In this document: positions 1 through 64,000 of the stretch, in pieces
How positions within the stretch are numbered: position 1 is the first letter of the stretch
Layout of the letters: each line of letters starts with the position of its first letter
From: Escherichia phage vB_vPM_PD06
Sequence record: NC_052653.1
Reading direction: 5' to 3' (one strand)
Length of the DNA: 64,000 nt
Made by a program: the position numbers and the translations under genes
The notes under the pieces: generated by a model
The model's input: the letters and a program-made list of their open reading frames with translations, nothing else
The model's database searches: none
Told to the model about the DNA's origin: nothing

Positions 1-99
1 CAACAAATAGGATAACTATGGGGGCAATAGTATGAAAAACCATCTATTCAGATGTAAATAATTTTGCGCAATAATGGTAATATTTTTCTTGACAAGAAA

Positions 100-140
100 G
101 ATTTCTTTGTGTTCACATAGCGCCCCCTGGAAGGTGGCGC
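100..140 (+). repeat. Inverted-orientation copy of the conserved box+hairpin element
   Basis: TTCACATAG box at 112-120 followed by GCGCC...GGCGC hairpin 120-140; same motif as the elements between leftward genes but reading on the + strand. Confidence 0.3.
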
Positions 141-1011
141 ATTATGATCATCAGGGTAATTATTCACTATGTTTATTATTGGATAGCTTATATTATAGCC
201 AATGTTCCAAACATTAGCTAATAATAACGCACCGCAACAATGTAAGGGAATACAATATACCATGTATATTGTTGCGCTTGCAATTGTTGCAAGCTACATA
301 AGCACAGATAATAACTATCGGTGATGGTTATTATGTGGGGTGTGTAGTTGCGTTATTATTAGCCGCCTATGTGTCCGGCATAGGCTGCTAATGATACGCT
401 TGCGAATTATATTTCTTGTTATAATTATTGTATGAAATGATTATTTAGGTAATAGATAGTAAGGTAAAGATTAGATCATAAATAGATAGGATATTAATTA
501 TTTAGTAATGTTACTAACAATTTAATAGTTACTTTGTGCAACAATTCGATAGATTATAGTTATAGTTTTAAAGGTTAGATAGATTATATTTAGCTTGGTA
601 ATGATTTATATTAGTTATTGTTGTTTAATATAAGGTTATCAATGAGATAATAACAGTAAGTTATAAATAAAAGTGAGATAATTAGCTTTAATTTAGTTAG
701 ATAGCTTATTATTTTATATGTTAGATGGCCTTAAGTTAAGAATGATTATCATTATTACATTATTCAGTTTATTGCATAAATAATCAGCTATAAATCAGAA
801 TGATTATTATTTAAGAGGAAAGAGAAGAAAAAGGCTGTTTTTGCCAGATAGTTGCATGAAGAAATTAAAAATAAGCGGTCTAAAACACGCTGTAAGCGCC
901 TTATGATCTTCATGGTATGGTTATTCATCTGCTCCTTGATTAGCTCGATACCGCGATCTATTCACTTTTTCGGTGAACGTTTTTGATAGGTAAAAGATAT
1001 CATCTTTATTG

Positions 1012-1042
1012 AGGTAAAAAGAAAGGGCGCTTATTGCGCCCT
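1012..1042 (-). terminator. Intrinsic terminator ending the leftward early-like array
   Basis: Hairpin AGGGCGC-TTATT-GCGCCCT at 1024-1042 with A-run on + (U-run on - strand) just downstream of the stop at 1058; identical hairpin recurs at 7470-7488. Confidence 0.5.
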
Positions 1043-1057
1043 TGTGTGAAATGTTAT

Positions 1058-1441
1058 TTACTTATAAGCCGGATCGTTTGTTATATCAAGCCAATGAGCT
1101 AAATTAATTTTATTTTTTGCTTTCATTTTCTCGATCAAACGTTCGGCTAATGTTTCTGAACGAATATAAACATAATCGCTAAAATCTTGCCCGGTTTCCT
1201 CGTCGATCATCTCGCGATATTCAATTTTCCCGATAAACGCATGATTCAGCGCATAAGTTTTACCCGTGTACCAGTTGTGCAAATGAATCTCACATTTATA
1301 ATCGTCGCTATAACCTTCGGTTGTTCTAACTTCAACCAAGTCACCTTTGAACACGGATAAGCACCACATAGGATCACGATCTACAGCGCCATTAAAATCT
1401 TTACCGTTTACAGTAGCCGCCAGGTTGATGATATTGCTCAT
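1058..1441 (-). CDS. Hypothetical protein (127 aa)
   Basis: Six-frame ORF; last gene of compact leftward array. Confidence 0.6.
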   Translation of the reverse strand: MSNIINLAATVNGKDFNGAVDRDPMWCLSVFKGDLVEVRTTEGYSDDYKCEIHLHNWYTGKTYALNHAFIGKIEYREMIDEETGQDFSDYVYIRSETLAERLIEKMKAKNKINLAHWLDITNDPAYK

Positions 1442-1474
1442 GGAGATTCCTCGTTTACCGTTTAAAATTGCTTG

Positions 1475-1501
1475 CCCTACACGATAACTATAAATTAACA
1501 G
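1475..1501 (-). repeat. Box-only copy of conserved intergenic element (no hairpin)
   Basis: CCCTACACGATAACTATAAATTAACAG resembles the box CCCTATGTGATAAACTATACCAG of the element at 8907-8947. Confidence 0.3.
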
Positions 1502-1516
1502 AGGCTATAAAGCAAG

Positions 1517-1825
1517 TTATTTTTCATAGAATTTTTCTACTGTGATATTCTTCCCGGTGGGATTAGCTACTTTCAAAATTTTATCATGTACTGGACGCCC
1601 AAAAGAATAAGATCCGTATACAGTAAACCAATAATCACCGTCAGGCTGTACTATCACCGCTGCATAAGGTACGCCTTTTTCGTTATTGCTGACAGAATAG
1701 ATCACATTGCCGTTAATAGCCTCAGCGCGTTTAATTTGTTCGATCATGATATGATTCCTATATTGAGCGGGAAACCACTTCCCGCCTACGTGATAAATAA
1801 TAGTGTAAGCGTGATCCGGTGTCAA
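1517..1825 (-). CDS. Hypothetical protein (102 aa)
   Basis: Six-frame ORF in leftward array. Confidence 0.6.
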   Translation of the reverse strand: MTPDHAYTIIYHVGGKWFPAQYRNHIMIEQIKRAEAINGNVIYSVSNNEKGVPYAAVIVQPDGDYWFTVYGSYSFGRPVHDKILKVANPTGKNITVEKFYEK

Positions 1826-1961
1826 TAGGTAGAATTGTAAAGATTTGATAGTTTATACCTTTGATGTTTTGTCGTTTGATAGGTATTAGCTATCAATATA
1901 TAGCGGGGTCTTCCGGTGATTACCTCCCCCCGTCACCAGGTGCCGCCCGTTCAATAAGCAT

Positions 1962-1990
1962 AACAAAAAACAGGACAAAAACAAGCCCTG
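1962..1990 (-). terminator. Putative intrinsic terminator (weak stem)
   Basis: CAGGAC...GCCCTG stem at 1971-1990 followed on - strand by T-run (plus-strand AACAAAAAA). Confidence 0.3.
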
Positions 1991-2001
1991 TTTTGTAAAG
2001 A

Positions 2002-2205
2002 TTAGATGATCTGCATATCCTCCATGATAATTTCTAATTTCCAAACAAGATGATCTAAGCTCCCTGATAAAAATGATTCCGATACATAACCGCCATCGGA
2101 CACCGTAGCAAGGATCTCGCCATTTGCTTGCTCTTTGATTTGAACATCCAGGCGGTTAGCCTTTGCTTTATTCAGGACGGCGATCAGGCGGTTAGCTGTA
2201 GTCAT
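2002..2205 (-). CDS. Hypothetical protein (67 aa)
   Basis: Six-frame ORF; box+hairpin element immediately upstream. Confidence 0.5.
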   Translation of the reverse strand: MTTANRLIAVLNKAKANRLDVQIKEQANGEILATVSDGGYVSESFLSGSLDHLVWKLEIIMEDMQII

Positions 2206-2227
2206 GGTGTTTTCCTTCCAGTTGTGA

Positions 2228-2264
2228 GCGGCACCATTGCCGCCCTACGTGATACATCTTACAC
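2228..2264 (-). repeat. Conserved box+hairpin intergenic element
   Basis: Hairpin GCGGCA-CCAT-TGCCGC then box CCTACGTGATACATCTTACACT; on - strand reads TAAGATGTATCACGTAGGGCGGCA. Confidence 0.6.
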
Positions 2265-2289
2265 TATCCGATACATTGTGCAAGCTATT

Positions 2290-2481
2290 TTAGATCTCGT
2301 CACCTATATAATCAGATCTATTCTTTTCTGTCATACGCTTAAGCAATTTTTGCATATGGCTTATGGCTTGCAATGTATCTTCTTCCAGGCTTGAATCGAG
2401 ATAATCAGGATCATTCTTTACCTTGCTATGATTGTGATACCGCAACGCTGCTAATACCTTTCTAACTTGTTCTGCATTCAT
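2290..2481 (-). CDS. Hypothetical protein (63 aa)
   Basis: Six-frame ORF in leftward array. Confidence 0.5.
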   Translation of the reverse strand: MNAEQVRKVLAALRYHNHSKVKNDPDYLDSSLEEDTLQAISHMQKLLKRMTEKNRSDYIGDEI

Positions 2482-2630
2482 TTTTATTACTCCTTAAAAC
2501 CAGGTGCCAACCGTTTCCAATAGGTCACTGACTACCAGGACAACATTAATCAGCACATATTCAACCAGGAAGGGAATAAGCGCCAGCGTTGCTACTACGA
2601 TCCCCATTGTGATGATTACCTTTCTCATGG

Positions 2631-2915
2631 TTAGCGGTTTACCTGGGCTTTACCGTTTACGGTCATCGGTATGGCCTCAAGGTCTGGATCTTCCTTAAGG
2701 TCGCGTGCAAGCTCACCGCACCGGACACCCTCGAATCCGTAGTACTCTGTTGTGCCGTCCTGGAAAGTTTTAGCGGCAAGGCATAGGCGATAATTAACGC
2801 CGATCCGGTTTATTGCGTTGATATCGGTTAGCGTGATGGATTCTGGCAACTCATTAGCCAGTACAGGCGCGTTAATACCAACAACCAGGGCAACTACTGC
2901 GATCATCTTTTTCAT
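2631..2915 (-). CDS. Hypothetical secreted protein (94 aa)
   Basis: N-terminus MKKMIAVVALVVGINAPVLA looks like a signal peptide. Confidence 0.6.
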   Translation of the reverse strand: MKKMIAVVALVVGINAPVLANELPESITLTDINAINRIGVNYRLCLAAKTFQDGTTEYYGFEGVRCGELARDLKEDPDLEAIPMTVNGKAQVNR

Positions 2916-2944
2916 GCGTCTATCCTCTTCCTATTGCGTTTAAT

Positions 2945-2960
2945 GGGGCGTTACCGCCCC
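2945..2960 (-). repeat. GC-rich intergenic hairpin (element family, hairpin only)
   Basis: GGGGCG-TTAC-CGCCCC. Confidence 0.45.
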
Positions 2961-2969
2961 GCTTATGGT

Positions 2970-3206
2970 TTATTGATTGATGTTATGATGAAAGTTATTT
3001 TCTTCAATAGCTTTTAAAATAAAAGCCGTGATCGCTTTCGTATCTACTTGTTCGAACGTATCAGAATAAGCCCAATAATAATCATCCCCTACTTTCGGCG
3101 GGTAAACCTGGACAAGGAGATCGCCACCTGGTTGATCTATAAGCTCAACATGCAAGCCGGATGATTCAGCGGTTTTAACGGCGTTTAATACTGTTGCAAT
3201 ACTCAT
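2970..3206 (-). CDS. Hypothetical protein (78 aa)
   Basis: Six-frame ORF. Confidence 0.55.
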   Translation of the reverse strand: MSIATVLNAVKTAESSGLHVELIDQPGGDLLVQVYPPKVGDDYYWAYSDTFEQVDTKAITAFILKAIEENNFHHNINQ

Positions 3207-3226
3207 AATCTTTTCCTTTCTGATGT

Positions 3227-3242
3227 GGGGCGTTGCCGCCCC
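3227..3242 (-). repeat. GC-rich intergenic hairpin (element family, hairpin only)
   Basis: GGGGCG-TTGC-CGCCCC. Confidence 0.45.
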
Positions 3243-3250
3243 TTTGTTGA

Positions 3251-3550
3251 TTAGATCGCTGTTTCCAGTAGTTCGGCTAACGTCTTACCGCCTGATAGTT
3301 GGTCTAACGTTTGCTCTTCTGGCAAGAAATTAGCTGATATTAAACCGACTTGATTCCCTTTGTGCCAGTTAGCCTGGCGGATGATTCCATCCTTTAAAGA
3401 TTTTACCGCCATTGTGCAACCGTCGCCAAATGATTCATTTTTATGATCCATTACTTCATAAGCGCCCAGCTTGCTGCTGTTAGGCACCATTAACGCGAAT
3501 ACATCACCAACAACCAGTTTTTCTACGGTAACAATAGCGATAGTTTCCAT
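3251..3550 (-). CDS. Hypothetical protein (99 aa)
   Basis: Six-frame ORF. Confidence 0.6.
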   Translation of the reverse strand: METIAIVTVEKLVVGDVFALMVPNSSKLGAYEVMDHKNESFGDGCTMAVKSLKDGIIRQANWHKGNQVGLISANFLPEEQTLDQLSGGKTLAELLETAI

Positions 3551-3568
3551 TTTACTTTCCTCATTATC

Positions 3569-3607
3569 GGCGGCACCATTGCCGCCCTACGTGGTAAATA
3601 TTAGCAC
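3569..3607 (-). repeat. Conserved box+hairpin intergenic element
   Basis: GGCGGCA-CCA-TTGCCGCC then CTACGTGGTAAATATTAGCAC. Confidence 0.6.
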
Positions 3608-3631
3608 ACTGGCGATCTGTGTCAATACTTT

Positions 3632-4018
3632 TTATTCAATATAAATCAAATTATCTTCACCAATGTAAGCCGACACGTTCGGCATAAACTTAGCTGCATT
3701 GGTTAGGCGGTTCGCCGTGTTAGTGGTGTATATTTCAGGGCGATCCCAAAAGCCTACGCCGTGACCGTTACGGGTAAAATGTAAATCATTCCCGATCTGG
3801 TTGGCTGTTGCGCCGTCGCTCATTGCCTCAGAGATAGCGGCAAGATTAGCATTAATAAAGGCTGTTACATCCTGGGCGATCCGTTCGTCCGCGCTAGGAG
3901 AAAAATCATAATCGTCTAAGTTTTCAATAAAATTACCTTCATGATCCCTTGCTGATTCAGCAAAAATAAAGGCTTCTTTATAACCGTTGATGATTTCAAT
4001 AATCATTTCTGTTTTCAT
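3632..4018 (-). CDS. Hypothetical protein (about 128 aa; start uncertain, track ORF extends to 4105)
   Basis: Internal ATG at 4018 (MKTEMIIEI) preferred because the longer N-terminal extension overlaps a separate small ORF. Confidence 0.5.
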   Translation of the reverse strand: MKTEMIIEIINGYKEAFIFAESARDHEGNFIENLDDYDFSPSADERIAQDVTAFINANLAAISEAMSDGATANQIGNDLHFTRNGHGVGFWDRPEIYTTNTANRLTNAAKFMPNVSAYIGEDNLIYIE

Positions 4019-4067
4019 GCTGTACGCTCGACAATAATAATAGTTTGCGGGATCTCGTTTTCTACTA

Positions 4068-4229
4068 CTAACAAGGCTTTTTCTGTGTGATAGATATTTT
4101 AACACGTTGTAAAGTAGCGGTAAAATCTTTCATTTCATTATGCGCGGATTTAGTACAATGCCAGATCTCAGGTTTACCAATTTGCAAGCCGCGTAAAAAT
4201 TCCGTTTTACCTGTCTTATTCGTGATCAT
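4068..4229 (-). CDS. Small hypothetical protein (53 aa; not in ORF track)
   Basis: ATG at 4229 preceded by AAGGTG RBS; hand translation MITNKTGKTEFLRGLQ... has no internal stop. Confidence 0.3.
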   Translation of the reverse strand: MITNKTGKTEFLRGLQIGKPEIWHCTKSAHNEMKDFTATLQRVKISITQKKPC

Positions 4230-4239
4230 TTGTTTCACC

Positions 4240-4344
4240 TTAGCCGATACCGTGGGAAGATAGGATCATATTAGCCATAGTTGCAACCATTCCAACCGAT
4301 AATGCCATGCCAACTACTACAACCGTGAAAATTTTTTCTAACAT
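4240..4344 (-). CDS. Small hydrophobic peptide (34 aa)
   Basis: Track ORF 4240-4440 overlaps the element; internal ATG at 4344 has GAGGATGG RBS; MLEKIFTVVVVGMALSVGMVATMANMILSSHGIG is one predicted TM helix. Confidence 0.35.
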   Translation of the reverse strand: MLEKIFTVVVVGMALSVGMVATMANMILSSHGIG

Positions 4345-4362
4345 GATTCCATCCTCATTAAT

Positions 4363-4406
4363 GGGCGTTGCCTTATTGCCCCGCCCTATGTCGTACACTT
4401 TACCAG
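4363..4406 (-). repeat. Conserved box+hairpin intergenic element
   Basis: GGGCG...CGCCC hairpin then CTATGTCGTACACTTTACCAG. Confidence 0.55.
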
Positions 4407-4507
4407 ATCCGCGCCTGGTGTCAACAATTATTTTGTACATTCTGAGATTGTCAAGGTTTTTGATAAAACAACAGAATTGAGAGTTTTTCCCATCTTCTGA
4501 TCCTCTG

Positions 4508-4771
4508 TTAGCATACGATAGCGATCACGCCGCCACAAATAAAAGGTAAATCAAAACGGTCTAACTTGCAAGCTATTTTTAAACGAAAGGCAACATAAAA
4601 GAAAAGTTGCAAACAATCGATCATTGTGTTAGCTGTTGAAACGCTGCCAGCATTAAACACCACCACGCCCACGGCGTTAAACGTTGCGTTACTCACGAAA
4701 GCGAAAAGGCAAGCGATCACGGTGGCGATCATAATGTTGCGTTTTGTCAATCTGTAAATGATGTTTTTCAT
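4508..4771 (-). CDS. Hypothetical membrane protein (87 aa)
   Basis: Six-frame ORF; hydrophobic segments. Confidence 0.55.
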   Translation of the reverse strand: MKNIIYRLTKRNIMIATVIACLFAFVSNATFNAVGVVVFNAGSVSTANTMIDCLQLFFYVAFRLKIACKLDRFDLPFICGGVIAIVC

Positions 4772-4782
4772 TCTGTCATGTT

Positions 4783-4820
4783 GGCGGCATCATTGCCGCC
4801 CTACGAAATACATTCTACCC
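4783..4820 (-). repeat. Conserved box+hairpin intergenic element
   Basis: GGCGGCA-TCA-TTGCCGCC then CTACGAAATACATTCTACCC. Confidence 0.6.
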
Positions 4821-4840
4821 GATTTATAATTGTTGTCAAA

Positions 4841-5110
4841 CTATTTTTTCAAGCTCGACCAGTCAAAACACGGGGCGATCTCGTTAAAACTTGTGCCCTG
4901 TAAAGCACATAATTTTTTAGCAATAGCCGCCGTAACCTGGCGCTGTACGCGCGGATCTGCTACTGATTGGAGAAAGTAGGCGGTTTTATATGTGATCATG
5001 CTTTCGCCTGTTTCCTTGTTAACGTGATGCACTATTTTAGCCTTATCATCTTTTACCAGGGTGTAACCGGATTCGATGGCCTTGATTGCAACGTCCAATG
5101 ATATTTTCAT
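4841..5110 (-). CDS. Hypothetical protein (89 aa)
   Basis: Six-frame ORF. Confidence 0.6.
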   Translation of the reverse strand: MKISLDVAIKAIESGYTLVKDDKAKIVHHVNKETGESMITYKTAYFLQSVADPRVQRQVTAAIAKKLCALQGTSFNEIAPCFDWSSLKK

Positions 5111-5129
5111 GATTTACCTCTTTATTGAC

Positions 5130-5150
5130 GGCGGGGAATACTCCCCCGCC
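5130..5150 (-). repeat. GC-rich intergenic hairpin (element family)
   Basis: GGCGGGG-AATACT-CCCCCGCC. Confidence 0.45.
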
Positions 5151-5157
5151 TCATTAA

Positions 5158-5328
5158 TTATTCTTCATCGTCGCCGTTATAGTATTCAATGCCATTTTCA
5201 TCGGTTACGGTGATGTTAACACCACCGATAGTAACACGATCACGGGCAAATGTCATGGCTTCATTTAAATCTTCAGACCAAAAAATATTGTGACCTTTGC
5301 GCGATACGTAAAACATAGTCGGGATCAT
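5158..5328 (-). CDS. Small hypothetical protein (56 aa; not in ORF track)
   Basis: Hand translation MIPTMFYVSRKGHNIFW...NGDDEE with no internal stop; ATG at 5328 after AAAAGAGAAACAAATC; fills an otherwise empty gap. Confidence 0.4.
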   Translation of the reverse strand: MIPTMFYVSRKGHNIFWSEDLNEAMTFARDRVTIGGVNITVTDENGIEYYNGDDEE

Positions 5329-5351
5329 GATTTGTTTCTCTTTTGTTGTGA

Positions 5352-5393
5352 GCGGGAAACCATTTCCCGCCCTATGTGGTAAACTTTACTACG
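5352..5393 (-). repeat. Conserved box+hairpin intergenic element
   Basis: GCGGGAAA-CCA-TTTCCCGC then CCTATGTGGTAAACTTTACTAC. Confidence 0.65.
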
Positions 5394-5412
5394 TTGTTTG
5401 CGTGCTGTCAAA

Positions 5413-5697
5413 TTATTTTTTAATGTTTTGCCCTACAAAATTGATCACTTCCTTAAGCTGTCTCTCTGTCATGATCGTACCTGGTAACTCTTCTTTAATT
5501 TCTTCCGGTAAATAGATATTACCGCGCCAGGTTAACAAACAACCGTTTTGATCTTCGCAGATAGAATAAGAAAACATCCACTCGCAATCATTTTCAAGCT
5601 CCCAAAAACACAAAAAGTCTTCTTTCCCTAAGTTTTCAACGGTTAAACATAATCCGCGACGTGCTGCATAATTAGTTAGGCTTTTTGTGATTTTCAT
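5413..5697 (-). CDS. Hypothetical protein (94 aa)
   Basis: Six-frame ORF. Confidence 0.6.
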   Translation of the reverse strand: MKITKSLTNYAARRGLCLTVENLGKEDFLCFWELENDCEWMFSYSICEDQNGCLLTWRGNIYLPEEIKEELPGTIMTERQLKEVINFVGQNIKK

Positions 5698-5718
5698 GAT
5701 TTTTCTCTCTTCTGTTAG

Positions 5719-5761
5719 GCGGGGAAACCATTTCCCCGCTCTATGAGATACAATATATTAC
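5719..5761 (-). repeat. Conserved box+hairpin intergenic element
   Basis: GCGGGGAAA-CCA-TTTCCCCGC then TCTATGAGATACAATATATTAC. Confidence 0.65.
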
Positions 5762-5780
5762 TTATCAGGTGTGCTGTCAA

Positions 5781-6104
5781 TCAATAATCTTTAAGATTTT
5801 CTACATTTACAAAAGGGCGTTTATTTTCTAAGTTTTCGCCGTACCATTGCCCCATGTTGATTTCTGCGGTGCGCAACCAGGACATGCCGCGTTCTATCTT
5901 TTTGCTCGCAATGTCGATCCGGCTTTTGCATAGTGCTTTCGCTTGCAATGTAAAAACACTATTGCCCTGTAATGCTTCCAGGTCATCATGTGCAAGGCGG
6001 TATTCTTTAAAGCCTGATTCTATCATTTCAATCGCATCAAGGAAACGCGCACGATGATAGAAAAAATCAGAGTTATCCAAATAAACACCGATCACAGATT
6101 TCAT
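5781..6104 (-). CDS. Hypothetical protein (107 aa; start moved to internal ATG)
   Basis: ATG at 6104 (MKSVIGVYL) preceded by AAAAGGG RBS. Confidence 0.55.
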   Translation of the reverse strand: MKSVIGVYLDNSDFFYHRARFLDAIEMIESGFKEYRLAHDDLEALQGNSVFTLQAKALCKSRIDIASKKIERGMSWLRTAEINMGQWYGENLENKRPFVNVENLKDY

Positions 6105-6204
6105 AATTTTACCCTTTTGTTTGCGGCCTTTGCCGTTTTCAAGATATAGTTTAAAGCATAACAAAAAATTATCAAGCCTTTAAAGCGTACAACTATAAAA
6201 CCTA

Positions 6205-6324
6205 TTAAAACACAATGTATAATAACATGGCTATAGTAGCAATACAACATAAAACCATGCTTGTTTTCCTTCCTTCCTCATATGCTGGATTTATTACGCT
6301 ATACTGTACGGGAATAATTTTCAT
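6205..6324 (-). CDS. Small membrane peptide (39 aa; not in ORF track)
   Basis: ATG at 6324 after TTAAGGAAACAGC RBS; hydrophobic C-terminus CCIATIAMLLYIVF. Confidence 0.35.
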   Translation of the reverse strand: MKIIPVQYSVINPAYEEGRKTSMVLCCIATIAMLLYIVF

Positions 6325-6333
6325 GCTGTTTCC

Positions 6334-6429
6334 TTAATGTCTTAAAACGTGGTTTACAATAGAAACAAGCATACAGAAGAAAAAAGATCCTGTCAATAAG
6401 ATACCGAAAAATAAATGTAAATAGGGCAT
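6334..6429 (-). CDS. Small membrane peptide (31 aa; not in ORF track)
   Basis: ATG at 6429 after TTTAAGGAGTAAAACC RBS; MPYLHLFFGILLTGSFFFCMLVSIVNHVLRH. Confidence 0.35.
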   Translation of the reverse strand: MPYLHLFFGILLTGSFFFCMLVSIVNHVLRH

Positions 6430-6433
6430 GGTT

Positions 6434-6736
6434 TTACTCCTTAAAAAAATCATTGACAATTAAACTGATAACGCCCAGCACCAGATCACCAGGTAGCGCC
6501 GCGCTTTCGTTGTTGCTTGTTTGCACTTCCTCACTAGTACCCGCATGATAGATCGCATGGTAAGCAATAGTATAATAACCTTTCGTTATTTCTTTAAGAT
6601 TAATGATTAGCACGTTATTTGTTTCATCTTGAAACAATTTAGCGGTGATAGTATTGTTTTCTTTTACACTATCGACTTTTATTGATGGATCATTTACACC
6701 AGAAAAAAGAAAAAACGTTTTAGCTATGCCGTTCAT
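6434..6736 (-). CDS. Hypothetical protein (100 aa)
   Basis: Six-frame ORF. Confidence 0.6.
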   Translation of the reverse strand: MNGIAKTFFLFSGVNDPSIKVDSVKENNTITAKLFQDETNNVLIINLKEITKGYYTIAYHAIYHAGTSEEVQTSNNESAALPGDLVLGVISLIVNDFFKE

Positions 6737-6783
6737 GTAGTTCTCCTTTGTTGGGTGTATCTTATAACGTGCTTTCTATATTG

Positions 6784-7185
6784 TCAACCTTTTATCTCGG
6801 TACATTTTGCTAGGGTATACGTTGCAAGTGCTGACACTAGTTTTTCATTGCTACGATCTGCGGCGGTGCTGTGTACCTTTTGAATACTTTTTAGCCACGG
6901 CGTAAAATTTTGAGTCGTTAGCACACTGGTAATAATTTCACATGGTACATCTTCATTTAAGCCATTAACAATAGATTTATCTATTTTTGCCGTTAATTGT
7001 GTAACAGCACCATAAGCGATCATGTGTGAATCCTCCATGATTTCATCGGGGATCGCGTTATTAATGATCATGACGTTTTCCATTGCATCAACGGCGCTTA
7101 ATTCTGCTACTGTGGAGGATATCGCCGCGCTAGATGTTCCAACCATGCCAAAAGAGATTAAACCAGCGATCAATAATTTTTTCAT
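6784..7185 (-). CDS. Hypothetical secreted protein (133 aa)
   Basis: Start MKKLLIAGLISFGMVGTSSAA (signal-peptide-like) with GAGG RBS. Confidence 0.6.
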   Translation of the reverse strand: MKKLLIAGLISFGMVGTSSAAISSTVAELSAVDAMENVMIINNAIPDEIMEDSHMIAYGAVTQLTAKIDKSIVNGLNEDVPCEIITSVLTTQNFTPWLKSIQKVHSTAADRSNEKLVSALATYTLAKCTEIKG

Positions 7186-7193
7186 TTCTTGCC

Positions 7194-7376
7194 TCATATA
7201 TGTTTTATTGAGATTATATTGTCACTATATACAACGTTTTTCAACGTGTCAATAAAAATTTTATTGCCTTCAATCCCCAGGATCACGCCGCTAGTTATGA
7301 AACCATATTGATCACGATATCGGGCGCATAACCTTTGTCCCTGGGCTAGTGCCTTGCTTATTTCGTCTAATTTCAT
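7194..7376 (-). CDS. Hypothetical protein (60 aa)
   Basis: ATG after ACAGGAGC RBS. Confidence 0.55.
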   Translation of the reverse strand: MKLDEISKALAQGQRLCARYRDQYGFITSGVILGIEGNKIFIDTLKNVVYSDNIISIKHI

Positions 7377-7465
7377 TTTTAAAGCTCCTGTAAAGCTGTC
7401 TAACGTGGTTTATAGGCTTATCCTGGCGTTACCCTTGCCTATAAGCAACAAGCCTCTATATAAGC

Positions 7466-7494
7466 TAAAAGGGCGCTTATTGCGCCCTTTTTGT
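7466..7494 (-). terminator. Intrinsic terminator (bidirectional in form)
   Basis: AGGGCGC-TTATT-GCGCCCT hairpin 7470-7488 flanked by A-run and T-run; same hairpin sequence as at 1024-1042. Confidence 0.5.
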
Positions 7495-7631
7495 TATTCG
7501 TTCCAGTATCTTTTGCTGCTGCGATCTCTTTTTGTTTTGTTCCGCTTATCGCCTTTCTTGGTGATCTCTTCGTTCCAATCTTTACGCGCTTTATTGCGGT
7601 TGAATTTTTCGATCTGCTGTGATGCGTTCAT
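7494..7631 (-). CDS. Small basic protein (45 aa; not in ORF track)
   Basis: ATG at 7631 after GAGAGGAAAAAC RBS; MNASQQIEKFNRNKARKDWNEEITKKGDKRNKTKRDRSSKRYWNE. Confidence 0.4.
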   Translation of the reverse strand: MNASQQIEKFNRNKARKDWNEEITKKGDKRNKTKRDRSSKRYWNE

Positions 7632-7645
7632 GTTTTTCCTCTCGA

Positions 7646-8005
7646 TTACGCTACGTTATGATATTTTGCCAAAGTTACGATCATGCTTGCAATATATAAC
7701 CAATAATTTTCCCGCTCACGGGTAACGGTTGTTTCTTTGCTTGTTTCTTTTATGTACTTCCATTCAATTAATAATTGATCGATCTCGTTATAATTAAAAG
7801 CGATATTGATATCTGACGGTAAACCTTGTAACCAGCTTTTAACAGCTTGTACCATATTGTTATTATAACGATCACGATTAGATTGATACCAGTATTCAGA
7901 GTTAAAACGGCGCATCAGTTCGGTGATTTTTTCTTTTTCGGTTGTAGTACCATCAAAAGAAATAGCCGACAAAATGTAAGTTTTAATTGCTTTTACTGAT
8001 TTCAT
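7646..8005 (-). CDS. Hypothetical protein (119 aa)
   Basis: Six-frame ORF. Confidence 0.6.
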   Translation of the reverse strand: MKSVKAIKTYILSAISFDGTTTEKEKITELMRRFNSEYWYQSNRDRYNNNMVQAVKSWLQGLPSDINIAFNYNEIDQLLIEWKYIKETSKETTVTRERENYWLYIASMIVTLAKYHNVA

Positions 8006-8025
8006 AATCTTATCTCTTTATTGAT

Positions 8026-8046
8026 GGCGGGAAACCATTTCCCGCC
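8026..8046 (-). repeat. GC-rich intergenic hairpin (element family)
   Basis: GGCGGGAAA-CCA-TTTCCCGCC, same hairpin as at 5352 and 8907. Confidence 0.55.
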
Positions 8047-8091
8047 GTTGTTGTTACTTTACTTATAAATGATGCTACTGTCAAGCGGATA

Positions 8092-8262
8092 TTATTTATT
8101 TTTTAACGTTAATGTTCCCAGCTTATCAGCGTGACGCAGACCAGGAAAGATCCATTTTCCTGATTCATCTTTCACCGGGGCTTTAAGCGTAGCGCCCAGG
8201 TTGGCGGCGTTAACTTTACGTGCAACGTTGCGAGCGGCTTCACGGGTGGCGAAAGTGATCAT
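8092..8262 (-). CDS. Small hypothetical protein (56 aa; not in ORF track)
   Basis: Hand translation MITFATREAARNVARKVNAANLGATLKAPVKDESGKWIFPGLRHADKLGTLTLKNK; RBS AAGAGAAGAGGAAA. Confidence 0.4.
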   Translation of the reverse strand: MITFATREAARNVARKVNAANLGATLKAPVKDESGKWIFPGLRHADKLGTLTLKNK

Positions 8263-8285
8263 GATGTTTCCTCTTCTCTTTGTTA

Positions 8286-8307
8286 GGCGGTGGGCTATTC
8301 CACCGCC
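8286..8307 (-). repeat. GC-rich intergenic hairpin (element family)
   Basis: GGCGGTGG-GCTATT-CCACCGCC; compensatory changes keep the stem. Confidence 0.5.
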
Positions 8308-8352
8308 TTAATGAATATAGTTTACTTTATTTTACCAGGTTTGCAAGTAGTT

Positions 8353-8568
8353 TTATGAAATAATTGTCAAAGTAAAATCATAATCTTTTGACAATTTATA
8401 TTGCACCTTGTTACCGTATATGTCACCTTTACGTAAAGATCCACGGATACCGATAACATCCTTCACGTCTTTTAAATTTTTCACGCCTGTAATGTCTTTG
8501 TTGAAATACTCGTCATCTGAAAATAAAACTTGACTTGCATTTTTTAACAGTGTGCGGATATTAGCCAT
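8353..8568 (-). CDS. Hypothetical protein (71 aa; start moved to internal ATG)
   Basis: Track ORF start overlaps the element; ATG at 8568 (MANIRTLLKN) has GAGAGAG RBS. Confidence 0.5.
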   Translation of the reverse strand: MANIRTLLKNASQVLFSDDEYFNKDITGVKNLKDVKDVIGIRGSLRKGDIYGNKVQYKLSKDYDFTLTIIS

Positions 8569-8588
8569 TTTGATAATCTCTCTCACTA

Positions 8589-8629
8589 GGGGCGGCACTA
8601 TTGCCGCCCTATGCATTACATTTTACTGA
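8589..8629 (-). repeat. Conserved box+hairpin intergenic element
   Basis: GGCGGCA-CTAT-TGCCGCC then CTATGCATTACATTTTACTGA. Confidence 0.6.
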
Positions 8630-8655
8630 TTTTAGTTATCTTGTCAATATTATTT

Positions 8656-8883
8656 TTAGTTTAATTGATCCAGGCACAACAAGCGATCAACATTTAGATC
8701 GGTTAGGCTAATCGTTGGCACCTGGTAGGATTCGATGTACTCAACGCTCGACCATTGCCCGAAATTAGCGACCGCCCAGCTATTCAAGGAAGAGTGAAGA
8801 TCATCGCCTTTCTTCTCGGTGATAACTGCTACTACCTGGGAGATTCCAACCGTACCGGATACGCGAACAATAACGATAGCCAT
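8656..8883 (-). CDS. Hypothetical protein (75 aa)
   Basis: Six-frame ORF. Confidence 0.6.
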   Translation of the reverse strand: MAIVIVRVSGTVGISQVVAVITEKKGDDLHSSLNSWAVANFGQWSSVEYIESYQVPTISLTDLNVDRLLCLDQLN

Positions 8884-8906
8884 AATGATAACCTTTCTTT
8901 GATTTG

Positions 8907-8947
8907 GCGGGAAACCATTTCCCGCCCTATGTGATAAACTATACCAG
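8907..8947 (-). repeat. Conserved box+hairpin intergenic element
   Basis: GGCGGGAAA-CCA-TTTCCCGCC then CTATGTGATAAACTATACCAG. Confidence 0.65.
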
Positions 8948-8974
8948 ATTAAAAAACGTTGTCAACTGTTTTTA

Positions 8975-9214
8975 TTACATTCCTACCATAGCGGCACGGA
9001 TTGCAGTTTTACTATACTTGAAACCATCAGGTGTATGAGTGATTCCGTCCTGTTTTAATCTGTAGCACATTAGATCCGCCGCTTTATCTTTATTGCCACA
9101 CTCATTTATTAAACCTACAGCGTATAAGTATAACGATTCATCGTTATTAATCCAAAGGCTTACATTCCAATGAGTTTTGTTTTTGTGACCGTTGTACATT
9201 TTAGATTTAGCCAT
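8975..9214 (-). CDS. Hypothetical protein (79 aa; start moved to internal ATG)
   Basis: ATG at 9214 (MAKSKMYNGHK); longer track ORF overlaps the element. Confidence 0.5.
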   Translation of the reverse strand: MAKSKMYNGHKNKTHWNVSLWINNDESLYLYAVGLINECGNKDKAADLMCYRLKQDGITHTPDGFKYSKTAIRAAMVGM

Positions 9215-9237
9215 GATGTTAATCTCTTTTTCAGTGA

Positions 9238-9278
9238 GGCGGGAACTATTCCCGCTCTCTATGTAATACATTTTACGC
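9238..9278 (-). repeat. Conserved box+hairpin intergenic element
   Basis: GCGGGA-ACTA-TTCCCGC then TCTCTATGTAATACATTTTACGC. Confidence 0.6.
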
Positions 9279-9303
9279 TTTTTATTCGTGCTGTCAATGC
9301 TTT

Positions 9304-9669
9304 TTATAAATCTTTTTTACGTTTAACATCGCTTGCATGACTGTATACAGCGATCCCATTATCACGGCAAAAACGGGAAAGATACGCGCCGCGTGAAAAC
9401 TCTTTACCTTCCATATTAACAACCTTGCTAAACTCTTCCAGGGCAACGGTATCAAAATGATCACCATAACCATATTGAAACGGAACGTTAACGACTTCAA
9501 TCAGTTTACCGCCGATCTCAACGTCAACCATCAAAGAGAAATAAGTATTACCATACGACTTTTGAAACCAGCGACGGGCGCTAATATGTACCGCTTCAAT
9601 GCTGGATAGCTCAATTTTAGCAGTGTTAGCCAGGGTAGCATAAGCAGAAACATTGATATTTTTAGCCAT
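9304..9669 (-). CDS. Hypothetical protein (121 aa)
   Basis: Six-frame ORF with consensus sigma70 promoter upstream. Confidence 0.65.
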   Translation of the reverse strand: MAKNINVSAYATLANTAKIELSSIEAVHISARRWFQKSYGNTYFSLMVDVEIGGKLIEVVNVPFQYGYGDHFDTVALEEFSKVVNMEGKEFSRGAYLSRFCRDNGIAVYSHASDVKRKKDL

Positions 9670-9706
9670 GATTTTATTCCTTAGTAACGCTTTAATTTAT
9701 ATAAGC

Positions 9707-9734
9707 ATTATAGCTTACTGATTTCAGGTGTCAA
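9707..9734 (-). promoter_or_regulatory. Consensus sigma70-type promoter (leftward)
   Basis: On - strand: TTGACA (9734-9729), 16-bp spacer, TATAAT (9712-9707). Confidence 0.6.
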
Positions 9735-9756
9735 GTGATTTTTTATTTCACTTTAT

Positions 9757-9792
9757 GGGGCGTTGCCCCGTTCTATGTGGTATATATTACGG
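9757..9792 (-). repeat. Conserved box+hairpin intergenic element
   Basis: GGGGC-GTT-GCCCC then GTTCTATGTGGTATATATTACGG; lies upstream of the sigma70 promoter, i.e. at the 3' side of the preceding gene. Confidence 0.55.
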
Positions 9793-9815
9793 TGCTTGTT
9801 TGCATATGTCAAGCC

Positions 9816-10370
9816 TTACACAATGCAATTTTCATAATTTTTTAAGGCTTGTCTTTTTTCCTCTTCCGTCGGCATGTATGGCTGGATCTCTTCCTCTTCC
9901 AGGGTAGGCATGATTTCTTCCTCTTCCTCCTGGTCGCCCTGGTCTTCCTCTTGCGCTATGGTAACAAGTTTATTGATCTTCTCCTGGGCTTTAATTAGTT
10001 TTGCATCTAGCACCATTTTAGCGGTGTTGTATACAGTCCATGCCATGCGCTTTTCTGCGTATGCCTTATCTAGTGCGGCTAATTTAGCGGGATACTCTTC
10101 CAACACCTTAAAAGCCGGATCAATGCTGTACAAGGGATTATTTTTAGCGTCATCGCTTGGATCTGCGGCGCTTGCAATGTCAGCGTTACCATTCGCCAGC
10201 CATCCAGGGCGAACGGATCTCGTCCTGGTGTTGCCGTTGCTCTTTGCCGCTCGATTTCCTATCTGCTCCCCGCTATACCCTACCATGTGATCGATCATGT
10301 CATCTGGTATTATGCGCGGATCATTTGCGTCATGCTTTACCCAGGACTGGATCACATATTCACGCCCCAT
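9816..10370 (-). CDS. Hypothetical acidic protein (184 aa)
   Basis: Six-frame ORF; Glu-rich C-terminal region. Confidence 0.65.
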   Translation of the reverse strand: MGREYVIQSWVKHDANDPRIIPDDMIDHMVGYSGEQIGNRAAKSNGNTRTRSVRPGWLANGNADIASAADPSDDAKNNPLYSIDPAFKVLEEYPAKLAALDKAYAEKRMAWTVYNTAKMVLDAKLIKAQEKINKLVTIAQEEDQGDQEEEEEIMPTLEEEEIQPYMPTEEEKRQALKNYENCIV

Positions 10371-10371
10371 G

Positions 10372-10632
10372 TTAGTTCGCCTCTTCTGTTAGTAGTTTAC
10401 ATACCTTAAACATGCTTGCCGCGTCTTTTGACGGTAGCCAGCCTATCCGATACACTCCAGGATCTGGATTAGTTACATCAGTCAGTTGCGCGTTACGATG
10501 ATTAAAAATAGTGTAACCGCCGCCAGCACGGGGATAAACATTATCTTTAAACCTGATAGCGTATCTCGCCAGGTCGAACGTTGTAGCATGTTCAAAAGCG
10601 ATCACATTATCAAAAACTTTTAGAAAAAACAA
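10372..10632 (-). CDS. Hypothetical protein (86 aa; TTG start)
   Basis: TTG start at 10632 preceded by GGGGAGGATAATC RBS. Confidence 0.55.
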   Translation of the reverse strand: MFFLKVFDNVIAFEHATTFDLARYAIRFKDNVYPRAGGGYTIFNHRNAQLTDVTNPDPGVYRIGWLPSKDAASMFKVCKLLTEEAN

Positions 10633-10668
10633 GATTATCCTCCCCAGCGTTTAAAGCCCGTTGCACGG

Positions 10669-10782
10669 TTATTTTTTAACTCTCGTTTTAGTCTCTTGCA
10701 ACGGTTTACAAGTGCAAACCGTGCCGGAGTCGTAACAGTAGCGCCGTTTTTGGTGTGGATACTCATTACATATTGTTTCATA
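10669..10782 (-). CDS. Small basic peptide (37 aa; not in ORF track; weak)
   Basis: ATG at 10782; MKQYVMSIHTKNGATVTTPARFALVNRCKRLKREVKK; weak RBS. Confidence 0.2.
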   Translation of the reverse strand, partial: YETICNEYPHQKRRYCYDSGTVCTCKPLQETKTRVKK

Positions 10783-10790
10783 AAGTTTTA

Positions 10791-10835
10791 CCCTATGTAA
10801 GCGGGAACAATTCCCGCTTTAAGATAGCTTATCAG
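10791..10835 (-). repeat. Variant box+hairpin element (hairpin splits the box)
   Basis: CCCTATGTAA + GCGGGAACAATTCCCGC + TTTAAGATAGCTTATCAG. Confidence 0.45.
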
Positions 10836-10859
10836 GTTTTAGTGCAATGTCAACCGTTT

Positions 10860-11222
10860 TTATTCGTAAATTTTACCGCTTTCTACCCATACCATAACAC
10901 GGCGCATGTTATCCCATGCATCTTGTCGCAGATTTAAGGCATGCAATTCTTCCGTGGTGCTCATACCTGGAACGGGCTTGCTATATGTTACAAAGAGATC
11001 GCCAGCATATTCATAAGCCAGGGTAAGATCACATTGAATCATCTTTTTAATCATAGCATCAAGCATCATATTAGCGGCATGTTGATCACGTTTCAGCGGT
11101 AACGTTGCGATCTGTGTGCGATAGCTTTCGATCCGTGCATCCACTGCATCACGCGAAAGGTTTTTCACGTCATCGCGGAAAGATACCAGATTAAACATGA
11201 TAGTATTGATTTGCTTGCTCAT
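10860..11222 (-). CDS. Hypothetical protein (120 aa; start moved to internal ATG)
   Basis: ATG at 11222 (MSKQINTIMFN) with AAGGG RBS; longer track ORF overlaps the element. Confidence 0.55.
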   Translation of the reverse strand: MSKQINTIMFNLVSFRDDVKNLSRDAVDARIESYRTQIATLPLKRDQHAANMMLDAMIKKMIQCDLTLAYEYAGDLFVTYSKPVPGMSTTEELHALNLRQDAWDNMRRVMVWVESGKIYE

Positions 11223-11244
11223 TGCATTACCCTTTTTTTGTTTT

Positions 11245-11287
11245 GGCGGGGAAGTATTCCGCCGCCCTATGTGATACATCTTATCAG
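11245..11287 (-). repeat. Conserved box+hairpin intergenic element
   Basis: GGCGGGG...CCGCC hairpin then CTATGTGATACATCTTATCAG. Confidence 0.6.
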
Positions 11288-11325
11288 TTTAAAAAACGTT
11301 GTCAAGAATATTTTTAAAAATAATT

Positions 11326-11607
11326 TTAGCTGTATGATCCGCACCGCTCGCAATAGTGATCATCGTCGTCATCTGCCACCTGGCTGATAAAATGATCTAC
11401 CTTTGTTTTTAGGTTATTGTAATTGTTTTCTACTTCCTTTAGTCGTTCCTGGTAGTATTCCAGGGCTTCAATATACGCCGCCTCTTCTGTTTTTTCACGC
11501 ATAGCTAAATTCATGCCGCGCGTATCATCATACAGCCAAAAGCCATCGGTGCACTCACTCATTGAAAGAGTAGGGCTTAACTCTTTATGACTAATTACCT
11601 TGCTCAT
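11326..11607 (-). CDS. Hypothetical protein (93 aa)
   Basis: Six-frame ORF; C-terminal CERCGSYS. Confidence 0.6.
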   Translation of the reverse strand: MSKVISHKELSPTLSMSECTDGFWLYDDTRGMNLAMREKTEEAAYIEALEYYQERLKEVENNYNNLKTKVDHFISQVADDDDDHYCERCGSYS

Positions 11608-11617
11608 AGTGTGCGCC

Positions 11618-11722
11618 TTATAGAATGATTGAAATAATAACTGACACTACAATCCAAAAGGGAACGGCAAGAATGATAGCGTTAATCGTTCCAACCGTCA
11701 AGCTATTCTCTTTCTTGATCAT
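11618..11722 (-). CDS. Small hydrophobic leader peptide (34 aa; not in ORF track)
   Basis: MIKKENSLTVGTINAIILAVPFWIVVSVIISIIL; first ORF downstream of the leftward sigma70 promoter. Confidence 0.3.
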   Translation of the reverse strand: MIKKENSLTVGTINAIILAVPFWIVVSVIISIIL

Positions 11723-11850
11723 CGTTATCAACCTTTTATAAGTAATGTTATTGTGACGGTGGATTGTGGAGATCCTCACCTTTGCCCGTCTTGCATTGCA
11801 CCCGCCTATTGTTTATTGTCGTTGTGCCTTGCCCCCCCTCGACAAGATGA

Positions 11851-11879
11851 ATACTACGCTACCAGGTGAGGAACGTCAA
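11851..11879 (-). promoter_or_regulatory. Sigma70-type promoter driving the leftward array
   Basis: On - strand: TTGACG (11879-11874), 17-bp spacer, TAGTAT (11856-11851). Confidence 0.5.
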
Positions 11880-11989
11880 CCATTTTTTTAATCTTTTTTC
11901 ATTTCTTTTTTGCTTGCTATATATGAAGGAAACGGCTATCATCTTTCTACCGCGCCAACCAGGGCGCACAACAAAGAAAGGGCGATACC

Positions 11990-12256
11990 ATGACAAATAC
12001 TCCTTTACATCTCATGTACTCACTGGGCTGGCAAGGCGGCACGGTGCACCAGGTAGCAAGCGCAACGGGCTTAAAGGTTGAAACCGTTCTCAACCTGGGC
12101 GATCATAAGGTGGAAGAGATAGATCATTTTGATACGTTCGCAAATGGTTATCTATGGGCTTGCAGTGGCGGCGGGGAAAGCAAGATCCCACCAGGGGCGC
12201 GGGGCGACATGTATTTTTGGTTAGGTGTCCTATCCTGGCAAGAAAACAAAAAATAA
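11990..12256 (+). CDS. Possible small protein (88 aa), uncertain
   Basis: Six-frame ORF in the divergent control region; weak RBS; overlapping alternative frames. Confidence 0.2.
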   Translation: MTNTPLHLMYSLGWQGGTVHQVASATGLKVETVLNLGDHKVEEIDHFDTFANGYLWACSGGGESKIPPGARGDMYFWLGVLSWQENKK

Positions 12257-12258
12257 TC

Positions 12259-12287
12259 TTGACAAGCCCAGGGATCGGGCTTATACT
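12259..12287 (+). promoter_or_regulatory. Consensus sigma70-type promoter (rightward) with no obvious ORF downstream
   Basis: TTGACA (12259-12264), 17-bp spacer AGCCCAGGGATCGGGCT, TATACT (12282-12287). Confidence 0.55.
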
Positions 12288-12520
12288 GTTTTACATACAG
12301 AAGAGGAAACGCCACCCCCACGGCGTAAAGGCGGGGCTAACATACCAGGGGGGGCACTGGTTGGAAGGTTGATCGCCGGTAGCTCGTCTAAAATAAATTT
12401 GTAAAGAAATGTAAAGATAAAAATAATCGCTTGCTTTTGTTGTTGGTTATGCTATTCTTATTGTATGGCGAGGGGACACGGGAGCGCGAGACAAACACCG
12501 CCCCTGCGCGTTATTCTGTA

Positions 12521-12631
12521 AATGAGAAAAATTCTCATTTGCTAATGATTCTCATTCTCTTAGTGAGAATGCTTATCATTTACATAATTAAATGATAATG
12601 ATTCTCATTTACAAATGAGAATGATTATCAT
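12521..12631. repeat. Cluster of three palindromes sharing a GAGAAT/ATTCTC core
   Basis: AATGAGAA-aaa-TTCTCATT (12521-12539); CATTCTC-ttagt-GAGAATG (12553-12571); ATGATAATGATTCTCAT...ATGAGAATGATTATCAT (12592-12631). Confidence 0.6.
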
Positions 12632-12655
12632 ACGCATACCCATAAAAACACGAAA

Positions 12656-12857
12656 TTGAACTTTTCATTTTTGATTTTTCTACGGAAAAAGGCAAAAAAA
12701 CTTTAAATAAACTGGGGAATTTTTAAAAAATTGAAGTTTTCATTTTCAAAATCTGGATAGAAATACGTACAAAAACTTTAAATAATTTTGACCAAACTTG
12801 AACTTTTCATTTTCAAAATTTGTACCCAAAAATCTGTAAAAACTTTAAATAATTTTG
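12656..12857. repeat. Three tandem ~67-75 bp direct repeats
   Basis: Units start at 12656, 12731, 12798; each TTGAAC/G-TTTTCATTTTCAAAAT...AAAAACTTTAAATAATTTTG. Confidence 0.6.
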
Positions 12858-13071
12858 TACTTTTTATAAAAATGATTTTACTGTTCTGTTATAAGTAGTA
12901 GTTAAGAGATAGTATGTCTTTTAAAGATCAGATACCATAGTCCAACAAACAAATTAAATACTTTATTAACAGGGTGTAGAATACTACTTACTCTGGATAT
13001 ACTGTGCAGAGGGTGAATTTCCGTACATGAAACCCACACCCCTTTTTATAAAAATAAAAATTTTCAAAATA

Positions 13072-13623
13072 TCAGGAAATATCAGATTGTGCTTTTAGAT
13101 AAACAGCAAGGTCTGTATGCCATTTTCCTAAAAGATTTTGTCCTTTCCAACAATCCTTATTTTCCACGTCCCGATCCCACATCCCCATTTTGATACCATA
13201 AATAGAATCATAAGGGCTTGCCTCTACGAACTCCTTATCTGCGTAAGCGATAAGTTTATTTTTGAGATCTTCATTTTGTGTGTATTTAAGATACAAACCA
13301 CGCTTGACAATCTTCTCCCGTAAAGAAGTCCAAGTAGCTTCATCGTAATCTTTAACTAATCTGCCTAGTCGTTTATAATATGCTTGTTCTTTTTCTCCTG
13401 TATATCTTAGATCTCCGGTTAAAATAGAAGATGCAATACTGTAATCATAAAACAAACATGCTTTTCTCCACATCATATATTGTTCCACACAAGTAAATTC
13501 AACAGAACTTGTAATAGAATTATTATACTTGGGAGCTAAAGGTTCAATAAAAGATGATAGATACCAGTTGCTAAATTCATCTTTTGCCGAGAAGAAGAAC
13601 ACATACTTATCAGTAATCCGCAT
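13072..13623 (-). CDS. NADAR (YbiA/DUF1768-like) domain protein
   Basis: FFFSAKDEFSNWYLSSF...EQYMMWRKA and GLYLKYTQNEDLKNKLIAYADKEFVEASPYDSIYGIKMG align with E. coli YbiA as recalled. Confidence 0.7.
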   Translation of the reverse strand: MRITDKYVFFFSAKDEFSNWYLSSFIEPLAPKYNNSITSSVEFTCVEQYMMWRKACLFYDYSIASSILTGDLRYTGEKEQAYYKRLGRLVKDYDEATWTSLREKIVKRGLYLKYTQNEDLKNKLIAYADKEFVEASPYDSIYGIKMGMWDRDVENKDCWKGQNLLGKWHTDLAVYLKAQSDIS

Positions 13624-14817
13624 TTACATCTCCTTATTATATACTAATTTGCCACCATGTTGTGTAATAATTTCTTGAAGATTTTCCAAATCAGAAACAC
13701 TTACTGTTTCTGTATAACCGTCTTTCAACTCTCTTTCCGTTAAAATACCAGTTTTTAATTTTTTCTTTATAGCTCTTTCAGCAGCCTTACATTGTTTCAC
13801 TGTGCTAAAATCATATAAACAAATACGCTCCATAAAAAACATATTACAACTATTTTGACTATTTAATCGCCTATCACTATCTTTAGCTATACCAAACTTA
13901 AGAGCCACTATAATATCATTATCTTTAACAATATTAATATATAATTGCTGTTGATTATGACCAGCACACTGTGGACAACCTTGACCGAGGCTTAATAAGT
14001 TATTAGCCCTCCCTGTCTGTTCCCCATGCACAAGACAAAGATATTTAAACTTACCGTGACTTCTAGACGGTTTACCGATCCAACCTACCCAGACATACCC
14101 TTGCCCTTCTACTTCCTTTTTTACCCTATAGGTGATCTGGTCTTCTGTATACCGATAGTTCCCACAACGACACGGAATGCACCCTCGTTTAAGGTTATTT
14201 CCTTCAGAGTAAAATTTACCATCACAAACACCTGCTTGAACATATTCATCATGAGAGCAAACAGGACATTCAACCATCCAGATACTATGCCTGCATCCTT
14301 TACTCCGTGTTCCTGTGTTAGTGAAGATAGTGCCTTCCTTAAATTTCCCTGTAGAAAAGAAATCTGCAATATGTTGATCGTCGGACATTGTTAGTGCCTT
14401 CCTTGTATTCTCCCCCCTACATTGTGGACAACCTCGACCGCCTTTAAATTGATGAATTGCTGTACTTTGCCATCTATTCCCACAATGGCACAACAAATCA
14501 AGTTTTGTTTTATTCCCTTTCCATTCTCCAACGTACCCTAACACCTGATACCCCTTCTTCTGTGCTATCTCTTCCAAGATCGGCAATTCTGTTTCCCATG
14601 TTAACGGCTTCTTACCAGAACAGATAGGACAACTGTTACCGTGCTTGAAATTACTAATACTACAAGTCTTCCATTCATGTTCCTGCCTACAGCGTAGAAT
14701 CATTTTCGTATCACAACCTATAAACGGTTCAACATATCCTAGGATCTCAATCCCTTTATTATTCGCAATAGGTTGACACTCTTCTTTATATTGTTCCCAT
14801 GATTTTGGTGCTGCCAT
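13624..14817 (-). CDS. Multi-zinc-ribbon protein with C-terminal T5orf172-like domain
   Basis: Five CPxC knuckles (SCPICSG, GCPQCRG, ECPVCSH, GCIPCRCG, GCPQCAGH); C-terminal ALKFGIAKDSDRRL resembles T5orf172/GIY-YIG-like. Confidence 0.5.
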   Translation of the reverse strand: MAAPKSWEQYKEECQPIANNKGIEILGYVEPFIGCDTKMILRCRQEHEWKTCSISNFKHGNSCPICSGKKPLTWETELPILEEIAQKKGYQVLGYVGEWKGNKTKLDLLCHCGNRWQSTAIHQFKGGRGCPQCRGENTRKALTMSDDQHIADFFSTGKFKEGTIFTNTGTRSKGCRHSIWMVECPVCSHDEYVQAGVCDGKFYSEGNNLKRGCIPCRCGNYRYTEDQITYRVKKEVEGQGYVWVGWIGKPSRSHGKFKYLCLVHGEQTGRANNLLSLGQGCPQCAGHNQQQLYINIVKDNDIIVALKFGIAKDSDRRLNSQNSCNMFFMERICLYDFSTVKQCKAAERAIKKKLKTGILTERELKDGYTETVSVSDLENLQEIITQHGGKLVYNKEM

Positions 14818-14891
14818 CTACTACTCCTCTTATTAAATCTGGCATTAATGCAAGAAAACCCGCCGAAGCGGGTTTTTATTTGCTGGCTTAC

Positions 14892-16019
14892 TTAAAACAC
14901 ACTTGCCAAAGTTGCACCATTGGTGATAGTTGGTTCCAGAACAATACGGAAAGAATCTTCTGGATTATCACTAAACACAACGATTTTACCGCCTGTAATA
15001 AGATCTGCTTTCATTTTTGTCGCATTCAATGGAATTCGAGCATCTCCTTCATCATCAAAAACCACGTAAGAGCTATTAGCAAGGGCTTCTTTAGAGTCTG
15101 CATCACTTGGAGATGACAAGTACACGTCTAGTGTGCACGAACCACCTAAAAAGATTGCAGGTGTGAAGTTATGCCAACTAGATACCCAGCTAACTTTCTG
15201 AAGTTTCCCATTAATAACAACGCTGCTGATATCCCATTTGTTACCACCACCCAAAGAAACGCCCATCATAGAGATGCATTCTTTAAAGGACAAATCAGGG
15301 TAGAAATTAAGTTCTTCTACTATACCTTGGATCACATCAAAGGACAACTCTAAACTTACATCCCAAAGCCTTTGGAAATTATCAAAGTGTGCTTTGTTAT
15401 CCAGGTTTTTATCTAAATAGTCAATCATAGTTTCTAGTGAGATTTTATCATAATTAAAATTATAAAACACACGACTAGGACGATTTAAAAAGAATTCAGA
15501 GATAAAACCACTGTTTTTAGTCAGAATAAACAGTTTATTACCACTGCCAGTACCATCTAACAAAGTGAGAAGTGCTTCTTGATCTTGTTTCTTCTCATAT
15601 ACTTTATCAAACTCGTCAAAAATAATCACTGCTTTGTCGGTGATCTTGCTAATAAGTTCAATGAAATTAGCATCACTGTAGGCTTGAGTAACCATAATAG
15701 TTGGAATACCTTCTTCTACAAGGTCACGACTAATGAGCTTGGCTAACATAGTTTTACCACTGCCCTTAGTTCCTGTCAGAAGCAAACCTGTATTTTTACC
15801 TTGTGCACTCCGGCGATGGAATGTACGGATAACGTGATTTGCTCGTTTTTCTGTTTCACCATACAGAACATCCGGTACACCTGTTAGATTACCACGGCTT
15901 AAAAAATAATTGCCAAGGGGATCACGACTAACAGTATAGAATCCAGGTGGAAGATAATTAGATTCCACACCCATATCTTTATTTACACTTACAATATCAC
16001 CATAAATCGTGTATTTCAT
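14892..16019 (-). CDS. AAA-type ATPase, paralog A
   Basis: Walker A GTKGSGKT, Walker B IIFDEFDK, LLTLLDG; paralog of 31305-32465. Confidence 0.7.
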   Translation of the reverse strand: MKYTIYGDIVSVNKDMGVESNYLPPGFYTVSRDPLGNYFLSRGNLTGVPDVLYGETEKRANHVIRTFHRRSAQGKNTGLLLTGTKGSGKTMLAKLISRDLVEEGIPTIMVTQAYSDANFIELISKITDKAVIIFDEFDKVYEKKQDQEALLTLLDGTGSGNKLFILTKNSGFISEFFLNRPSRVFYNFNYDKISLETMIDYLDKNLDNKAHFDNFQRLWDVSLELSFDVIQGIVEELNFYPDLSFKECISMMGVSLGGGNKWDISSVVINGKLQKVSWVSSWHNFTPAIFLGGSCTLDVYLSSPSDADSKEALANSSYVVFDDEGDARIPLNATKMKADLITGGKIVVFSDNPEDSFRIVLEPTITNGATLASVF

Positions 16020-16030
16020 TTTAACCCCTT

Positions 16031-16468
16031 TTATTTTTGTTGAGATGAACGAATTAAATCAGCAGCAAATTCAATCAGATACACTTTTGGTGCAATAATG
16101 ATTTTTAGCCAATCAAAATTCGAAAAGAAAATAACAAATCCTAAAAAGAAAAAGAAAGCACAGACAACAAGACCAACAATAGGTAAAGCAGATACTTCAC
16201 CATAGCGATCTCGTGACCACAGGCATTCTTTATCTTTAATTGCTTTTACGAGGTTCCGCACAGCAATAAAAGTAATAAACATAAAGCAAATACTAAAAAG
16301 TTGCCATAAACCTGCGGATACTGCTTTCCACACTAGTAATTGATGGATTACTTCTGGAATTTGTTGTTTTCCAAACTCTACAACATCACTCATTGTTTGA
16401 ATAGTGACGTTAACCATATTCAGAAGTACATCCGTTGCTTTATCTGCAATTGCGTTTGTTTTACTCAT
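16031..16468 (-). CDS. Hypothetical membrane protein (145 aa)
   Basis: Two or three hydrophobic helices. Confidence 0.6.
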   Translation of the reverse strand: MSKTNAIADKATDVLLNMVNVTIQTMSDVVEFGKQQIPEVIHQLLVWKAVSAGLWQLFSICFMFITFIAVRNLVKAIKDKECLWSRDRYGEVSALPIVGLVVCAFFFFLGFVIFFSNFDWLKIIIAPKVYLIEFAADLIRSSQQK

Positions 16469-16482
16469 TCTTTATTCCTCAC

Positions 16483-16656
16483 TTACCTTTTAAGGAAACC
16501 AATCATAATGAAGAACCACATCCAGGCAGGAGAGATAATAAAGCCAAAGAAACCGCAAATAACCGCTTTCTTAATCTCTTCCAGACAACCCACCAGGAAA
16601 AGAACGAGTGAGACTACAATCCAGATAGCCATAAATACTGTAACAAAGAAACTCAT
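16483..16656 (-). CDS. Small membrane protein (57 aa; not in ORF track)
   Basis: ATG at 16656 after GGGAGAAAGG RBS; MSFFVTVFMAIWIVVSLVLFLVGCLEEIKKAVICGFFGFIISPAWMWFFIMIGFLKR. Confidence 0.45.
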   Translation of the reverse strand: MSFFVTVFMAIWIVVSLVLFLVGCLEEIKKAVICGFFGFIISPAWMWFFIMIGFLKR

Positions 16657-16676
16657 ACCTTTCTCCCGTCTGTATT

Positions 16677-16928
16677 TTAAAATTCAACCACTACTTTATC
16701 GAGGTGCTCTGCTTCAACTTGATCTAATGTTAACACCTCAACTAAACCCTTGTCAATACCTAATTTAATAACATCAACATATTGTCCAAACAGATCCTGG
16801 ATAGATATCTTGTGTTCGACAACAACAACCACTTCATTTCCTTTTGTGAATTCTCTCCATACACGTCCACATTTGAAAATAAAGTCTGCTTCATCTTCCG
16901 TTATCATTTTAGGTTTGATACTTAACAT
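16677..16928 (-). CDS. Hypothetical protein (83 aa)
   Basis: Six-frame ORF in leftward cassette. Confidence 0.55.
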   Translation of the reverse strand: MLSIKPKMITEDEADFIFKCGRVWREFTKGNEVVVVVEHKISIQDLFGQYVDVIKLGIDKGLVEVLTLDQVEAEHLDKVVVEF

Positions 16929-17266
16929 TACATACTCCCGTACTCTGGTTCAATATTATGCTTACGACAAATGGCATCCCAACGCTCATTACCAAAACTT
17001 CTTCCATGTAGTGCATCGTATGCGAAATGTTCTGCCAACCACATTACTACACCATCTGGTTCAGTGTCAAGCGGAATTCGAAACTCTCGATCATAACGCA
17101 TACGGAGAACAAACTCATTACCGTCTTCCAGCAGGTACATATGACTTTTAGCTCGTGATGCCAAATCGAAGAAAGGAGGTTCATCGTTCCAAACGTGACG
17201 CTCAACTTCAACACCATGATCAACTACCAAAGTGGCAATTACTTCTCTCATTTCTTTACTAAACAT
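16928..17266 (-). CDS. Hypothetical protein (112 aa)
   Basis: Six-frame ORF. Confidence 0.6.
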   Translation of the reverse strand: MFSKEMREVIATLVVDHGVEVERHVWNDEPPFFDLASRAKSHMYLLEDGNEFVLRMRYDREFRIPLDTEPDGVVMWLAEHFAYDALHGRSFGNERWDAICRKHNIEPEYGSM

Positions 17267-17267
17267 A

Positions 17268-17519
17268 TTAAAGTCCTCCTAATTTAATAGTCCACTCAAC
17301 ACCTGTTGGGTAACTTCCACGGCAAATCTTACCATCAGAATGCCAATTGATACTATCAGGAAAGGTGTGGTTGGCTATTTTTTCATGTGGAAGCCAAGCC
17401 GTAGGCTTCTCTCCGCCGTTGATCCACACAAAACCTGCATCTTCGAGAAGTTCAAGTGCAAATTCCATATCTTTTGCGTCGTATACCGTCATCTTTTGAC
17501 CTTTTTGAAACTGAATCAT
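17268..17519 (-). CDS. Hypothetical protein (83 aa)
   Basis: Six-frame ORF. Confidence 0.55.
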   Translation of the reverse strand: MIQFQKGQKMTVYDAKDMEFALELLEDAGFVWINGGEKPTAWLPHEKIANHTFPDSINWHSDGKICRGSYPTGVEWTIKLGGL

Positions 17520-17595
17520 ATCTTCCCCTTAATTAGACCGATAACTTCTTTACACAAGTATACTAAGAACATATAAGTGATTTTACCAGATATGT

Positions 17596-17949
17596 TTAGC
17601 TCCACAAATTATGGAAATACTTAGCAAACAAAATACGACCTTCTAAACGCTCTTGCCGTTGTTTTTCATTAACTTCTTCCGGTGGAGTTGAATCTTTAAA
17701 AGAGGACTCCATTTTTTCAAGAATTTCTAACCAGTGTTCTGCTGCTCGTTCTTCCATATAAGGTAGATAGTCACCTTTAGCGTGTGGGTACATCCGACGA
17801 AGTAACCCACTAGGAATTTTAACATTGTTTGTGGCTATCACTTTTGCACGATATGCAGAAAGTGCGTTGTAGATCAGTTTACTTAGTGTCACATCCAGAT
17901 CAAGAAGATCACTGTCTTCAAATTGAATTTCATCGTGTACAATTTTCAT
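17596..17949 (-). CDS. Hypothetical protein (117 aa)
   Basis: Six-frame ORF. Confidence 0.6.
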   Translation of the reverse strand: MKIVHDEIQFEDSDLLDLDVTLSKLIYNALSAYRAKVIATNNVKIPSGLLRRMYPHAKGDYLPYMEERAAEHWLEILEKMESSFKDSTPPEEVNEKQRQERLEGRILFAKYFHNLWS

Positions 17950-17960
17950 ATCACTCTCCT

Positions 17961-18251
17961 TTATAGTAAAACACGTTTTGCACTGCTTGGTGCATTGTCG
18001 AACATGTTTATCACTTTGTCAAGTTTGTGTATTAACTCGTTCGTAATGTTCCACTCTTTGTATGATCTCCATTGTTTCTTATTCTCACCTACCTGGTGTA
18101 AAACTTTGATTGGTGCATTCAAACGTACATTGCGTTCTTTGTCCTCTTCAAAAGAGGCTAACCATTTTTCGTTATGCCCATGAACAGCAATAATAATGCC
18201 AAAACCATCAAAAGTTTCTGTAATATTCTTAGTTGCTAGTGTGATGTTCAT
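17961..18251 (-). CDS. Hypothetical protein (96 aa)
   Basis: Six-frame ORF; first gene of leftward cassette. Confidence 0.6.
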   Translation of the reverse strand: MNITLATKNITETFDGFGIIIAVHGHNEKWLASFEEDKERNVRLNAPIKVLHQVGENKKQWRSYKEWNITNELIHKLDKVINMFDNAPSSAKRVLL

Positions 18252-18310
18252 ATCTAACCTCTTTTGTTACGATACACACAGAGTACCAGAAACTAATTTC
18301 AAATCAAGTA

Positions 18311-18339
18311 TTGACATACATTTTTATTTTGTTAAGATT
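18311..18339 (+). promoter_or_regulatory. Sigma70-type promoter for the rightward block
   Basis: TTGACA (18311-18316), 16-17 bp spacer, TAAGAT. Confidence 0.45.
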
Positions 18340-18369
18340 AGCGCATACCAAATGAAAGGAGAAAAACAA

Positions 18370-18549
18370 ATGCAAAACATCGAACTAACTTCTATCGAAG
18401 CTAAAGAAGCAATGAAGGAAGATAGACGTGTTGAACATAGCCGTTTTTGCGGTGGTGAGTGGTTTGAGATGGAATTCAGATCGGAAGTTTGGCAAGGGAG
18501 TGATGGGGCTGTAATCAAAAAGGAAAGAAGAAATGATCTACAAAAATAA
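18370..18549 (+). CDS. Hypothetical protein (59 aa)
   Basis: ATG after AAAGGAGAAAAACAA; C-terminal part of track ORF 18196-18549. Confidence 0.5.
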   Translation: MQNIELTSIEAKEAMKEDRRVEHSRFCGGEWFEMEFRSEVWQGSDGAVIKKERRNDLQK

Positions 18550-18685
18550 GTTCACTGGCTGTCTGCGTAAATTTATTGACAAAAAAGGGTATGTTTCTGT
18601 TGACAATGGTGTTACGTGGGTGCAAAATGGCACTTCAGAACAACTGATCAAGGCTTTACCTTACTACGAGGAGTTTACAAAATGA
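18533..18685 (+). CDS. Small hypothetical protein (50 aa; not in ORF track)
   Basis: ATG after AAAGGAAAGAAGAA; stop overlaps next start. Confidence 0.4.
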   Translation: MIYKNKFTGCLRKFIDKKGYVSVDNGVTWVQNGTSEQLIKALPYYEEFTK

Positions 18686-18882
18686 CAGGATGGGTAAAAG
18701 TAGAAGATCCATACGATATCCCACTAGGTGAGTATGTGGTGGTAATGGAAGATGGTGGAAAAGGGTATTGTGAAGTGCATAAAAGTATGTCTGGTAAGAT
18801 TATTGTGGTGAACCATCATTTTCACTTTGATTACCCTCCTATTGTGGCATATATGCCTTTACCTAAATATGAAGGGGATTAA
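18682..18882 (+). CDS. Hypothetical protein (66 aa)
   Basis: ATG (MTGWVKV) after GAGGAG RBS. Confidence 0.55.
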   Translation: MTGWVKVEDPYDIPLGEYVVVMEDGGKGYCEVHKSMSGKIIVVNHHFHFDYPPIVAYMPLPKYEGD

Positions 18883-19029
18883 ATGTTATTCTTTAGACTT
18901 AATATTGCTTTTTGTTTGTTTGCAAACATTGCATTCTGGGTATTGGGTAGTGTAAAATTAGGCTACTTCTTTATTGTACTACAAGCTATTTGTTTAGCTG
19001 GTCAAATAATCACTAAGGGGCGAGTATGA
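18883..19029 (+). CDS. Small membrane peptide (48 aa; not in ORF track)
   Basis: ATG after GAAGGGGATTAA; hydrophobic; stop overlaps next ATG. Confidence 0.4.
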   Translation: MLFFRLNIAFCLFANIAFWVLGSVKLGYFFIVLQAICLAGQIITKGRV

Positions 19030-19454
19030 CGCAACAAATCCAAGACAAATTTAATGAACTCTATCCAGCAAGCGAAAGCGGCACTCATAACGTGCGTAAA
19101 TCGCTCTATAACGTCTTTAAAGCAGGATGGGAGGCTTGCCTTCAGGCTCAAGAAGAACCAGCGTCAGGGACGCGTAACGGCTTTTATATCCCGATTGTTG
19201 AAAGTGAGGAAGGATGGGGTAGCAAACATGATGGTTATATGGTAGGATTCACCATAGAAGATCTTGAAGAACGCCGTAAAGTCTTTGAGGCAGCTAATAC
19301 AGAAAAGTATGGCTACTATTATGAACGACCTGTTCGTTACATTCCTGTTGTGCTTAGTCCTAAAGCTGTTGAAACAATGTCTGCAACAGAAAAAGAAAGG
19401 ACTCGCCATTGTGTATGGTTTGATGATATTGACGATTTTCGATTTGGAGAATAA
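19026..19454 (+). CDS. Hypothetical protein (142 aa)
   Basis: Six-frame ORF. Confidence 0.65.
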   Translation: MTQQIQDKFNELYPASESGTHNVRKSLYNVFKAGWEACLQAQEEPASGTRNGFYIPIVESEEGWGSKHDGYMVGFTIEDLEERRKVFEAANTEKYGYYYERPVRYIPVVLSPKAVETMSATEKERTRHCVWFDDIDDFRFGE

Positions 19455-19457
19455 ATT

Positions 19458-19730
19458 ATGAAAAATAAACACCCTTACTATGAATTATTGTATGTACTGC
19501 GCCGTTTGCGTAACAGACAGATTGAAGATTTCCGTCACTTCAAGCGTGATCGGGTGAATCGTCAATGGATGGATCATCGTTTCTTCTCTCTAACTGTACG
19601 TAAGTTCCGTGAAGAGATTAAGAAGACAGACCAGGTAATTGCAGGTGTTAAACGTGCAATCTCTATGTCAAAAATCACAGGTGTAAATCATATGTACGAC
19701 TTCAAAACAGATTCTGTTGTACCTATGTAA
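19458..19730 (+). CDS. Hypothetical protein (90 aa)
   Basis: Six-frame ORF. Confidence 0.6.
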   Translation: MKNKHPYYELLYVLRRLRNRQIEDFRHFKRDRVNRQWMDHRFFSLTVRKFREEIKKTDQVIAGVKRAISMSKITGVNHMYDFKTDSVVPM

Positions 19731-19894
19731 AAGTATTTTGTAAAGTTTTGTGGAGAGTATTGACTTTTTCAGAAAAACATGCTACCCTAAACCTGAAAGG
19801 TGACGAGCGAAGCGAGTTAGTATTCTCTATAGATATTGTTCCTGTCACTCATGGAGGGGCAGGAACAGAGTATATTACTGTATAGGAGAATACT

Positions 19895-20161
19895 ATGGAT
19901 GTTACTACACTAAGGTTTATACTTCTCTTCTTACTTATAGTTATAGGATTAATTGTTATACCCTATCTATATGTCTACATGTTATCTCGTAAGTATGGTT
20001 ATGATCGTATACCATTTTACTATTTAATACCTGTCTTAATTATCTATCTATTTCTCTTTTGTAGATATTGCCCTGAATTAGTCCCTGAACACTGGAAGTT
20101 AGAACCTGTTGAAGTTTACCATTGTGAATGGAAGACAGAATACAGATCTAACAGTAATTAG
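19895..20161 (+). CDS. Hypothetical membrane protein (88 aa)
   Basis: Two hydrophobic helices. Confidence 0.6.
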   Translation: MDVTTLRFILLFLLIVIGLIVIPYLYVYMLSRKYGYDRIPFYYLIPVLIIYLFLFCRYCPELVPEHWKLEPVEVYHCEWKTEYRSNSN

Positions 20162-20164
20162 TTA

Positions 20165-20193
20165 TTGACTCTATCTACTAAATAATCTAGACT
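20165..20193 (+). promoter_or_regulatory. Sigma70-type promoter
   Basis: TTGACT, 17-bp spacer, TAGACT. Confidence 0.45.
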
Positions 20194-20221
20194 CTATGTA
20201 AAATTTACTAAGGAGACTACT

Positions 20222-20386
20222 ATGCAAAACATTTCTATCACTAAAACAAAAAGATCTGTACCTAAACTTACTCACTCTACATATCCTGTTATCATCCGTA
20301 AAGGAAAAGAATGGATTAAAGATGATCATGGTGGTTATGTAGAAGTGTCAAAGCTGAAAGAAGCAGAAGTTAACTTTGTACGCTAA
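20222..20386 (+). CDS. Small hypothetical protein (54 aa; not in ORF track)
   Basis: ATG after AAGGAGAC RBS; hand-translated without internal stop. Confidence 0.45.
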   Translation: MQNISITKTKRSVPKLTHSTYPVIIRKGKEWIKDDHGGYVEVSKLKEAEVNFVR

Positions 20387-20396
20387 GGAGTAGATT

Positions 20397-20669
20397 ATGA
20401 CCGAAGAATTTAAGCAATGGTTTGATAAAACCTTCCCACCACATATGTGGCCTAACGAAGAAGAACGTCAAGAGATGATGATCTACACTTGGCTTGCCTG
20501 GCGGGATGGTATCCGTAGCAAAGAAGCCCAGGAAGAGGAACCTATTGCCTACATCTTTAAACATCCAGCAGGTAAGTTGTTTTGGGCTTTAACAGATGAA
20601 AGTAATAAAGATCACGATGATGTTAATTCCTGTGTATACCAAGAGCAATGTAAAGGATCAATCAGATGA
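20397..20669 (+). CDS. Hypothetical protein (90 aa)
   Basis: AAGGAG RBS. Confidence 0.65.
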   Translation: MTEEFKQWFDKTFPPHMWPNEEERQEMMIYTWLAWRDGIRSKEAQEEEPIAYIFKHPAGKLFWALTDESNKDHDDVNSCVYQEQCKGSIR

Positions 20670-21148
20670 CAATGTACAGCATATGGGGTAGAATGGGCGA
20701 AGACCATGATTACTATTGCTTGAAAAGTAATGTTGAACAGGCAGATGTTGATAAAATTATAAAGCACTACCTAAAAACATGGCGTGAAGTGGAGTTTAGA
20801 GAGTTCGCTATCCTCCATAGTCAAGAAGGAGAAAAGGAGATAGACATGAGTACACTAACTAAAGCAGTACAAACGCATAAGGAGTATGAGGAAGCAGTTA
20901 AAGATGAAGTGAACCCTACTTCACTGACGTTCGAAAACCTCACCCCTTTGTTTTGGTCATATGATGGTAATGAAATTTTTACACATGATACACCAGAGGC
21001 TGTTAAAAATTGGGAAGGCTGTTGTAATTCCTATGAGGTGTTATATGTTGTAGAAGAAGATGATACGTACATTATGTTCCGCATAGATAACGGTTGTGGT
21101 GATCAGTGGGATATTGTTCTTTCTAAACATTTGCAATTGGGTGGTTAA
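20666..21148 (+). CDS. Hypothetical protein (160 aa)
   Basis: ATGA start-stop overlap with upstream gene. Confidence 0.65.
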   Translation: MTMYSIWGRMGEDHDYYCLKSNVEQADVDKIIKHYLKTWREVEFREFAILHSQEGEKEIDMSTLTKAVQTHKEYEEAVKDEVNPTSLTFENLTPLFWSYDGNEIFTHDTPEAVKNWEGCCNSYEVLYVVEEDDTYIMFRIDNGCGDQWDIVLSKHLQLGG

Positions 21149-21149
21149 A

Positions 21150-21512
21150 ATGCTAAAGTACCTGATGATCACTTGGTTATGTTTACTTTCATTTGCGGGG
21201 CATGCAACAGAAGGTTTTAAACTTGGTGCTGACGGTACTAAATTCTTTACATATTGGGGTGGGAAAGCCTTATACCAAGAAGAAAAGAATAGCATAGAAT
21301 GTACGGTTAGTAAGAAGATTAAATCAGTAGATCAATATGGGGATGCCTATACTGGTGTAGGTTTTAACTGTGGAAAAGATTTATTTCTATTTGTTAAGAA
21401 GTATTTAGATGTTAACCTTGTATTGCTTATTGTTGTAGATCCTGCTAAGTTTGAAGAGCGTAAAGCATATCGTGCAGATATGTTCCTAGAATATGATGAT
21501 AAGGAGAAATAA
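21150..21512 (+). CDS. Hypothetical secreted protein (120 aa)
   Basis: Start MLKYLMITWLCLLSFAGHA is signal-peptide-like. Confidence 0.6.
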   Translation: MLKYLMITWLCLLSFAGHATEGFKLGADGTKFFTYWGGKALYQEEKNSIECTVSKKIKSVDQYGDAYTGVGFNCGKDLFLFVKKYLDVNLVLLIVVDPAKFEERKAYRADMFLEYDDKEK

Positions 21513-21863
21513 ATGCTTGATGTAACTATTAATGGTGTTAAATATATTCCTTATGTAGAGAAAAGCAATCCTGATGCCCTGGATGTTATGTTTGAGGATT
21601 CAGATCTTGGTACTGTCACTGTACGGGAATATTTCCGACAACTACTCTCTACGTTATGGAGAGAAGAAGAGTGTTTTAATGGTAAACGTCCATTTGGTAA
21701 TTCATGCTGGCAATTTGACATGATCCGTGCCTTAATTGAGGCAGGGTATATTGAAGGTACAGTTGTGTACGATGAAGATGGATATCCAGAAGAAACTGAT
21801 TACGACAGTAAAGAAGCTAATAAATTTATACAGGGCTTGATTGCACAGATGTGTTTGGGTTAA
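21513..21863 (+). CDS. Hypothetical protein (116 aa)
   Basis: AAGGAG RBS. Confidence 0.65.
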   Translation: MLDVTINGVKYIPYVEKSNPDALDVMFEDSDLGTVTVREYFRQLLSTLWREEECFNGKRPFGNSCWQFDMIRALIEAGYIEGTVVYDEDGYPEETDYDSKEANKFIQGLIAQMCLG

Positions 21864-21864
21864 T

Positions 21865-22251
21865 ATGAAAGTATTAAATTTCTACCATTTAGGTAAAGTA
21901 ATACCTGAAGGTGCAGTGTACATTGGCAGAGCTATGCCTCATATGGGGTTAAAAGCCTCAAAGTTTGCAAATCCTTTTAAGTTAAAGGATGATGAACCAC
22001 GAGGATCAACTATACAAAGATATAAAGAGTGGTTGTGGGAACAAATTCGTTGTGGTAAAATCACTCTTGAGGATTTGTTAGAATTAGAAGGGAAAGACTT
22101 AGTTTGCTTCTGCTCACCTCAACCTTGTCATGGTGATGTATTGGTAGCAGCGGTTGCTTGGGCTAGAACAGAGTGGGATAAAAGGCATCCTACTTACACA
22201 GATGATTATTGGATTTGGGAGGATATTTATGAAGACTACACAAGAAATTAA
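21865..22251 (+). CDS. Hypothetical protein, DUF4326-like (128 aa)
   Basis: GAVYIGR...KFANPF pattern. Confidence 0.5.
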   Translation: MKVLNFYHLGKVIPEGAVYIGRAMPHMGLKASKFANPFKLKDDEPRGSTIQRYKEWLWEQIRCGKITLEDLLELEGKDLVCFCSPQPCHGDVLVAAVAWARTEWDKRHPTYTDDYWIWEDIYEDYTRN

Positions 22252-22594
22252 CGTATTTGATCTGTCAGGTTTAGATATGGAAAAAGCAACCCTGTATCAT
22301 CACGATAAAGATAACATTACGTACATCTACATCGGAGCAGATAAATATAACATTCCTGAAAACTCCCTGGCAGTAATGAAGGAAGGGGATATGCCTTTGC
22401 AAGAGAAGATGCTTGGTTTTTCCTTTCGTCAAGATGTTAAGATGGACGGTGTTATTGCTGTCTTCCAGGTAGACGAGTTTTATATGGTTACTTTTGTCAC
22501 ACCAAATTTCACCAATATCAATGGGGAAGAGGCAGCAAACGATGTTATTGTTCTAACGTTGGGTAATGCCTTAAAAGATTTAGAAAACGTTTAA
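22229..22594 (+). CDS. Hypothetical protein (121 aa)
   Basis: ATG at 22229 overlapping upstream gene end. Confidence 0.55.
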   Translation: MKTTQEINVFDLSGLDMEKATLYHHDKDNITYIYIGADKYNIPENSLAVMKEGDMPLQEKMLGFSFRQDVKMDGVIAVFQVDEFYMVTFVTPNFTNINGEEAANDVIVLTLGNALKDLENV

Positions 22595-22615
22595 CAAACC
22601 AATAAGGAAAATATA

Positions 22616-23131
22616 ATGTTTTTTGATGCTCAATCTCCACTTGTTGACTCTGTAAGCAGGGCGGTAATATATCCAGACTTTGATGAAAGAGAAATATGGC
22701 TTAAGGAACACCACTATGATCCAGAAAATGTCAACTGGTGTAATCTGGATGTTGGTAAGTATCCGCGAGATAAGGGCATCTTGAAATATTATGCTTGCTA
22801 TACGGTGGATAACATCTATGAATACTACGTGTTTCGTAGTTTGATTATCCATCTAAATAAATTGGGTGCTCTAACAGGGGATTCTCAATTCACTCTAGGC
22901 CACTATAAACCATTTAAGAAAGGTGGAGAGCACTTTCCAAGCAATTGGATTATACAAACATTAAAAGATAATTCTCGTGCTAGTGATGTTATCCCGGACA
23001 AAAAAGAAAAGTGGACATGGCATGAGCAAATGGAGTATATTATACAACATATGCCACAACGTGTATTGTACGATGAAAAGTTGGTCAACCGTTGTGCCGA
23101 GTTAATACAAATTGTTAAGGGGTTTTACTAG
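22616..23131 (+). CDS. Hypothetical protein (171 aa)
   Basis: AAGGAA RBS. Confidence 0.65.
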   Translation: MFFDAQSPLVDSVSRAVIYPDFDEREIWLKEHHYDPENVNWCNLDVGKYPRDKGILKYYACYTVDNIYEYYVFRSLIIHLNKLGALTGDSQFTLGHYKPFKKGGEHFPSNWIIQTLKDNSRASDVIPDKKEKWTWHEQMEYIIQHMPQRVLYDEKLVNRCAELIQIVKGFY

Positions 23132-23139
23132 GGGGAAAT

Positions 23140-23616
23140 ATGTCTAAACGTTTTGGTCGTAATCAAAAAAGAAAGTTAAGTGCTCAACTAGCAGCTTTGC
23201 AAAAAGAGGTTAACACTTTACAAAAAAGTGTTTGTGAACTTAAGGAACAAAACCAACTTGAAAAAGAGTGTATTCAGCTTACACAGGAAGTTATTGGGGA
23301 GTATTTCCCTTCACTAATTCCTAAGAAGGTGGCTCTTAGGGAAAATCTACCTTTTACCTTATCCTTGATGCAAACAAGGGATAGATTCCAAACTGAAACT
23401 GATGATTTGATGTTTGCAATGCATCAATTACGTGGTTTAGAATATACAGCACAAGTGGATAAACTTCGCAACATGTTATATGTGCGGGTAGAAACACCTA
23501 AAGGTGAAACAGTAGCGTTTAATTATAATTTCCAACAGCTACCTGATCATATTATTGAACAAATTTTAAAACGAGATTTTGTTCCTATGCTTGTTAAACA
23601 AATTAAGAGAGGTTGA
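23140..23616 (+). CDS. Hypothetical coiled-coil protein (158 aa)
   Basis: Six-frame ORF. Confidence 0.65.
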   Translation: MSKRFGRNQKRKLSAQLAALQKEVNTLQKSVCELKEQNQLEKECIQLTQEVIGEYFPSLIPKKVALRENLPFTLSLMQTRDRFQTETDDLMFAMHQLRGLEYTAQVDKLRNMLYVRVETPKGETVAFNYNFQQLPDHIIEQILKRDFVPMLVKQIKRG

Positions 23617-23617
23617 A

Positions 23618-26392
23618 ATGGCTAAGAAAGAGTTGAGTTTTACTCCAACAGAAGAGCAAACAGCTATTAAGGAGGCTTTTCCAGATCATCGGTTTTTAAC
23701 TATCCAAGCTAAATCTGGATCAGGAAAAACGTCAACACTTTATTTGCTGGCTAACAGTACAGAAGATCGCATTCTTTACTTAGCTTTCAATAAAAGCATG
23801 GCAGAAGAAGCACGGCGTAAGATGCCACCAAATGTAGAATGCCGTACATTGCATTCCATTTGCTATCAATTCCTGGATCATCGTTTACGTGCAAAACTGT
23901 CCCGACCAGAAGGACAGTATGTTAACGTTGCAGGTACAGGTAGTGAGATAGCAAAGAAATTTAAGATTAATAATCTTATTGATAAACGAGGGAAAACACT
24001 TTTAACTCGTGCTATGATTGGTTTAATGATCAAGCAAACCGTAGGTAAGTTTGAATTTTCGGATGATCCTTTTATCAGCCGTAAACATTTTCCTAGTGTA
24101 CATCTTGCAGATATTAAAAGAAAAGGTATTAACGAACACAAACTAATTACAGAAGTAGTTAAGTATGCAAAACAATTGTGGCGAGAGCGCATTGATCCTA
24201 ACACAGATACTTTGATGACGCATGACACCTATGTAAAATTGTTTGAATTGTCTGGTGCTGATCTTGGTTATGACATTATTTTTGGGGATGAATTCCAGGA
24301 TGTTAACCCTGCATTCTTGTCTATTCTGCGGAATGCTAAATCTGCCAAACAAATTGTGGTAGTTGGTGATGAATTCCAATGTGTATCAGAAAACACGGTA
24401 CTTAATACCGAAAATGGTCAGGTTACAATGAAAGACCTGCAAATCGGTGATAAGGTAGAGTCTTATTCTAACGGTAAAGTTACATTTAGAAAAGTAACAA
24501 ATAAGACTTTATCTACACGTACAAAAGGTAGGAATATTATTACTGCTAAAGGTAAGACTTTAGATATGACACATAACCATCGTATTTGGGCTTCACCTTA
24601 TGTTCTGAAAGATGATCAGATGGTGGTATACCTAATGTGGAGAAAAGATTTAGGTTTCCGAGTAGGGATCACTAACAAATTCGATGATAAAGAAGGTTTT
24701 TCTAAACTGGGGCAACGTACACGTTCTGAAAAAGCACAGAAGTTGTGGGTGTTGGATATTGTTGAAAACCGTGAAGCTGCTATGGAAAAAGAAATGGCAT
24801 ACAGTTTACAATATGGCATTCCTACTTGTGTATTTGAAGCAAGTTCACGCGGTATTAATCAAGAAAGGATCAACAATATCTTTGAACAATTCGGACAAAA
24901 TGGTTTTAAACTTTTAGAGGATAAAGACTATCATTTTGCTTATCCACATTGGCACAGCATCAATTGTGCAGTAGATGCAAGAAAAATGTTAACAGTGACT
25001 TTGCGAGCACAAGGTTGTAAAGGAACACAAGTTAGCTTTGAGTGGACAGAAAGTGAAATGCCAATCTATGCCTCACTCATTGAAGCAGGTGTAAGCGTAA
25101 GTGTTGCTAAATTGGAAGGTCGTTACCGTGTACGTAAATATTTCAATTCTTATCGTGAAGCATTGAGTTTTGCACAAAAGATCCTTGAAATAGTTCCGTT
25201 TGCATCTTTAAAAGAATGCATGTCCTCTGTGAACACTGCCAAATATAATTTAATTCCGGCAGCGGGTTTGTTTAAAGGCATGTCTGTGTTAGTAAAAGAT
25301 GGTGATACTGTAACGGCAGAAGAGATTGTGGACATTGTAGATAGTGAGGGTATCTATTATGATATTGAAGTAGAAGATACTGCTAACTTTTTTGGCAATG
25401 AAATTCTTAGCCACAACTGCATTTATCAATTTAGAGGTAGCTCTAATATGATGATTGAAACAGCTAAGTATGGGGCAGAGCTTCCATTAACTGCTTGCTT
25501 CCGTTTTGGCCCCAAAGTGGCAAACATTGCAAATATGATTTTAAGTGATAAAGAACCTTTGCGTCATCCTTTGGTTGGTAAAGGCTTTGATACTGTAGTA
25601 GGTAGCTACAAATCAGATGTTGTAGACTATACAAAACCTTACACTATCATCTTTCGCAAGAATTTAACCTTGCTTATGGAGGCAATGGATCGTATTGCAG
25701 ATGGGGAAGAAATTATTATTAACGTAGATACCAGGGATTTTATCTCTATGGTGGATAGTGTTAATGCCCTTCGGAGAGGAGATATTGAGAAAGTAAAACA
25801 TGAAACTGTATTACCTTACGCAGACTGGAATGAATTTGTTGAATGTGCAGAGGCTGATCCAGATGCTAAACGCTTGTTAAACATTGTAGTTTCTGGTAAG
25901 GCAAATACTATAGCACATACACTTAGAACGCATAGAAATTCTCCTACAGCAAAAGTCACACTGACTACAGCACATAAGTCTAAAGGTTTGGAGTGGGATC
26001 AGGTTATTGTTGCTAATGATTTTCCTTCCAACTATGATAAAAAGACTGGTGAATGGGTAGGACTAGAAGAGGCAGAGCGAAACCTACTGTATGTAGCGCA
26101 CACCCGTTGTGTTAAATGCTTACAATGGAATACAACCGTACAGGAGATTATAGATATCAACCGTGTTGCAACAGAGAAAGTACCCACAAGCCCTACTTTA
26201 CCGATCAATGGTATTAAACTTGGTGTATTTGGCGCTGGCACATCTCGAAAAACTGTAGAAAAATTTGTTGCAGATTCTTTTGATGGTAACTATAATCATG
26301 CACAAGCATATGAGAGTTGGCTAGAGGAAGGTGAAGGTGATTTCTTAGGTGAAATAAATCTTTTACCAGACATAAATAAACTGGTAAACTAA
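23618..26392 (+). CDS. SF1 UvrD/Rep-like DNA helicase, intein-containing precursor
   Basis: Walker A AKSGSGKT; DEFQD; motif III split (VVGDEFQ / CIYQFRGSS); motif V TTAHKSKGLEWD; motif VI LLYVAHTRC. Confidence 0.8.
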   Translation: MAKKELSFTPTEEQTAIKEAFPDHRFLTIQAKSGSGKTSTLYLLANSTEDRILYLAFNKSMAEEARRKMPPNVECRTLHSICYQFLDHRLRAKLSRPEGQYVNVAGTGSEIAKKFKINNLIDKRGKTLLTRAMIGLMIKQTVGKFEFSDDPFISRKHFPSVHLADIKRKGINEHKLITEVVKYAKQLWRERIDPNTDTLMTHDTYVKLFELSGADLGYDIIFGDEFQDVNPAFLSILRNAKSAKQIVVVGDEFQCVSENTVLNTENGQVTMKDLQIGDKVESYSNGKVTFRKVTNKTLSTRTKGRNIITAKGKTLDMTHNHRIWASPYVLKDDQMVVYLMWRKDLGFRVGITNKFDDKEGFSKLGQRTRSEKAQKLWVLDIVENREAAMEKEMAYSLQYGIPTCVFEASSRGINQERINNIFEQFGQNGFKLLEDKDYHFAYPHWHSINCAVDARKMLTVTLRAQGCKGTQVSFEWTESEMPIYASLIEAGVSVSVAKLEGRYRVRKYFNSYREALSFAQKILEIVPFASLKECMSSVNTAKYNLIPAAGLFKGMSVLVKDGDTVTAEEIVDIVDSEGIYYDIEVEDTANFFGNEILSHNCIYQFRGSSNMMIETAKYGAELPLTACFRFGPKVANIANMILSDKEPLRHPLVGKGFDTVVGSYKSDVVDYTKPYTIIFRKNLTLLMEAMDRIADGEEIIINVDTRDFISMVDSVNALRRGDIEKVKHETVLPYADWNEFVECAEADPDAKRLLNIVVSGKANTIAHTLRTHRNSPTAKVTLTTAHKSKGLEWDQVIVANDFPSNYDKKTGEWVGLEEAERNLLYVAHTRCVKCLQWNTTVQEIIDINRVATEKVPTSPTLPINGIKLGVFGAGTSRKTVEKFVADSFDGNYNHAQAYESWLEEGEGDFLGEINLLPDINKLVN
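24380..25417 (+). mobile_element. Intein (346 aa) in helicase motif III
   Basis: Starts Cys after DEFQ with N-terminal splicing blocks (CVSENTVLNTENG..., TxxH in DMTHNH); ends SHN followed by Cys of CIYQFRGSS. Confidence 0.7.
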
Positions 26393-26402
26393 GGGGGTTA
26401 AA

Positions 26403-26654
26403 GTGGCAGGGTATCATTTGAAGGAGATTAGCAAAGAGGAATATGGTTCTGTTGCTAAGATTCAAGAAGAGCTTTATGAACTTCAAGATGCTATTGATCA
26501 AGATTGCAAGCTGATGCAACTTATTGAGTTATCAGATATTGTAGGCGCTGTTGAAGGTGTTCTTGAACAGCATTTTCCTGAGATGACGCTTCAAGATTTG
26601 ATCACTATGTCAAACATTACTAAACGTGCATTCCGCAGCGGAGGTCGATCATGA
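26403..26654 (+). CDS. MazG-like NTP pyrophosphohydrolase (small)
   Basis: GTG start after AAGGGGG; helical EExxE/D pattern. Confidence 0.45.
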   Translation: MAGYHLKEISKEEYGSVAKIQEELYELQDAIDQDCKLMQLIELSDIVGAVEGVLEQHFPEMTLQDLITMSNITKRAFRSGGRS

Positions 26655-27223
26655 ATGTTGCAGTAATAGCTCAAGCTATTGATTACTATGGTCGGTTTGC
26701 ACAAATGTTGGAAGTTCCATATCTCGTGGATGCTGATATACTGGCGTACACACTACCAGAAAATAAAGAGGATCGCCCGTTAGGGCATCCTAACGGTAAA
26801 TACTATGTAGCTAGTGCAGAACAATCTTTCCTGCAAATGGAGAAGGATGGTTTTGAATTTGCAGCAGGTAATCCATATATGGCACTAACGCCATGTTACC
26901 GTACAGAAGAAAATTTAGATGATACCCATTTTAATATTTTCTTGAAATTGGAGTTGATTGAGTTCTACCCTGATGCTACAATTGAAGAGTATGCTAACGC
27001 TATGCGTTGTTTCTTCTCTACTTATTATGGAGTTAAAACATATTTAGTACCCACTAATATTGGGGTTGACGTAGAGGATGAATATGGTTTAGAATTAGGT
27101 TCATTCGGTATGAGGGAGTCTCCAAAAGGTCATCCTTATATCTATGCAACAGGTATTGCAGAGCCTAGGGCTTCACTGGCAATAAACCGTGTTGTAAATA
27201 ACATTCAAAGCATTAGCAAATAA
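26651..27223 (+). CDS. Hypothetical protein (190 aa)
   Basis: Six-frame ORF. Confidence 0.6.
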   Translation: MNVAVIAQAIDYYGRFAQMLEVPYLVDADILAYTLPENKEDRPLGHPNGKYYVASAEQSFLQMEKDGFEFAAGNPYMALTPCYRTEENLDDTHFNIFLKLELIEFYPDATIEEYANAMRCFFSTYYGVKTYLVPTNIGVDVEDEYGLELGSFGMRESPKGHPYIYATGIAEPRASLAINRVVNNIQSISK

Positions 27224-27235
27224 GAGGAGAATAGA

Positions 27236-27670
27236 ATGTCTATTGTGACACAAATGAAAGCAGATCGTATCTTAGCACGCACAACCGATAAAGGTGCTTT
27301 TGCTTTGTTAACTAATATTATTGGTGAGTTTGACCTTGCTCGTACTCAAAAGGCAAATCTAAACAAATCAGAAGACGATATTATGATTAACATTGTTAAG
27401 ATTGGTATTGCACACGCTAAAGAGGAACTAGACTCGCTTAAGAAAGTTAATGCCTCCATTAGCAAATGTGAGCGAGCTATGCGTGATATCACCACTCTGG
27501 AAAAATATTTACCAGAAATGCTATCTGAAGATGATCTTCGCGCTATTGCTGAAGAATTTGCCTTGACAGGCAAGAAAATGCCAGATATGATGAAACACCT
27601 TAAAGCAGAGTATCCGAATCAATATGATGGAAAACTTGCTTCTACCATTGCAAAAGAAATTTTAAACTAA
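27236..27670 (+). CDS. GatB/YqeY-domain protein
   Basis: LEKYLPEMLSEDDLRAIAEE...DGKLASTIAKEIL resembles YqeY. Confidence 0.5.
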   Translation: MSIVTQMKADRILARTTDKGAFALLTNIIGEFDLARTQKANLNKSEDDIMINIVKIGIAHAKEELDSLKKVNASISKCERAMRDITTLEKYLPEMLSEDDLRAIAEEFALTGKKMPDMMKHLKAEYPNQYDGKLASTIAKEILN

Positions 27671-27687
27671 TTTAGAAGGAGAACATA

Positions 27688-28638
27688 ATGATTGCATTTT
27701 ACGCTAATAAACTGGAAGTTAAAAAAGCAGCAGAAGAGATGGGTATCCTGCATATTCTTAACGAAGCAATTCACAAGAGTTTTGGCTACACAACTGAAGC
27801 AGAAATCAATGATCTGATTCACAGTGTTAATGATTTGTTCTTCTACCCTAACTTTCTACAGCAGTTAGATGGTTGTGGATTTGAATATATGGAACTTCAT
27901 CCTGAATATACATTTATGGAAGTAACACCTGAAAATTTTCTGGAGATTATTCGTACTGAATATCTTGCTAAAGAGGATAAAGAAAAAGATATGGCTGAAA
28001 AAGTACAACTGACTGTGCATAATACGTGTTTCGTGGATACTGATGCCACGGAAGAAGATATTAGTTATCTGCTTTCCGTTTGTAATCCTCGTTGTCCACA
28101 ACCACATTGGAAAAATGCAGATCATTATCTAATGTATTCAAATGAAGAAAACATTACTTTCTTCGATGAAAACAGTGGTATTAATGGTGCACATAAGAAT
28201 TCTCCATATCGGAAAGATCGGTTTGTAGTTGATGTAAAAACATTTACTAAACTGTTTGAGGAGTATTATTCAAAAGATGAAAGTAAAACTGAATCTTCAC
28301 CAAAACCACGTTTTCGCCGACCGCGTAAACCTGTACCTACTCGTTCTGTAAGTTATGTTCGTATCATTTACACTACACAGCAGGTATATACTCTTAAGAA
28401 CGTAAGTGTTCTTACTGTACAAGAAGATGCAATTAATATTGTGCGCAATAATGTTATTACAGAGGGTATTGAGGAAAAGATTATGTCTGTTATCGATCCT
28501 AAACTTGTTATGGCAATCATTATTAATGAACCAAAAGGTGTAACAACATTGTTCCGAAATATTCATGGTACTTGGGAAACTCAAGTTGACGGTTTGACTT
28601 CTGATGGTTGTACACGTATTACCAAAAACCTTGACTAA
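27688..28638 (+). CDS. Hypothetical protein (316 aa)
   Basis: GAAGGAG RBS. Confidence 0.65.
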   Translation: MIAFYANKLEVKKAAEEMGILHILNEAIHKSFGYTTEAEINDLIHSVNDLFFYPNFLQQLDGCGFEYMELHPEYTFMEVTPENFLEIIRTEYLAKEDKEKDMAEKVQLTVHNTCFVDTDATEEDISYLLSVCNPRCPQPHWKNADHYLMYSNEENITFFDENSGINGAHKNSPYRKDRFVVDVKTFTKLFEEYYSKDESKTESSPKPRFRRPRKPVPTRSVSYVRIIYTTQQVYTLKNVSVLTVQEDAINIVRNNVITEGIEEKIMSVIDPKLVMAIIINEPKGVTTLFRNIHGTWETQVDGLTSDGCTRITKNLD

Positions 28639-28686
28639 GATCAAGGACAATCTTACGAAAAAGATTTAAAATAAAGATCCACCCTA

Positions 28687-28716
28687 AAGCCAGCTTAATG
28701 CTGGCTTTTATTTTCC
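28687..28716 (+). terminator. Intrinsic terminator
   Basis: AAGCCAGC-TTAAT-GCTGGCTT then TTATTTTCC. Confidence 0.55.
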
Positions 28717-28727
28717 ACGGAGGATTA

Positions 28728-29585
28728 ATGACCCAAAAACTATATGAGGATGTAATCGGATTCCTCGAACAAACATCCGAAGAATTTACTCGTGAAAATG
28801 CAAACAAACCTGCAATGATTGTTAATACTCACCGAGACTTACTAGCAGGTATCCTAAGCAAGCACATGGCAATGACCCATATTTTACCGGAAGATCTGGC
28901 AGAATGGCATAAAAGCGGGTATGGTCACATTCACGATTTAGATTATTTACTCTCACCTCTAACTAACTGTTGCCTGGTAAATTACCAAGATATGCTTGAG
29001 AACGGTTTCCGTATTGGTAATGCACATATTGAAAAACCAAAATCTATCGGTGTAGCAACTACTGTCCTAACTCAAATTATTCAAGCAGTGGCTTCTAGCC
29101 AATATGGTGGACAAACTTGTGCACATATTGATACTGGGCTTAGTCAATACGTTAAAGCAAGTTTTAATAAAATCTATGCTGATGTTGGTGATTATGATAT
29201 TGCTATGCGTATGGTAGATAAACAGGTGTACGATGCAATGCAAACTTTAATCTACCAGGTGAACACCCTAATGAGTGTAAATGGTCAGTCACCTTTTATA
29301 ACAATTAGTTTAGGTTTGGATACCTCTGCTTTTGGTAGAATGATCACTAAAAACTACCTAATGGTGCACAAACAAGGTTTAGGGAAAGATAGGGTAACTC
29401 CTGTATTTCCTAAAGTTATCTTCTTCTTGGAAGATGGTGTTAACATGAAAGCTGGCGATCCAAACTATGATTTGAAGCAACTGGCAATGGAGTGTTGTGC
29501 TGAACGCATTTATCCTGATTTTATCTCTGTACCTTTAAACAAAGAAGTTACAGGATCTTCAGATGGTCGCGTCACAAGCATGGGT
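28728..29585 (+). CDS. nrdD: Anaerobic ribonucleoside-triphosphate reductase, exon 1
   Basis: ATG at 28728 after GGAGGA RBS; class III RNR N-terminal half; exon ends ...VTSMG at U29585. Confidence 0.8.
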
Positions 29586-29875
29586 AAACTATAACTGCTC
29601 ATGTAAAATCTGCCTAAACGGGGGAACTCTCAACGAGACAATCCCGTGCTAAACGTAACAGAACTCCCAACACAGAAGAAGGGTTATGATTATGAGTTCT
29701 GTTACGAAATGCCTAACGACTAGCTGTGATGAATGTAGCAGCGTAGGGTGTAAGCCTATGACACCCCAAATGGTAGACATGCTTTAAGCATGAAGATATA
29801 GTCTGATCTGCATGGTGACATGCAGCAGCACGTAATGGTGCGAGAGTGGCCTTGCGAACCACTTTGAACATAATG
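29586..29875 (+). mobile_element. Group I self-splicing intron (290 nt, no ORF) in nrdD
   Basis: P1 exon CAUGGGU pairs with internal guide GCUCAUG (29597-29603) with U-G at splice site; P7 GACUA (29718-29722) / UAGUC (29799-29803); S-like AAGATATAGTC; P9 hairpin CTGCATG-GTGA-CATGCAG (29808-29825); terminal G at 29875. Confidence 0.75.
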
Positions 29876-30817
29876 TGTAGAAGTTTCTTGTCATACTATG
29901 CAACAGAGCAAGGTGAAAAATATGATGGTCGTTTCAACTTAGGCGTAGTTTCTTTAAACTTACCTATCATTGCAGCGGAGTCCCGTGAAAAGGGCATCTT
30001 ATTTACTGAACTGTTGGAACAACATATGGAGATGGCGTATAAGGCACATATGCTACGTGTTAACCGTATTAGACATACCAAAGCATCTCAAAACCCTACA
30101 TTGTTTATGGAAGGGGCTTTAGCTCGACTAGAAGCTAATGAAGAGATTGGTAAACTATTTGAAGGTGGTTATGCCTCTATTAGTATCGGTTATGTAGGTT
30201 TAGCAGAAGCTATGGAGATTTTATACCCAAATAACACCAATCCAAAAGCAATGGGTAAAAACATCCTTCAATATATGAAGGATATCTGTTGCACATTTAA
30301 AGAACGTTCTGGTTTAGCTTTTAGTTTGTATGGAACACCAGCAGAATCCTTGTGCTATAAATTTGCCAAAGCGTTAAATGATCGCTACCCTGGTTCTATT
30401 GATCGTGACTACTTGACAAACTCTTTCCATCAACCTGTATGGATGCACACTACCCCGTTCCAAAAATGGGATTATGAGGAAGGTTTTGCACAAATTAGTA
30501 ATGGTGGGAACATAGGTTATGTAGAAACACCGAACCTTAAAAATAACTTGCAAGCACTGGAAACTCTTGTAGATTATGCCTACAATAAAATTCCTTATTT
30601 TGGCGTGAACCAACCTGTAGATCAGTGTTTCAAATGTGGTTTTCATGGTGAATTTAAAGCAACGGCTAAAGGCTTCGAGTGTCCAAGTTGCGGTAATCAT
30701 GAAGAAGAATCCATATCTGTGATCAGAAGAGTGTCAGGATACCTTTCTGCCCCTAACTCTCGCCCTTATAACAAAGGTAAAATGCAAGAGGTACTAGAAA
30801 GGGAGAAACATTTTTGA
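29876..30817 (+). CDS. nrdD: Anaerobic ribonucleoside-triphosphate reductase, exon 2
   Basis: Frame resumes at CRSFLS...DGRFNLGVVSLNLP; C-terminal CxxC zinc site (CFKCGF...CPSCG). Confidence 0.8.
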   Translation, partial: CRSFLSYYATEQGEKYDGRFNLGVVSLNLPIIAAESREKGILFTELLEQHMEMAYKAHMLRVNRIRHTKASQNPTLFMEGALARLEANEEIGKLFEGGYASISIGYVGLAEAMEILYPNNTNPKAMGKNILQYMKDICCTFKERSGLAFSLYGTPAESLCYKFAKALNDRYPGSIDRDYLTNSFHQPVWMHTTPFQKWDYEEGFAQISNGGNIGYVETPNLKNNLQALETLVDYAYNKIPYFGVNQPVDQCFKCGFHGEFKATAKGFECPSCGNHEEESISVIRRVSGYLSAPNSRPYNKGKMQEVLEREKHF

Positions 30818-31284
30818 ATTACGCCGGATATGAACCTGTTGACATGCTCAACGGTGACGGTGTAAGATGCTCTTTGTGGGTGAGCGGTTGTAGCCACGGT
30901 TGCCGTGGCTGCTTTAACCAGAAAGCCTGGTCGTATAATTACGGACAAGAGTTCACTGCTGAAACATTAGATCTTATCTTGGAAGATTTATCTCGACCTT
31001 TCATTAAAGGATTAACAGTTTTAGGTGGTGAACCTCTTGACAAAGAGAACATTGACACTGTAGAGTATGTTCTTGAGAAGGTAAGAGATTGTTTTGGAAA
31101 CAAAAAAGATATTGTCTTATATACAGGATATCTTTTTGAAGAAATTCCAGAGAAAATTAAAAAACTGGTTGACATAGTGATAGATGGTAAGTATGATATG
31201 AATCAACCAACAACGAAACGTTATAGAGGTTCAGATAATCAACGAATGTGGGTTAAGAAAGACAACATTTGGGAATCTGACTAA
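30814..31284 (+). CDS. nrdG: Anaerobic RNR activating protein (radical SAM)
   Basis: NYAGYEPVDMLNGDGVRCSLWVSGCSHGCRGCFNQKAW; TTG start overlapping nrdD stop. Confidence 0.8.
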   Translation: MNYAGYEPVDMLNGDGVRCSLWVSGCSHGCRGCFNQKAWSYNYGQEFTAETLDLILEDLSRPFIKGLTVLGGEPLDKENIDTVEYVLEKVRDCFGNKKDIVLYTGYLFEEIPEKIKKLVDIVIDGKYDMNQPTTKRYRGSDNQRMWVKKDNIWESD

Positions 31285-31304
31285 ATTAAATAGAGGAGAA
31301 AACT

Positions 31305-32465
31305 ATGTTTACAGTATTCGGCAATCAAATCTTCCTGCGTCAGAAGTCTGGTACAGATATTGAAGAAATTCCAGCAGGAACTTTTGGTGTAGGTGTTACT
31401 CAAAGTGGCGAGTTCTTCTTGTATCCTAAAAACGATATGGAAGTCCCTTCAGTAACATACGGTGATACTGATGATAAATCAGAACGTATTATCAAGACGT
31501 TCCTTAGCCGCAAAGGTAAAAACACAGGTGTTCTCCTTGAGGGTACGAAAGGTAGTGGTAAAACTTTGCAAGCTAAAATGTTGTCTTCTGCTCTTCGTGA
31601 AATGGGTATTCCTACTATTTCTATCGGTAGTGCTTTTAATGGTGAAGGCTTTATCAACTTTATGTCTAAAATCACACAACCTGTGATGATTATGATCGAT
31701 GAATTTGATAAACTGTATGCTGAAAAAGATGCACAAGATGGTTTGCTTACCCTGCTGGATGGTGTTGGTGGTTATGACAAGCTGTTTGTATTGACTAAAA
31801 ATGATGGTTATGTATCAGAATTTTTGCGTAATCGTCCTAGCCGTATTTTCTACAGTTTTAGCTATAAGAAACTACCTAAAGCTACTATGGATGATTATCT
31901 GGCTAAAAATCTGGAGAACAAAGCCTTCTTGCCAGATTTTGAAACGCTTTATAATCTTTCTGTGGACTTGAACTTTGATATTGTTCAGTCATTAGTAGAA
32001 GAACTTAACCGTTATCCTAATGACAAATTCTCTGATGCACTTGCATTAATGGGTATCAGTATTACTGAACACGGCTATGCTGCAAAAGAAGTTAAACTTC
32101 TGAAAGTTAACGGTGTAGATCGTACAGCAGATGTTTCGTCAGATACCGATATTGACGGTATGACAGCACAAGGTTTGTTTAGCGGTAATCGTTATGTTGT
32201 AGCTGTAGATCATAAGTCAGGAGAAGAGCATCTTCCTGAAATGGAAGGGATTGTTACCGTAGAAGATAAAGATGAAGAAGGTGACTACTACTGGGGTGTA
32301 GACCGTATCTTGCTAACGTATGATGAAAAACACATTCGTACAATGGGTGGTGACGGTTATCACTTTATGTTCACCGATGATAAAGGTAACAACATTGAAG
32401 TTGTTATTAAAAACAAAGAACGTAAAAACTACACAGAGTATGTGTTTGGTGGTCGTTCTTACTAA
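31305..32465 (+). CDS. AAA-type ATPase, paralog B
   Basis: Walker A GTKGSGKT, Walker B IMIDEFDK, LLTLLDG; paralog of 14892-16019. Confidence 0.7.
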   Translation: MFTVFGNQIFLRQKSGTDIEEIPAGTFGVGVTQSGEFFLYPKNDMEVPSVTYGDTDDKSERIIKTFLSRKGKNTGVLLEGTKGSGKTLQAKMLSSALREMGIPTISIGSAFNGEGFINFMSKITQPVMIMIDEFDKLYAEKDAQDGLLTLLDGVGGYDKLFVLTKNDGYVSEFLRNRPSRIFYSFSYKKLPKATMDDYLAKNLENKAFLPDFETLYNLSVDLNFDIVQSLVEELNRYPNDKFSDALALMGISITEHGYAAKEVKLLKVNGVDRTADVSSDTDIDGMTAQGLFSGNRYVVAVDHKSGEEHLPEMEGIVTVEDKDEEGDYYWGVDRILLTYDEKHIRTMGGDGYHFMFTDDKGNNIEVVIKNKERKNYTEYVFGGRSY

Positions 32466-32471
32466 GTGATA

Positions 32472-32497
32472 AAAGGAGGCGAAAGCCTCCTTTATTT
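32472..32497 (+). terminator. Intrinsic terminator (GNRA loop)
   Basis: GGAGGC-GAAA-GCCTCC then TTTATTT. Confidence 0.6.
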
Positions 32498-32511
32498 ATA
32501 TGGAGGGTATT

Positions 32512-32703
32512 ATGGATCATTATTTTGTTTTTAAAGATAAAGTTGATACAGCAGGTGGTCACGTTGCTAAAAATGATCGTGACATTAAAGAAGTATTAGG
32601 AGATCTGATTAACATTTTAGAACAAAAAGAGTTGCTTTTAGATAAGGATATTGCTAGACTTCTTGGTGTGGGGACAAGTGATATACAAAGATTACCATTC
32701 TAA
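32512..32703 (+). CDS. Hypothetical protein (63 aa)
   Basis: Second in-frame ATG with GGAGGG RBS. Confidence 0.5.
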   Translation: MDHYFVFKDKVDTAGGHVAKNDRDIKEVLGDLINILEQKELLLDKDIARLLGVGTSDIQRLPF

Positions 32704-32714
32704 AGGGGAAGAAA

Positions 32715-32870
32715 ATGCTTACAGATGATGAATATAAAGCTATCCAGGAAAAACTAACGGAGCTTGAAACTCTTGCTGCAAATCTTAAAGATCAATCACA
32801 TGCTGGAAAGTTACTACGTCAAGAGATTAATAAAATTAAGCAGATGATATTCTTTTGGACGGAGGATTAA
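32715..32870 (+). CDS. Small hypothetical protein (51 aa; not in ORF track)
   Basis: ATG after AAAGGGGAAGAAA; MLTDDEYKAIQEKLTELETLAANLKDQ... Confidence 0.4.
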   Translation: MLTDDEYKAIQEKLTELETLAANLKDQSHAGKLLRQEINKIKQMIFFWTED

Positions 32871-32872
32871 AA

Positions 32873-33529
32873 ATGACTGTTAAGCATATTTCTTTTGATG
32901 TATGGAATACTCTTATTACTGCTAATCCTTTGTATGCAGAAGAACGCAACAAGGTTATTGCCGAGTATACCTCTTGTTCTGAGGCAGAAGCAGCTACCGT
33001 ATATAAAGAGGTAAAAACTCTCCTGGATTTAAAAGCAGAAAAAGGCGTTTGTGGAACGTCTAGGAATGCTTGGGAAACACTTTCTACTCGTTTGAACATT
33101 GATCTTGATAAGGTGGATGGATTAAAAAGAGACTGTTTAGCAATGTTTATAAAACATCCTCCAATATTGAACCCTGAGCTTTGCAAGAAGTTGGAAGAGC
33201 TAAGTTCAACCTATTCTTTGAGTATTAAGAGCAATACTAATTTTGTACCAGGTAGTTTCTTAGCTGTATATTCTGGCTTAACAAAATTACCATTTGACTT
33301 TATGCATTTTTCTGATGAGTTTTGCTTGTGTAAACCAGATCCTAGGTTTTTTAAACTCTCTTTTGATGAAATGGTAACGTTTGATCTCGCACCAGAGGAG
33401 ATTTTACACGTTGGAGATAGTTTGATCTATGATGGAAAAGCTGTTGACATAGGGATGAAGTTCTGTCATATTATTAATCCAGAAGATTTGTTGGCTAAAC
33501 TTAAAAAAGAGGAACTTATTAATGCGTAA
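32873..33529 (+). CDS. HAD-superfamily hydrolase (haloacid-dehalogenase-like)
   Basis: Motif I FDVWNTL (DxYxT-type variant); motif IV VGDSLIYDG. Confidence 0.55.
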   Translation: MTVKHISFDVWNTLITANPLYAEERNKVIAEYTSCSEAEAATVYKEVKTLLDLKAEKGVCGTSRNAWETLSTRLNIDLDKVDGLKRDCLAMFIKHPPILNPELCKKLEELSSTYSLSIKSNTNFVPGSFLAVYSGLTKLPFDFMHFSDEFCLCKPDPRFFKLSFDEMVTFDLAPEEILHVGDSLIYDGKAVDIGMKFCHIINPEDLLAKLKKEELINA

Positions 33530-34379
33530 TCAAATTCAACATTTTGCTAATACTTTTACTAACCTGAAGGAAGCAAAATTTAACATTGCAGATTATTCCA
33601 AACTAAAGTTTGGTAGTAACCAGGCAGCAAAAAGAATGGGACGCATTCTGGCTGAAAGTTTCTTTTCTAAATATGAAGAACGACTAGTAAATGAAAGTTT
33701 TGTTGTTATTCCATCTCCATACAACTATGTGAAAAATGCAGCTACAGTGTTATCTGAACATTTTGTAGATCACCTCAACTACCTAATCTCTATCAAAGGA
33801 GGTAAAGCAGTAGAGTGGGATATCGTTCATCGTAAAGTGAGTTATATCAATGATTATGGATTTCTTAGCAAAGAAGATCGTAAGGCTTTGATCGATGGTG
33901 ACACTTTCTCTATCAATCGTGATTTCTGGGGTAATAAAACTCTGATTTTCATTGATGATGTTAATATTACAGGAACACACGAAGAAAAACTTATTGAAAT
34001 TTTAGACAAAGAAGGTGTTGAAAACGATACGTTTTTCCTGTACTTTGCAAAGTATGAAGGTACAGAAGCCAACACCGAAGCTGCGCTTAACTTCAACTAT
34101 ATCAATAACTTGGCAGCTTTTATTAAAATGATTAAGCAAGAAACTGATGCTAAATGTTTGGTTCGTCCTATTAAGTATCTAATGAGTCAAAGCGAAGTTG
34201 ATTTTAAAATTGCACTTTCACAACTTCCTTTGTATTATGTAGAACAACTGTTCTTTGGTTGCCTTGCAGAAGGTTACAATAATATTGAAAAATACAAAGA
34301 GAACTTTGATTTCCTGCGTCAATTTTTTGAAAGCAACATTATCAACAAATCTAATGTTAAAGGGGATTATTATGTCTAA
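33522..34379 (+). CDS. Phosphoribosyltransferase-like protein
   Basis: PRTase signature TLIFIDDVNITGTHEE. Confidence 0.55.
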   Translation: MRNQIQHFANTFTNLKEAKFNIADYSKLKFGSNQAAKRMGRILAESFFSKYEERLVNESFVVIPSPYNYVKNAATVLSEHFVDHLNYLISIKGGKAVEWDIVHRKVSYINDYGFLSKEDRKALIDGDTFSINRDFWGNKTLIFIDDVNITGTHEEKLIEILDKEGVENDTFFLYFAKYEGTEANTEAALNFNYINNLAAFIKMIKQETDAKCLVRPIKYLMSQSEVDFKIALSQLPLYYVEQLFFGCLAEGYNNIEKYKENFDFLRQFFESNIINKSNVKGDYYV

Positions 34380-35088
34380 TAAAGTGACGACTTTCGGAGA
34401 TCCTATCACCAATATTACAGAAAAAGATTTTGGGCGTGTAGCAACAGATAAAGATGGTGTCTTAAGAATTCGTGTACAAGGCATTACAGCACAGGATGAA
34501 TATGCTGTGTATGTTTCAGGTCTTAATTATATTGATGATCGCATTACACAAAACTTTGCACTGATCGGTGGTGTAGAGAAAATGTACTGGGAAGATGAAA
34601 TTGTAACAAGTTATCCAGCAGGTATCATTGAGGTACACGGTGATCTTTTAGCAGCAGCCGAGAGAGGCGATATAGACGCTATAGCACACTGCTGTAACTG
34701 TTTTTGCACTATGGGTAGTGGTATTGCACCAAAAATTAAAAGCAAGTGGCCTGGTGCGTTTAAAGCAGATTGTGCCACTAAGCGTGGTGATTATAAAAAA
34801 TTAGGTACGTTTACTAAGTATACAGAAAACAATTTGACAATTTATAATTTATATGGACAATATGGTTATAGTCGTCGTGAGGAAGGTAAGCGTGACCTGA
34901 ATTATGAAGCTATCTACAATGCGTTAGATAGTATGGGAGACGATGTTGTATCTTCAGGCGGTAAAATTGTAGGTTTACCAATGCTTGGTTGTGGTTTGGC
35001 TGGAGGTTCTTGGAATATTGTAAAACTTATGATCGAAGAAACTCTAGTGAACAAAGGTTTAAATGTAATTGTTTACAAACTGAAATAA
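34372..35088 (+). CDS. Macro-domain (ADP-ribose binding/processing) protein
   Basis: GDIDAIAHCCNCFCTMGSGIA aligns with macro consensus DAIVNAANxxLxxGGGV. Confidence 0.55.
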   Translation: MSNKVTTFGDPITNITEKDFGRVATDKDGVLRIRVQGITAQDEYAVYVSGLNYIDDRITQNFALIGGVEKMYWEDEIVTSYPAGIIEVHGDLLAAAERGDIDAIAHCCNCFCTMGSGIAPKIKSKWPGAFKADCATKRGDYKKLGTFTKYTENNLTIYNLYGQYGYSRREEGKRDLNYEAIYNALDSMGDDVVSSGGKIVGLPMLGCGLAGGSWNIVKLMIEETLVNKGLNVIVYKLK

Positions 35089-35097
35089 GGAGAAAGT

Positions 35098-35304
35098 ATG
35101 GCAGGTGTTTTAGCAGTATTAGGTTGTTTTATTGTTGTATTCTTGATTGTGTTAATCCCTAGTTGGCTACTGCTTTTAGCATACAACTATATGATTGACA
35201 TTATCGGTTTAGACTGGCATCATGTTCCTGTAACGTTTTGGAGTGTAGTCTGTGTGACGTTCATTCTTGCGGTACTTCGTGGTATCTTTCAATCTAACAA
35301 ATAA
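35098..35304 (+). CDS. Small membrane protein (68 aa)
   Basis: AAGGAG RBS; two hydrophobic helices. Confidence 0.6.
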   Translation: MAGVLAVLGCFIVVFLIVLIPSWLLLLAYNYMIDIIGLDWHHVPVTFWSVVCVTFILAVLRGIFQSNK

Positions 35305-35318
35305 GAGAGGATCTTTAT

Positions 35319-35567
35319 ATGCGTAAAGTAAATGTTGAAGTGCTTGAAAAATTTAAAAACACTCGTGATTGTACTATTGGTAAGGTTTATGAGGCTATTC
35401 TCCTTGAAGATGGAGATATTGTTCCTGCCCCGTATCACGCCTTTAATGGTCAGGTTAGCAAAGTGGAAGGTGGTCTTGCTGTTTGCTTTATTGATGATGT
35501 AGGTGATGCTGTAGCTTTCCCTATCATTAACAAAGAAGATAAACTTAAAATTACAGAACTGAACTAG
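35319..35567 (+). CDS. Hypothetical protein (82 aa)
   Basis: Six-frame ORF. Confidence 0.6.
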   Translation: MRKVNVEVLEKFKNTRDCTIGKVYEAILLEDGDIVPAPYHAFNGQVSKVEGGLAVCFIDDVGDAVAFPIINKEDKLKITELN

Positions 35568-35644
35568 TTGACTTTCTTTAAAAACAGTTTATAGTATACG
35601 ACATATAGCGGAGGATTGTCCTCCGCATTAAAGAGGAGAAAAGA

Positions 35645-36622
35645 ATGCAACTGGGTTTCCCAATTATTGATGTGGTTGTTTTAGTGGGTATTTTAGTCTT
35701 GTCGATTTGTATTGATTTCTTCGGACACAGAGAAAACAAAGAAATCTCATTTAAATCTGCAATTGGCTGGTCAATTTTCTGGATTGGGGTATCATTAGCC
35801 TACTATGGTTTTGTATACTTCCAACACGGTGCTGATTTCGCGAGCTTGTTCTTGAGTGGGTATGTGTTGGAGAAATCTCTTTCTGTAGATAACTTAGTAG
35901 TATTTGTGGCAGTATTCGCAAGTTTTGGTATTAAAAGCACACACTTGCAACACAAGATTCTACTTTGGGGTATTGCAGGTGCGATTGTCTTCCGAGGTGT
36001 GTTTGTAGCAGTAGGCACTTACTTGTTGAGTTTGGGCTGGTATGTTAATATCTTCTTCGGTGCTGTCATCCTTTTCTGTGCAGCTAAAATGGTATTCGCT
36101 GGAGATAATGACGCAGAAGTTGATTACTCTAAACACTGGGCTACTCGCATTGTTCGTAAGCTGTTCCCTGTATCTGATCAGATGGATGGTGAGAAGTTCT
36201 TCACAATCAAAAATGGTGTTCGTGTAGCAACTCCTGCATTGGTTTGTGTGTTTGTAATGGAAATGGTTGACGTAATCTTTGCAGTAGACTCTGTTCCAGC
36301 AGTAATTGCAGTGACACAAGAACCTCTGCTTGTATTTTCTTCAATGCTGTGTGCAATTTTAGGTCTACGTGCTCTGTTCTTTGTCCTTAGTGTTGCACTG
36401 AAATATTTGGTTCATCTGGAGAAAGCAGTTATCGTAGTCCTGGTATTTGTGGGTGTAAAACTGATGTATCACCCGTTTGCAGAAACTCTGCACGCAAAAG
36501 TGAGTTTCCTGCCAGCACACATTGATCCGACGATCAGTATGTATATTGTGTTAGGTACTCTGGGGCTGGGTGTTATTGCAAGTTTAATCTTCCCTGAAAA
36601 AGAAGACCAGGCTGTTGCTTAA
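35645..36622 (+). CDS. TerC-family integral membrane protein
   Basis: Duplicated TerC motifs EKSLSVDNLVVF and VDVIFAVDSVPAVIAV; multiple TM helices. Confidence 0.75.
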   Translation: MQLGFPIIDVVVLVGILVLSICIDFFGHRENKEISFKSAIGWSIFWIGVSLAYYGFVYFQHGADFASLFLSGYVLEKSLSVDNLVVFVAVFASFGIKSTHLQHKILLWGIAGAIVFRGVFVAVGTYLLSLGWYVNIFFGAVILFCAAKMVFAGDNDAEVDYSKHWATRIVRKLFPVSDQMDGEKFFTIKNGVRVATPALVCVFVMEMVDVIFAVDSVPAVIAVTQEPLLVFSSMLCAILGLRALFFVLSVALKYLVHLEKAVIVVLVFVGVKLMYHPFAETLHAKVSFLPAHIDPTISMYIVLGTLGLGVIASLIFPEKEDQAVA

Positions 36623-36628
36623 TTCATT

Positions 36629-36650
36629 AAGCCCCTTCGGGGGCTTTGTT
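36629..36650 (+). terminator. Intrinsic terminator (UUCG loop)
   Basis: AAGCCCC-TTCG-GGGGCTT then TGTT. Confidence 0.55.
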
Positions 36651-36661
36651 GAGGTGATCTG

Positions 36662-36868
36662 ATGGTGGTTTTACGTGTTCTTTGGATTCTGTTTGAAAAT
36701 ATTTGTTTTGCTTTAGGGTTATTTTGTTTGATTTTTATCTTGACAACATACATTGATAACCATACAATTACTATCAACAGGAACGGAGAACAGATGTATT
36801 GTTTCTCTAGGGATTTTAAAAATTGTGTCGAGACTTTAAATGAGAGGGTTACAAATGAAAAACATTAA
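36662..36868 (+). CDS. Small membrane protein (68 aa)
   Basis: GAGGTG RBS; hydrophobic N-terminus. Confidence 0.5.
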   Translation: MVVLRVLWILFENICFALGLFCLIFILTTYIDNHTITINRNGEQMYCFSRDFKNCVETLNERVTNEKH

Positions 36869-37445
36869 ATCTTTTATTGTTGCAGTTGTTTTAGGTAGTG
36901 CATTGCTGGTAGGTTGTGATGATTCTGAAAATGTACAAAACCAACGTTACCAACAAACACCAAATCAGATGGTAGATGAACAATATGTAAATCAACCTGC
37001 ACCTCAAGTTGTTCAAGCAGCACCTGCACAACCTTCAACAGTTGTTGTGCAAGGAGGCGGTAGTGGTTCTTCTGGTGTAGGTGAATTTGCTACAGGTATG
37101 CTTCTTGGTCATATGTTGAGTGGTAATAGTGGCGGTGGTGGTTATAGAGATGGCGGTAGCAATACAACAATTATTAATAACAACGCTGCTCCTACAACTA
37201 ACAGTAAATCATATACAACACAAAAGCATAGTTTTTATGATAAACAAGGGAATACATATACAACAACTAAACAAAACACAATTAAGCAGCAAAGTGTACA
37301 AACGTATTCACGCCCATCAACAACAAAAGTGAATAGTGATTACTCTGCTCGTAAGTCTTACTCAAGCCCTATTAGCTCTTATAGTAAGTCTTCGAAAAGT
37401 TATTCTTCGTCGAAACGTAGTTTTAGTAGCTCACGTCGTCGTTAA
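36855..37445 (+). CDS. Lipoprotein, Gly/Ser-rich (196 aa)
   Basis: MKNIKSFIVAVVLGSALLVGC with lipobox LVGC. Confidence 0.6.
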   Translation: MKNIKSFIVAVVLGSALLVGCDDSENVQNQRYQQTPNQMVDEQYVNQPAPQVVQAAPAQPSTVVVQGGGSGSSGVGEFATGMLLGHMLSGNSGGGGYRDGGSNTTIINNNAAPTTNSKSYTTQKHSFYDKQGNTYTTTKQNTIKQQSVQTYSRPSTTKVNSDYSARKSYSSPISSYSKSSKSYSSSKRSFSSSRRR

Positions 37446-37480
37446 TAATTTAATACAGATTAAATAAGAAGGAGAAACAG

Positions 37481-38332
37481 ATGAAACTAGAAGTTGGTAA
37501 AGTGTATCGCCTGGAAGGTTGGATCTTTAATCAAGAAATTCTTGAGAAGAATAAAGATGGTTTTGAGTTTGTTGGTACTACCAAAGAAAGTATGCACGAT
37601 GACGAATACTGTAAATTCGTTGGTAAAAATACAGGTCAAGAACAATTTTGCTTTAAAAGCGCAATCGGTGATTATGCTTCTGTAATGCCAACGCCAGAAA
37701 AAACTTCGAAACAATATACTGTCTTTGGTGTAAAACTTGAAGAGCTTGTAGAACACCCACGTTTTGAAGAGTTTAAGGTTGCTGCAATGTGCAAGCATTC
37801 TGAAATTAAGATACATAATTTGTTTGATTTAGAAGATCGGTTTGATATCTTTATGTATGATCGCAGGGGAAAGCATTTTGATGCAACGACTTCAAAATTT
37901 GCTGCAACAGAGGATATTAAAATCCTTGATGTTGATACCTTTCTTGAGAGTGTATCGTTTGTATTCATTCCTAAATACAAAAAACGTAGTGATCATAAAC
38001 GTGTGAAAGGAACTCCTCGTAAAAAACGTACTGTAAACAAAGCAACTTTGCACTTCACTTCTGGTGATAAATATACTCTCAAAGGGTTTGAAAGTGTTTT
38101 GTATGATGCGGGAACGGGTAATATCAAGTTTATCATTAAGGCAACCTACAAAGGTACGGTATTGCACGAAGAGGCTGTTACACTACCTGTATTCGATATC
38201 TCTCGTGTTGAGGTACGGGGTGTTAAAGAGTCCTTCGATCTGGATTTCTTAACCACTAATGCTACTGGTTATGTTAACCTGGAAGCAGATGGAGCATTTA
38301 TTACTACAAATTATTTAGATATGTTTGTTTAA
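37481..38332 (+). CDS. Hypothetical protein (283 aa)
   Basis: AAGGAG RBS. Confidence 0.65.
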   Translation: MKLEVGKVYRLEGWIFNQEILEKNKDGFEFVGTTKESMHDDEYCKFVGKNTGQEQFCFKSAIGDYASVMPTPEKTSKQYTVFGVKLEELVEHPRFEEFKVAAMCKHSEIKIHNLFDLEDRFDIFMYDRRGKHFDATTSKFAATEDIKILDVDTFLESVSFVFIPKYKKRSDHKRVKGTPRKKRTVNKATLHFTSGDKYTLKGFESVLYDAGTGNIKFIIKATYKGTVLHEEAVTLPVFDISRVEVRGVKESFDLDFLTTNATGYVNLEADGAFITTNYLDMFV

Positions 38333-38400
38333 TACTTAATTTGTGTTATGATGGTGGTACAGAGGTATCACCATCTACTAAAGAATATGGAGGAAATTGA

Positions 38401-39504
38401 ATGTCCAGTCCTTTTATCAGTGCCGTAAAAAGCAAACCGTCTGAAACGAGTGTATTCACGGCAACAACAGAAAAAAGTAAGTCTTTGTTTGCTCCAAGTG
38501 CTATGGATGCAAGCCCTGTATATGCCCCTGCTGTTGCACGACCTGTACAAATGCTGCCTCCAATGTCTCGTGAAGAGATTGAACAGGTTGGTGCTGATGC
38601 AGGACTTACTCTTCGTAACCTTAATGCGGAAGTGCTTAAACACCAGCGTTCATCTCAGGGAGATGAAATGAGTGAGCGTTTAACCGCACTTATTAAGCAA
38701 GCAAAGCAACTTGATCCTAATTCTATTAAACAATCTAAAGGTTTAGGTAAGCTAGTTAAGAAAGTATTAGGTATGAAAGAAGATTTGTTTGGAGAATTTG
38801 ACACCATCAATAATCGTATTGAAGGTTTGGTAAAGACACTCCAAACAGACTTGAAAAAAGAAGAAGATTCTTTACGATATCTGCAACGTTTAGAAGAGGC
38901 TATTGCAAAATATGCTCTTAGCTTAAACAGGGATATAGAGCTTCTAACAGCTACTTATGAAAAAGAAGAAGTTCACCTTAATACACTACCTGAAAATGAA
39001 GTAGAAGAGCGTCAACGTACTCGTGATACTATGGATCTGCTTGAAATTCGTATTGCAGACCTGAAAGCCTTGCGTTTACTGTGTGTTCAGATGGGGCCAC
39101 GTGTACAAAGTATGCAGAAAGTATCTGCAAGTTTGATGCGATCAGCCCGTAATATTGTGAATAATGTTATTCCTGCTTACTCTGCAAACTTTTCTATGTA
39201 TATTGAAAGTCTACGCCAGAAGAAAGCAGCCGATACACAGAACAATGTACTGAATGAATTTAATGCTGCTATTGCAATGGGTAGTGATCTGGCTGCACAA
39301 AACCAAATTGAAGCTACACAACTTGCTAATCGTCAAGTATTGGATATTGAGACATTACGTCGCGATCAAGAAAACTTAGTTAAAATGTTGGAAGAAACTA
39401 ATCGGATCAACACTGAAGCCCGTGCTGCTCGTATTGATTACATTCAAGAAGTGCAATCTCTTGAAGATGGTATGATTCAAACTGTTAAACGTGGTCTACT
39501 TTAA
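38401..39504 (+). CDS. TelA-like (toxic anion resistance family) coiled-coil protein
   Basis: About 367 aa, extended coiled-coil, size and pattern resemble TelA/KlaA; GGAGG RBS. Confidence 0.45.
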   Translation: MSSPFISAVKSKPSETSVFTATTEKSKSLFAPSAMDASPVYAPAVARPVQMLPPMSREEIEQVGADAGLTLRNLNAEVLKHQRSSQGDEMSERLTALIKQAKQLDPNSIKQSKGLGKLVKKVLGMKEDLFGEFDTINNRIEGLVKTLQTDLKKEEDSLRYLQRLEEAIAKYALSLNRDIELLTATYEKEEVHLNTLPENEVEERQRTRDTMDLLEIRIADLKALRLLCVQMGPRVQSMQKVSASLMRSARNIVNNVIPAYSANFSMYIESLRQKKAADTQNNVLNEFNAAIAMGSDLAAQNQIEATQLANRQVLDIETLRRDQENLVKMLEETNRINTEARAARIDYIQEVQSLEDGMIQTVKRGLL

Positions 39505-39517
39505 GGAGAAATATATT

Positions 39518-39724
39518 ATGAATATTAAAATTTACAAACTGTCTGGTTCTATGATCGCTGTCCAGTACGACAATGAAGATCGTTATGTTCTCCTCCAGGA
39601 TGCTTGGTTAGATGATCCTAATGTATTTACTGTCCTGCGAGAACTACGTTCTGTCTATACCTATTCTTCTAAAGATGGTTTTGATAGTTCAACGATGGAT
39701 TTGGTAAAAGAGGAGAATGTGTAA
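39518..39724 (+). CDS. Hypothetical protein (68 aa)
   Basis: AAGGAG RBS. Confidence 0.55.
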   Translation: MNIKIYKLSGSMIAVQYDNEDRYVLLQDAWLDDPNVFTVLRELRSVYTYSSKDGFDSSTMDLVKEENV

Positions 39725-39927
39725 TGAATAAAGATATTCACTTAACTCGTGAAGAATTACAAACCATTATGGAAGATGCTTTCATTGATGGTTGGAAACA
39801 ATGTCAAGAGTCAAATTGGTATGATGCCGAAAACTTTTTGTATTATCATATGACTGCACCTGTAGACGAGCCAACACATTCTGAAACAACTTTGGCCTTA
39901 ATTGATCTTAAGGCTGGTGTATTTTAG
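39724..39927 (+). CDS. Hypothetical protein (67 aa)
   Basis: Start overlaps upstream stop. Confidence 0.55.
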   Translation: MNKDIHLTREELQTIMEDAFIDGWKQCQESNWYDAENFLYYHMTAPVDEPTHSETTLALIDLKAGVF

Positions 39928-40011
39928 TTGTAACTATCTCTTTAAACGAGTTACAAAAGATCACCAGAGAGGCTTTCTATTTAGGCTGGAGGGCAGGTAA
40001 AGGAGAAGACA

Positions 40012-40281
40012 GTGCTTAAATTTAATATCAAAGACGATAAATCAGATGAACCTAAATGTTTTGGAGAACTTGACGCAGGTGATACATTCGTATATTATGT
40101 TGCGTATCAAGATTCTGGTTTAGATACGTTCAGAAACTTAGTGTTTATTAAAGTTAATACAAACCAAGCAATGTGTCTGAACGGTTCACAAAGAGGTCAA
40201 CTTAGCTGTATTTCATATGATACAGAAATGGTAGAAGTGGATTTAGAAGTTACTAACATTACACTCAGAAAGGAGAAATAA
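40012..40281 (+). CDS. Hypothetical protein (89 aa; GTG start)
   Basis: GTG after AAAGGAGAAGACA. Confidence 0.55.
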   Translation: MLKFNIKDDKSDEPKCFGELDAGDTFVYYVAYQDSGLDTFRNLVFIKVNTNQAMCLNGSQRGQLSCISYDTEMVEVDLEVTNITLRKEK

Positions 40282-40282
40282 T

Positions 40283-41077
40283 ATGTCCAATAAAATCAGT
40301 CTTAAAAAACGTCAAGAAACTCTTACTGTATCTCTGCGTAAGAAAAAGATTAACGATGTTGTTCTTCGTGTCGGTAGCGCCTTAGATATTTCGGGTAGTA
40401 TGTGTGAGCTGTATCGTGATGGCACTGTTAGTGATTTTGTAGGTAAACTGCTGCCGTTTGGTATGAAGTTTGATGACAATGCACAGATTGACATGTGGGC
40501 TTTCAATAGTTCTTCTTTTGAACTGCCTCCTGCAACGGCTGATGTGTATGATGATTATGTCGGCTCTTGCATGTCTAATGTTTGCATCAACGGTGGTACT
40601 GCTTATGCTCCAGTAATGCAAGAGATCTATGATACATACTTCGGTAGTGTACCTATGAAAAATATTACACGCGAAGTCGTTGAGTATGAAGAAGTCCCGG
40701 CTAAGGGTTTCCTTGCTAAACTAACTGGTAAAAAAGAACTTGTAGAAGTAACACGTACTATTGTAGAACAGGTTGTAGATACTGATGCACAAGTTGATCG
40801 TACTCCTGCAATGATTTTCTTCCAAACTGACGGGGAAAACATGGATACTTCAGCAGTACGTAGCTTACTGAACAAACACCGCAATACGCCTGTTTACTGG
40901 TTTATGGTTGGTGTAGGTAATGCAAACTTTAAATTCCTGAAAGACTTGGCAAAAGAGTACGATAATGTTGATTTTATCGGTATTGCAGATTTGTCCTTGT
41001 CTGATGAAGAACTTTACGATAAACTGTTATCCGAAGAGTTTGGTGAGTGGGTTAAAAAATTCGGAGCAAAAGCGTAA
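40283..41077 (+). CDS. vWA-domain protein (TerY-like) with TerD-like N-terminal strand
   Basis: MIDAS DISGSM, GGTAY, FFQTDGEN; N-terminus ISLKKRQETLTVSLRK. Confidence 0.6.
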   Translation: MSNKISLKKRQETLTVSLRKKKINDVVLRVGSALDISGSMCELYRDGTVSDFVGKLLPFGMKFDDNAQIDMWAFNSSSFELPPATADVYDDYVGSCMSNVCINGGTAYAPVMQEIYDTYFGSVPMKNITREVVEYEEVPAKGFLAKLTGKKELVEVTRTIVEQVVDTDAQVDRTPAMIFFQTDGENMDTSAVRSLLNKHRNTPVYWFMVGVGNANFKFLKDLAKEYDNVDFIGIADLSLSDEELYDKLLSEEFGEWVKKFGAKA

Positions 41078-41084
41078 AAAACGC

Positions 41085-41112
41085 TTGACTTTGTAGAAAA
41101 GATTAGTAAAAT
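41085..41112 (+). promoter_or_regulatory. Sigma70-type promoter
   Basis: TTGACT, 16-bp spacer, TAAAAT. Confidence 0.5.
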
Positions 41113-41149
41113 AGACAACGTAAATTAACAACAAAGGAGATAATAAATT

Positions 41150-41746
41150 ATGACTCAGAAAATTTCCCTGAAAAAAGGTTCTAGCGAAAAAGTTTCTCTG
41201 AAAAAGATCGCACCAGCACTGAAACGCATTCGTCTGGAATTCTCTTGGAAATCTAACGAAAAACTGGATCTGGATGTTAGTGCTCTGATTTGCCGACACA
41301 ATGCATCTGGTCTGCCGGAACTGTTGTCTCCTCGTCACCTGGTGTGCTACGCGCAGAAATTTGATCCTGAACGTTCTACTTTTGCAGGTGAAGATGTTCG
41401 TGATGGTGTAGGACAGATGGAGCAGATTGATGTTACACTGGATAATATCTCTGCTGAAGCACAGGAAATTGCATTCGTAATTACTATTGATGACGAAACG
41501 GGTAAGAAACGCCTTGGTCACGCTACCGAAGGTTTCCTTAAAATCTTCGATGATGAACGTAATGTTGAACTGCTGGACTTTGACTTCTTGGCTCCAGAAC
41601 TTGCAGGTAACACCATTTGCCACGTTGCCTCCCTGGTGCGAGAAGATAGCGAATGGAAACTGAAAGCGTATGGTGTAGGTAAAGCTGGGCTTGACATTTA
41701 CGATGTAGTTAAAGCGTTTGGCGCTGGCGACGATTGGTTCGAGTAA
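41150..41746 (+). CDS. TerD-domain protein
   Basis: MTQKISLKKGSSEKVSLKK...DLDVSAL...FVITIDD...WKLKAYGVG matches TerD layout; own promoter and terminator. Confidence 0.75.
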   Translation: MTQKISLKKGSSEKVSLKKIAPALKRIRLEFSWKSNEKLDLDVSALICRHNASGLPELLSPRHLVCYAQKFDPERSTFAGEDVRDGVGQMEQIDVTLDNISAEAQEIAFVITIDDETGKKRLGHATEGFLKIFDDERNVELLDFDFLAPELAGNTICHVASLVREDSEWKLKAYGVGKAGLDIYDVVKAFGAGDDWFE

Positions 41747-41767
41747 TACGTCAAGTAATAAATCATA

Positions 41768-41790
41768 GCGCCCTTCGGGGCGCATATTTT
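41768..41790 (+). terminator. Intrinsic terminator (UUCG loop)
   Basis: GCGCCC-TTCG-GGGCGC then ATATTTT. Confidence 0.6.
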
Positions 41791-41810
41791 AAATAAAAGA
41801 GGAGAAAACA

Positions 41811-42413
41811 ATGGGTATTACTTTAGAAGGTCAAAAACTTATTCGTAGCGGCAATTTTCTTGTAGATATTGACAACAATGAAGATTATGCTTTAGAAGTT
41901 AGTGATGTGCTGTTTGATGCTTTGCAGTCTGGTTTCAATTTTGAAGTTTATGAAGTAATCCGTGGAACTAAACTCAGAGAAACCCTTGGATCATCTAGTG
42001 ATGTTTATCCGGCAATCTGGCAATATTTCGGGTTGATGGAGGGTAAGACATATCTTACTGATAGTTATTCTGAAGATGTTGTTTATCTTGATATGGAAGA
42101 GTTTCGTCGTCTGTTCAAAAGTGAAGAAAATGAAGAAGAGGGTGAACTTTTTGAAGGAATTACTCTCGAAGGTAATGTTGAAATTGTGTACAAAGCAGGA
42201 AAAACATTCCACCTACGCGAAAACGGTAAAGCAAAAGTTGATTTTGTAAACAAGACAGTGACAACTGAACATAATTATCTTAAAGATGGTCAACCAGCTT
42301 TTGAGCGTGTAAAAATTAAATTTAAAGTGTTGTCTGCACTAGTTACGGATCAAGAACGTATTGATTTTGTAGAAGATGGTGTAGTAACTCATACAAAGGT
42401 TTACAATATCTAA
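41811..42413 (+). CDS. Hypothetical protein (200 aa), possibly Ter-module associated
   Basis: GAGGAG RBS; adjacent to TerD gene. Confidence 0.6.
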   Translation: MGITLEGQKLIRSGNFLVDIDNNEDYALEVSDVLFDALQSGFNFEVYEVIRGTKLRETLGSSSDVYPAIWQYFGLMEGKTYLTDSYSEDVVYLDMEEFRRLFKSEENEEEGELFEGITLEGNVEIVYKAGKTFHLRENGKAKVDFVNKTVTTEHNYLKDGQPAFERVKIKFKVLSALVTDQERIDFVEDGVVTHTKVYNI

Positions 42414-42423
42414 CAGAGTGTAA

Positions 42424-42442
42424 GAGGGGGATAATCCCCCTC
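42424..42442 (+). other. GC hairpin without U-tract
   Basis: GAGGGGG-ATAAT-CCCCCTC. Confidence 0.3.
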
Positions 42443-42505
42443 CACTTGCAAAATAGCCTCTTCTGTGTTACAATAAAAGTTCGTTTAACAAAATAGGAGG
42501 CAAGT

Positions 42506-43015
42506 TTGTCAATAAAAACCTTTGTCGCAATTGCGTTACTATCCTTAACTGCTTTTACATTTACACCTGTTGTGGCGCAAGCCGAAGCTGCAAACGTAAA
42601 AACTGCTAAAGTAGTTCACAAGTGTACAAAGCGTGATAGTAAAGAAAATCTATTAGCTTGTGCAATCTATGCAGAAAGTCGTAATCAAGGAAAGCGCGGT
42701 ATGTCTGCTGTTGGTAATGTAGTATTGAATAGGGCTAGAGATTCATATTTCCCTGATACTATAAAAGAAGTTTTGTTTCAGAAAGGACAATTCTCTTACA
42801 CGAAGACATTCAACGTTATGGAACACGATAAGTGGAAGGAAGCTAAGGCTATAGCAGAACGTCTACTTTATCTCGATAACCATTTTCCAGAACTACGAAT
42901 TGCATTAGATATTACAAAAGGAGCATTATACTTTAAAAAATCTACAATAAGAGCACACTGGGAAAAAGATATGGTTCTAGTGTACCGCTACAAAGAACAT
43001 CAATTCTATCGCTAA
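42506..43015 (+). CDS. Secreted cell-wall hydrolase (SleB-like); candidate endolysin
   Basis: TTG start after AGGAGG; signal peptide; LACAIYAESRNQGKRGMSAVGNVVLNRA...QKGQFS. Confidence 0.55.
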   Translation: MSIKTFVAIALLSLTAFTFTPVVAQAEAANVKTAKVVHKCTKRDSKENLLACAIYAESRNQGKRGMSAVGNVVLNRARDSYFPDTIKEVLFQKGQFSYTKTFNVMEHDKWKEAKAIAERLLYLDNHFPELRIALDITKGALYFKKSTIRAHWEKDMVLVYRYKEHQFYR

Positions 43016-43025
43016 GGAGATATAG

Positions 43026-43304
43026 ATGAAAGATGGCGTTATCGTTGCAAGTTATCTTGTTATTGGTCTTACAGAAGAGGATGTACATTACATTAGGAAA
43101 CATTTAGAACAGTTTGCAATGATGTTCATCGAAGACGAAGACAATGTGGATGTTTATTCAATTGAAATGATCAATGATAACGTCTATCCTTGTATAGCTT
43201 TACGAGTCGATGAAGATGTTTGGGAACGTTTTTCACGTAGTCACGATAATGTTGAATGTTCTATGGTTATGTCACAAAACAACATACTGGGAGTGTTACA
43301 CTGA
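43026..43304 (+). CDS. Hypothetical protein (92 aa)
   Basis: AAGGAG RBS. Confidence 0.6.
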   Translation: MKDGVIVASYLVIGLTEEDVHYIRKHLEQFAMMFIEDEDNVDVYSIEMINDNVYPCIALRVDEDVWERFSRSHDNVECSMVMSQNNILGVLH

Positions 43305-43534
43305 TGGCTGATGTTATTGAAGTTAACTTTAAAACAAAAAAGAAAGTTGATAAGTATACAATCTTAAAAAATATTTGCGTTGTGTGCTTCAATTCTGTAA
43401 TATATGACTCACGTAAGGGCGAAGATGAAAATGAACCTTACATCCAGATTTCTAAAGGTAAAGGGCAGTGTATCTGCAAAAACTGTGCTGTAGCAATTAA
43501 GGAGGTTGTAGATGAAAACCATTGGGATCAATGA
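43304..43534 (+). CDS. Small zinc-binding protein (76 aa)
   Basis: ATG overlapping upstream stop; CVVCFNS...CICKNC. Confidence 0.5.
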   Translation: MADVIEVNFKTKKKVDKYTILKNICVVCFNSVIYDSRKGEDENEPYIQISKGKGQCICKNCAVAIKEVVDENHWDQ

Positions 43535-43706
43535 TACTGGTGAAGTTGTAAAATCTTGGGATGATCTTAGTGGTATCCCTACAGATAAACTGATTAAACT
43601 GCGTGATGTTTGTCGTGATCATCTTAATGAAACATATAAAGAGTATATGGAAGCACGAGATCACAGTTTAGCTATCCAAATGGAACTCGCAAAACGTAAT
43701 CAATAG
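43512..43706 (+). CDS. Hypothetical protein (64 aa)
   Basis: GGAGG RBS. Confidence 0.55.
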   Translation: MKTIGINDTGEVVKSWDDLSGIPTDKLIKLRDVCRDHLNETYKEYMEARDHSLAIQMELAKRNQ

Positions 43707-43763
43707 GTAAAACCATTTGGACTTTTTAGTCTAAAAATGCTAAAGTAATAATACGGAGGGAGT

Positions 43764-44327
43764 ATGATATTTCACATAACTCCCTATCTTTCTGGAGATA
43801 TTGGAAAAGGTATCAATGACACAATAAGTGTCTTACCAGAAGATAGTTGGATTTGCCTAAGAGACATTGATACAATGTTTCTTCTTCCAGAACAACCTGC
43901 TTGGTTGGAATCAATAGTCCGTTCAAATCCTGATTTTGATGTTCTTGGTGCATCTTGTAATAGATTGGGATCAACATATCAATTATTTAATAATGAAAGA
44001 AGTGAAGATCCAAATATATTACACCACATTGAGATTGCAAAAAGAGCACATCTAGAATGGGGAAACTCAATAGAGGAAGTACCTACAGATGCTATCTTAG
44101 CAGGATTCTTTCTTCTCTTTCGTAAGAGTCTGTGGAATGAAATCCCTTTTGAGGAAAGATCAATACAGTTTGATATAATTTTCTCTAAAGCATTACACGC
44201 TAACAATAAAAGGCTAGGTTTACTACGTGGGTTATATTTATTTCACACATACCGTTTAGGTAATGATGATCCTAGAAAAGCTGTTTCACACCTTTTACAT
44301 TGTCAAGACATGAATAAAATTATTTAA
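43764..44327 (+). CDS. Hypothetical protein, possibly glycosyltransferase-like (187 aa)
   Basis: GGAGGGAG RBS; first gene of GT cluster. Confidence 0.4.
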   Translation: MIFHITPYLSGDIGKGINDTISVLPEDSWICLRDIDTMFLLPEQPAWLESIVRSNPDFDVLGASCNRLGSTYQLFNNERSEDPNILHHIEIAKRAHLEWGNSIEEVPTDAILAGFFLLFRKSLWNEIPFEERSIQFDIIFSKALHANNKRLGLLRGLYLFHTYRLGNDDPRKAVSHLLHCQDMNKII

Positions 44328-44336
44328 GGAGTTATT

Positions 44337-45023
44337 TTGGAAAATACAAAAATTGGTGTTGGTGTTATTACTGTAGGTAAGCGTCCTCTTAAAGATTATC
44401 TTGTGACTGATCCTAATGCTACTTTTGTTGTGCAGTATGATCGGGAACGAAAAGGTGTTGCATATGCCCGTAATGAACTGATGAAAAAGTTTTATGATGA
44501 AGGGTATGATTACTGGTTTATTTTTGATGATGATTGCTATCCGGTTGTGCCAGGTTGGGAAACATATTTTGTAAAACAGGCTAAGGAAAATGGTTGGGAT
44601 TTCTTTGGTATGCCTGAATATTTTAAAGATAAAGTAAAAGGTATTGAGGGTGAAGTGGTTATTTGGGAACTAGGTATGTGTCAGTTTGGTATGTATTCCC
44701 GTGCAGTTATTGAGAAAGCTGGCTATTTCCGCTCATACACCCACGGTTATGGATATGAAGATGCAGAGTGGATTCAGCGCGTTCCACTGGCAGGTTTGAA
44801 CCGAGGTATTCAGGGCGTACCATGTCCTATTCGAATTATGGCGTTTATCCATCCTGACGATGTGTTTGGAGATAATCCTTTACCTTTTGCGAATCTGTCA
44901 AAAGAAGAGAAAGAACAGGGGATTGGTGTAAACTGGGAACAATATAAACAATCACTGGAGGATCTTCGCAATGGTAAAACTTTTATCTCTTATGAGGAGG
45001 CTCAAAAATATGGTAAGTGCTAA
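44337..45023 (+). CDS. Glycosyltransferase, GT-A fold (GT2-like)
   Basis: TTG start after AAGGAG; GVAYARNELMK and FIFDDDCYP. Confidence 0.55.
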   Translation: MENTKIGVGVITVGKRPLKDYLVTDPNATFVVQYDRERKGVAYARNELMKKFYDEGYDYWFIFDDDCYPVVPGWETYFVKQAKENGWDFFGMPEYFKDKVKGIEGEVVIWELGMCQFGMYSRAVIEKAGYFRSYTHGYGYEDAEWIQRVPLAGLNRGIQGVPCPIRIMAFIHPDDVFGDNPLPFANLSKEEKEQGIGVNWEQYKQSLEDLRNGKTFISYEEAQKYGKC

Positions 45024-45984
45024 TACTCCTGTACTTAAGTGTGATAATAAGTTAGGCAGTGGTTGTGATTACCATCGTATTGTAATGCCGTTTGCGGGAA
45101 ATACGTTCAAACCTAAGAAAGACGTTTTAGTTTTTAATAGAGTGTACTCTCGTGGATCAGACGAGGTTAAACGCCTGAAGGCACAAGGTGTTAAGATTAT
45201 TGTTGACTTAGATGACTTTTATTCACTTAATCCTGAACATTATATGGCTGGCGTATTTACTAATCACTCAAAGACTATTGTAGAGATGGTTAAGTTAGCA
45301 GATGTTGTTACAGTAACAACAGAATACCTGGCTTACAAAATTCGTCATTTAAACCGTAATGTTGTCGTTATTAGAAACGCACTACCTTACGACGAAGGTC
45401 AATTTACTTTGACAAAAGACCGTTATTCTGACACGCCTATTATTTGGGCTGGAGGAGCAAGCCATGAACCTGATTTATCTCTTGTAGCTAATACATTTGA
45501 TGATACACTATTGACAATTGCAGGGTATGAAGTGTATCCTTCTGCACCTGTTGGAAATAATAGTCAGTATCTAACTACTGCGGAGTGGGTTAAAATAAAA
45601 CGTAAAATTCCAAATGCACAGTATAAACCAGCTATTAAAAATTTAGGTGAGTATATGTCTGTGTATGACGGTCACAGTATTGCAATTGCTCCTCTGGTAG
45701 ATAATGACTTCAACAACTGTAAAAGCAATTTGAAGATTTTGGAAGCAGGTGCAAAGGGTCTTCCTATTATCTGTTCTCCTGTGCTGCCGTACTTCAATCC
45801 GGTAGATGCAAAGGCTGTTATTTATGCAGACTCTAAAGCATCTTGGCATTATGAAGTTGTCAAGCTAATGAGGAACCCTAGATACACAGAAGATCGTGGT
45901 ATGATGCTTGCAGAACACGTTCGTCTTAATTATAATCTTGCAGATGCCAATGAACTGCGTCGTCAAGTTATTGAAAGTCTTTAA
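45010..45984 (+). CDS. Glycosyltransferase, GT-B fold, paralog 1
   Basis: C-terminal NLKILEAGAKGLPIICSP; GAGGAGG RBS. Confidence 0.5.
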   Translation: MVSANTPVLKCDNKLGSGCDYHRIVMPFAGNTFKPKKDVLVFNRVYSRGSDEVKRLKAQGVKIIVDLDDFYSLNPEHYMAGVFTNHSKTIVEMVKLADVVTVTTEYLAYKIRHLNRNVVVIRNALPYDEGQFTLTKDRYSDTPIIWAGGASHEPDLSLVANTFDDTLLTIAGYEVYPSAPVGNNSQYLTTAEWVKIKRKIPNAQYKPAIKNLGEYMSVYDGHSIAIAPLVDNDFNNCKSNLKILEAGAKGLPIICSPVLPYFNPVDAKAVIYADSKASWHYEVVKLMRNPRYTEDRGMMLAEHVRLNYNLADANELRRQVIESL

Positions 45985-45995
45985 CAAGGAGCCAT

Positions 45996-46940
45996 ATGCC
46001 TAATATTATTCTTGACACACGTGGACATGAGAGGTATAGTGTATGTGATTTTCATAGAATCATTTTGCCATATAAACGCAAACTGACCATTAATCCTAAG
46101 CATAATATTTTTGTGTTCAATGGAGTACCAACTCGTGGAAAGCCAGGTTTCCTGGCTCTTAAACAACTTGGGTTTAAATTGGTAATGGATCTGGATGATT
46201 CTTTAATTATTCCTGAAGGGCATATGCTTGAAGGATTATTTGAAAATCAAATCCGAGATGACCTAAAATGGTTCCTTGAAAGAAGCGATCTTGTAACTAC
46301 AACAACTCCAGCATTAAAGGTTGAATTAAGCCAATACAATGATAATGTACATATTGTGCCTAACGGACTACCTTTTGATGAAGGACAGTTTGTTCTTACG
46401 AAAGATCGTTATTCTAAAAGTCCACTGGTTTGGGCGGGAAGTGAAACACATAAACATGATTTAGCAATTCTCCCTGCTTTTGGTAAAGAGTTAACTTTAT
46501 GTGGATTTCGTAGAGATCACGAAGAGTTAAGTAGTGCTCAATGGTTGCAAATTAAAGAAGAGATTCAACCAGATTGTGTTTATGAAGGTATTCGTCCTTA
46601 TGAGTGTTATATGGAAGCATACGATGGTCATCAAATCTCCATAGCTCCATTAGTAAATAATCATTTTAATAATGCCAAAAGTAATTTAAAAATTCTTGAA
46701 GCTGGTGCTAAAGGTTTGCCACTCGTTTGTTCACCAAGAGAGAACTATTATACTGAAGAGTTTAAAGATCTAATCTTCTTTGCTGATTCAGTTAAAGAGT
46801 GGAAAGATATTGTAGAATACTTAATCGAATCTCCTGATGTTTGTATTGAGAAAGGATTGGCTCTTGCTAAGTATGTAAGAGATAACTACAATATTGATGA
46901 TTTAAATGAAACCCGCAGACTGCTTATCGAGGATTTATAA
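45996..46940 (+). CDS. Glycosyltransferase, GT-B fold, paralog 2
   Basis: Tandem paralog; NLKILEAGAKGLPLVCSP. Confidence 0.5.
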   Translation: MPNIILDTRGHERYSVCDFHRIILPYKRKLTINPKHNIFVFNGVPTRGKPGFLALKQLGFKLVMDLDDSLIIPEGHMLEGLFENQIRDDLKWFLERSDLVTTTTPALKVELSQYNDNVHIVPNGLPFDEGQFVLTKDRYSKSPLVWAGSETHKHDLAILPAFGKELTLCGFRRDHEELSSAQWLQIKEEIQPDCVYEGIRPYECYMEAYDGHQISIAPLVNNHFNNAKSNLKILEAGAKGLPLVCSPRENYYTEEFKDLIFFADSVKEWKDIVEYLIESPDVCIEKGLALAKYVRDNYNIDDLNETRRLLIEDL

Positions 46941-47209
46941 TGAACACTTTTGATTTTGAGTATAAACAAGATAATAAAGAACCTATTATTGTTGAAGTAG
47001 ATTACTATTATGAAGAACCTAATCCTTTCTCACGAGAAAGTGATTGGGATTATTATGGTGGCCTTATTGTTGATGGTATTAGGTTCTATTCTGGTACAAA
47101 AGAACTTTTTGATATAGATATTTCCCCATCGGAAATTGTTTACCAATTTAAGAAACATATGGAAGATTTGGAAATGCAATATATTATGGAGACAAACGAA
47201 TCATTTTAG
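46940..47209 (+). CDS. Hypothetical protein (89 aa)
   Basis: ATG overlapping upstream stop. Confidence 0.55.
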   Translation: MNTFDFEYKQDNKEPIIVEVDYYYEEPNPFSRESDWDYYGGLIVDGIRFYSGTKELFDIDISPSEIVYQFKKHMEDLEMQYIMETNESF

Positions 47210-47221
47210 TAGGAGAATCAT

Positions 47222-48994
47222 GTGTCTTATGTTGTAAATAAATATGGGTATAACATTGACCTAAGTCAAGAAGGACATACTGGGTGTCCTCGTTGTATGA
47301 AAGGAGGGCGTGATCGATCACAAAACAATTTGATGGTATACGGCTTAGATGCCGATGAAGACCATCGAGGCGCACATTGTTTTTCTTGTGGCTTTACTAT
47401 CCCTGATCAAAAATGGTTAAATGCACACGGCGAAGAAATTGAAGAGGAGGATATCTTGGGTAGTGAGTTTAATCCAGAAGTACATGATAAACTAAAAGCC
47501 AGCACTGGAACTAATCCAAAAGGTTATCGCGGTATTCGTGAAGATATCTCTAAACCTTTCGGTGTACGCTATATGTACGATGAAGCTACTGGCGAAGTAA
47601 TTTCAACACTATACCCTACAACTAAAGATTACAATATTGCTGGGTATAAACAACGTATTGATCCAAAAGATTTTTCGCATCCTATCGGTGAAACAGGAAA
47701 GGATTGTGATCTCTTTGGGGAGTTTAAATATCGTAACCACAGCGGTACTATTCTAATCGTTGGTGGTGAACACGATATGCTGGCTGCAACACAGATGCTA
47801 AAAGATTATAACAAGGGCGGTAAATATCCTGTTCCTGCTGTAGTATCTGGTACTTGTGGCGAAACATCTCTGCATAAGCAGCTTCAACATCGTTATAAAT
47901 TCTTAGATCAATTTAAAAAGATTGTTCTGTGTATGGATAATGATGAAGCTGGACGTGCAGCAGTTGAGAAATGTGTTAAAATCTTACCACGTAATAAAGT
48001 TTACGTGATGGAACTAACAGATGTTAAAGATCCTAACCAGGCACTAGTAGAAGGAAAAATTGATCACTTTCTTGATCGCTTTTTCAAAGCTAAACTGTAC
48101 ACACCTGCTGGTGTTTATGCTTCTAACGTACTGTATGAAGCAGCCTTGGAATGTCTGGAAGCTAAAATGATTACTCTTCCTCCATTCATGCGTGTTGCTT
48201 CTAATATGTTAGGTGGAGGCTTGGTAGAAGAAGAAATTACTGTTATACTTGCAAAAACAAGTATTGGTAAGACACTGTTGGTTAACGAGATTACGAAACA
48301 CATTATTCTTGCACACCCAGAACATACTCTTGGTATTTTATCTTTGGAGGCAACGTATAAGAAGTATTCTCGTAACTTACTGTCTTCATTCTTGCACATC
48401 CCTCTTCACCGTAAAACAAAAGAAGAGAAGGAAAAGATTTTAAAAGATAATGAAGAAAAGATTCGTGATTTTTACGAACGAGAAGATGGAACACCACGTT
48501 TCTATGTTTGTGATGATCGTGGAGCTAACGTAGATGTGATTAAAGAGAAGGTTCTGGAAATGATTATTTATTTCGGAGTAACCATTCTTGTTATCGACCC
48601 TTATTCTGATTTGCTTTCTGGTATGGACGTGTCACAACAAGAGGAACTTGCGACGTGGCTCAAACGCATTATGAAAGAGTACGCAATTACCATTGTTGTA
48701 ATTTCACACGTTAAAAAGTCTTCTAACAATAGTAATGAACATATTGTAGAAGATGATGCAATGGGTAGTAGCTTCCTTGCTAAAGGTGCTGGTATCACAA
48801 TTGCGCTGGAGCGTGATAAACAAGCTGAAGATCCTATGGAACGTAACCGCACATATTGCTACATTCTAAAGAACCGTGAGTTCTCAGAGACTGGTGCAGC
48901 AGGTAGTTTCTTCTATGAGATTAAAACAGCTACACTTCACGATTACGATCAATACACAAGTAACCCAGAGAATATTCCTGATGGTTCTTATTAA
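47222..48994 (+). CDS. Bifunctional primase-helicase (T7 gp4-like)
   Basis: Zinc ribbon CPRCMKGG...CFSCGF; helicase Walker A ILAKTSIGKT; GTG start after TAGGAGAA. Confidence 0.75.
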   Translation: MSYVVNKYGYNIDLSQEGHTGCPRCMKGGRDRSQNNLMVYGLDADEDHRGAHCFSCGFTIPDQKWLNAHGEEIEEEDILGSEFNPEVHDKLKASTGTNPKGYRGIREDISKPFGVRYMYDEATGEVISTLYPTTKDYNIAGYKQRIDPKDFSHPIGETGKDCDLFGEFKYRNHSGTILIVGGEHDMLAATQMLKDYNKGGKYPVPAVVSGTCGETSLHKQLQHRYKFLDQFKKIVLCMDNDEAGRAAVEKCVKILPRNKVYVMELTDVKDPNQALVEGKIDHFLDRFFKAKLYTPAGVYASNVLYEAALECLEAKMITLPPFMRVASNMLGGGLVEEEITVILAKTSIGKTLLVNEITKHIILAHPEHTLGILSLEATYKKYSRNLLSSFLHIPLHRKTKEEKEKILKDNEEKIRDFYEREDGTPRFYVCDDRGANVDVIKEKVLEMIIYFGVTILVIDPYSDLLSGMDVSQQEELATWLKRIMKEYAITIVVISHVKKSSNNSNEHIVEDDAMGSSFLAKGAGITIALERDKQAEDPMERNRTYCYILKNREFSETGAAGSFFYEIKTATLHDYDQYTSNPENIPDGSY

Positions 48995-49004
48995 GGAGAG
49001 AAAT

Positions 49005-49400
49005 ATGAAAGACAACGAAAATATCCTCTATGGGGTATCCCCTTCTGCGTTAGGGTATGATTATACGAAAACTGTTGCTAAGTTTAAATTTCAAGATGGA
49101 TCGGAGTTAGAACCATATGGTTATGCTTATGGTGAACATTTGTGGTTTGAGGATGGTTGCCTATACCTTCTCATTCAAACTACCAGTGGTTTTGTGGGAG
49201 AGCTTGTAGATCGTATGCTGAAAAATGTTAGTGATAAAGTTGTTCTTGATATCGCTAGTAAGGATGAAAACATTAATAACATTGTTTCCACTTTTAGTGG
49301 CTTAACAGGGACAGTTAAAATTGACCGTGTAGGCTTGAGAAATACCAATGGTGTCCCTAATTGCCTTATTAAAGTACAATTAAGTGCTGACAATAAATAA
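49005..49400 (+). CDS. Hypothetical protein (131 aa)
   Basis: ATG after AAGGAGAG; track ORF begins upstream inside primase gene. Confidence 0.6.
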   Translation: MKDNENILYGVSPSALGYDYTKTVAKFKFQDGSELEPYGYAYGEHLWFEDGCLYLLIQTTSGFVGELVDRMLKNVSDKVVLDIASKDENINNIVSTFSGLTGTVKIDRVGLRNTNGVPNCLIKVQLSADNK

Positions 49401-49404
49401 CAAG

Positions 49405-49425
49405 AAGGGGCGAAAGCCCCTTTAC
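49405..49425 (+). terminator. Intrinsic terminator (GNRA loop)
   Basis: GGGGC-GAAA-GCCCC then TTTAC. Confidence 0.55.
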
Positions 49426-49490
49426 AAAACAATTAATTTATGGTACAGTATTAACAAATTAAGACTTTAGAAATATTTTAAGGAGGGAGA

Positions 49491-52400
49491 ATGGGAGCTT
49501 TTACTTTCGACATTGAAAGTAACAACTTGCTTAATGACGAAAGTGTAGATTACTTGGCAAGTCCATATCGTTTAAAAGATAGTTTTGCAATGCACTGTAT
49601 TGTGTGCGAAAGTCATGATACTGGAGAGATTATTGCTTTCCATGATGGTGATAAATATCTTTTCGATGGTCGTCCGTATATTGAGACTGACGGAAAGTAT
49701 GAATACCGACTGGAGGAATATGAGCATTTAGAATATACCCATTTCCCTCTTAAAGATTTTCCTGATTTTGTAAATGGAACAGGTAAATTTAAAGGTAATT
49801 CAAACTATAAAATTACCAAAGTAGTTGGACACAACATCATTAACTTCGACTTACTGGCAATTAAATTATTTTTTAAACTCAACTACAGTATTAAGTACAA
49901 TACTTGGGGTAATAGTAACATTGAAATTTGTGATACTATGATCTTAAGTAAGACACTAAACCCTGATCGCTTCGGTGGTCATAGTCTGGCAGAGTTATCT
50001 AAGAAAGCTGGAGGGGATGTTAAAATTGATTTTAGAAAAAACATTCCTGAAACTGAAAGATTTAGAACATTTGCAGCAGATATGCTGTATTACTGTATTT
50101 ACGATAACAAAGCTAACACCGCAGTGTTCCGTTATTTGATGGAAGAGTGGGGTGATTATAACAAGTGGTCTGAACCATTTAACTTAGAACAACGTGTAGC
50201 TGATATTATTACACGTCAAGAGCACCGTGGCTTTGCTTTCAATATGAAACAAGCAGAAGATAATATTCGTGATCTGGATGCTCGAATGGAAGCATGTCGT
50301 TTAGAGGCAGAACCTGTGCTACCTCCTAAACCTGCTACTAAAGGTTATTTGAAATCATTCATTCCACCTAAACTACAGTTTAAAAAGAATGGTGAGCCTT
50401 CAAGTAACATGATAAAGTTTGCAGAGAAACATTCTGGTGAACTTGTACAAAAAGAAGATGGTTGGTGGTTATTTGCATTAGGTAAAGAGTTTAAACTACC
50501 TATTCCAGCAGAAGAACCTATTTGTGATCCTACAGTACCTGCTACTTTAGACGACACTACACATATTAAAAATTGGTTAGTTGGTTTAGGTTGGAGTCCA
50601 TCTGAATATAAAGATAAAGATATCACTCTTAAATCTGGCACTAAGATTAAGAAAGATGAAGCACAAATGGAGAAAGCTATTCGTGACTATGTTGATCAAA
50701 CATTAGCATCTAACTTCTGCCAGGATAGATGTGATCATCTGGAGTGCACACCAGAAACTTTGGAATGGAAACTAAGAGATCGTATTGCTAAAGCTAAAGG
50801 TCGTGGTGTTAAAGTGCTTACTAACCCTTCCTTTACAAAAGGGCAAGAGAAGGATATTTGTCCTAACTTGGAAGCACTGGGTGAAAAGTTCCCTTATGCT
50901 ACGCAGATTGTGCAGTATCTTACGTATAAACATCGTAGAAACTCTATTCTAGGTGGTGGTGCTGATTGGGAAGAGGATGAAGAGGATTACGATAAAGGTT
51001 ATCTGGCGGCAGTAAGAGCTGATGGTCGTATACCAACTCCTGCTGCAACGTGTGATGCAGCTACGTCTCGTATGAAACATAGGTTAGTAGCAAATATCCC
51101 ACGTGTAACATCTCTGTACGGATATGAAATGCGTAACTTATTTGGTGTAGAAGTTCCAAAATACTTCCAAATTGGTTATGACTTTGATTCTCTTGAGGCA
51201 AAAATAGAATCACACTACTGTGTACCTATGGATGCACAAGCACTAACCCGTAAAGGTTGGGTTGGTTATCACGATCTACAAGAAGGGGATGAAATCTTAG
51301 GATATAACCCAGAAACAGGACTTAAAGAATGGACTAAAGTAAAAGGTAAGGTCTTCTATAAAAATAGTAAGACGTTTGAGATTAAAGGAAAATCCCATAC
51401 TTATCGTGCAACAGCAGATCACCGTTGGTATGTTAATACTCGTAGTACAGGGAATACTTATGTGCCTAAAGTCAGAACAACTGCCGAGCTTTGCACAGGA
51501 GATAACATTATTTGTAATGCTCCATTTAACATGGAACAAGATCAAGTAAATAGTTTAACTTCTGTTCAACAAGGTAAATGGGATGTTCCGTGGGTAGAAC
51601 GTGTAGTTAATATGTCTCATGCCGAGCGTGTGGCTTTCTTGGAAGGTTTTTTGATTGCGGATGGTTACTGGCACAAACATAAACAAAAACCTGTTTGGCG
51701 CTGGGCGCAGAACCCAGGAGAACTTTTTGAAGCAGCCTTAACTGCCTCATACCTGGTTCATGGGGGTAATATTTCTGTAGCCTTCAATACGAAAGACCAG
51801 AAAGTAAAAGTGGCAACGTTGGCTAACCGCTCTCACATCCCTGTTCAAAGTCTGACTATTGAAGAATGGGGTGTAGAAGATGTTTGGTGTCCACAAACAG
51901 AACTCGGTACATGGGTTATGCGTCAGAAAGACTGCATCACGATTACAGGGAATTGTTGGCGGTACGAGCAGGAACCACACGAATATTGTAATGCTCTATT
52001 GTTGGAAAAACCTAATGATGTTCATACAATGATGGCTCGACGTATTTCTGACACTATTGGTCGTAAGTTTGAACGAAGCCCTGCTAAATCTGTTAAGTAT
52101 GGTATTACTTATGGTGCTCAAGCTGCAAAAGTAGCAAAAACTATAGGTAGTGATATGTATACAGGACAGCTTGTATACGATGCTTTCTGGGAAGCTGCAA
52201 AACCTCTTGCGCTTCTTAAAGAACGTCTGCATGACTTTTGGGTTAAAACAGGTAAGAAATACATTCTTGGTATTGATGGTAGGAAAGTACCTACACGATC
52301 TGCACACGCAATACTTAACTCTCTGTTCCAGAGTGGTGGTGTTATTTGTGCAAAAAGAGCAATGGTTATCTACGATGATCTTATCGAAGAAGAAGGATTA

Positions 52401-52805
52401 GCTGTTGACTTTTTTGTTGATGACTGGAAAAATAAGTCATTCGTTCAACAAATGATTGCATATCACGATGAAGCACAGCTTGAAGTAACTCGTGATCTGG
52501 TGCATTTTAAATGGTTCTCTAAAGAATCTTTAGGTTGGACTCAAGTTGATGATCCAGAAGAACAAAAGAAAATTGATAAAGAATGTTTGGATAAAGTTAA
52601 TGCCTGGAAAGAAGAGGAAGAGAAACGTACTGGCAAGATTTGGGCTAACGTACATGAATCTCCGAAAGGTGGTTGGTTTACAGCCTACAGTCGTGCTGGA
52701 GAATTAGCATCTATCGCTGTTAATAAAGCTGGTGAGTATTACAATCTTAATGTACCTCTAACTGCTGGTTACGATGTTGGTAGTTCATGGTCAACTTGTC
52801 ACTGA
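49491..52805 (+). CDS. Family A DNA polymerase, intein-containing precursor
   Basis: Exo I TFDIES; motif A GYDFDSLEAKIESHY; motif B RSPAKSVKYGITYGAQ; motif C IAYHDEAQ. Confidence 0.85.
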   Translation: MGAFTFDIESNNLLNDESVDYLASPYRLKDSFAMHCIVCESHDTGEIIAFHDGDKYLFDGRPYIETDGKYEYRLEEYEHLEYTHFPLKDFPDFVNGTGKFKGNSNYKITKVVGHNIINFDLLAIKLFFKLNYSIKYNTWGNSNIEICDTMILSKTLNPDRFGGHSLAELSKKAGGDVKIDFRKNIPETERFRTFAADMLYYCIYDNKANTAVFRYLMEEWGDYNKWSEPFNLEQRVADIITRQEHRGFAFNMKQAEDNIRDLDARMEACRLEAEPVLPPKPATKGYLKSFIPPKLQFKKNGEPSSNMIKFAEKHSGELVQKEDGWWLFALGKEFKLPIPAEEPICDPTVPATLDDTTHIKNWLVGLGWSPSEYKDKDITLKSGTKIKKDEAQMEKAIRDYVDQTLASNFCQDRCDHLECTPETLEWKLRDRIAKAKGRGVKVLTNPSFTKGQEKDICPNLEALGEKFPYATQIVQYLTYKHRRNSILGGGADWEEDEEDYDKGYLAAVRADGRIPTPAATCDAATSRMKHRLVANIPRVTSLYGYEMRNLFGVEVPKYFQIGYDFDSLEAKIESHYCVPMDAQALTRKGWVGYHDLQEGDEILGYNPETGLKEWTKVKGKVFYKNSKTFEIKGKSHTYRATADHRWYVNTRSTGNTYVPKVRTTAELCTGDNIICNAPFNMEQDQVNSLTSVQQGKWDVPWVERVVNMSHAERVAFLEGFLIADGYWHKHKQKPVWRWAQNPGELFEAALTASYLVHGGNISVAFNTKDQKVKVATLANRSHIPVQSLTIEEWGVEDVWCPQTELGTWVMRQKDCITITGNCWRYEQEPHEYCNALLLEKPNDVHTMMARRISDTIGRKFERSPAKSVKYGITYGAQAAKVAKTIGSDMYTGQLVYDAFWEAAKPLALLKERLHDFWVKTGKKYILGIDGRKVPTRSAHAILNSLFQSGGVICAKRAMVIYDDLIEEEGLAVDFFVDDWKNKSFVQQMIAYHDEAQLEVTRDLVHFKWFSKESLGWTQVDDPEEQKKIDKECLDKVNAWKEEEEKRTGKIWANVHESPKGGWFTAYSRAGELASIAVNKAGEYYNLNVPLTAGYDVGSSWSTCH
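51219..51953 (+). mobile_element. Intein (about 245 aa) with LAGLIDADG-like motif, after Pol motif A
   Basis: Begins CVPMDAQALTRKGW; TxxH block TADH; LEGFLIADGYW; ends ITITGN + Cys (non-canonical GN; C-terminal boundary approximate). Confidence 0.65.
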
Positions 52806-52832
52806 CATCTCTTTGATTTTAAAGGAGTTTTT

Positions 52833-53429
52833 ATGCTTACCGTGTATGGTGAAGGTATTAATGATTTGGAAGGCGAGAGTACACTACCTGGTAGTAAGAA
52901 ACTAACGCCGCATTATATGAAATGGATGGCTATGTTGGGGAGGTGTTACTCCCCTTGTCAACAAGAACGTGATCCTTGTTATAAGGGGGTGACGGTTTGT
53001 GAAGAATGGAAGTTGTTCTCCAATTTCTATTCCTGGTTGCAAACTTGGGATAACTGGGAAAACTTAGAACTTGATAAAGATATTATAGGAGGGAGAGTTT
53101 ACTCTCCCGATACCTGTCTTTTAGTAACAGGAGATCTTAATAAGTTCTTAGCTTATAGAGTAAGTAAAAGATCTCATGGGACTATGGTAGGCTGTAGTTA
53201 CGAGAAAGATCGTAAAAAGTATAAAGCCAACATAAAAGTAGGCAGTCGCATGAAAACGCTGGGACGTTTTAATACTGAAATTGAAGCGCATCTTTGCTGG
53301 TTGAAAGCTAAGGCAGAGCAGCTTACAAAATTCTTTGAAACTGAAGATGAAAGAGTTGTTCCACATCTTAAAGCACTATGTAATGAAATGCTTGAGCATG
53401 TAGAACAACATAAAGAGTGGACACGATAG
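52833..53429 (+). CDS. AP2-like DNA-binding protein, possible homing-endonuclease relative
   Basis: KYKANIKVGSRMKTLGRFNTEIEAHLCWLKA resembles AP2 domain; no catalytic motif identified. Confidence 0.4.
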   Translation: MLTVYGEGINDLEGESTLPGSKKLTPHYMKWMAMLGRCYSPCQQERDPCYKGVTVCEEWKLFSNFYSWLQTWDNWENLELDKDIIGGRVYSPDTCLLVTGDLNKFLAYRVSKRSHGTMVGCSYEKDRKKYKANIKVGSRMKTLGRFNTEIEAHLCWLKAKAEQLTKFFETEDERVVPHLKALCNEMLEHVEQHKEWTR

Positions 53430-53437
53430 GAGAAAAT

Positions 53438-54031
53438 ATGAATATTGAAGATCAAAAAGTACGAGCTTTAGAAGTATTACGTATGTGCCAACTGGTAGAT
53501 CCGTTTGCAATTGTAGCTGGCGGCGCTGTACGCGACTGGCGATTAGAAACACCTGCGCAAGATATTGACATTTACTTGCGTATGCCTAACCACAATACAA
53601 CCGTACTGGTAGAGAAATTTTTGATGTTGGGTGTTGGTGCACGTAATGTTAAACAACTTACTAAGCAAACAGAACACACTTATGCCGAACTACCACATTT
53701 GAAATGGGTATTTGAAGCATACTATAAAGATCTTAAGTTTAACTTTATGATCATGGAAGAAGGTGTACGCAGTGAAATCGTATGGAACTTTGACGTAGCT
53801 ATTTGCCTGTGTTACTGGGATGGTCTAAATTATGTATATCATCCAGATTTTGAATTTGCATTGAAAACTAATATTTGCACTATTAATCACCGATACACAG
53901 GTAAAGAAGCACACGTCCGTAAAATGGCAGAACGTTTCCCTATGTTCCGCTTTGTAAAAGACGTTTTCATTCCCAAAGAACCAGAAGTACGTACACTGGA
54001 TTCGTTTAACAACGAAGAATTTAAGATTTAA
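53438..54031 (+). CDS. Small nucleotidyltransferase (poly(A) polymerase/CCA-adding head-domain-like)
   Basis: GGAVRD...DIDIY motif. Confidence 0.5.
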   Translation: MNIEDQKVRALEVLRMCQLVDPFAIVAGGAVRDWRLETPAQDIDIYLRMPNHNTTVLVEKFLMLGVGARNVKQLTKQTEHTYAELPHLKWVFEAYYKDLKFNFMIMEEGVRSEIVWNFDVAICLCYWDGLNYVYHPDFEFALKTNICTINHRYTGKEAHVRKMAERFPMFRFVKDVFIPKEPEVRTLDSFNNEEFKI

Positions 54032-54034
54032 GTG

Positions 54035-54064
54035 TTGACAAACCTTACAATTATGTGTTATTAT
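54035..54064 (+). promoter_or_regulatory. Sigma70-type promoter with extended -10
   Basis: TTGACA, 18-bp spacer, TGtTATTAT. Confidence 0.55.
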
Positions 54065-54074
54065 GAGGACTTGA

Positions 54075-54473
54075 ATGACAGACAATCGTTCTAAAATCTT
54101 AGTCGAGACGTTCTACAGTAGAGAAACTAATCGTCTTGAACTAACTAAAAAAGATGTTGAACCTCAAGATAATACCTTTTTTATTCAAATACTATGTCTC
54201 TTTGGTGGATACAACCGTTTAACAGTGCGGGTAGAAGACAAAGAGATATCTGAAACCACTATCACAAAACGTGAACTAATGCTACTACAGGACACAATAC
54301 GAGATGTTTTGGACAATCCTGGAAAAGCAAAAGTAATTAACCTTGGTGGAGAAAAGATACAAATTCTCCATTTTGAAAGTGGTGAAATAGGATTTGGTAT
54401 TGGTCTTGGTAAATACCTGTTGGAAGAAACTGACGCTACTCTTTTACGAGAGTTTTGTGTTAAAGTAATGTAA
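54075..54473 (+). CDS. Hypothetical protein (132 aa)
   Basis: Six-frame ORF downstream of promoter. Confidence 0.6.
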   Translation: MTDNRSKILVETFYSRETNRLELTKKDVEPQDNTFFIQILCLFGGYNRLTVRVEDKEISETTITKRELMLLQDTIRDVLDNPGKAKVINLGGEKIQILHFESGEIGFGIGLGKYLLEETDATLLREFCVKVM

Positions 54474-54489
54474 TTATAGAGGAGAATTT

Positions 54490-55437
54490 ATGCCAGTAAT
54501 TAATTCTGAAATCGACCGTCGTACTAAAAAAGAAGCATTCTGGGCTGAAGGTATTGTCGAATATGTCAAACTAGATAAGTTTGATGAAATGAAAGTCTCT
54601 TATATTAAGGTTGCAGGTCAACCAGATAAGAAAATTGAATCAACTCACAAAGCATCTCTGCTTATTAAAGAGAAAGGTGCTGGTGCTGATGATAAAGGTG
54701 TTTGGGTTAGCCTAGGTGAAGTTAAACTGCACCCAGAACATGAAAACCTGCAAGTTAAAGATGGTGATAAGTGGGTTACTATCGAAAAAGGTGTAGAATT
54801 AACTATGGATGTTAAACCTTCCGAATGGAATGGCAAAACATACTACAATTCCTCTAAAGGTAAAATCACTATTCTTTCAACAGAAGGTGTTCAGCAAGCA
54901 CAATCCTCTTCAAAAGGTGGAAATAAGCCATCTAATAATGACGGTAGCAAGCCTAACTACAAAAAACGTGATACCGTAGGGATTGAAACAGGACACGCTG
55001 TAAACGGCGCTCTGGAGCTTCTACGTGCTGGTGTGAAAGGTGATGCTTTCGACTTGGCTGGTGTGGTACAATCTGCAACTGTTACTCTGAAAGCTGAAAT
55101 TGCTAAAGATCGTGGCGTTGATGTGACTGATTATGATCTTGGTGCTTCAGTTGGACACGCAATTCTTAACGCTTGTCGTGATCATACAGGTAAAACTGTA
55201 ACGGCAGAAGAGATTATTGAAGCTGCTCGTGAAGTTCTTGCTTTGTCTGATAAAGTAGCTGCTGCTATCCGTGGAATGTCTACTCCAGTACAAGAAGTTA
55301 AGAAAGAAACTAAAAAAGTAGAGAAGAAAGAGCCAGCACCGAAAGAACCAGAACCTGTTGTTCAAGATTTCGATGATGATATCCCATTTGCTCCTATTGG
55401 TTTGCAATATGGTCGAAACTTCCTGCACTGTTTCTAA
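54490..55437 (+). CDS. SSB-like protein with acidic DFDDDIPF motif
   Basis: DFDDDIPF near C-terminus, followed by 15 more residues ending in Phe; N-terminal region not clearly a canonical OB fold. Confidence 0.4.
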   Translation: MPVINSEIDRRTKKEAFWAEGIVEYVKLDKFDEMKVSYIKVAGQPDKKIESTHKASLLIKEKGAGADDKGVWVSLGEVKLHPEHENLQVKDGDKWVTIEKGVELTMDVKPSEWNGKTYYNSSKGKITILSTEGVQQAQSSSKGGNKPSNNDGSKPNYKKRDTVGIETGHAVNGALELLRAGVKGDAFDLAGVVQSATVTLKAEIAKDRGVDVTDYDLGASVGHAILNACRDHTGKTVTAEEIIEAAREVLALSDKVAAAIRGMSTPVQEVKKETKKVEKKEPAPKEPEPVVQDFDDDIPFAPIGLQYGRNFLHCF

Positions 55438-55460
55438 TAGTTAAATATTGTGTGAATATA

Positions 55461-55485
55461 AGGAGCCTAACGGCTCCTTTTCTTT
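55461..55485 (+). terminator. Intrinsic terminator
   Basis: AGGAGCC-TAAC-GGCTCCT then TTTCTTTG. Confidence 0.6.
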
Positions 55486-55497
55486 GAAGGAGATATA

Positions 55498-56229
55498 ATG
55501 AGCGAATTTGTAAACAACACTGCATTAAACTACCTGCAAACCCTCGAAAGCAATAGTGTAGATTTGATTCTTACTGACCCACCATATGCTATTTCTCGTG
55601 ACACAAATTTTCAATCTGGAGAGCCTACTGGAAAAGATACGGATAGATTCCGTGTATCTTACAACTTTGGTGACTGGGACGTTGTAGATATTCCTTACTT
55701 TAAAGAAGTATTCAAAGAAGCCTATAGGGTGCTTAGAAAAGGTGGTACTTGCATAGTTTGGTATGATATCTGGAAGATCCAGGAGCTACGTGAAATCCTT
55801 GAACCGCTTGGTTTTCGTATGTTCCGTACTATTGAATGGATTAAAACAAACCCTGTACCCATCAACAGTGGTGTTAACTACCTTAGTAACGCTAAAGAGA
55901 TGGCTATTGTTTGTGTTAAAGGTTCGAAGCCAACCTTCAATGCTTCCTACCATAAGGGTGTGTTTGAGTATCCTATCTATCAAGGAGCAGATCGTTTTCA
56001 TCCGACACAAAAACACTTGACTTTGTTTTGTGACCTTATTAATATACATACCAACGAAGGAGATGTAGTCTTAGACTTCTTCTCTGGAAGTGCAACAACA
56101 CAAGTTGCGGCACTTTTAACAGGTAGAGAATACTTAGGCTGTGAAGCCGATGTAAATATTTTTAAGCAAGCGGAGGAACGACTAAATGAGTACACTGAAC
56201 AGCAAAATCACCCTGAAAGCACTGATTAA
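55498..56229 (+). CDS. DNA N6-adenine (or N4-cytosine) methyltransferase
   Basis: LILTDPPYAIS (DPPY) and FFSGSATT. Confidence 0.7.
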   Translation: MSEFVNNTALNYLQTLESNSVDLILTDPPYAISRDTNFQSGEPTGKDTDRFRVSYNFGDWDVVDIPYFKEVFKEAYRVLRKGGTCIVWYDIWKIQELREILEPLGFRMFRTIEWIKTNPVPINSGVNYLSNAKEMAIVCVKGSKPTFNASYHKGVFEYPIYQGADRFHPTQKHLTLFCDLINIHTNEGDVVLDFFSGSATTQVAALLTGREYLGCEADVNIFKQAEERLNEYTEQQNHPESTD

Positions 56230-56617
56230 CAACGGTATGAATTTGGACTCTGGTCTGTCTCCAAAGATTTCTATGGCACGACTGGAACAAGTTACTGGTC
56301 TTCGTCAAGTAAGTAATGGCGGTAAGATTATTCGTGATGACGCTGTACCTTTTAATAAATTTCAGATTGAACGTCACTACGATCCTGTAACTGCAAGTCT
56401 TACTGGTGTAACTTTCTCAGGTTATCGTACTGCTGGATACCAACGTAAGGTTGTAGCTGAACGTATTAAGAGTCGCAAACAGAAAATTGCAACATTGAAG
56501 AAACTGGTAGAGAAAGATGTTTCAGAACTTCTTAACTTGTATGAAACTCTTGAAACAAAAGGTGAAAATCATAAACTCTTCTCTAAAGAAGATGTGAGCG
56601 TAATTTTCACTGATTAA
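56186..56617 (+). CDS. Hypothetical protein (143 aa)
   Basis: ATG after GGAGGAACG; 44-nt out-of-frame overlap with MTase 3' end. Confidence 0.55.
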   Translation: MSTLNSKITLKALINNGMNLDSGLSPKISMARLEQVTGLRQVSNGGKIIRDDAVPFNKFQIERHYDPVTASLTGVTFSGYRTAGYQRKVVAERIKSRKQKIATLKKLVEKDVSELLNLYETLETKGENHKLFSKEDVSVIFTD

Positions 56618-56620
56618 GAT

Positions 56621-56655
56621 AAAAGAAAAGGAGCCAATAGGCTCCTTTTTGTTTA
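56621..56655. terminator. Bidirectional terminator between convergent units
   Basis: A-run, GGAGCC-AATA-GGCTCC, T-run. Confidence 0.6.
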
Positions 56656-58539
56656 TGTAACATTGACTGTAAATCTGACAAGAGGTGATAACACGTCATT
56701 ATCAGCATCATAATGTGCAACATCAAACACTGCTGTACCTGCTGCAAACCCGTATTGTTCAACCTGATCTGCATAAGTAAATGTGTAAGTGTTAGTATCA
56801 AGAGTTTGTTCTGTAAGAATTGCTGCTGTGAGGACGTTTACATTTCGGAAGTAATGTTTGGTATATCCTGCTGGTTCCCAAGAAATAATTGCATCTTGGT
56901 TAGCTTGTCTTACAGCGGCTCCTCCTGTTGGAACAGCCATATCAACCCAAACAGGTGACGTTGATGTTAGGTCTGTACCGTCTGCTGCTGATTTAGCAAG
57001 TTTTGTAGCTGCTGTCTGGTATATAGAAGAAATATAATGGATACGACCATCAATACCTTCTTCATAAACATAACCACTGTAGCGTTCAGCACCATCCACC
57101 CAAGAACCAATGATAACATCGTCACGTGCTGTAGAGATGGTTCTTTGTACATTTCTGTATTTCTGCCAATCCACACCATTAACTTCTACACCATATAGAT
57201 AAGAACGTCCTAGGATCTGCCAAACAATTTTTGCTTGAGAAGCAGGAACTATTGTACGCATCTTATCAAAGATAGCTATCGTAGCATCATGGTAACGTGT
57301 AGTGTTACTGTATCTACCTGCAACAGTCGAAGATGCTGATACAGCATCATTTTCACCTTGTCCCCAAATAATTGCTTTAACCTTACTTGCATAAGGTGTG
57401 ACTTTAGTGATAAAGTTAGTTAAGCATGGCCCGTCTGCTGTGTTATCCAGATCATACCAGTAGTTGTCTGGTGTACCTGTTCCGGCTTTATCATCTGCAT
57501 ATTTATCTGCTGCTGACGATCCAGAAGCTGCATTTAACGGAAGAACTTCAGCATTTGCTAAACCACGTTGCGTAGCATATGCATTACGGGTTGTTGTGCT
57601 ACTCATTGCTGCTTTATTTGCACCAGATAATTCTGTAAAGTGTGCATTTACGTTATCTTGTCCAGCAAAGACAATAACTTCTTTAATGAATGAATCATCT
57701 GTAGCTATTGAGTTATTAAAGATAACGGCTGCTGCTTTGGTGCTCTTAACGCTAATTTTAAGGTATGTTGGAGCAAACCCATAAAGAGGAATAGAGTCAG
57801 AGATATCAAAGTAGGCGTAAGTATTCGTGGTTGTTGTAGTCCACTGGACACTGTTATTACTTAAATCTAATACTTCTACAGTATAAGTATCACCATCTAG
57901 CGGATCAGCTACATCCCAAGCAACACGAATGTCTCCATAGCTGTTTGCCACGGCTGTTACATTAGAAATAACAGGAACAGCATTAACACCTAAATAAGAA
58001 CTATCAGAGGCCACCACTGTTCCTTGATAAGTTGCAGTGCAACCTATACGGCAACTGCCATCTTTAAGAGCAGTTATTAATCCTGTAGGACTTACAGTAG
58101 CTACTTCTGGATCTGTTGTGGTGTACGTAATTACCATATCTGGAAGGTCTTTAGCACCTTCTGGACTGATTGTAGCAACCAATTGTTGAGTAGTTCCTGC
58201 ATCCATAGCAGACAGACTTTCAGTGTACACACTTAATTCTGAAGCATAGCCACCAGATTGATCAGTTAAGACAGCACCTAAATTATTTTTAGCTGTCATT
58301 ATTGCATCAAAACCGCCTTCAGCAACAAACTCCATCATACCGTTATTATCTATAACCATTTTGGTATTATCTGAAGATGAAAAAGCTATATCAAATAACG
58401 CACCATCTTCTGGTGAAACTGTGTATGTCAGTTGCTTTTTACTACCAACTATTGCAATACCAATAGAGGAAGTGGTTATAGATGTAGCTGTTACTACTGA
58501 AGCTGATGTTGTTGACATAAATAAAGGAATAGGATACAT
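56653..58539 (-). CDS. Tail fiber/tailspike protein with Ig-like and SGNH/SASA esterase-like domains
   Basis: Big_2-like repeats; GQDN and WGQGEND resemble sialate O-acetylesterase motifs. Confidence 0.55.
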   Translation of the reverse strand: MYPIPLFMSTTSASVVTATSITTSSIGIAIVGSKKQLTYTVSPEDGALFDIAFSSSDNTKMVIDNNGMMEFVAEGGFDAIMTAKNNLGAVLTDQSGGYASELSVYTESLSAMDAGTTQQLVATISPEGAKDLPDMVITYTTTDPEVATVSPTGLITALKDGSCRIGCTATYQGTVVASDSSYLGVNAVPVISNVTAVANSYGDIRVAWDVADPLDGDTYTVEVLDLSNNSVQWTTTTTNTYAYFDISDSIPLYGFAPTYLKISVKSTKAAAVIFNNSIATDDSFIKEVIVFAGQDNVNAHFTELSGANKAAMSSTTTRNAYATQRGLANAEVLPLNAASGSSAADKYADDKAGTGTPDNYWYDLDNTADGPCLTNFITKVTPYASKVKAIIWGQGENDAVSASSTVAGRYSNTTRYHDATIAIFDKMRTIVPASQAKIVWQILGRSYLYGVEVNGVDWQKYRNVQRTISTARDDVIIGSWVDGAERYSGYVYEEGIDGRIHYISSIYQTAATKLAKSAADGTDLTSTSPVWVDMAVPTGGAAVRQANQDAIISWEPAGYTKHYFRNVNVLTAAILTEQTLDTNTYTFTYADQVEQYGFAAGTAVFDVAHYDADNDVLSPLVRFTVNVT

Positions 58540-58555
58540 TTAATCTCCTTAAATA

Positions 58556-58578
58556 ATAAGCCCCCGAAGGGGCTTTGA
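58556..58578 (-). terminator. Intrinsic terminator (leftward)
   Basis: GCCCC-CGAA-GGGGC followed on - strand by TTATTATTT. Confidence 0.45.
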
Positions 58579-60549
58579 TTATGTGCGTTTAGCAACAATA
58601 GCATCCACGTAATCGCCAACACCACAATATGTTAGTTGTAGTATTGTTACTCCGTTAGGATCTGTATTAATATCACTGGAACCAATTACTTTGTAAGATG
58701 GATCTAAAGTAACAGTACGACCTCCAGTGGCATCTTGGATAAGATAAACTATTGCAGAGAATGGTTTAGGTTTTGTACTATCTTCGACACCAGGCCATGC
58801 TTTTATAGTAGCGTTACCAGTAAGATTCAACACATTCATGTTATGTGTTCCTGGAGGTGTCCAGTCCCCTGTAACAGAATTGTTGGTATATGCTGTAACC
58901 TCTATAAAATTAGTTGTTACTTTTGTTGGAACTATATCTTGACCATCTACAGAATTAGTGAGTTCTTCCCATGCCCCATCTTTACGAGCATAAGTCTTAC
59001 CATCACTAGGTGCATCTGTGATACTAGGTAGTGTACCTTGAGAAGTCCAGACAGTTGCAGATGTTTTTAAGAACACCTCGCCAGTGGAGATATTAAAGGC
59101 ATAATCACCTTGTTTACCATCACTAGAGATTGGATCTGTTGTTTTAACAATCCAAGTTGCACCGTCTGTACCGTTAGTACCAGCGTCACCTTTCTCACCT
59201 TTTTCACCCTTATCACCTTTCAAACTACCCATATCTACATATTCAGCAGTTTGAGTTTGTTCATTATAGGTGTAAATGTAAAGATGACCTGTATCTTCCG
59301 TCAGATAAGCATCACCGTAATTGGCTGTAGGAGGAAGCGCACTTGCAGACGCAACGTGTCCTTTTGCAGTGATTGGAGTACCAGCTAAACGACCAACATT
59401 TGTCCACTCTGTGGCTCCTTGCAACCAGACCCAAAGTTCATTATTGATCAGATAACCATCACCCTCTTCTCCAGTTTGTGGTAGTTCAGAAGTGTTAGTC
59501 AGAATGTCAATAATGGTCAACCCTGCACCAGTTGGCCCCGTCAAGCCTTGTATACCCTGTGCACCTTGATCACCCTTGTCTCCCTTATCACCTTTTTCTC
59601 CTTTCAGAGAGGCAATATATTCGTCAATAGTACCAACGTTACCAGCATTTAACCAGACTTGATAAGCTGAATCACCAGTGTTACCCTTATCACCTTTGTC
59701 GCCTTTATCTCCTTTTGGCCCCACTATAGCACCCATATTGATCCATTCTACACCGTTTGACACGTATAGATATGTACCAACACTCCATGCTTGAGATGTG
59801 TTTCCATGAGATGCAGAAGGAAGATCTGAAACGGAATTAGCTGCGCCTTGGTAATCAAAACCATTAGCATTATTACCTGGCACACCTTGTGGCCCCTCTG
59901 GGCCAGGCTCCCCTTTATCACCTTTAATTGAAGCAAGATAATCTAGTTCTGTACCTTCATTTCCTGCTGCAAGCCATACTTCATAAGCAGATTTACCTTC
60001 TGGCCCCTGTGAGTTTACTTTTCTCCAAGCAGTACCATCCCAAGCATACATATTCTCGCCTACAATCCATGCATCCCCTGCATTGTTTCCACTTGTAGGT
60101 AATTGGTTGGTATTAGATAGTGTCCCTAATAGCTTTAATGGAGCACCTGGATCACCTTTTAAAGAAGCCAACCACTGTGTCTCAGTACCTTGGAAACCAT
60201 TGTCTACGGCAATCTGGTAAGCTGATTTACCAGCTTCTGGGATGGATTCTCTAAGATCTTCAATTTCAGCTTCAATAGCATCTAATTCTGATTCTATTTG
60301 AGCAATGTCATCTGCATTACCCACATTTTTCCAAGCTGTATCTGAAATCCCTCCAGTAGATGTAGGAGTAGAGTTAGCAGGTACAACTTTAGGTAGAGAA
60401 CCTTTCCACTGATAGTAGTTACCGTCAGCTTCAAAGAGCAATGCTTCACGAGCATCTCTTAAGGTAAAACCACTTGCAAAACTTCTACGCTTTCTATAGC
60501 GAGACTCTACCATGTCTGCAATGGCACTATTTGGACGTGTTAAAATCAC
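58579..60549 (-). CDS. Tail fiber protein with collagen-like Gly-X-Y repeats
   Basis: GDKGEPGPEGPQGVPG, GPKGDKGDKGDKGNTG, KGEKGDKGDKGDQGAQGIQGLTGPTG, GDKGEKGEKGDAGTNGTDG. Confidence 0.7.
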   Translation of the reverse strand: MILTRPNSAIADMVESRYRKRRSFASGFTLRDAREALLFEADGNYYQWKGSLPKVVPANSTPTSTGGISDTAWKNVGNADDIAQIESELDAIEAEIEDLRESIPEAGKSAYQIAVDNGFQGTETQWLASLKGDPGAPLKLLGTLSNTNQLPTSGNNAGDAWIVGENMYAWDGTAWRKVNSQGPEGKSAYEVWLAAGNEGTELDYLASIKGDKGEPGPEGPQGVPGNNANGFDYQGAANSVSDLPSASHGNTSQAWSVGTYLYVSNGVEWINMGAIVGPKGDKGDKGDKGNTGDSAYQVWLNAGNVGTIDEYIASLKGEKGDKGDKGDQGAQGIQGLTGPTGAGLTIIDILTNTSELPQTGEEGDGYLINNELWVWLQGATEWTNVGRLAGTPITAKGHVASASALPPTANYGDAYLTEDTGHLYIYTYNEQTQTAEYVDMGSLKGDKGEKGEKGDAGTNGTDGATWIVKTTDPISSDGKQGDYAFNISTGEVFLKTSATVWTSQGTLPSITDAPSDGKTYARKDGAWEELTNSVDGQDIVPTKVTTNFIEVTAYTNNSVTGDWTPPGTHNMNVLNLTGNATIKAWPGVEDSTKPKPFSAIVYLIQDATGGRTVTLDPSYKVIGSSDINTDPNGVTILQLTYCGVGDYVDAIVAKRT

Positions 60550-60560
60550 TTTACTACTCC

Positions 60561-60592
60561 TTTTATAAAGGGGCGAAAGCCCCTTTTAATTA
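60561..60592. terminator. Terminator hairpin (GNRA loop)
   Basis: GGGGC-GAAA-GCCCC flanked by A/T runs. Confidence 0.5.
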
Positions 60593-63004
60593 AGCATTAT
60601 TGACAGTAACAAAAGTAACAGGGTTCAGAGCTTTAATTTGTGTATTCTCTGCTGTAGGTGTTACAATTGGATCTGCAATATCTATTGTGTACAAACTATT
60701 TGTCACATATGTAGCACGTGCTATAGTTGTCACAAGATCGCCGCCATTTGCACCTGCACCTGGAATAACAATCTTAGTACCTGCTGCTTTAGCGTAGCCA
60801 TTACTAGCCCAGTTTAAAGCATTAGACTGTAGATAGGTTTGACCTGTAACAGTTGCTTTTATTTTCTCATTATCACTAAAGAAAGCACCACCTGCTGTAA
60901 CAACGTGTTTTTTACCGCTTGCACAATGAATAACTGTTCCAGTAGGGAAGTCACGCCCACCTGGGAATTCATCATAATCTGTAAAATATTGTTCAGAAAT
61001 AGTGGTTAAGACTGGCCCACGATGACCTGTACCATCAACAGCAGTTGGAACACCAAAGTTATTTCCAACCTGATCGCAACGATCCGTGTAGATTTTAGCA
61101 AAAGAAACTGTTGTTTCATCTCCGCTAAGTGCTGTACATCCTACCCACTTCATATAAGTGAATTGGCTGCGAGTATAGAAACCGCCACCACTTCCTTCTC
61201 CGCTCCCGTGTTGACCAATAAAGTCAATACTACGGCAACGAATATTATTAAAAGTAGAGCTAGATGGTAGCCCACGCCATTTAAAATCATTACAATTGAT
61301 GTTACTAACAATTGTAGAGTTTTCCCAGGCGTCTGATCCAGCCGTTGCAATCTCAATCGAAGATTCTGGAATATCCAAATTCTTAATTGTAAAGTTAATT
61401 GGTGGCCCCGCATATCTTCCACCGTTAACACCCCAGTCAATAAAGACCATGCGTGTTGAAACAGACGGATCATTAAGCAGATAACCAGTTAAACCATCAA
61501 CTTCAAAGTCTTGGCATCCGTATAATGCAACACCACAAGTAGTTAAACCTGTACCTGTTGAAACTGCTGTGTTAGGATAAACTTCGTTATCACGTATTGT
61601 GAAGTTTTTACCCATTTCAACGTGTAGACATTGACGGCAATTGTAAACTCTATTTCCAACGATACTGAAGTTACGTACATATTGTGAATCAGGAGCATCA
61701 ACACCATATGGGCCACTACCTGCTACACCAATACCAATACCCCAGTTTGCACCTTGTCCAGAAGCATCTACGTTAGCAATGTGGTTATTCTCGATGATCA
61801 AACCTTCAGTGTAGTGTCTTTGAACTACGTTAAGTTCAATAGCATCACCTTTAATATCGTGAATATAGTTGTTAGAGTAACGCCCATAGGTCATTACTTC
61901 TCCAGTACCTTGTTGCAGGATCGCATATTTACAACCATACATTTCGTTGTAACTGAAGTCCAACGTACCTTCACTTGTCATTGCTTGCATTAAAAATGCT
62001 GCTGTAGATGTTGCGTTGGAGAAGATATTACGATAGAATCGGCAATCACCACCTAACATCTTAACATAACATTTTTCAAAGCGAACGTTTTCAATCCAAC
62101 AGGACACAGTAGAAATCATTGTTCCACCGTTACCAGTGAATGTACCACCATACCAACGAATACCAGACATAGCAATTGAGCTTGTGAATCTATAATTCTT
62201 ATCTGCACGTACTTGAATGTTATTCGTGTTAGCGAAAGTAATGGTTTTTAGAATTGCTTGAGTATCATCGGTAACTCCATCACCAATTGCACCAAACTGC
62301 TCAGGCGTTACAAAGTATTGAGCTTGTAACAGGTTGCCTCCAGATGGAAGACCAACCATTGCTGCACCAGTGGTAGATGACAAAAGGTTTTTCTCTACGT
62401 AAGAAGTAGAGGCTGTTGTTTTACCAATAAAAGCAAACAATTTGTTAGGTAGACCAGTAGACGGATCTAAACCTAATGGTTCTGCCAGAATAATTTTACT
62501 ATCTTTGATAGTAAATGCTTCACCTTGAATCTGAATTACACCGTTAATGGTGACAATAGCATTATCAAAGATATAAGGAGGACTGATTTCTGTTTCATAT
62601 CCTGTAGCACCTTTAAAATACCAAGGATACACATCTGAAGCTAACTGTTCAGTTTTAAGAGCGTACAGAGTCCAGTTACTGTCCCCTACAGGTGTGCCCC
62701 GCATAGGTACAGGGTTCGCAGTAGTGGCAGATGGGGCATAATAGTACCCACTCAAGATACCGTTTTCAAAATAACGTAACTGGTTAAATACAGTTTCAGT
62801 TGATCCTGCTGACCAAGCAACAGGACTCTTAAAGAAGAAGTTATCAACAAGTGCTTTACGCAGTGTAGGTATTAAACCTGTTTCGGTTTCTACAGTTGCT
62901 GTAGCATCCCCATTAATAACATCATGCATCTGGTTAGACGAGAATATAACCAGATCAACACCTTGTTCTAGTGTCGTAGCAGGATATGTTGGAAAATTCG
63001 CCAT
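60590..63004 (-). CDS. Large tail fiber/tailspike protein (804 aa), beta-helix-like
   Basis: Gly/Asn/Thr-rich repetitive beta-strand composition typical of receptor-binding proteins. Confidence 0.5.
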   Translation of the reverse strand: MANFPTYPATTLEQGVDLVIFSSNQMHDVINGDATATVETETGLIPTLRKALVDNFFFKSPVAWSAGSTETVFNQLRYFENGILSGYYYAPSATTANPVPMRGTPVGDSNWTLYALKTEQLASDVYPWYFKGATGYETEISPPYIFDNAIVTINGVIQIQGEAFTIKDSKIILAEPLGLDPSTGLPNKLFAFIGKTTASTSYVEKNLLSSTTGAAMVGLPSGGNLLQAQYFVTPEQFGAIGDGVTDDTQAILKTITFANTNNIQVRADKNYRFTSSIAMSGIRWYGGTFTGNGGTMISTVSCWIENVRFEKCYVKMLGGDCRFYRNIFSNATSTAAFLMQAMTSEGTLDFSYNEMYGCKYAILQQGTGEVMTYGRYSNNYIHDIKGDAIELNVVQRHYTEGLIIENNHIANVDASGQGANWGIGIGVAGSGPYGVDAPDSQYVRNFSIVGNRVYNCRQCLHVEMGKNFTIRDNEVYPNTAVSTGTGLTTCGVALYGCQDFEVDGLTGYLLNDPSVSTRMVFIDWGVNGGRYAGPPINFTIKNLDIPESSIEIATAGSDAWENSTIVSNINCNDFKWRGLPSSSTFNNIRCRSIDFIGQHGSGEGSGGGFYTRSQFTYMKWVGCTALSGDETTVSFAKIYTDRCDQVGNNFGVPTAVDGTGHRGPVLTTISEQYFTDYDEFPGGRDFPTGTVIHCASGKKHVVTAGGAFFSDNEKIKATVTGQTYLQSNALNWASNGYAKAAGTKIVIPGAGANGGDLVTTIARATYVTNSLYTIDIADPIVTPTAENTQIKALNPVTFVTVNNA

Positions 63005-63345
63005 TAATTTTTGTCCTTACTTTGTGTGCGCTTTGTAATCTCCTCTAGCATTAATTGAACAGGAGCATTTTTTAAATCCATTATTTTTTCAATCTTCTGT
63101 TCTAAGGCAGTATTATTTGCCATTAATGTAGAGTTGATCTGGTTAAGCATTTGAGCAAGTTCTGCTTTGGTAGCATAAGTGGATTCAACAAACACCAACT
63201 TCTTTTCTAGTTCACGGTATTTCTCTTCCATTTTGTCCAAATCACTTGCCATATCATCTATCTTCTGTTTGAAGACCACCCAGATTACACCAATAAGAGG
63301 GATAATCGCCTCTTTAGCGATATCCCATACTTCTGTTAGCTCCAT
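63004..63345 (-). CDS. Hypothetical coiled-coil protein (113 aa)
   Basis: N-terminal hydrophobic segment then coiled coil. Confidence 0.5.
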   Translation of the reverse strand: MELTEVWDIAKEAIIPLIGVIWVVFKQKIDDMASDLDKMEEKYRELEKKLVFVESTYATKAELAQMLNQINSTLMANNTALEQKIEKIMDLKNAPVQLMLEEITKRTQSKDKN

Positions 63346-63354
63346 ACATTACCC

Positions 63355-63906
63355 CTATTTCTTAGGTCTTGTAGGCCAAGTTATATTAGGTGCATCTTCA
63401 ACGTTAATTTGAATCAGTGTTGCACGATATAGTTTAACTTTTCCTAACCAATCTTTTTGTTCTTGAGATAAACCTTGTAATTCCTCTAAATCTTGAATCG
63501 CAGACACTTGATTCGTAGCCCAAGTTAACTCCTTTTCTAACTTAAGAGTAGCATCTTCAATAGCAAGACTATTGTGAGGAACAAATTTACCTTCAACATA
63601 TTGCCAAGAGCCAATATTACTTTCATCTTCTATTTTATCTGGTGCATTATATGTAACTAAAATAGATTGTCCGGCAGGGAAATAGGTAGTAACATCTTTA
63701 GTAGCACCACGTACAATATTATTATCATCTAAGGTAATGAAATAAGCGTCGGGATATTCAGCCATCAAAGTTTTTTGAAGTTGATACCAATCATTACCAT
63801 CCTTGTCTTGCAAAAAACCACCGCCAACAGAAAGATAAAGAATGTTCTCCTCTGTTAATTCCGGTTCGTACAATTCAAAACCTGTAAAAATAACATCTTT
63901 TTTCAT
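63355..63906 (-). CDS. Putative tail fiber assembly/chaperone protein
   Basis: AAGGAGAG RBS; C-terminal region resembles Tfa-like chaperones. Confidence 0.45.
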   Translation of the reverse strand: MKKDVIFTGFELYEPELTEENILYLSVGGGFLQDKDGNDWYQLQKTLMAEYPDAYFITLDDNNIVRGATKDVTTYFPAGQSILVTYNAPDKIEDESNIGSWQYVEGKFVPHNSLAIEDATLKLEKELTWATNQVSAIQDLEELQGLSQEQKDWLGKVKLYRATLIQINVEDAPNITWPTRPKK

Positions 63907-63915
63907 AGACTCTCC

Positions 63916-64000
63916 TTATGAAACGTTGGTTACTGTTATCCAGCTACCATTAATATAATATTGTAGCGGGGCTGACCAATACCAAGCACCACGAAGTTCT
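63916..64000 (-). CDS. C-terminal fragment of a leftward gene truncated by the window edge
   Basis: Open frame from window end to TAA at 63918-63916 (...YYINGSWITVTNVS*). Confidence 0.4.
   Translation of the reverse strand, partial: ELRGAWYWSAPLQYYINGSWITVTNVS

Follow-up and report, generated by a model that had tools for sequence, protein, structure and literature searches.

The stretch from position 12259 to about 12386 on the + strand is best read as a stand-alone early gene whose product, here called RNA-1, is a small and structured non-coding RNA that would act in trans (estimated probability of this reading about 0.55). Positions refer to the window, i.e. the whole 64-kb stretch of DNA that was analysed, whose source is a phi92-like E. 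coli phage. That RNA-1 is a real RNA gene is well supported. The one indication of an action in trans is the gene arrangement: since the Aeromonas-type RNA gene stands alone, RNA-1 is read as a trans-acting early small RNA.

A preliminary description of the same DNA had left open whether the site encodes a small RNA or a leader. The small RNA is now strongly supported by the conserved promoter, the absence of coding and the covarying helices. The leader interpretation is not supported, as no ORF follows in any homolog examined, the sole exception being a secondary HNH insertion in phage Ro1.

The early promoter P1

P1 lies where the preliminary description had placed a near-consensus sigma70 promoter, and it is, as stated there, among the best host-type promoters, being one of the best on the + strand (Table 1). 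The window holds 15 sigma70-like sites with at least 11 of 12 matches, compared with 2.5 ± 1.4 expected under a first-order Markov model, so that the phage does make use of host-type promoters. P1 itself is more than a chance match, because all 35 distinct sequences upstream of the homologs retain a sigma70-like site (9–12 of 12 matches, spacer 17–18 bp) at this position. In all of these the distance from the end of the -10 hexamer to helix S1 is 16–22 nt, and the spacer sequences differ. A-rich stretches upstream of the -35 hexamer are present in most homologs.

The early promoters of Certrevirus have the consensus AAAA(N4)TGTTGAC(N17)TATAAT (PMC7344957). From this source and the window's other early promoters, the sigma70 early class of rV5-like phages can be described by a UP-like A/T tract, TTGAC(A/G), a spacer of 16–18 bp, TAnnnT and a start within CAUA(G), and P1 belongs to this class. 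It departs from it in one trait, a spacer that forms a GC-rich hairpin (71% GC, versus 24–59% in the window's other early promoters). The start site was predicted by spacing from the -10 hexamer and by analogy with the phage's other early promoters, whose starts are of the CAUAG type. The 5' leader is variable in sequence among homologs but retains its richness in A and G.

Table 1. Features of the RNA-1 locus and its surroundings (window coordinates).
Feature	Position	Strand	Remarks
gp224-like ORF, 88 aa	11990-12256	+	adjoins P1 upstream, same strand; outside RNA-1
UP-element-like A/T-rich stretch caagaaaacaaaaaataatc	12237-12258	+	5' of -35; look-alike only
Promoter P1	12259-12287	+	TTGACA 12259-12264, 17-bp spacer, TATACT 12282-12287; consensus match 11/12
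GC-rich hairpin within P1 spacer	12264-12282	+	AAGCCC AGGGATC GGGCTT, then TATACTGTTTT / ATACTGTTTT; from terminator scan
Predicted transcription start (~12293-12297, within ACATACAG) and unpaired purine-rich 5' leader	12293-12309	+	
RNA-1 core	about 12294-12386, ~95 nt	+	GC-rich, directly 3' of predicted start
Helix S1 (predicted)	12310-12325	+	CGCC 12310-13 : GGCG 12322-25
S1 loop, 8 nt, ACCCCCAC	within 12310-12325	+	holds 5' strand of S2 (within 12315-12319)
Loop L3 (A-rich, TAAAGGC) and 3' strand of S2 (GGGG, 12333-36)	12326-12336	+	
Helix C (predicted)	12337-12367	+	CU 12337-38 : AG 12366-67; C-A-(U bulge)-ACCAG 12341-48 : CTGGTTG 12357-63
3' tail GTTGATCGCCGGTAGCTCG (GATCGCCGGTAGCTCG / GAUCGCCGGUAGCUCG)	12368-12386	+	nearly invariant, predicted unpaired
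Variable A/U-rich stretch, then direct repeat TGTAAAGA-AA-TGTAAAGA (12400-12417)	12387-12430	+	just 5' of P2
Promoter P2	12431-12458	+	weak in window, TTGCTT-16-TATTCT; outside RNA-1
Hairpin opening the P2 transcript ('RNA-2')	12465-12514	+	AUGGCG...CGUUAU, AGGGG...CCCCU; conserved loop GAGACAAACACC

Fold and covariation of RNA-1

RNA-1 has a GC content of 58%, compared with 38% for the window. The comparison of its versions supports a fold in which an H-type pseudoknot (S1, CGCC/GGCG; S2, CCCC/GGGG) is stacked on a variable hairpin, helix C. The GC-rich stems mentioned in the preliminary description exist and are S1 and part of helix C (CCAG 12345-48/CTGG 12357-60). The apical loop of helix C (12349-56) is variable. 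Nearly every version, from those of E. coli phages to those of Aeromonas phages, retains the tail segment ATCGCCGG, with ATCGCTGG in its place in a few, and no covarying partner strand for the tail was found among the RNA-1 versions.

Two-sided, compensatory changes of the kind seen in structured RNAs occur in S1, S2 and helix C. Pair 13-24 of S1 is CG in 20 sequences and AU in one, and pair 11-26 is CG in 17 and GU in one (L240, with GGAC/GUCU). S2 pair 20-34 is AU in 11 and CG in 10, and pair 21-33 is AU in eight, GC in one and UA in one; the helix occurs as CCCC/GGGG, CCAA/UUGG, CCAG/CUGG, CCAU/AUGG and CUCC/GGGG. Five of the nine pairs of helix C show two-sided changes, with 90.6% of cells paired, and a hairpin at this position is formed by at least eight unrelated sequence versions. 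Paired cells amount to 88–92%, compared with 23–48% when the partners are slid, and the covariation score of 0.17–0.21 (0.06 in shuffles) was matched by none of 500 shuffles. The strand favoured by the G-U pairs is +. The number of independent events is small, because the compensatory changes stem from few lineages.

The preliminary description had suggested folding the RNA. A nested minimum-free-energy (MFE) fold is not better than that of shuffled sequence (z = -0.2 and -0.4), and it is the compensatory changes that bring out the pseudoknot, which that description had not seen; nor had it seen the wide conservation of the element. The loops tolerate changes in length: even close relatives differ through indels, by 1 nt in the S1 loop and by 1–3 nt or more in the helix C loop, and L3 of versions L228 and L261 has taken up about 50 additional nt that include three small hairpins.

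Other pairings were considered and rejected. The pairing behind the likeness to a tRNA-Ala acceptor stem (GGGGCUA...UAGCUC, 13 of 14 nt) could not coexist with S2 and helix C, and it is lost in the variant classes. A switch helix GGCG:3'-CGCCG that would compete with S1 is broken in L240 and L253, yet both keep S1 by compensation. Helix B (GGC 12330-32 : GCC 12375-77), predicted in the MFE fold, was rejected as a family feature because GGC is missing in the variant classes.

Coding potential

On the + strand no ORF of at least 25 aa starts between 12288 and 12420, in agreement with the earlier claim that no ATG-initiated ORF lies downstream of P1; the sole ATG up to 12420 is immediately followed by a stop codon (ATG-TAA, 12405-12410). 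The only ORFs that overlap RNA-1, 12154-12372 and 12225-12404, both start 5' of P1 inside the gp224-like gene. Several records carry 'hypothetical protein' features over the region, and the leader contains a Shine-Dalgarno-like GAGG, which might be taken to indicate a small protein with a non-ATG start, for example from the 59-codon GTG ORF at 12225-12404. We regard this as extremely improbable, since both the GTG and the ATG ORF begin upstream of P1, no start codon is found 5–9 nt past the Shine-Dalgarno-like leader, and this leader is not kept in pEp01, SalP219 and PAc. Moreover, close relatives differ by indels of 1 and 2 nt, which put every frame out of register. No open frame is preserved among the homologs, no start codon other than that of the ATG-TAA follows P1, and coding is excluded because of the indels of 1–3 nt among relatives.

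Conservation and distribution

Judged by similarity, RNA-1 is conserved in considerably more than 200 phages of the rV5/phi92-like kind that infect enterobacteria and Aeromonas. The similarity search (query positions 51–178) matched 234 phage records, and the element ranges over Vequintavirinae, Stephanstirmvirinae and Aeromonas Plateaulakevirus-like phages. Across distant phage genera, where the flanks have diverged and are no longer alignable, the core retains an identity of about 85%. A covariance model built from 25 RNA-1 versions detected RNA-1 just once in the window (106.9 bits, E = 1.5e-33) and recovered all homologs on the same strand with 44–109 bits, including variant types outside the seed alignment. 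Scanning of metagenomes gave one true extra variant, L101. A scan of contigs from bacterial genomes, with a pattern that was too loose, gave only chance matches in GC-rich genomes (at most 21 bits with the covariance model), and no E. coli homolog was found by blastn against 5,426 complete genomes even at E ≤ 10, a search that is blind to short complementarity.

In Raoultella phage Ro1 an HNH homing-endonuclease gene is inserted exactly inside the element, and a remnant of it is present in P7_Pc. In both phages the HNH cassette carries its own complete variant copy of RNA-1 together with its own TTGACA promoter, which is what one would predict for a phage that cannot do without RNA-1.

None of the records seen has an RNA annotation at the locus, and several GenBank records place 'hypothetical protein' features across it. 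The rV5 paper marks it only by a 'non-coding' box, and no transcriptome or RNA description was found in the literature for these phages.

Downstream region

The terminator scan found no intrinsic terminator directly after the core in the window, so that read-through toward P2 and the palindromes is possible. The hairpin at 12465-12514 is a candidate terminator of RNA-1 in view of the UUAUUCUGU that comes after it. In L240, L228 and PAc terminator-like hairpins lie 26–50 nt past the core and are followed by a convergent gene. P2 has the form TTGCAA-17-TATATT in relatives, with the architecture of the phage's other early promoters, and the direct repeat TGTAAAGA in front of it is conserved in enterobacterial phages and absent in PAc, L240 and L101. 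Beyond the RNA-2 hairpin a region with five palindromes, three A/T-rich iterons of about 70 bp and more ORF-less + promoters extends from 12523 to 12873. In PAc the hairpin/palindrome/iteron module lies 1.8 kb from the RNA gene, behind a different promoter. The GC skew of the window switches near 18 kb and does not speak for an origin at 12.5 kb.

Comparison with known RNAs

No family among the 4227 models of Rfam 15 (including riboswitches, ribozymes, C4/CI antisense RNAs, 6S and Y RNA) accounts for RNA-1. At E ≤ 1 positions 9000-16000 gave only chance matches elsewhere, and at E ≤ 10 positions 12280-12530 gave only ohsC, with 16 bits compared with a gathering score of 50. ARAGORN found no tRNA or tmRNA genes in the whole window. 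The complement of the tail, with up to three mismatches, matches only the tail itself within the 64-kb window, and thus no target was found there. In rRNA and the rrnH tRNAs the longest perfect complement is 9 nt (23S position 104; about 0.2 expected by chance), and duplex energies of the tail with these RNAs are no better than those of shuffled tails. Since the complementarity to rRNA is at chance level, the Shine-Dalgarno-like AAGGUGGAUC is not evidence for pairing with 16S rRNA. A role as CsrA sponge was also rejected: GGA motifs are not conserved, none is present in the 5' leaders of pEp01, SalP219 and PAc, and the PAc RNA has none at all.

RNA-1 resembles stand-alone sRNA genes (sigma70 promoter, about 100–200 nt, terminator, no ORF) in its host-type promoter and lack of an ORF, in combining a conserved structured core with a conserved unpaired stretch, and in the terminator hairpin of the Aeromonas type, found for instance in L240 and L228. 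It differs from them in matching no known family and in having no evident long U tail or Hfq-type 3' module, and the copy in the window differs in having no terminator directly after the core.

Pseudo-ToxI of phage PhiTE is a non-coding pseudoknot RNA that serves as decoy for a host defence protein (Blower et al. 2012, PMC3475682). It is, like RNA-1, a non-coding pseudoknot RNA of an rV5-like phage, and PhiTE also has an RNA-1 homolog (JQ015307 39703-39788). However, pseudo-ToxI is found at a separate locus (106,714-106,772), the two sequences are unrelated and RNA-1 is non-repetitive; no similarity of RNA-1 to a host antitoxin was found.

RNA anti-CRISPRs (Racrs) are defined by similarity in sequence and structure to a CRISPR repeat (Camara-Wilpert et al. 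2023, PMC10651486). RNA-1 shares with the solitary repeat units of that study a strong promoter directly 5' of a short ORF-less hairpin RNA in an accessory region of the phage (the distance to the promoter being below about 250 bp, and the neighbourhood free of cas genes), and it might mimic a type I-E repeat and titrate Cas6e or Cascade subunits. Variant L039 has CCAGCGGCGATAAACC where the E. coli K-12 I-E repeat has CCAGCGGGGATAAACC (15 of 16, reached by none of 500 shuffles), and the standard type has GCGGGGCTAA for GCGGGGATAA. Nevertheless, we consider this explanation very improbable. The L039 match was picked out post hoc from some 40 variants, and the window, KB57, CR9, pEp01, P8734 and PAc versions are at chance level against the I-E repeat (equalled by 7–87% of shuffles). 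For the window RNA the score was 15 with the K-12 I-E repeat (from L226), which 13% of shuffles equal, and the window RNA thus lacks the similarity to a CRISPR repeat that sets Racrs apart. The matching piece furthermore sits in different structural parts across the classes, the 6-bp hairpin of the repeat is not reproduced, and similarity to the I-F repeat is nil.

Alternative explanations

The preliminary description had also proposed a primer transcript running toward the palindromes and iterons, and such an RNA could open or prime a replication origin at 12523-12873, its folded 5' part aiding or regulating the formation of the RNA-DNA hybrid. The RNA gene is aimed at the non-coding palindrome/iteron region in all enterobacterial phages examined, the core in the window is without an intrinsic terminator, L101 has iteron-like AAAAATTTTTT repeats soon past the RNA, and the rV5 paper recognised no origin-binding initiator in these phages. 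The T4 oriF and oriG, the T7 primary origin and ColE1 RNA II likewise have ORF-less promoters directed into an A/T-rich repeat region. The proposal is weakened, however, by the Aeromonas-type RNA gene, which lies five genes away from the hairpin/palindrome/iteron module and ends at a terminator facing a convergent gene; unlike transcription-primed origins, RNA-1 can thus be separated from the iteron module (PAc, L240, L228). The early-type promoter P2 (and also P3 in relatives), between RNA-1 and the iterons, is better placed to prime, and in the window it is P2, not P1, that stands at the head of the palindrome/iteron region; the switch in GC skew lies too far away. The transcripts of the T4, T7 and ColE1 origins are not known to carry a conserved pseudoknot, and origin transcripts of the T4 or T7 type need none. 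An origin-activating transcript is therefore considered unlikely. A site at the DNA level, with the promoter incidental (a homing target, a protein-binding, single-strand initiation or recombination site), would agree with the exact insertion of the HNH gene in Ro1 and its remnant in P7_Pc, as homing endonucleases choose conserved DNA, and the helices could form in single-stranded DNA as well. It has little probability in our judgement, because it leaves unexplained the sigma70 promoter at fixed distance in 35 of 35 sequences, the terminators after the element, the compensatory changes in the pseudoknot and the second complete promoter-plus-RNA copy of the HNH cassette.

RNA-1 might instead act on its own transcript only, as a riboswitch-like, put-like or self-cleaving element that decides whether transcription from P1 continues, or processes the transcript. 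The combination of covarying helices with invariant junctions (the AAA of L3, CUAAC, GGAAGGU and AUCGCCGG) is the pattern of aptamers and ribozymes, and in the standard type GGGCUA (12334-39) and UAGCUC (12380-85) could pair in competition with S2 and the base of helix C. The put RNAs of phage HK022 consist of two stem-loops without a pseudoknot and act on downstream genes. RNA-1 resembles them as a folded RNA that needs no ORF and begins about 15 nt past the start site of an early sigma70 promoter, but it has no sequence similarity to them and nothing to read through into. In the pistol ribozyme (RF02679) a hairpin with the pseudoknot loop is followed by an A-rich linker, the 3' strand of the pseudoknot, a second hairpin and a conserved G-U 3' strand. 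RNA-1 has its elements in the same order; the candidate was rejected because RF02679 gave no match at E ≤ 10 and the equivalent of the enclosing P2 helix (GGC/GCC) is missing in the variant classes. No other riboswitch or ribozyme of Rfam matched at E ≤ 10. Against an action in cis it also counts that no ORF follows any homolog and nothing downstream is there to be regulated, that the terminator of the Aeromonas type stands at a fixed short distance regardless of the element, that L240 breaks the GGCG:3'-CGCCG alternative while preserving S1, and that GGGCUA:UAGCUC is not kept in the variant classes. We hold a cis-acting switch or catalytic RNA to be rather improbable.

Possible mode of action and significance

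Transcription of RNA-1 by host sigma70 RNA polymerase would begin at about 12293-12297, and the first 95 nt or so would fold as a compact H-type pseudoknot. CCCC in the S1 loop would pair with the downstream GGGG to form S2, with the A-rich third loop in between, and S2 would run straight into the bulged helix C, followed by the invariant single-stranded tail GAUCGCCGGUAGCUCG. Such an RNA would most likely bind, and thereby titrate or redirect, a conserved host or phage protein, or base-pair via its tail, and it would be neither a primer nor a leader nor a DNA site. More tentatively, RNA-1 may found a new functional class of phage RNAs, either as a neutraliser of a host factor, made in the first minutes of infection, or as a ligand-sensing or self-cleaving fold. 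For a neutralised factor, conserved in Enterobacterales and Aeromonas, the candidates would be defence nucleases, global regulators that bind RNA, and Cas proteins. Either version would explain the junctions that are invariant across subfamilies, the strong promoter and the HNH cassette's own copy.

Few phages are isolated, or employed in therapy and biocontrol, as frequently as the rV5-, phi92-, PVP-SE1- and CR3-like myoviruses, which include the model phages phi92 and PhiTE as well as members of the BASEL collection. A promoter-driven pseudoknot RNA found from E. coli to Aeromonas phages would be a new RNA family, absent from Rfam 15, and a testable candidate for an RNA-based function in host takeover or anti-defence, very few of which are known in virulent phages. 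The finding also corrects the annotation of a locus that is given as empty or as spurious 'hypothetical proteins', and the structure and covariance models can be used to find RNA-1 elsewhere.

Upstream neighbours

The gp224-like ORF has no Pfam match and belongs to PHROG 19316, a family of unknown function; CR9, pEp_SNUABM_01 and PAc lack it in front of their RNA genes. The leftward promoter at 11879-11851 that had been described as driving the early genes divergently from P1 exists, but matches the consensus at only 9 of 12 positions. The hairpin within the spacer of P1 looks like a terminator of the gp224-like ORF, to judge from its sequence, and the preliminary description had overlooked both this hairpin and the adjoining TATACTGTTTT. 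The inverted repeat of the spacer is retained in most relatives even though its sequence changes.

A host-type promoter followed by a conserved non-coding interval

The near-consensus promoter claimed in the preliminary description (P1) is present, and the absence of a downstream ORF could be confirmed, since none begins after P1 and the two ORFs that overlap 12288-12420 start upstream, within gp224. The GC-rich stems quoted there also exist. Sites with at least 11/12 matches number 15 in the window, against 2.5 expected, so host-type promoters are a genuine feature of this phage; they have also been published for relatives (PMC3606486; PMC7344957). The preliminary description missed that the P1 spacer is a GC-rich hairpin followed by TATACTGTTTT (spacer GC 71%, versus 24-59% for the other strong promoters of the phage), and this combination resembles a terminator that would serve gp224. 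In most relatives the spacer likewise contains an inverted repeat, of different sequence, even when no + strand ORF lies upstream (CR9, POP17); apart from a role as gp224 terminator, it may also act as an operator.

Positions 11900-12700 share 96-98% identity with Escherichia phage phi92 and with numerous other Justusliebigvirus/Phapecoctavirus genomes (Stephanstirmvirinae). In phi92 no gene is annotated at the locus, a gap of about 815 bp between gp224 and gp223, and the gene arrays on both sides of the gap are on the - strand. The CapR/T5orf172 and NADAR genes (13072-14817) occur only in phi92-like phages and are missing at the same position in Vequintavirinae, which suggests that the pair is an accessory or mobile insertion beside a conserved non-coding island. 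Five records labelled as Campylobacter phages (MG065639, "Campylobacter phage A150" and others) share about 97% identity with E. coli phi92-like phages at the locus; the host given for them is probably an error. Over the RNA-1 gene, several further GenBank records carry "hypothetical protein" CDS features.

Features of the RNA-1 locus, its neighbours and the early transcript starts
Feature	Position	Strand	Remarks
gp224	11990-12256	+	left border of gap; no assigned function
P1	12259-12287	+	TTGACA-17-TATACT, 11/12 consensus positions
P1 spacer hairpin	12264-12282		GC-rich
RNA-1 core	~12294-12386	+	predicted small RNA
S1	12310-13 / 12322-25	+	CGCC / GGCG
S2	S1 loop / 12333-36	+	CCCC (ACCCCCAC) / GGGG
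H-type pseudoknot	S1 + S2	+	third loop (L3) A-rich (TAAAGGC)
Helix C	12337-38 / 12366-67	+	CU / AG, then C-A-(U)-ACCAG / CUGGUUG; apical loop variable
Tail	12368-86	+	GUUGAUCGCCGGUAGCUCG, nearly invariant
Direct repeat	12400-17		TGTAAAGA-AA-TGTAAAGA, after core
P2	12431-58	+	ORF-less, early-type; weak TTGCTT-16-TATTCT here, TTGCAA-17-TATATT in relatives
Hairpin opening P2 transcript	12465-12514	+	long; conserved loop GAGACAAACACC, covarying stem
Five palindromes, 15 bp	12523-12630		Fur-box-like, form TGAGAATnATTCTCA
Three iterons, 67-75 bp	12653-12873		A/T-rich; each with TTGAAC/GTTTTCATTTTCAAAAT and AAAAACTTTAAATAA; no ORF
gp223	13072-13623	-	NADAR-domain protein; right border of gap
gp222	13624-14817	-	CapR + T5orf172 endonuclease-like protein; right-hand neighbour
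Early transcript starts with 5' hairpin	11271, 9777, 9263, 8931, 8613, 5745, 5376, 4805, 4390, 3591, 1790	-

Conservation of RNA-1

A sensitive blastn search with 12240-12540 matched 234 phage records. Alignment to distant genera (Mydovirus, Certrevirus, Seunavirus, Henunavirus and others) was confined to query positions 51-178, a stretch that begins at the predicted start site and ends at 12417, with about 85% identity. An alignment of seven genera has the -35 and -10 hexamers fixed in position with a varying spacer, and a transcribed core that is almost invariant except for one hairpin, the loop of which varies in length and sequence; it shows the pattern that an RNA gene would have. A coding sequence is excluded by indels that separate even the window and phi92, of 1 nt (CCCCC vs CCCC) and, within the hairpin loop, of 1-3 nt. 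Annotated phage records, pattern scans of IMG/VR and one metagenome scan together gave more than 40 distinct RNA-1 versions. A sigma70-like site (9-12/12 matches, spacer 17-18 bp) precedes RNA-1 in 35/35 distinct upstream sequences, in every case ending 16-22 nt 5' of the first helix. With a covariance model of the nested part RNA-1 is single-copy in the window (106.9 bits), and the same model recovers all homologs on the same strand with 44-109 bits, as compared to about 21 bits or less for chance loci.

A pseudoknot and hairpin supported by covariation

S2 was seen as CCCC/GGGG, CUCC/GGGG, CCAA/UUGG, CCAG/CUGG and CCAU/AUGG, and S1 as CGCC/GGCG or, in the homologous loci L240 and L253, GGAC/GUCU. 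In alignment A5, 91.7% of the cells are paired, versus 24-47% with slid partners; changes on both sides occur in 4/8 pairs, and the covariation score of 0.207 (0.057 in shuffles) was equalled by 0/500 shuffles. When helix C is added 88% of the cells are paired (23-48% when slid), with both-sided changes in seven pairs, and at least eight unrelated sequence versions of this helix all fold at the same position. In loci L228 and L261 the third loop holds a 50-nt insertion with three small hairpins. The nested minimum-free-energy fold was no better than shuffles, which is unsurprising for a pseudoknot, although thermodynamics by itself would have made no convincing case.

Other pairings were examined and rejected. 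Pairing of GGCG with a 3' CGCCG is broken in L240, whereas S1 is kept there by double substitution, and the GGC:GCC helix predicted by energy minimization is missing from variant classes. A resemblance to part of a tRNA is also seen in the standard type: GGGGCUA (12333-39) plus UAGCUC (12380-85) equal the E. coli tRNA-Ala acceptor stem at positions 1-7 and 66-71, including G3:U70 (compared with alaV). S2 and the base of helix C could not form alongside this pairing, which the variant classes do not conserve, and ARAGORN predicts no tRNA. The tail of several relatives runs on as G-N-CCA.

A homing-endonuclease cassette in RNA-1

In Raoultella phage Ro1 (L007 2509-3345) an HNH gene is flanked by two RNA-1 copies, the first of the standard type and truncated 3' after GGATCGCTGGTAC, the second a complete variant of the CCAA/TTGG type with its own promoter (TTGACA-17-CATAAT). 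Pectobacterium phage P7_Pc (L103 1297-1581) has the same arrangement, except that the HNH gene is mostly deleted, leaving a 3' remnant; the deletion fused GGATCGCCG in the RNA to an identical motif close to the HNH 3' end. Klebsiella phage P8734 has the variant RNA-1 only. Such arrangements would be the expected trace of a homing endonuclease whose target is the standard allele and which brings a resistant allele with it. This argues that RNA-1 is sufficiently conserved to serve as a target, and that it matters enough to need replacing.

Stand-alone RNA or primer transcript

RNA-1 has a conserved promoter, no coding capacity, a supported pseudoknot-plus-hairpin fold, an invariant tail and a single copy, and it stands alone in some lineages; it is very probably a real structured RNA gene. 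It would be transcribed early by the host RNA polymerase and act in trans, either bound by a conserved protein or pairing through its tail. This trans-acting reading is favoured because the helices covary around invariant junctions, because RNA-1 is kept across phages of Enterobacterales and Aeromonas, and because it is independent of its neighbours. To the full statement, a stand-alone RNA acting in trans, we assign a probability of about 0.55.

The preliminary description had also proposed a primer transcript running toward the palindromes and iterons. In Aeromonas phage PAc (L102) and the related loci L240, L228 and L261, the RNA-1 gene consists of promoter, core, A/U-rich spacer and terminator-like hairpin, followed by a convergent gene; in PAc a P2-type hairpin is found 1.8 kb from RNA-1 together with one palindrome and iterons, all preceded by a small + strand ORF. 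Since RNA-1 stands alone in these Aeromonas-type phages with the iteron module 1.8 kb off, it is, on gene order, a separable gene. The iteron region is headed by P2, not P1, and GC skew does not point to an origin at 12.5 kb. The primer proposal is thereby weakened, and it is retained because no terminator follows the RNA-1 core in the window.

The region downstream of RNA-1

P2 and its hairpin are built exactly like the other early promoters of the phage, among which at least 11 strong ones have CAUAG/CGUAG at the start site, followed directly by a GC-rich hairpin (GGCGGG-loop-CCCGCC) with energies from -8 to -17.5 kcal/mol, only one of them above -12.8. This hairpin looks like a family-wide 5' element of early mRNAs, with a possible role in stabilisation or recognition. 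The palindromes, kept after the P2 hairpin in all relatives (the copy in PAc at L102 ~4570-4590), match the Fur 7-1-7 box TGATAATnATTATCA at 11-13/14 positions and, on the - strand, GATAATGATAATCATTATC at up to 16/19; they are possible binding sites of Fur or possible operators of a phage protein. Far from this cluster, 738-756 is a strong Fur-box-like site (AATAATGATAATCATTCTT, - strand, 16/19). The iterons are a candidate replication origin or other cis site, and relatives have repeats that are analogous but of different sequence (AAAAAATTTTTT...).

Identity searches

RNA-1 was found in no annotation of the examined records, matched no Rfam family and is described in no paper that we found. 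It represents a new family within a known general class, the phage-encoded small RNAs. Complete E. coli genomes have no homolog, the 64-kb window contains no target, and RNA-1 is no more complementary to rRNA than expected by chance. In PhiTE, RNA-1 and pseudo-ToxI occupy different loci. Similarity of the window's RNA-1 to CRISPR repeats is not above chance; the sole variant above chance is that of L039 (4802-4889 of IMG/VR UViG_3300026472_000003), in which CCAGCGGCGATAAACC agrees at 15/16 positions with the type I-E CRISPR repeat of E. coli (CCAGCGGGGATAAACC), a striking match.

Follow-up and report, generated by a model that had tools for sequence, protein, structure and literature searches.

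Which function resides in a stretch of phage DNA that lies outside the flanking gene blocks and carries a cluster of short palindromes followed directly by three long direct repeats? The stretch in question occurs in Escherichia phage vB_vPM_PD06 (NC_052653.1), of which 64,000 nucleotides, hereafter called the window, were analyzed. A preliminary description had read positions 12521-12857 as operators for a dimeric protein located next to iterons, and had offered a replication origin, a packaging-related site or a transcription control region as possible roles. The feature is genuine; it is conserved and not a product of chance. The description that suits it best is a putative operator array for the host Fur protein beside iteron-like repeats, in a control hub that also carries a small RNA. 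That the palindromes amount to five Fur boxes in tandem and the repeats to a set of iteron-like units for a phage protein, together making up one control locus, is a proposal to which we give slightly better than an even chance.

The window phage is a phi92-like coliphage of the genus Justusliebigvirus, and the 1 kb around the locus shares 97-98% identity with phi92, alia and PHB05 as well as with some 50 further genomes of this genus. In phi92 coordinates, the locus falls between gp223 and gp225, whose separation is about 1.2-1.46 kb and includes the small plus-strand gp224 as its sole annotated ORF (Table 1). A promoter-like site at 11879-11851 marks the restart of the leftward gene block, and the rightward gene block begins about 5 kb away, near window position 18000, where the GC skew turns. 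The neighbors of the locus include the NADAR protein, a CapR/T5orf172 endonuclease-like protein and, 2 kb away, an AAA+ ATPase; on the right-hand side the neighboring genes differ among relatives. The G+C content of positions 12521-12857 is 24%, compared with 38% for the whole window, and it is 22% in the direct repeats and 28% in the tail downstream of them. AAATATC repeats mark the far edge of the locus in relatives as well, including KPP10. A plus-strand terminator at 13011-13047 is weak (z = -0.84), and we make no claim for it. The GenBank record of alia already carries two 'repeat_region' features at this locus, with no function stated.

Table 1. Features of the locus and its immediate surroundings, in window coordinates.
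Feature	Positions	Strand	Details
gp225	11326-11607	minus	
Small ORF, gp224 family	11990-12256	plus	88 aa, phrog_19316, no Pfam domain
P1, sigma-70-type promoter (predicted)	12259-12287	plus	TTGACA-17-TATACT, 11/12 matches
Element 1, ~95-nt structured RNA	12294-12391	plus	covarying hairpin
TGTAAAGA direct pair	12400-12407 and 12410-12417	plus	read from sequence
P2 promoter (predicted)	TTGCTT 12431-12436, TATTCT 12453-12458	plus	16-nt spacer
Element 2, GC-rich leader	12465-12518	plus	invariant core GAGACAAACACC, ends in TTATTCTG
Fur box 1 (predicted)	12521-12539		AATGAGAAAAATTCTCATT, 14.5 bits
Fur box 2 (predicted)	12538-12556		TTTGCTAATGATTCTCATT, 17.8 bits; +6 secondary site 12544, 11.8 bits
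Fur box 3 (predicted)	12562-12580		AGTGAGAATGCTTATCATT, 16.0 bits; +6 secondary site 12568, 9.7 bits
Fur box 4 (predicted)	12591-12609		AATGATAATGATTCTCATT, 23.4 bits; +6 secondary site 12597, 9.6 bits
Fur box 5 (predicted)	12614-12632		AATGAGAATGATTATCATA, 21.1 bits; +6 secondary site 12620, 13.8 bits
Direct repeat unit 1	12653-12727		75 bp
Direct repeat unit 2	12728-12794		67 bp; dyad ATTTTCAAAAT 12742-12752, block AAAAACTTTAAATAATTTTG
Direct repeat unit 3	12795-12861		67 bp; dyad ATTTTCAAAAT 12809-12819, block AAAAACTTTAAATAATTTTG
Right edge of locus	13060-13090		third ATTTTCAAAAT dyad and AAATATCAGGAAATATCAG pair
gp223, NADAR/YbiA-like protein	13072-13623	minus	

The three palindromes reported in the preliminary description are all present: one at 12521-12539 (AATGAGAAAAATTCTCATT), one at 12553-12571 (CATTCTCTTAGTGAGAATG) and one of 40 bp at 12592-12631, with 19-nt arms that are 95% complementary. 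The repeating unit is a dyad of 15-19 bp, TGAnAAT-N-ATTnTCA, that occurs in five copies beginning at 12523, 12540, 12564, 12593 and 12616. The palindrome at 12553-12571 is merely the junction of dyads 2 and 3, and the 40-bp palindrome consists of dyads 4 and 5 in mirror orientation. When read as 7-1-7 inverted heptamers (TGATAAT-N-ATTATCA), the five sites agree at 11-13 of 14 positions, and both of the sites in the 64 kb with 13 matches fall in the locus. The sequence TGAGAATNATTCTCA has 14 matches in the window when up to three mismatches are allowed, compared with 5.6 +/- 2.3 in shuffled sequences; at up to two mismatches there are five matches besides one at position 737, and all five are in the locus.

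The architecture of these dyads points to the ferric uptake regulator of the host. A matrix was derived by an unseeded search for palindromic 19-mers in 13 Fur-regulated promoter regions of E. coli K-12 (fepA-fes, fepD-entS, fepB-entC, fur, tonB, cirA, sodA, fecA, fecI, fhuF, ryhB, fhuA and exbB), whose coordinates were chosen with reference to footprints given in PMC2189734; no phage sequence was included. The motif recovered is the Fur motif, with the consensus AATGATAATCATTATCAAT, and the host sites recovered include those of ryhB (AATAATAATCATTCTCATT), fhuA (TATAATAATCATTCTCGTT) and fecI (TATGAGAATGGTTATCATT). Under leave-one-out scoring the host sites have a median of 17.9 bits (2.7-21.8), and the phage dyads score 14.5-23.4 bits, which places them in the range of operators. 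Box 4 is the top-scoring site of the entire 64 kb. Furthermore, four of the five boxes carry a secondary site shifted by 6 bp (Table 1), as in the clustered sites of PMC2189734, where overlapping sites with this shift are a signature of Fur clusters.

Such a concentration of sites is not expected from base composition, as seven sites of at least 10 bits were observed per 130 nt compared with 0.04 in simulations at the local composition. In 1.22 Mb of unrelated viral loci, only three sites of at least 16 bits were encountered (a background of 0.25 per 100 kb), and these did not form a cluster. When the array was used as a BLAST query against 5,426 E. coli genomes, it returned only weak, uninformative matches of 26-35 nt (E = 1-4), nearly all of them in unannotated DNA of plasmids. 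A tblastn search of the window for a protein similar to E. coli Fur found none.

The placement of the boxes agrees less well with Fur operators. They are spaced 17-29 bp apart, whereas host operators are mainly composed of overlapping sites shifted by 6 bp, and this counts against assignment to Fur. The boxes begin about 55 nt downstream of the predicted P2 start and overlap no strong promoter in the window phage. The only candidates for overlap are weak divergent promoter-like hexamers inside boxes 4 and 5 (TTCTCA-18-TATCAT, 9/12 matches), although in Vequintavirinae the box is followed, 10-17 nt downstream, by a clear promoter. Promoter overlap apart, the dyads have the testable characteristics of Fur operators as far as these can be judged from sequence. 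The preliminary description was apt in its anatomy, an array of operators for a dimeric protein beside iteron-like repeats, but the protein that fits best is host Fur and not an early protein of the phage.

An alternative is that the dyads are operators for a dimeric repressor encoded by the phage and only resemble Fur boxes. The dyads adjoin gp224, whose GGTVHQVASATGL segment looks by eye like a possible helix-turn-helix, with no domain recognized by Pfam, and many copies of the dyad favor GAGAAT over the canonical GATAAT. However, the half-sites ATTCTCATT and TATGAGAAT are shared with the natural operators of ryhB, fhuA, exbB and fecI. Because GAGAAT/ATTCTC occurs in the E. coli sites recovered by our search, this half-site is native to host operators. 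In addition, T5-like phages and numerous unrelated viral contigs carry the same dyads, whereas gp224 is confined to rV5-like phages. We therefore regard a phage repressor as an improbable owner of these sites. We rejected gp224 as a binder of either the dyads or the direct repeats: T5-like phages lack it, a different ORF takes its place in PVP-SE1, and Kashira pairs a gp224-like ORF with repeats of the Vequintavirinae type.

The Fur array is one part of a larger module whose layout is conserved across Stephanstirmvirinae and Vequintavirinae. Beginning upstream, the order is a small ORF, a sigma-70 promoter, an RNA of about 95 nt, a second promoter with a GC-rich leader, one to five Fur boxes and three repeats. 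The relatives compared were phAPEC8, PVP-SE1, the Klebsiella phages phi1_175008 and FKP3, Serratia phage Kashira, Erwinia phage pEa_SNUABM_55 and several IMG/VR contigs. An ORF of the gp224 family is located directly upstream of P1 in the phi92-like, Phapecoctavirus, Klebsiella and Serratia relatives. Homologues of gp224 are found only in rV5/phi92-like phages, and PVP-SE1 carries an unrelated DUF7170 ORF at this position. A promoter is conserved at the position of P1 in relatives, and the arrangement of the TGTAAAGA pair with P2 is likewise repeated.

Covariation supports a structured RNA, here called element 1, immediately downstream of P1. In an alignment of 20 sequences, 93% of the cells can pair, compared with 21-50% for slid partners; compensatory changes occur in eight pairs, and none of 500 shuffles matched the observed values. 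The model also has a long-range helix, CGGCG:CGCCG, which is invariant, and possibly a pseudoknot (CCCC:GGGG, CCAA:TTGG or CCAG:CTGG). Sequence identity remains at 84-86% even in phages of the Mydovirus/Certrevirus type. Rfam 15 at its gathering thresholds contains no family for element 1, and its sole match in the window is a group I intron elsewhere; a permissive search of 11800-13150 gave only chance hairpin matches (E at least 0.1). ARAGORN found no tRNA in the window. The GC-rich leader, element 2, is conserved in sequence out to the Pseudomonas phage KPP10, and no consensus structure is supported for it (-0.62 kcal/mol). Papers on the PAK_P3 transcriptome describe small RNAs at other loci and contain nothing assignable to the KPP10 homologue of this locus.

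All of the enterobacterial relatives examined carry one to five Fur boxes directly after element 2, with a best box of at least 21.3 bits, and the boxes are often 29 bp apart. KPP10 (Pseudomonas, Nankokuvirus) and Aeromonas phage phiA047 retain parts of the RNA and leader module without a Fur box. Thus, the Fur boxes are an accessory, enterobacterial addition that is inessential to the hub and does not form its core. VEcB, a close relative whose genome is complete (148,885 bp), has 13 sites with at least 14 bits, and 11 of these fall in two hubs, namely the present locus and a second stretch of about 1.8 kb that is largely free of ORFs and lies about 10 kb away. Window positions 264-1057 are part of this second hub, with boxes at 735 and 793, and the two hubs flank the leftward block of small genes (window ~1058-11880). 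As looked for in boxes of a host regulator, there are multiple sites, they are enriched over background and they are conserved in the enterobacterial relatives examined.

Similar arrays exist in far more distant phages. The T5-like phage Gostya9 has five sites of at least 18 bits in the untranslated part of its left terminal repeat, beside DnaA boxes, and 580 phage records contain sequence resembling this region, typically in two copies per genome. A scan of IMG/VR, which includes prophages and some host flanks, matched perfect boxes in at least 120 contigs. Among the 118 new loci listed, 49 have at least two strong boxes within 200 bp, and six of them have four to seven. For the 16 listed loci with at least three boxes, most arrays are inside ORF-free gaps of 700-1270 bp. 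Given that the same boxes appear in such diverse phages, a shared host factor is the simplest explanation.

The abundance of strong boxes raises the possibility that the array is mainly a decoy, in which about 11 strong boxes per genome titrate Fur and thereby derepress iron uptake and RyhB. Fur boxes supplied in multiple copies derepress Fur-regulated genes, an effect on which the Fur titration assay is based. Consistent with this idea, the scores of the boxes equal or exceed those of the best host operators, the arrays grow from one to five copies between lineages, each genome has two hubs, IMG/VR contigs are listed with two to seven strong boxes in ORF-free gaps, and no strong promoter is overlapped by the boxes here. 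However, a short lytic cycle leaves newly derepressed uptake little time to pay off, and lineages with a single box, such as PVP-SE1, keep it fixed by a promoter, which fits regulation better than titration. We consider it unlikely that sequestration is the main role of the array. The benefit that it might confer, a supply for iron-dependent phage enzymes such as a putative ribonucleotide reductase once dozens to hundreds of genomes are present, seems doubtful to a similar degree. A decoy effect and regulation by Fur are not mutually exclusive.

We return now to the three direct repeats, which are present as described previously, with TTGAAC/G cores at 12656, 12731 and 12798. Their spacing is 75 and 67 bp, and their overall identity to the reference copy is 66-72%. 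Each is built from two near-identical blocks around a variable spacer. The block AACTTTAAATA has exactly three copies in the 64 kb, all of them in the repeats. The 22-mer TTGAACTTTTCATTTTCAAAAT has two matches compared with zero expected, and unit 1 carries a diverged version. The perfect 5-1-5 dyad ATTTTCAAAAT has three copies in the 64 kb, all in the locus, compared with 0.26 expected. As RNA, the units are no more stable than shuffled sequences (z = -0.06, +0.40 and +1.01). General promoter function was considered for the repeats and rejected, as the blocks occur nowhere else in the 64 kb and no pair of sigma-70 hexamers fits. The 'promoter' motifs assigned by PHIRE in phAPEC8 are GC-rich, hairpin-like leaders unrelated to the repeats.

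The number and position of the repeats are kept across subfamilies. A triplet with a spacing of 63-78 bp is found in phages of different genera: the window phage, PVP-SE1, Kashira, L020, L060 and L096. In phAPEC8 and L027 there are two full units about 140 bp apart, those of phAPEC8 enclosing a further unit that is partial and degenerate. The three units of KPP10 are 26 nt long and have a spacing of 31-32 bp. The repeats of Vequintavirinae and KPP10 share a core resembling GAAAA..(C/T)GATCGAGTAC, and the repeat sequences differ between subfamilies, although a dyad of the TTTT(C/G)AAAA type is kept in the repeats of both subfamilies. Constancy of number and position combined with drift of sequence would be expected if the repeats co-evolve with a DNA-binding protein of the phage. 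The type of the small upstream ORF does not co-vary with the type of repeat. The best explanation for the repeats is that they are iteron-like binding units that would act at the level of DNA, each with a dyad and a lineage-specific block, and with a phage protein as the candidate partner.

Repeats of this kind recall the origins of phages and plasmids, and the locus could be a replication origin in which the repeats act as iterons, the AT-rich DNA serves as the unwinding element, transcripts from P1 and P2 prime or activate initiation, and the Fur boxes are accessory. Such a reading would agree with the assignment of the boxes to Fur while adding a particular function to it. Such a function would account for three tandem repeats of constant number and position but drifting sequence, for their location beside AT-rich DNA (22% and 28% G+C) and for the promoters aimed into them. 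Also, T5-like phages carry the same boxes beside DnaA boxes, and the AAA+ ATPase 2 kb away has weak similarity to DnaC or to clamp loaders. The GC skew, however, does not turn at the locus. Its cumulative minimum in the window is near 18000, and in VEcB the turns occur at 36, 75, 104 and 141 kb whereas the locus is at 81 kb. This test is weak, because skew follows transcription and gene orientation in these phages; the origin of rV5-like phages is not known, and changes of skew in rV5 have been reported to follow transcription (PMC3606486). Moreover, no conserved DnaA boxes or IHF sites were found, none occur in the window, and Kashira alone has a DnaA box, TTATCCACA. There is no adjacent or syntenic initiator gene, the right-hand neighbors being unconserved, and units of 67-75 bp are far longer than classical iterons of 17-22 bp. 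These findings run against the earlier suggestion of an origin, and we regard it as a possibility that deserves attention but falls well short of an even chance.

A packaging signal was also suggested previously, and the repeats could in principle be recognition sites like the R sites of lambda cosB or pac boxes. They are three, evenly spaced and non-coding, and the circular record of Klebsiella phage phi1_175008 was opened right beside them. However, no gene adjoining the locus was identified as a terminase, and the record starts of other relatives are scattered inside genes, which indicates that these genomes were linearized arbitrarily. A role in packaging therefore seems very improbable to us.

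With the origin and packaging readings weighed, control of transcription is the best supported of the three roles first offered, and the flanking promoters are the features that suggest it. Computation shows three parts of the Fur reading: in sequence the boxes match the Fur operators of E. coli, they are concentrated in two non-coding hubs, and the order of promoters, box or boxes and three repeats is conserved in enterobacterial relatives. Beyond this, a possible mechanism can be outlined. The Fe2+-bound Fur of the host would occupy the array soon after DNA entry and would repress or road-block rightward transcription into the repeats. The transcription blocked might begin at P2, at the weak hexamers of boxes 4 and 5, or at the downstream promoter of Vequintavirinae. 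The last of these points into the repeats (for example TTGCTT-17-TAGAAT or TTGACT-17-GATACT), and rightward transcripts from P2 must cross the Fur array before reaching them. Since the order of Fur box, promoter and three repeats is conserved, repression or road-blocking of repeat transcription by Fur is suggested, and if it occurs then whatever function the repeats serve would be coupled to the iron status of the host. As phage genomes replicate, their many high-affinity sites might in addition become a sink for Fur.

A broader proposal is that virulent phages, among them rV5/phi92-like and T5-like phages and viruses represented by many uncultivated contigs, commonly use a previously undescribed device in which Fur boxes of top affinity are arrayed in large non-coding hubs. 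The device would serve either to sense host iron and so gate early or replication functions, or to sequester Fur and reprogram the iron metabolism of the host. We offer this tentatively, as a speculation that is considerably more apt to fail than to hold. If true, it would for the first time tie the palindromes of the T5 injection stop region, which entered the literature in 1987 and still lack a binding factor, to a particular protein. If Fur binds, the relatives of phi92, rV5, PVP-SE1 and T5, which are phages of the type used in therapy, would be tied into the iron regulon of their hosts. No nutrient is more restricted in infected animals than iron, so how well such phages perform in vivo could hinge on it. 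Besides the boxes, the locus brings to light a structured, conserved phage RNA of about 95 nt and a conserved triple repeat. In the open-access literature we found no reports of Fur-box binding or expression for these phages, and no papers linking Fur boxes to virulent phages, phi92/rV5-like phages or the T5 region.

Among known systems, close counterparts are the Fur clusters of E. coli at fhuF, entS, ryhB, fhuA and iucA. The array shares with them the 19-bp 7-1-7 dyad with its GAGAAT, GCAAAT and GCGAAT variants, secondary sites shifted by 6 bp, clusters of multiple sites over about 110 bp and an AT-rich setting. It differs in residing in the non-coding hub of a virulent phage, in having discrete boxes 17-29 bp apart without strong promoter overlap, and in scoring at the very top of the host range. 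Fur boxes have also been noted in prophage DNA. The nohA site in Qin is a Fur box of 22.3 bits (PMC2189734), and regulation of stx1 by fur appears as an entry in the reference list of that paper. Those are single operators for a cargo gene in temperate or cryptic prophages, unlike the arrays in hubs of virulent phages.

The injection stop region of T5 (Repeat Region 3 of the left terminal repeat) has an identical motif, AATGAGAATGATTATCATT and AATGCGAATCATTATCATT, in arrays of at least five within a large conserved untranslated region. Unlike the present locus, the T5-like arrays are beside paired DnaA boxes in the terminal repeat, and have neither the three 70-bp repeats nor element 1 or element 2. 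The preprint by Davison on this region describes the palindromes and DnaA boxes and makes no mention of Fur. The direct repeats, in turn, resemble the lambda origin, plasmid iterons and the R sites of cosB in being tandem and AT-rich, with internal dyads and a conserved copy number. They differ in unit length, which is 67-75 bp here and 31-32 bp in KPP10 as against 16-22 bp, and in having no initiator or terminase gene adjacent.

Conceptually, the nearest precedent is the use of host master regulators by lytic phages, as with Spo0A boxes in phi29 and Nf (PMC2731898) and CtrA boxes in phages of Alphaproteobacteria (PMC9437464). Like the phage studied here, these phages have control or replication regions with more than one site that matches the consensus of such a regulator, an arrangement by which the physiology of the host can steer the course of infection. 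The present locus would differ from them in that the signal is iron, conveyed through Fur, and in that the sites are located by small-RNA promoters and a set of triple repeats.

Two conserved elements lie on the plus strand of the studied locus. Element 1, a structured RNA, exhibits compensatory base changes and possibly a pseudoknot, and it matched no family in Rfam. Representatives are found in Stephanstirmvirinae, Vequintavirinae, and one Aeromonas Plateaulakevirus. The GC-rich leader called element 2, for which RNAalifold supported no structure, retains its core GAGACAAACACC from coliphages as far as the Pseudomonas Nankokuvirus KPP10. In the phage phAPEC8, three sites are annotated as PHIRE phage promoters. 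One of these is located immediately 3' of an annotated sigma-70-type promoter, and the sites bear a closer resemblance to conserved 5' leader stem-loops than to promoters.

In many lineages, KPP10 among them, AAATATC-type repeats mark where this non-coding locus has its right-hand edge. Beyond this edge is gp222, which matches PHROG endonuclease families and looks like a mobile endonuclease inserted beside the locus. The gene content around gp222 differs among relatives. Elsewhere in the window, a group I intron is present at 29540-29825 (+; Rfam RF00028, 70.4 bits, E = 8e-16).

A second large AT-rich gap (29.6% G+C) lacks sizeable ORFs, and together with the studied locus it flanks ~10 kb of small genes that are all part of one leftward block. 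In this second hub the palindromic Fur weight matrix predicts one site at 735, scoring 16.3 bits, and another at 793, scoring 17.5 bits, and the full genome reveals two further pairs there, the best scoring 21.2 bits. The hub also carries the TAGATAG and CAACAAATAG repeats, as well as an AAATATC motif that directly adjoins one Fur-matrix box.

Coordinates of the features described
Feature	Location	Strand	Description
Element 1	window 12294-12391	+	conserved, ~95 nt; 3' of strong sigma-70 promoter
Element 2	window 12465-12518; KPP10 (L167) 1470-1535	+ (window)	invariant core GAGACAAACACC
PHIRE sites, phAPEC8 (L004)	402-421, 1291-1310, 1930-1949		GC-rich, hairpin-like, GTAGGGCGGCAATGGTGCCGCTCA
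AAATATC-type short repeats	window 13060-13090; L167:2095-2170; other loci L055:2095-2140, L056:2075-2115		2-4 copies
gp222	window 13624-14817	-	CapR-homology repeats, T5orf172 domain
Second hub	window 264-1057; relative VEcB OZ035773.1 ~90,900-92,500 (L298:40900-42500)		extends past left end of window
IMG/VR array	L202:2542-2752		seven boxes; contig 21% G+C
'Injection stop' palindromes, Gostya9 (L003)	1848-2600		untranslated region, left terminal repeat

Among the matches listed for the IMG/VR loci (L179-L296), arrays of two to seven high-scoring Fur-matrix sites occur on many viral contigs that are unrelated to one another, and most of these arrays fall within ORF-free gaps of 700-1270 bp. 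Some of these loci may be prophage or host flanks.

Fur is not mentioned in a T5 preprint on the 'injection stop' region. The palindromes of this region in the T5-like phage Gostya9 score as strong predicted Fur boxes (18-23 bits) adjoining DnaA boxes, and sequence resembling the region is found in 580 phage records.

Follow-up and report, generated by a model that had tools for sequence, protein, structure and literature searches.

The closest described relative of the gene studied here encodes AdfN-Bas60, the NADAR protein of the BASEL phages Bas60, Bas61 and Bas62 (Johannesman et al., Nat Commun 2025, PMC11825919), which neutralises DarT1, lets RB69, T5 and Bas25 form plaques again on DarTG1 hosts, leaves DarTG2 unaffected and requires no additional phage factor, its activity having been shown by ectopic expression. 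[quoted passage not shown] The E. coli YbiA protein hydrolyses guanine-ADPr in vitro, yet cells are not rescued from DarT1. For the neighbouring gene, the closest described counterparts are the homing endonuclease genes (HEGs) gp165 and gp174 of phage ICP1 (Barth, Dunham & Seed 2023, PMC10448857), which combine a terminal T5orf172 domain with tandem CapR/DUF723 zinc fingers, as does the protein described here.

The window, by which we mean the whole stretch of 64,000 nucleotides analysed (Escherichia phage vB_vPM_PD06, NC_052653.1), derives from a Justusliebigvirus-type E. coli myovirus with the isolates arall, Eryne and Antha as nearest relatives. A first-pass annotation made from the sequence had proposed five leftward ORFs, with the NADAR and endonuclease genes translationally abutted; all five were verified at their coordinates on the minus strand, spaced by 0–74 nt, and the endonuclease stop and NADAR start directly adjoin without a spacer (TAAATG). 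The NADAR gene has the CapR/T5orf172 gene upstream and a non-coding repeat hub downstream. An Rfam scan of 11–19 kb gave no matches. The features are as follows:

13072..13623, minus strand: adfN ortholog (AdfN-Bas60 type), NADAR-domain protein and predicted DNA ADP-ribosylglycohydrolase, 183 aa (PF08719)
13624..14817, minus strand: homing-endonuclease-like protein of the T5orf172 type (GIY-YIG superfamily), four CapR zinc-finger DNA-binding repeats at the N-terminus, 397 aa
13627..13965, minus strand: T5orf172 nuclease domain, aa 285–397 (PF10544)
13966..14817, minus strand: CapR-repeat (DNA-binding) region, local divergence hotspot (PF21817)
14855..14875, minus strand: intrinsic terminator hairpin, AAACCCGC-UUCG-GCGGGUUUU, in the gap between ATPase stop and endonuclease start
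14892..16019, minus strand: classical-clade AAA+ ATPase, 375 aa (PF00004)
16031..16468, minus strand: predicted two-TM membrane protein, 145 aa (phrog_3054)
16483..16656, minus strand: predicted two-TM membrane protein, 57 aa (phrog_22950)
34372-35088: macro-domain protein (PF01661)

Sequence comparison supports the NADAR gene as an ortholog of adfN-Bas60, and its product as an anti-DarT countermeasure. The Pfam profile search which the first-pass annotation had recommended places the protein in the NADAR family well above the curated cutoff (PF08719, aa 13–168, E=3e-36, 125.5 bits vs 35.1). The window protein shares 99% identity with the NADAR proteins of Bas60, Bas61 and Bas62 and is encoded at the syntenic position, with one or two substitutions in 183 aa (S/N62, A/D/T96 and A/T178), each at a position that also varies among these three phages. 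AdfN-Bas60 itself is taken to be bas60_0111 because this is the sole NADAR locus; NADAR loci were found at 717 places in 716 records, i.e. one locus per genome. Residues E47, K54 and E134 align with the catalytic residues E43, K50 and E125 of PnNADAR (8BAU), and K84, R88, Y93, W98, R102 and D139 are likewise retained when compared with its catalytic and ADPr-binding residues, hence the loss of catalytic residues, which had been named beforehand as an argument against an anti-DarTG role, is not what the alignment shows. The gene is under strong purifying selection (dN/dS 0.03–0.08). The idea of an anti-DarTG candidate was therefore correct, as the 99%-identical AdfN-Bas60 neutralises DarT1, with the restriction that it applies to DarTG1 (guanine) only. 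This role is already published, the protein having been named and tested in 2025, and is nothing new for biology.

During native infection the protein probably acts as a guanine-ADPr hydrolase, because the catalytic residues are conserved and other NADARs have been studied in vitro; a preference for guanine-linked rather than thymine-linked ADP-ribose is suggested by the lack of a DarTG2 effect in vivo together with the in vitro data on other NADARs. A DarTG1 host would release DarT1, with ADP-ribosylation of guanines in the phage ssDNA as the consequence, and the window NADAR, acting as an orphan antitoxin-like ADP-ribosylglycohydrolase, would strip off the ADP-ribose and allow replication to go on. 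The protein also scores above the curated threshold for riboflavin-intermediate N-glycosidases (TIGR02464, 109.4 vs 73.7 bits), E134 sits where the YbiA subfamily has its defining glutamate, and relatives are annotated as 'YbiA-like N-glycosidase' or 'GTP cyclohydrolase II', all of which would fit a primarily YbiA-like housekeeping N-glycosidase that clears reactive riboflavin-pathway intermediates, with the anti-DarT1 activity being incidental. We regard this as extremely unlikely: three phages are rescued by AdfN-Bas60, with full neutralisation of DarT1, whereas E. coli YbiA does not protect cells from this toxin, there are no riboflavin genes adjoining the NADAR gene in the window, and the published phylogeny cited above places AdfN-Bas60 outside the YbiA-like group.

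The ten proteins of the leftward block that were scanned contain no ART domain, and the NADAR gene is an orphan lacking an adjacent cognate DarT/ART gene; with no DarT or ART gene adjoining it, identity as a DarTG toxin-antitoxin system was rejected. PADLOC matched the NADAR protein only to the candidate-system model PDC-M42C. The first-pass annotation had also credited the phage with two ADP-ribose-processing domains, and the second of these is a real macro domain, encoded at 34372-35088 (PF01661, 31 bits vs a cutoff of 22) and belonging to the TARG1/DarG class, for which PADLOC gives a DarG macro-only match.

The five genes had been described as an accessory cassette, and it is here that our analysis departs most from the first-pass annotation. 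They are contiguous, closely spaced and on one strand, all five are jointly present in 53/53 close relatives (with the NADAR at ≥95% identity in 53 records, and the CapR/T5orf172 protein at ≥60% in 53), and three of the five are kept in the order ATPase, endonuclease, NADAR in Phapecoctavirus ESCO5, as could be expected if they jointly countered DarTG, for instance through a zinc-finger nuclease or ATPase recruiting or assisting the NADAR. Such a joint function is nevertheless very unlikely, as AdfN-Bas60 acts alone, and the block is not one uninterrupted unit, being broken by a strong intrinsic terminator within the 74 nt that separate the ATPase gene from the endonuclease gene. Co-conservation holds among close relatives but fails outside the genus: ESCO5 has no homologs of the membrane proteins and has two extra genes inserted between endonuclease and NADAR, the Seunavirus NADAR is located in a ligase/exonuclease block from which the other four genes are all absent, and NADAR homologs in other phage families again have different neighbours. 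Also at odds with a cassette are the sharply unequal evolutionary rates of the genes and the presence of an ATPase paralog elsewhere in the window, in a different context.

The terminator hairpin has a dG of -17.8 kcal/mol (z=-3.7), was not equalled in stability by any of 200 shuffles, and is unique within the window. Bas60, Bas61, Bas62 and Eryne have an exact copy at this site, and the record of phage Paula has a terminator annotated there too. The terminator scan missed the hairpin at 14855..14875, probably since A-U pairs stretch the stem into the U tract. The endonuclease-NADAR pair lies downstream of this terminator, and a σ70 promoter scan of 12.3–18.6 kb was uninformative, giving 22 sites vs 21.7 expected, with no convincing promoter for the pair. 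Most probably the stretch is a tightly packed series of leftward accessory genes comprising at least three unrelated things, namely the AdfN ortholog, the CapR/T5orf172 element, and the ATPase with the membrane proteins. The CapR/T5orf172 element would have no part in ADP-ribose removal, and the ATPase and two membrane proteins, upstream of the terminator, would be dispensable for AdfN activity.

The 397-aa protein has the appearance of a typical homing-endonuclease-type element, either selfish or domesticated. It contains four CapR homology domains (PF21817, E=1e-38, 131.7 bits in four stretches), with a weak match to DUF4379, and its homologs match PF05265 and PF21817. The predicted T5orf172-like C-terminus was confirmed (PF10544, 22.1 bits vs a cutoff of 20). 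The description as a multi-zinc protein also stood but the count of five CPxC knuckles did not, there being four CPxC and one CIPC motif, which with their CxC or CxxH partners make up four zinc modules, equivalent to the four CapR domains, with conserved Cys/His ligands. The T5orf172 domain is C-terminal in all 492 representative homologs obtained with an exhaustive HMMER search (a word-indexed search with the 113-aa nuclease domain gave one protein), and the invariant residues Y293, K307, G309, R317, E347, D366, G367, T369, E370 and T371 are all kept in the window protein. The endonuclease was not assigned to a specific family by PADLOC or NCBIfam, and a PDB sequence search returned antibody heavy-chain matches only, which are spurious, hence a fold search was used instead. 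A tblastn comparison with the ICP1 HEGs gave 32% identity (E=1e-26), and genes of this zinc-finger/T5orf172 class are present at many loci in many phages.

The two halves of this gene have evolved differently. The T5orf172 domain shows 92–100% nucleotide identity to relatives (dN/dS 0.15–0.32), whereas identity in the CapR region drops to 64–87%, returning to 95–100% at the gene borders, with the divergence hotspot limited to 14000-14800, a dN/dS of 0.34–0.59, and dS 2–4 times that of the flanks. The number of CapR repeats is three in Bas61, four in the window and Bas62, and five in Bas60, and alleles of 325, 390, 397 and 467 aa differ by whole repeats. In the preferred reading the CapR DNA-binding repeats are evolving rapidly, via repeat gain, repeat loss and recombination.

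A somewhat unlikely, but still credible reading is that the protein no longer homes, and has become a domesticated nuclease or DNA-binding regulator benefiting the phage, for example by hitting competing phages or satellites like Odn, or by gene repression like PLE CapR. All close relatives have the gene at this locus, as does the sister genus, and our search for patchy presence or an empty target site found no HEG-less allele among the close relatives; the ORF is intact and free of frameshifts in all five alleles examined, with dN/dS below 1; the combination of a conserved nuclease domain with hypervariable DNA-binding repeats resembles an arms race; and Odn-like domesticated T5orf172 genes occur in Inny and Muut, of the same phage genus (Barth et al., PMC10448857). 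Against this, DNA homologous to the CapR-repeat region, as would mark a cognate satellite, gave no match in the E. coli genomes searched (chromosomes and satellites), and saturation by an active HEG can also give fixation; sequence alone cannot tell the domesticated from the active, saturating form (Barth et al., PMC10448857). It is also conceivable, albeit improbable, that endonuclease and adfN form a unit of selfish element plus cargo, with adfN spreading horizontally by hitch-hiking on the homing endonuclease; in a co-infection the endonuclease would then cut the genome of a relative lacking the pair, and repair would co-convert adfN into it. The background to this proposal is that the pair is both abutted (TAAATG) and separated from the upstream genes by the terminator.

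The 375-aa protein is a classical-clade AAA+ ATPase (PF00004, E=1.5e-9), consisting of an N-terminal beta domain, AAA core, lid and C-terminal beta-rich domain, with the Walker A, Walker B, sensor-1 and SRH arginines present on the AAA fold. Most likely it uses ATP to remodel other proteins, with the variable C-terminal domain picking the target. The label of FtsH-like protease or Zn metalloprotease was rejected, as there is no M41 peptidase domain, HExxH motif or TM anchor. The first-pass description of an AAA ATPase followed by two small membrane proteins is upheld, since each of the latter has two TM-length segments: approximately aa 49–77 and 89–126 in the 145-aa protein (phrog_3054, E=1e-44, 98–100% identical within the genus), and aa 1–29 and 31–55 in the 57-aa protein (phrog_22950, E=7e-40, 100% identical within the genus). 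Neither has a specific family in PADLOC or NCBIfam, nor a homolog in the sister-genus phage ESCO5, which has a different 54-aa two-TM protein at the position of the 57-aa protein.

The non-coding hub at 12.5–12.9 kb, proposed as the repeat-rich border of the block, is real and contains four copies of a 17-bp palindrome (vs 0.08 expected by chance) and three direct repeats of approximately 70–79 nt, but it is not a strand-switch boundary: the genes to its left are likewise on the minus strand, and the hub therefore interrupts a series of leftward genes. By eye the palindromes agree with the Fur-box consensus at 15/19 positions at best, and we keep to the description of a 17-bp palindrome array.

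A real phage counter-defence gene was thus rediscovered from raw sequence alone. The adfN labels in the records of this genus ('hypothetical', 'DNA methyltransferase', 'GTP cyclohydrolase II' and 'YbiA-like N-glycosidase') can be corrected, as can the 'FtsH-like protease' label on the ATPase, and the genes around adfN are not to be interpreted as anti-DarT partners.

When compared with the known systems, the window NADAR and AdfN-Bas60 represent one gene, found at an identical genomic position in phages of one genus; the proteins are 183 aa long with all catalytic residues in common, differing only by the one or two substitutions and by coming from a different isolate. With AdfN-T4 (gp30.3) and DarG1, the NADAR antitoxin of DarTG1, the window protein shares the NADAR fold, a catalytic Glu and Lys with a spacing of seven residues (AdfN-T4, E36/K43; window, E47/K54), and as predicted target the guanine ADP-ribosylation by DarT1. 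It belongs to a different clade, the position of its YbiA-type E134 being taken by His in T4-like phage NADARs and by Asp in DarG1, and AdfN-Bas60 neutralises DarT1 without phage infection whereas AdfN-T4 does not. The NADAR domain and YbiA-type glutamate are also shared with E. coli YbiA/TIGR02464, although of YbiA and AdfN-Bas60 only the latter protects cells from DarT1. The known AdfN and AdfM pair of T4, in which AdfM acts against DarTG2, is paralleled by the NADAR and macro-domain proteins of the window, and the macro-domain protein may likewise be an anti-DarTG2 arm. The ATPase can be set beside Bcs1, bacterial Trip13, NSF-D2 and the AAA module of FtsH, although its own N- and C-terminal beta domains are without a match. 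Finally, the endonuclease-like protein has CapR-type zinc-finger repeats in common with PLE CapR, and its family shares with the ICP1 HEGs the in-frame gain and loss of repeats between alleles, but it is fixed at a single site throughout the close relatives whereas ICP1-type HEGs are patchy, and it adjoins an anti-defence gene whereas such HEGs mostly adjoin essential genes.

An ORF check bore out the five minus-strand genes where the first-pass annotation had placed them, as well as the abutting of the endonuclease stop and NADAR start (junction TAAATG). The features of the block are:

13072-13623, minus strand: NADAR protein, 183 aa; Pfam NADAR domain (E=3e-36)
13624-14817, minus strand: endonuclease, 397 aa; four CapR homology domains (E=1e-38); phrog_681 'endonuclease' (E=4e-84)
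14855-14875, minus strand, in the 74-nt gap from ATPase stop to endonuclease start: terminator hairpin AAACCCGC-UUCG-GCGGGUUUU
14892-16019, minus strand: AAA ATPase, 375 aa; AAA domain match
16031-16468 and 16483-16656, minus strand: membrane proteins of 145 aa and 57 aa; two TM-length hydrophobic segments apiece

The region matches 88 phage records, headed by Escherichia phages arall and Eryne (98.5% nucleotide identity with a 4.2-kb query, at least 80% of which was covered in 53 records) and followed by many Justusliebigvirus (Stephanstirmvirinae) genomes, including the BASEL phages Bas60 (PaulScherrer), Bas61 (EmilieFrey) and Bas62 (JohannJBalmer). These three encode a NADAR protein named AdfN-Bas60, which on ectopic expression neutralised DarT1 in E. 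coli, allowed RB69, T5 and Bas25 to form plaques again on hosts with DarTG1, and was without effect on DarTG2 (Johannesman et al., Nat Commun 2025, PMC11825919). Their NADAR genes (bas60_0111, bas61_0107 and bas62_0106) are syntenic with that of the window and 99% identical to it, the one or two differences lying at sites where the three phages differ from one another as well, and dN/dS in these comparisons is 0.03-0.08. NADAR homologs were found by tblastn at 717 places in 716 phage records (phages of Staphylococcus, Listeria, Enterococcus, Bacillus and others included), effectively a single locus per genome, and because of this we infer that AdfN-Bas60 is the product of the bas60_0111 locus, the ortholog of the window gene. 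The first-pass suggestion that the NADAR protein is an anti-DarT countermeasure was right by virtue of the published tests on this 99%-identical protein, for DarTG1 only, and is not new, the role being already known for an essentially identical protein.

Residue roles were taken from Schuller et al. 2023 through an alignment of the window protein with structure 8BAU, the NADAR of P. nicotianae. The catalytic residues E47 (E43 in 8BAU), K54 (K50) and E134 (E125) are all kept, as are the ADP-ribose contacts K84, R88, Y93, W98, R102 and D139; E95 stands in place of D86 and Y142 in place of W133. The seven-residue spacing of the catalytic glutamate and lysine is the same as that of E36 and K43 in AdfN-T4. 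The protein also scores above the curated cutoff of TIGR02464 (YbiA-type riboflavin-intermediate N-glycosidase family), which explains the labels 'YbiA-like N-glycosidase' and 'GTP cyclohydrolase II' in relatives. By itself, E. coli YbiA gives cells no protection from DarT1; AdfN-Bas60 does protect them. Annotations of the gene in public records are inconsistent: 'DNA methyltransferase' (Eryne), 'GTP cyclohydrolase II' (ESCO5, KMB37 and AV123), 'swarming motility protein' (UPEC06) or 'hypothetical'.

The five genes had been taken as one cassette, which was not supported: a predicted terminator splits the block, and co-conservation fails beyond the genus. The hairpin between ATPase and endonuclease (-17.8 kcal/mol, z=-3.7, none of 200 shuffles equally stable) occurs once in the window and recurs exactly, at the corresponding position, in Bas60, Bas61, Bas62 and Eryne, while the record of phage Paula annotates the same element as a terminator. 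Gaps in the leftward block are otherwise at most 20 nt, save one of 76 nt, and no convincing promoter was found from the terminator to the endonuclease start. Within the genus, identity to the window is 98-100% for the NADAR protein, the ATPase and the two membrane proteins, but only 77-81% for the endonucleases of Bas60, Bas61 and Bas62. Phapecoctavirus ESCO5 contains the ATPase (64%), endonuclease (48%) and NADAR protein (59%) in the same order, with two additional genes separating the latter two; neither membrane protein has a homolog in this phage, their positions being occupied by an unrelated 54-aa protein with two TM segments and a 118-aa signal-peptide protein. The NADAR homolog (39-41%) of the Seunavirus phages GAP31 and KE22 belongs to a ligase/exonuclease block and is directly followed by an HNH endonuclease gene (positions 5001-5946 of the GAP31 stretch and 5001-5947 of the KE22 stretch); the other four genes are absent from its neighbourhood. 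NADAR genes thus adjoin homing-endonuclease-type genes of two nuclease families in two phage subfamilies, which could be accidental or could point to mobility assisted by homing endonuclease genes (HEGs).

Regarding the endonuclease, the T5orf172-like C-terminus read at first pass stands, the domain match being weak but above threshold, while the five CPxC motifs proved to be four CPxC and one CIPC; with CxC or CxxH partners these make up a zinc site in each of the four CapR domains. T5orf172 HEGs combine a terminal nuclease of a GIY-YIG subfamily with tandem CapR, DUF723 or DUF4397 (the paper's naming) zinc-finger DNA-binding domains as 'beads on a string', with repeat duplications and deletions arising by recombination (Barth, Dunham & Seed 2023, PMC10448857). 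In its sequence features the 397-aa protein fits this description of a homing-endonuclease-type gene point by point. It is tied by tblastn to 'putative homing endonucleases' of ICP1 and to many 'endonuclease' genes, often several copies per genome, in Vibrio, Aeromonas, Klebsiella and Escherichia phages. When its C-terminal 113 aa were used as the query of an exhaustive HMMER search, 492 representative homologs (117-555 aa) came up, all with the nuclease domain C-terminal and with CxxC counts rising with length, and the family-invariant residues Y293, K307, G309, R317, E347, D366, G367, T369, E370 and T371 are all present in the window protein. Alleles in close relatives are 325, 390, 397 or 467 aa long, differing by whole N-terminal CapR repeats. 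Nucleotide identity falls to 64-87% only at ~14000-14800, the CapR part (dN/dS 0.34-0.59, dS two to four times that of the flanks), with 92-100% in the nuclease-coding part (dN/dS 0.15-0.32) and 95-100% again at both gene borders. One HEG hallmark is missing: all close relatives and the sister genus carry the gene, and no empty site was seen, so it may have become fixed or domesticated. The E. coli chromosomes searched held no DNA homologous to the CapR region, and so no cognate satellite was found that would compare with those which Barth et al. identified for Odn-like genes in Inny and Muut (PMC10448857).

The repeat-rich hub reported at 12.5-12.9 kb is real, and holds both a palindrome array and direct repeats. 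The 17-bp palindrome ATGA(G/T)AA-N3-TT(C/A)TCAT occurs four times in the 110 bp at 12522-12631 (0.08 expected by chance), and the array looks like an operator of the type bound by a dimeric DNA-binding protein; it resembles the Fur box only loosely (best 15/19 by eye). Next, at 12653-12873, come three direct repeats in tandem, each about 67-79 nt long, with 66-72% identity to the reference copy and AAATTGAACTTTTCATTTT...AAAAACTTTAAATAA in common.

Elsewhere in the window, a ~870-bp segment (~17601-18471) holding orf117 (17596-17949), a DUF7325 gene (17961-18251) and a divergent intergenic region has the same orientation in Bas61 but is flipped in Bas62 and Eryne, which shifts two genes between leftward and rightward transcription units; the segment is flanked by a weak 17-nt inverted repeat (17492-17508 and 18515-18531, 82% complementary). 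The anaerobic ribonucleotide reductase NrdD is encoded in two plus-strand ORFs ~250 nt apart (28698-29594 and 29846-30817, Pfam model positions 1-263 and 263-562), followed by NrdG at 30814-31284, a break which could represent an intron or split gene as in T4 nrdD. The ATPase, labelled 'FtsH-like protease' or 'Zn metalloprotease' in relatives, has a paralog at 31305-32465 (plus strand) with 47% identity over aa 1-256 (E=1e-81) and an unrelated C-terminal domain of ~120 aa, which suggests a phage AAA+ family exchanging target-recognition domains. Weak PDB matches of ATPase aa 201-291 to the influenza A NS1 effector domain (E ~1e-3 to 5e-3) gained no support from a fold search and are probably due to chance.

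The macro domain noted at 34372 is also real (34372-35088, plus strand), and overall the original observation was confirmed with minor corrections only. The gene overlaps the end of a ComF-like PRTase gene (33522-34379, plus strand; PF15610, E=1e-41). The best match of the protein is DarG, in the macro domain only (NCBIfam antitoxin_DarG, E=2e-13; PADLOC, E=5e-14), and in the PDB, where the match to 5E3B reaches E=2e-15, it resembles SCO6735, BT1257 and TARG1, with a weak match to T. aquaticus DarG as well; judging from these matches it is of the TARG1/DarG class. T4 uses AdfN against DarTG1 and the macrodomain protein AdfM against DarTG2 (2025 preprint), a precedent for the pairing of NADAR and macro proteins in the window phage. 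By this analogy the macro protein could be an AdfM-like anti-DarTG2 factor, in which case the phage would have both arms, as T4 does.
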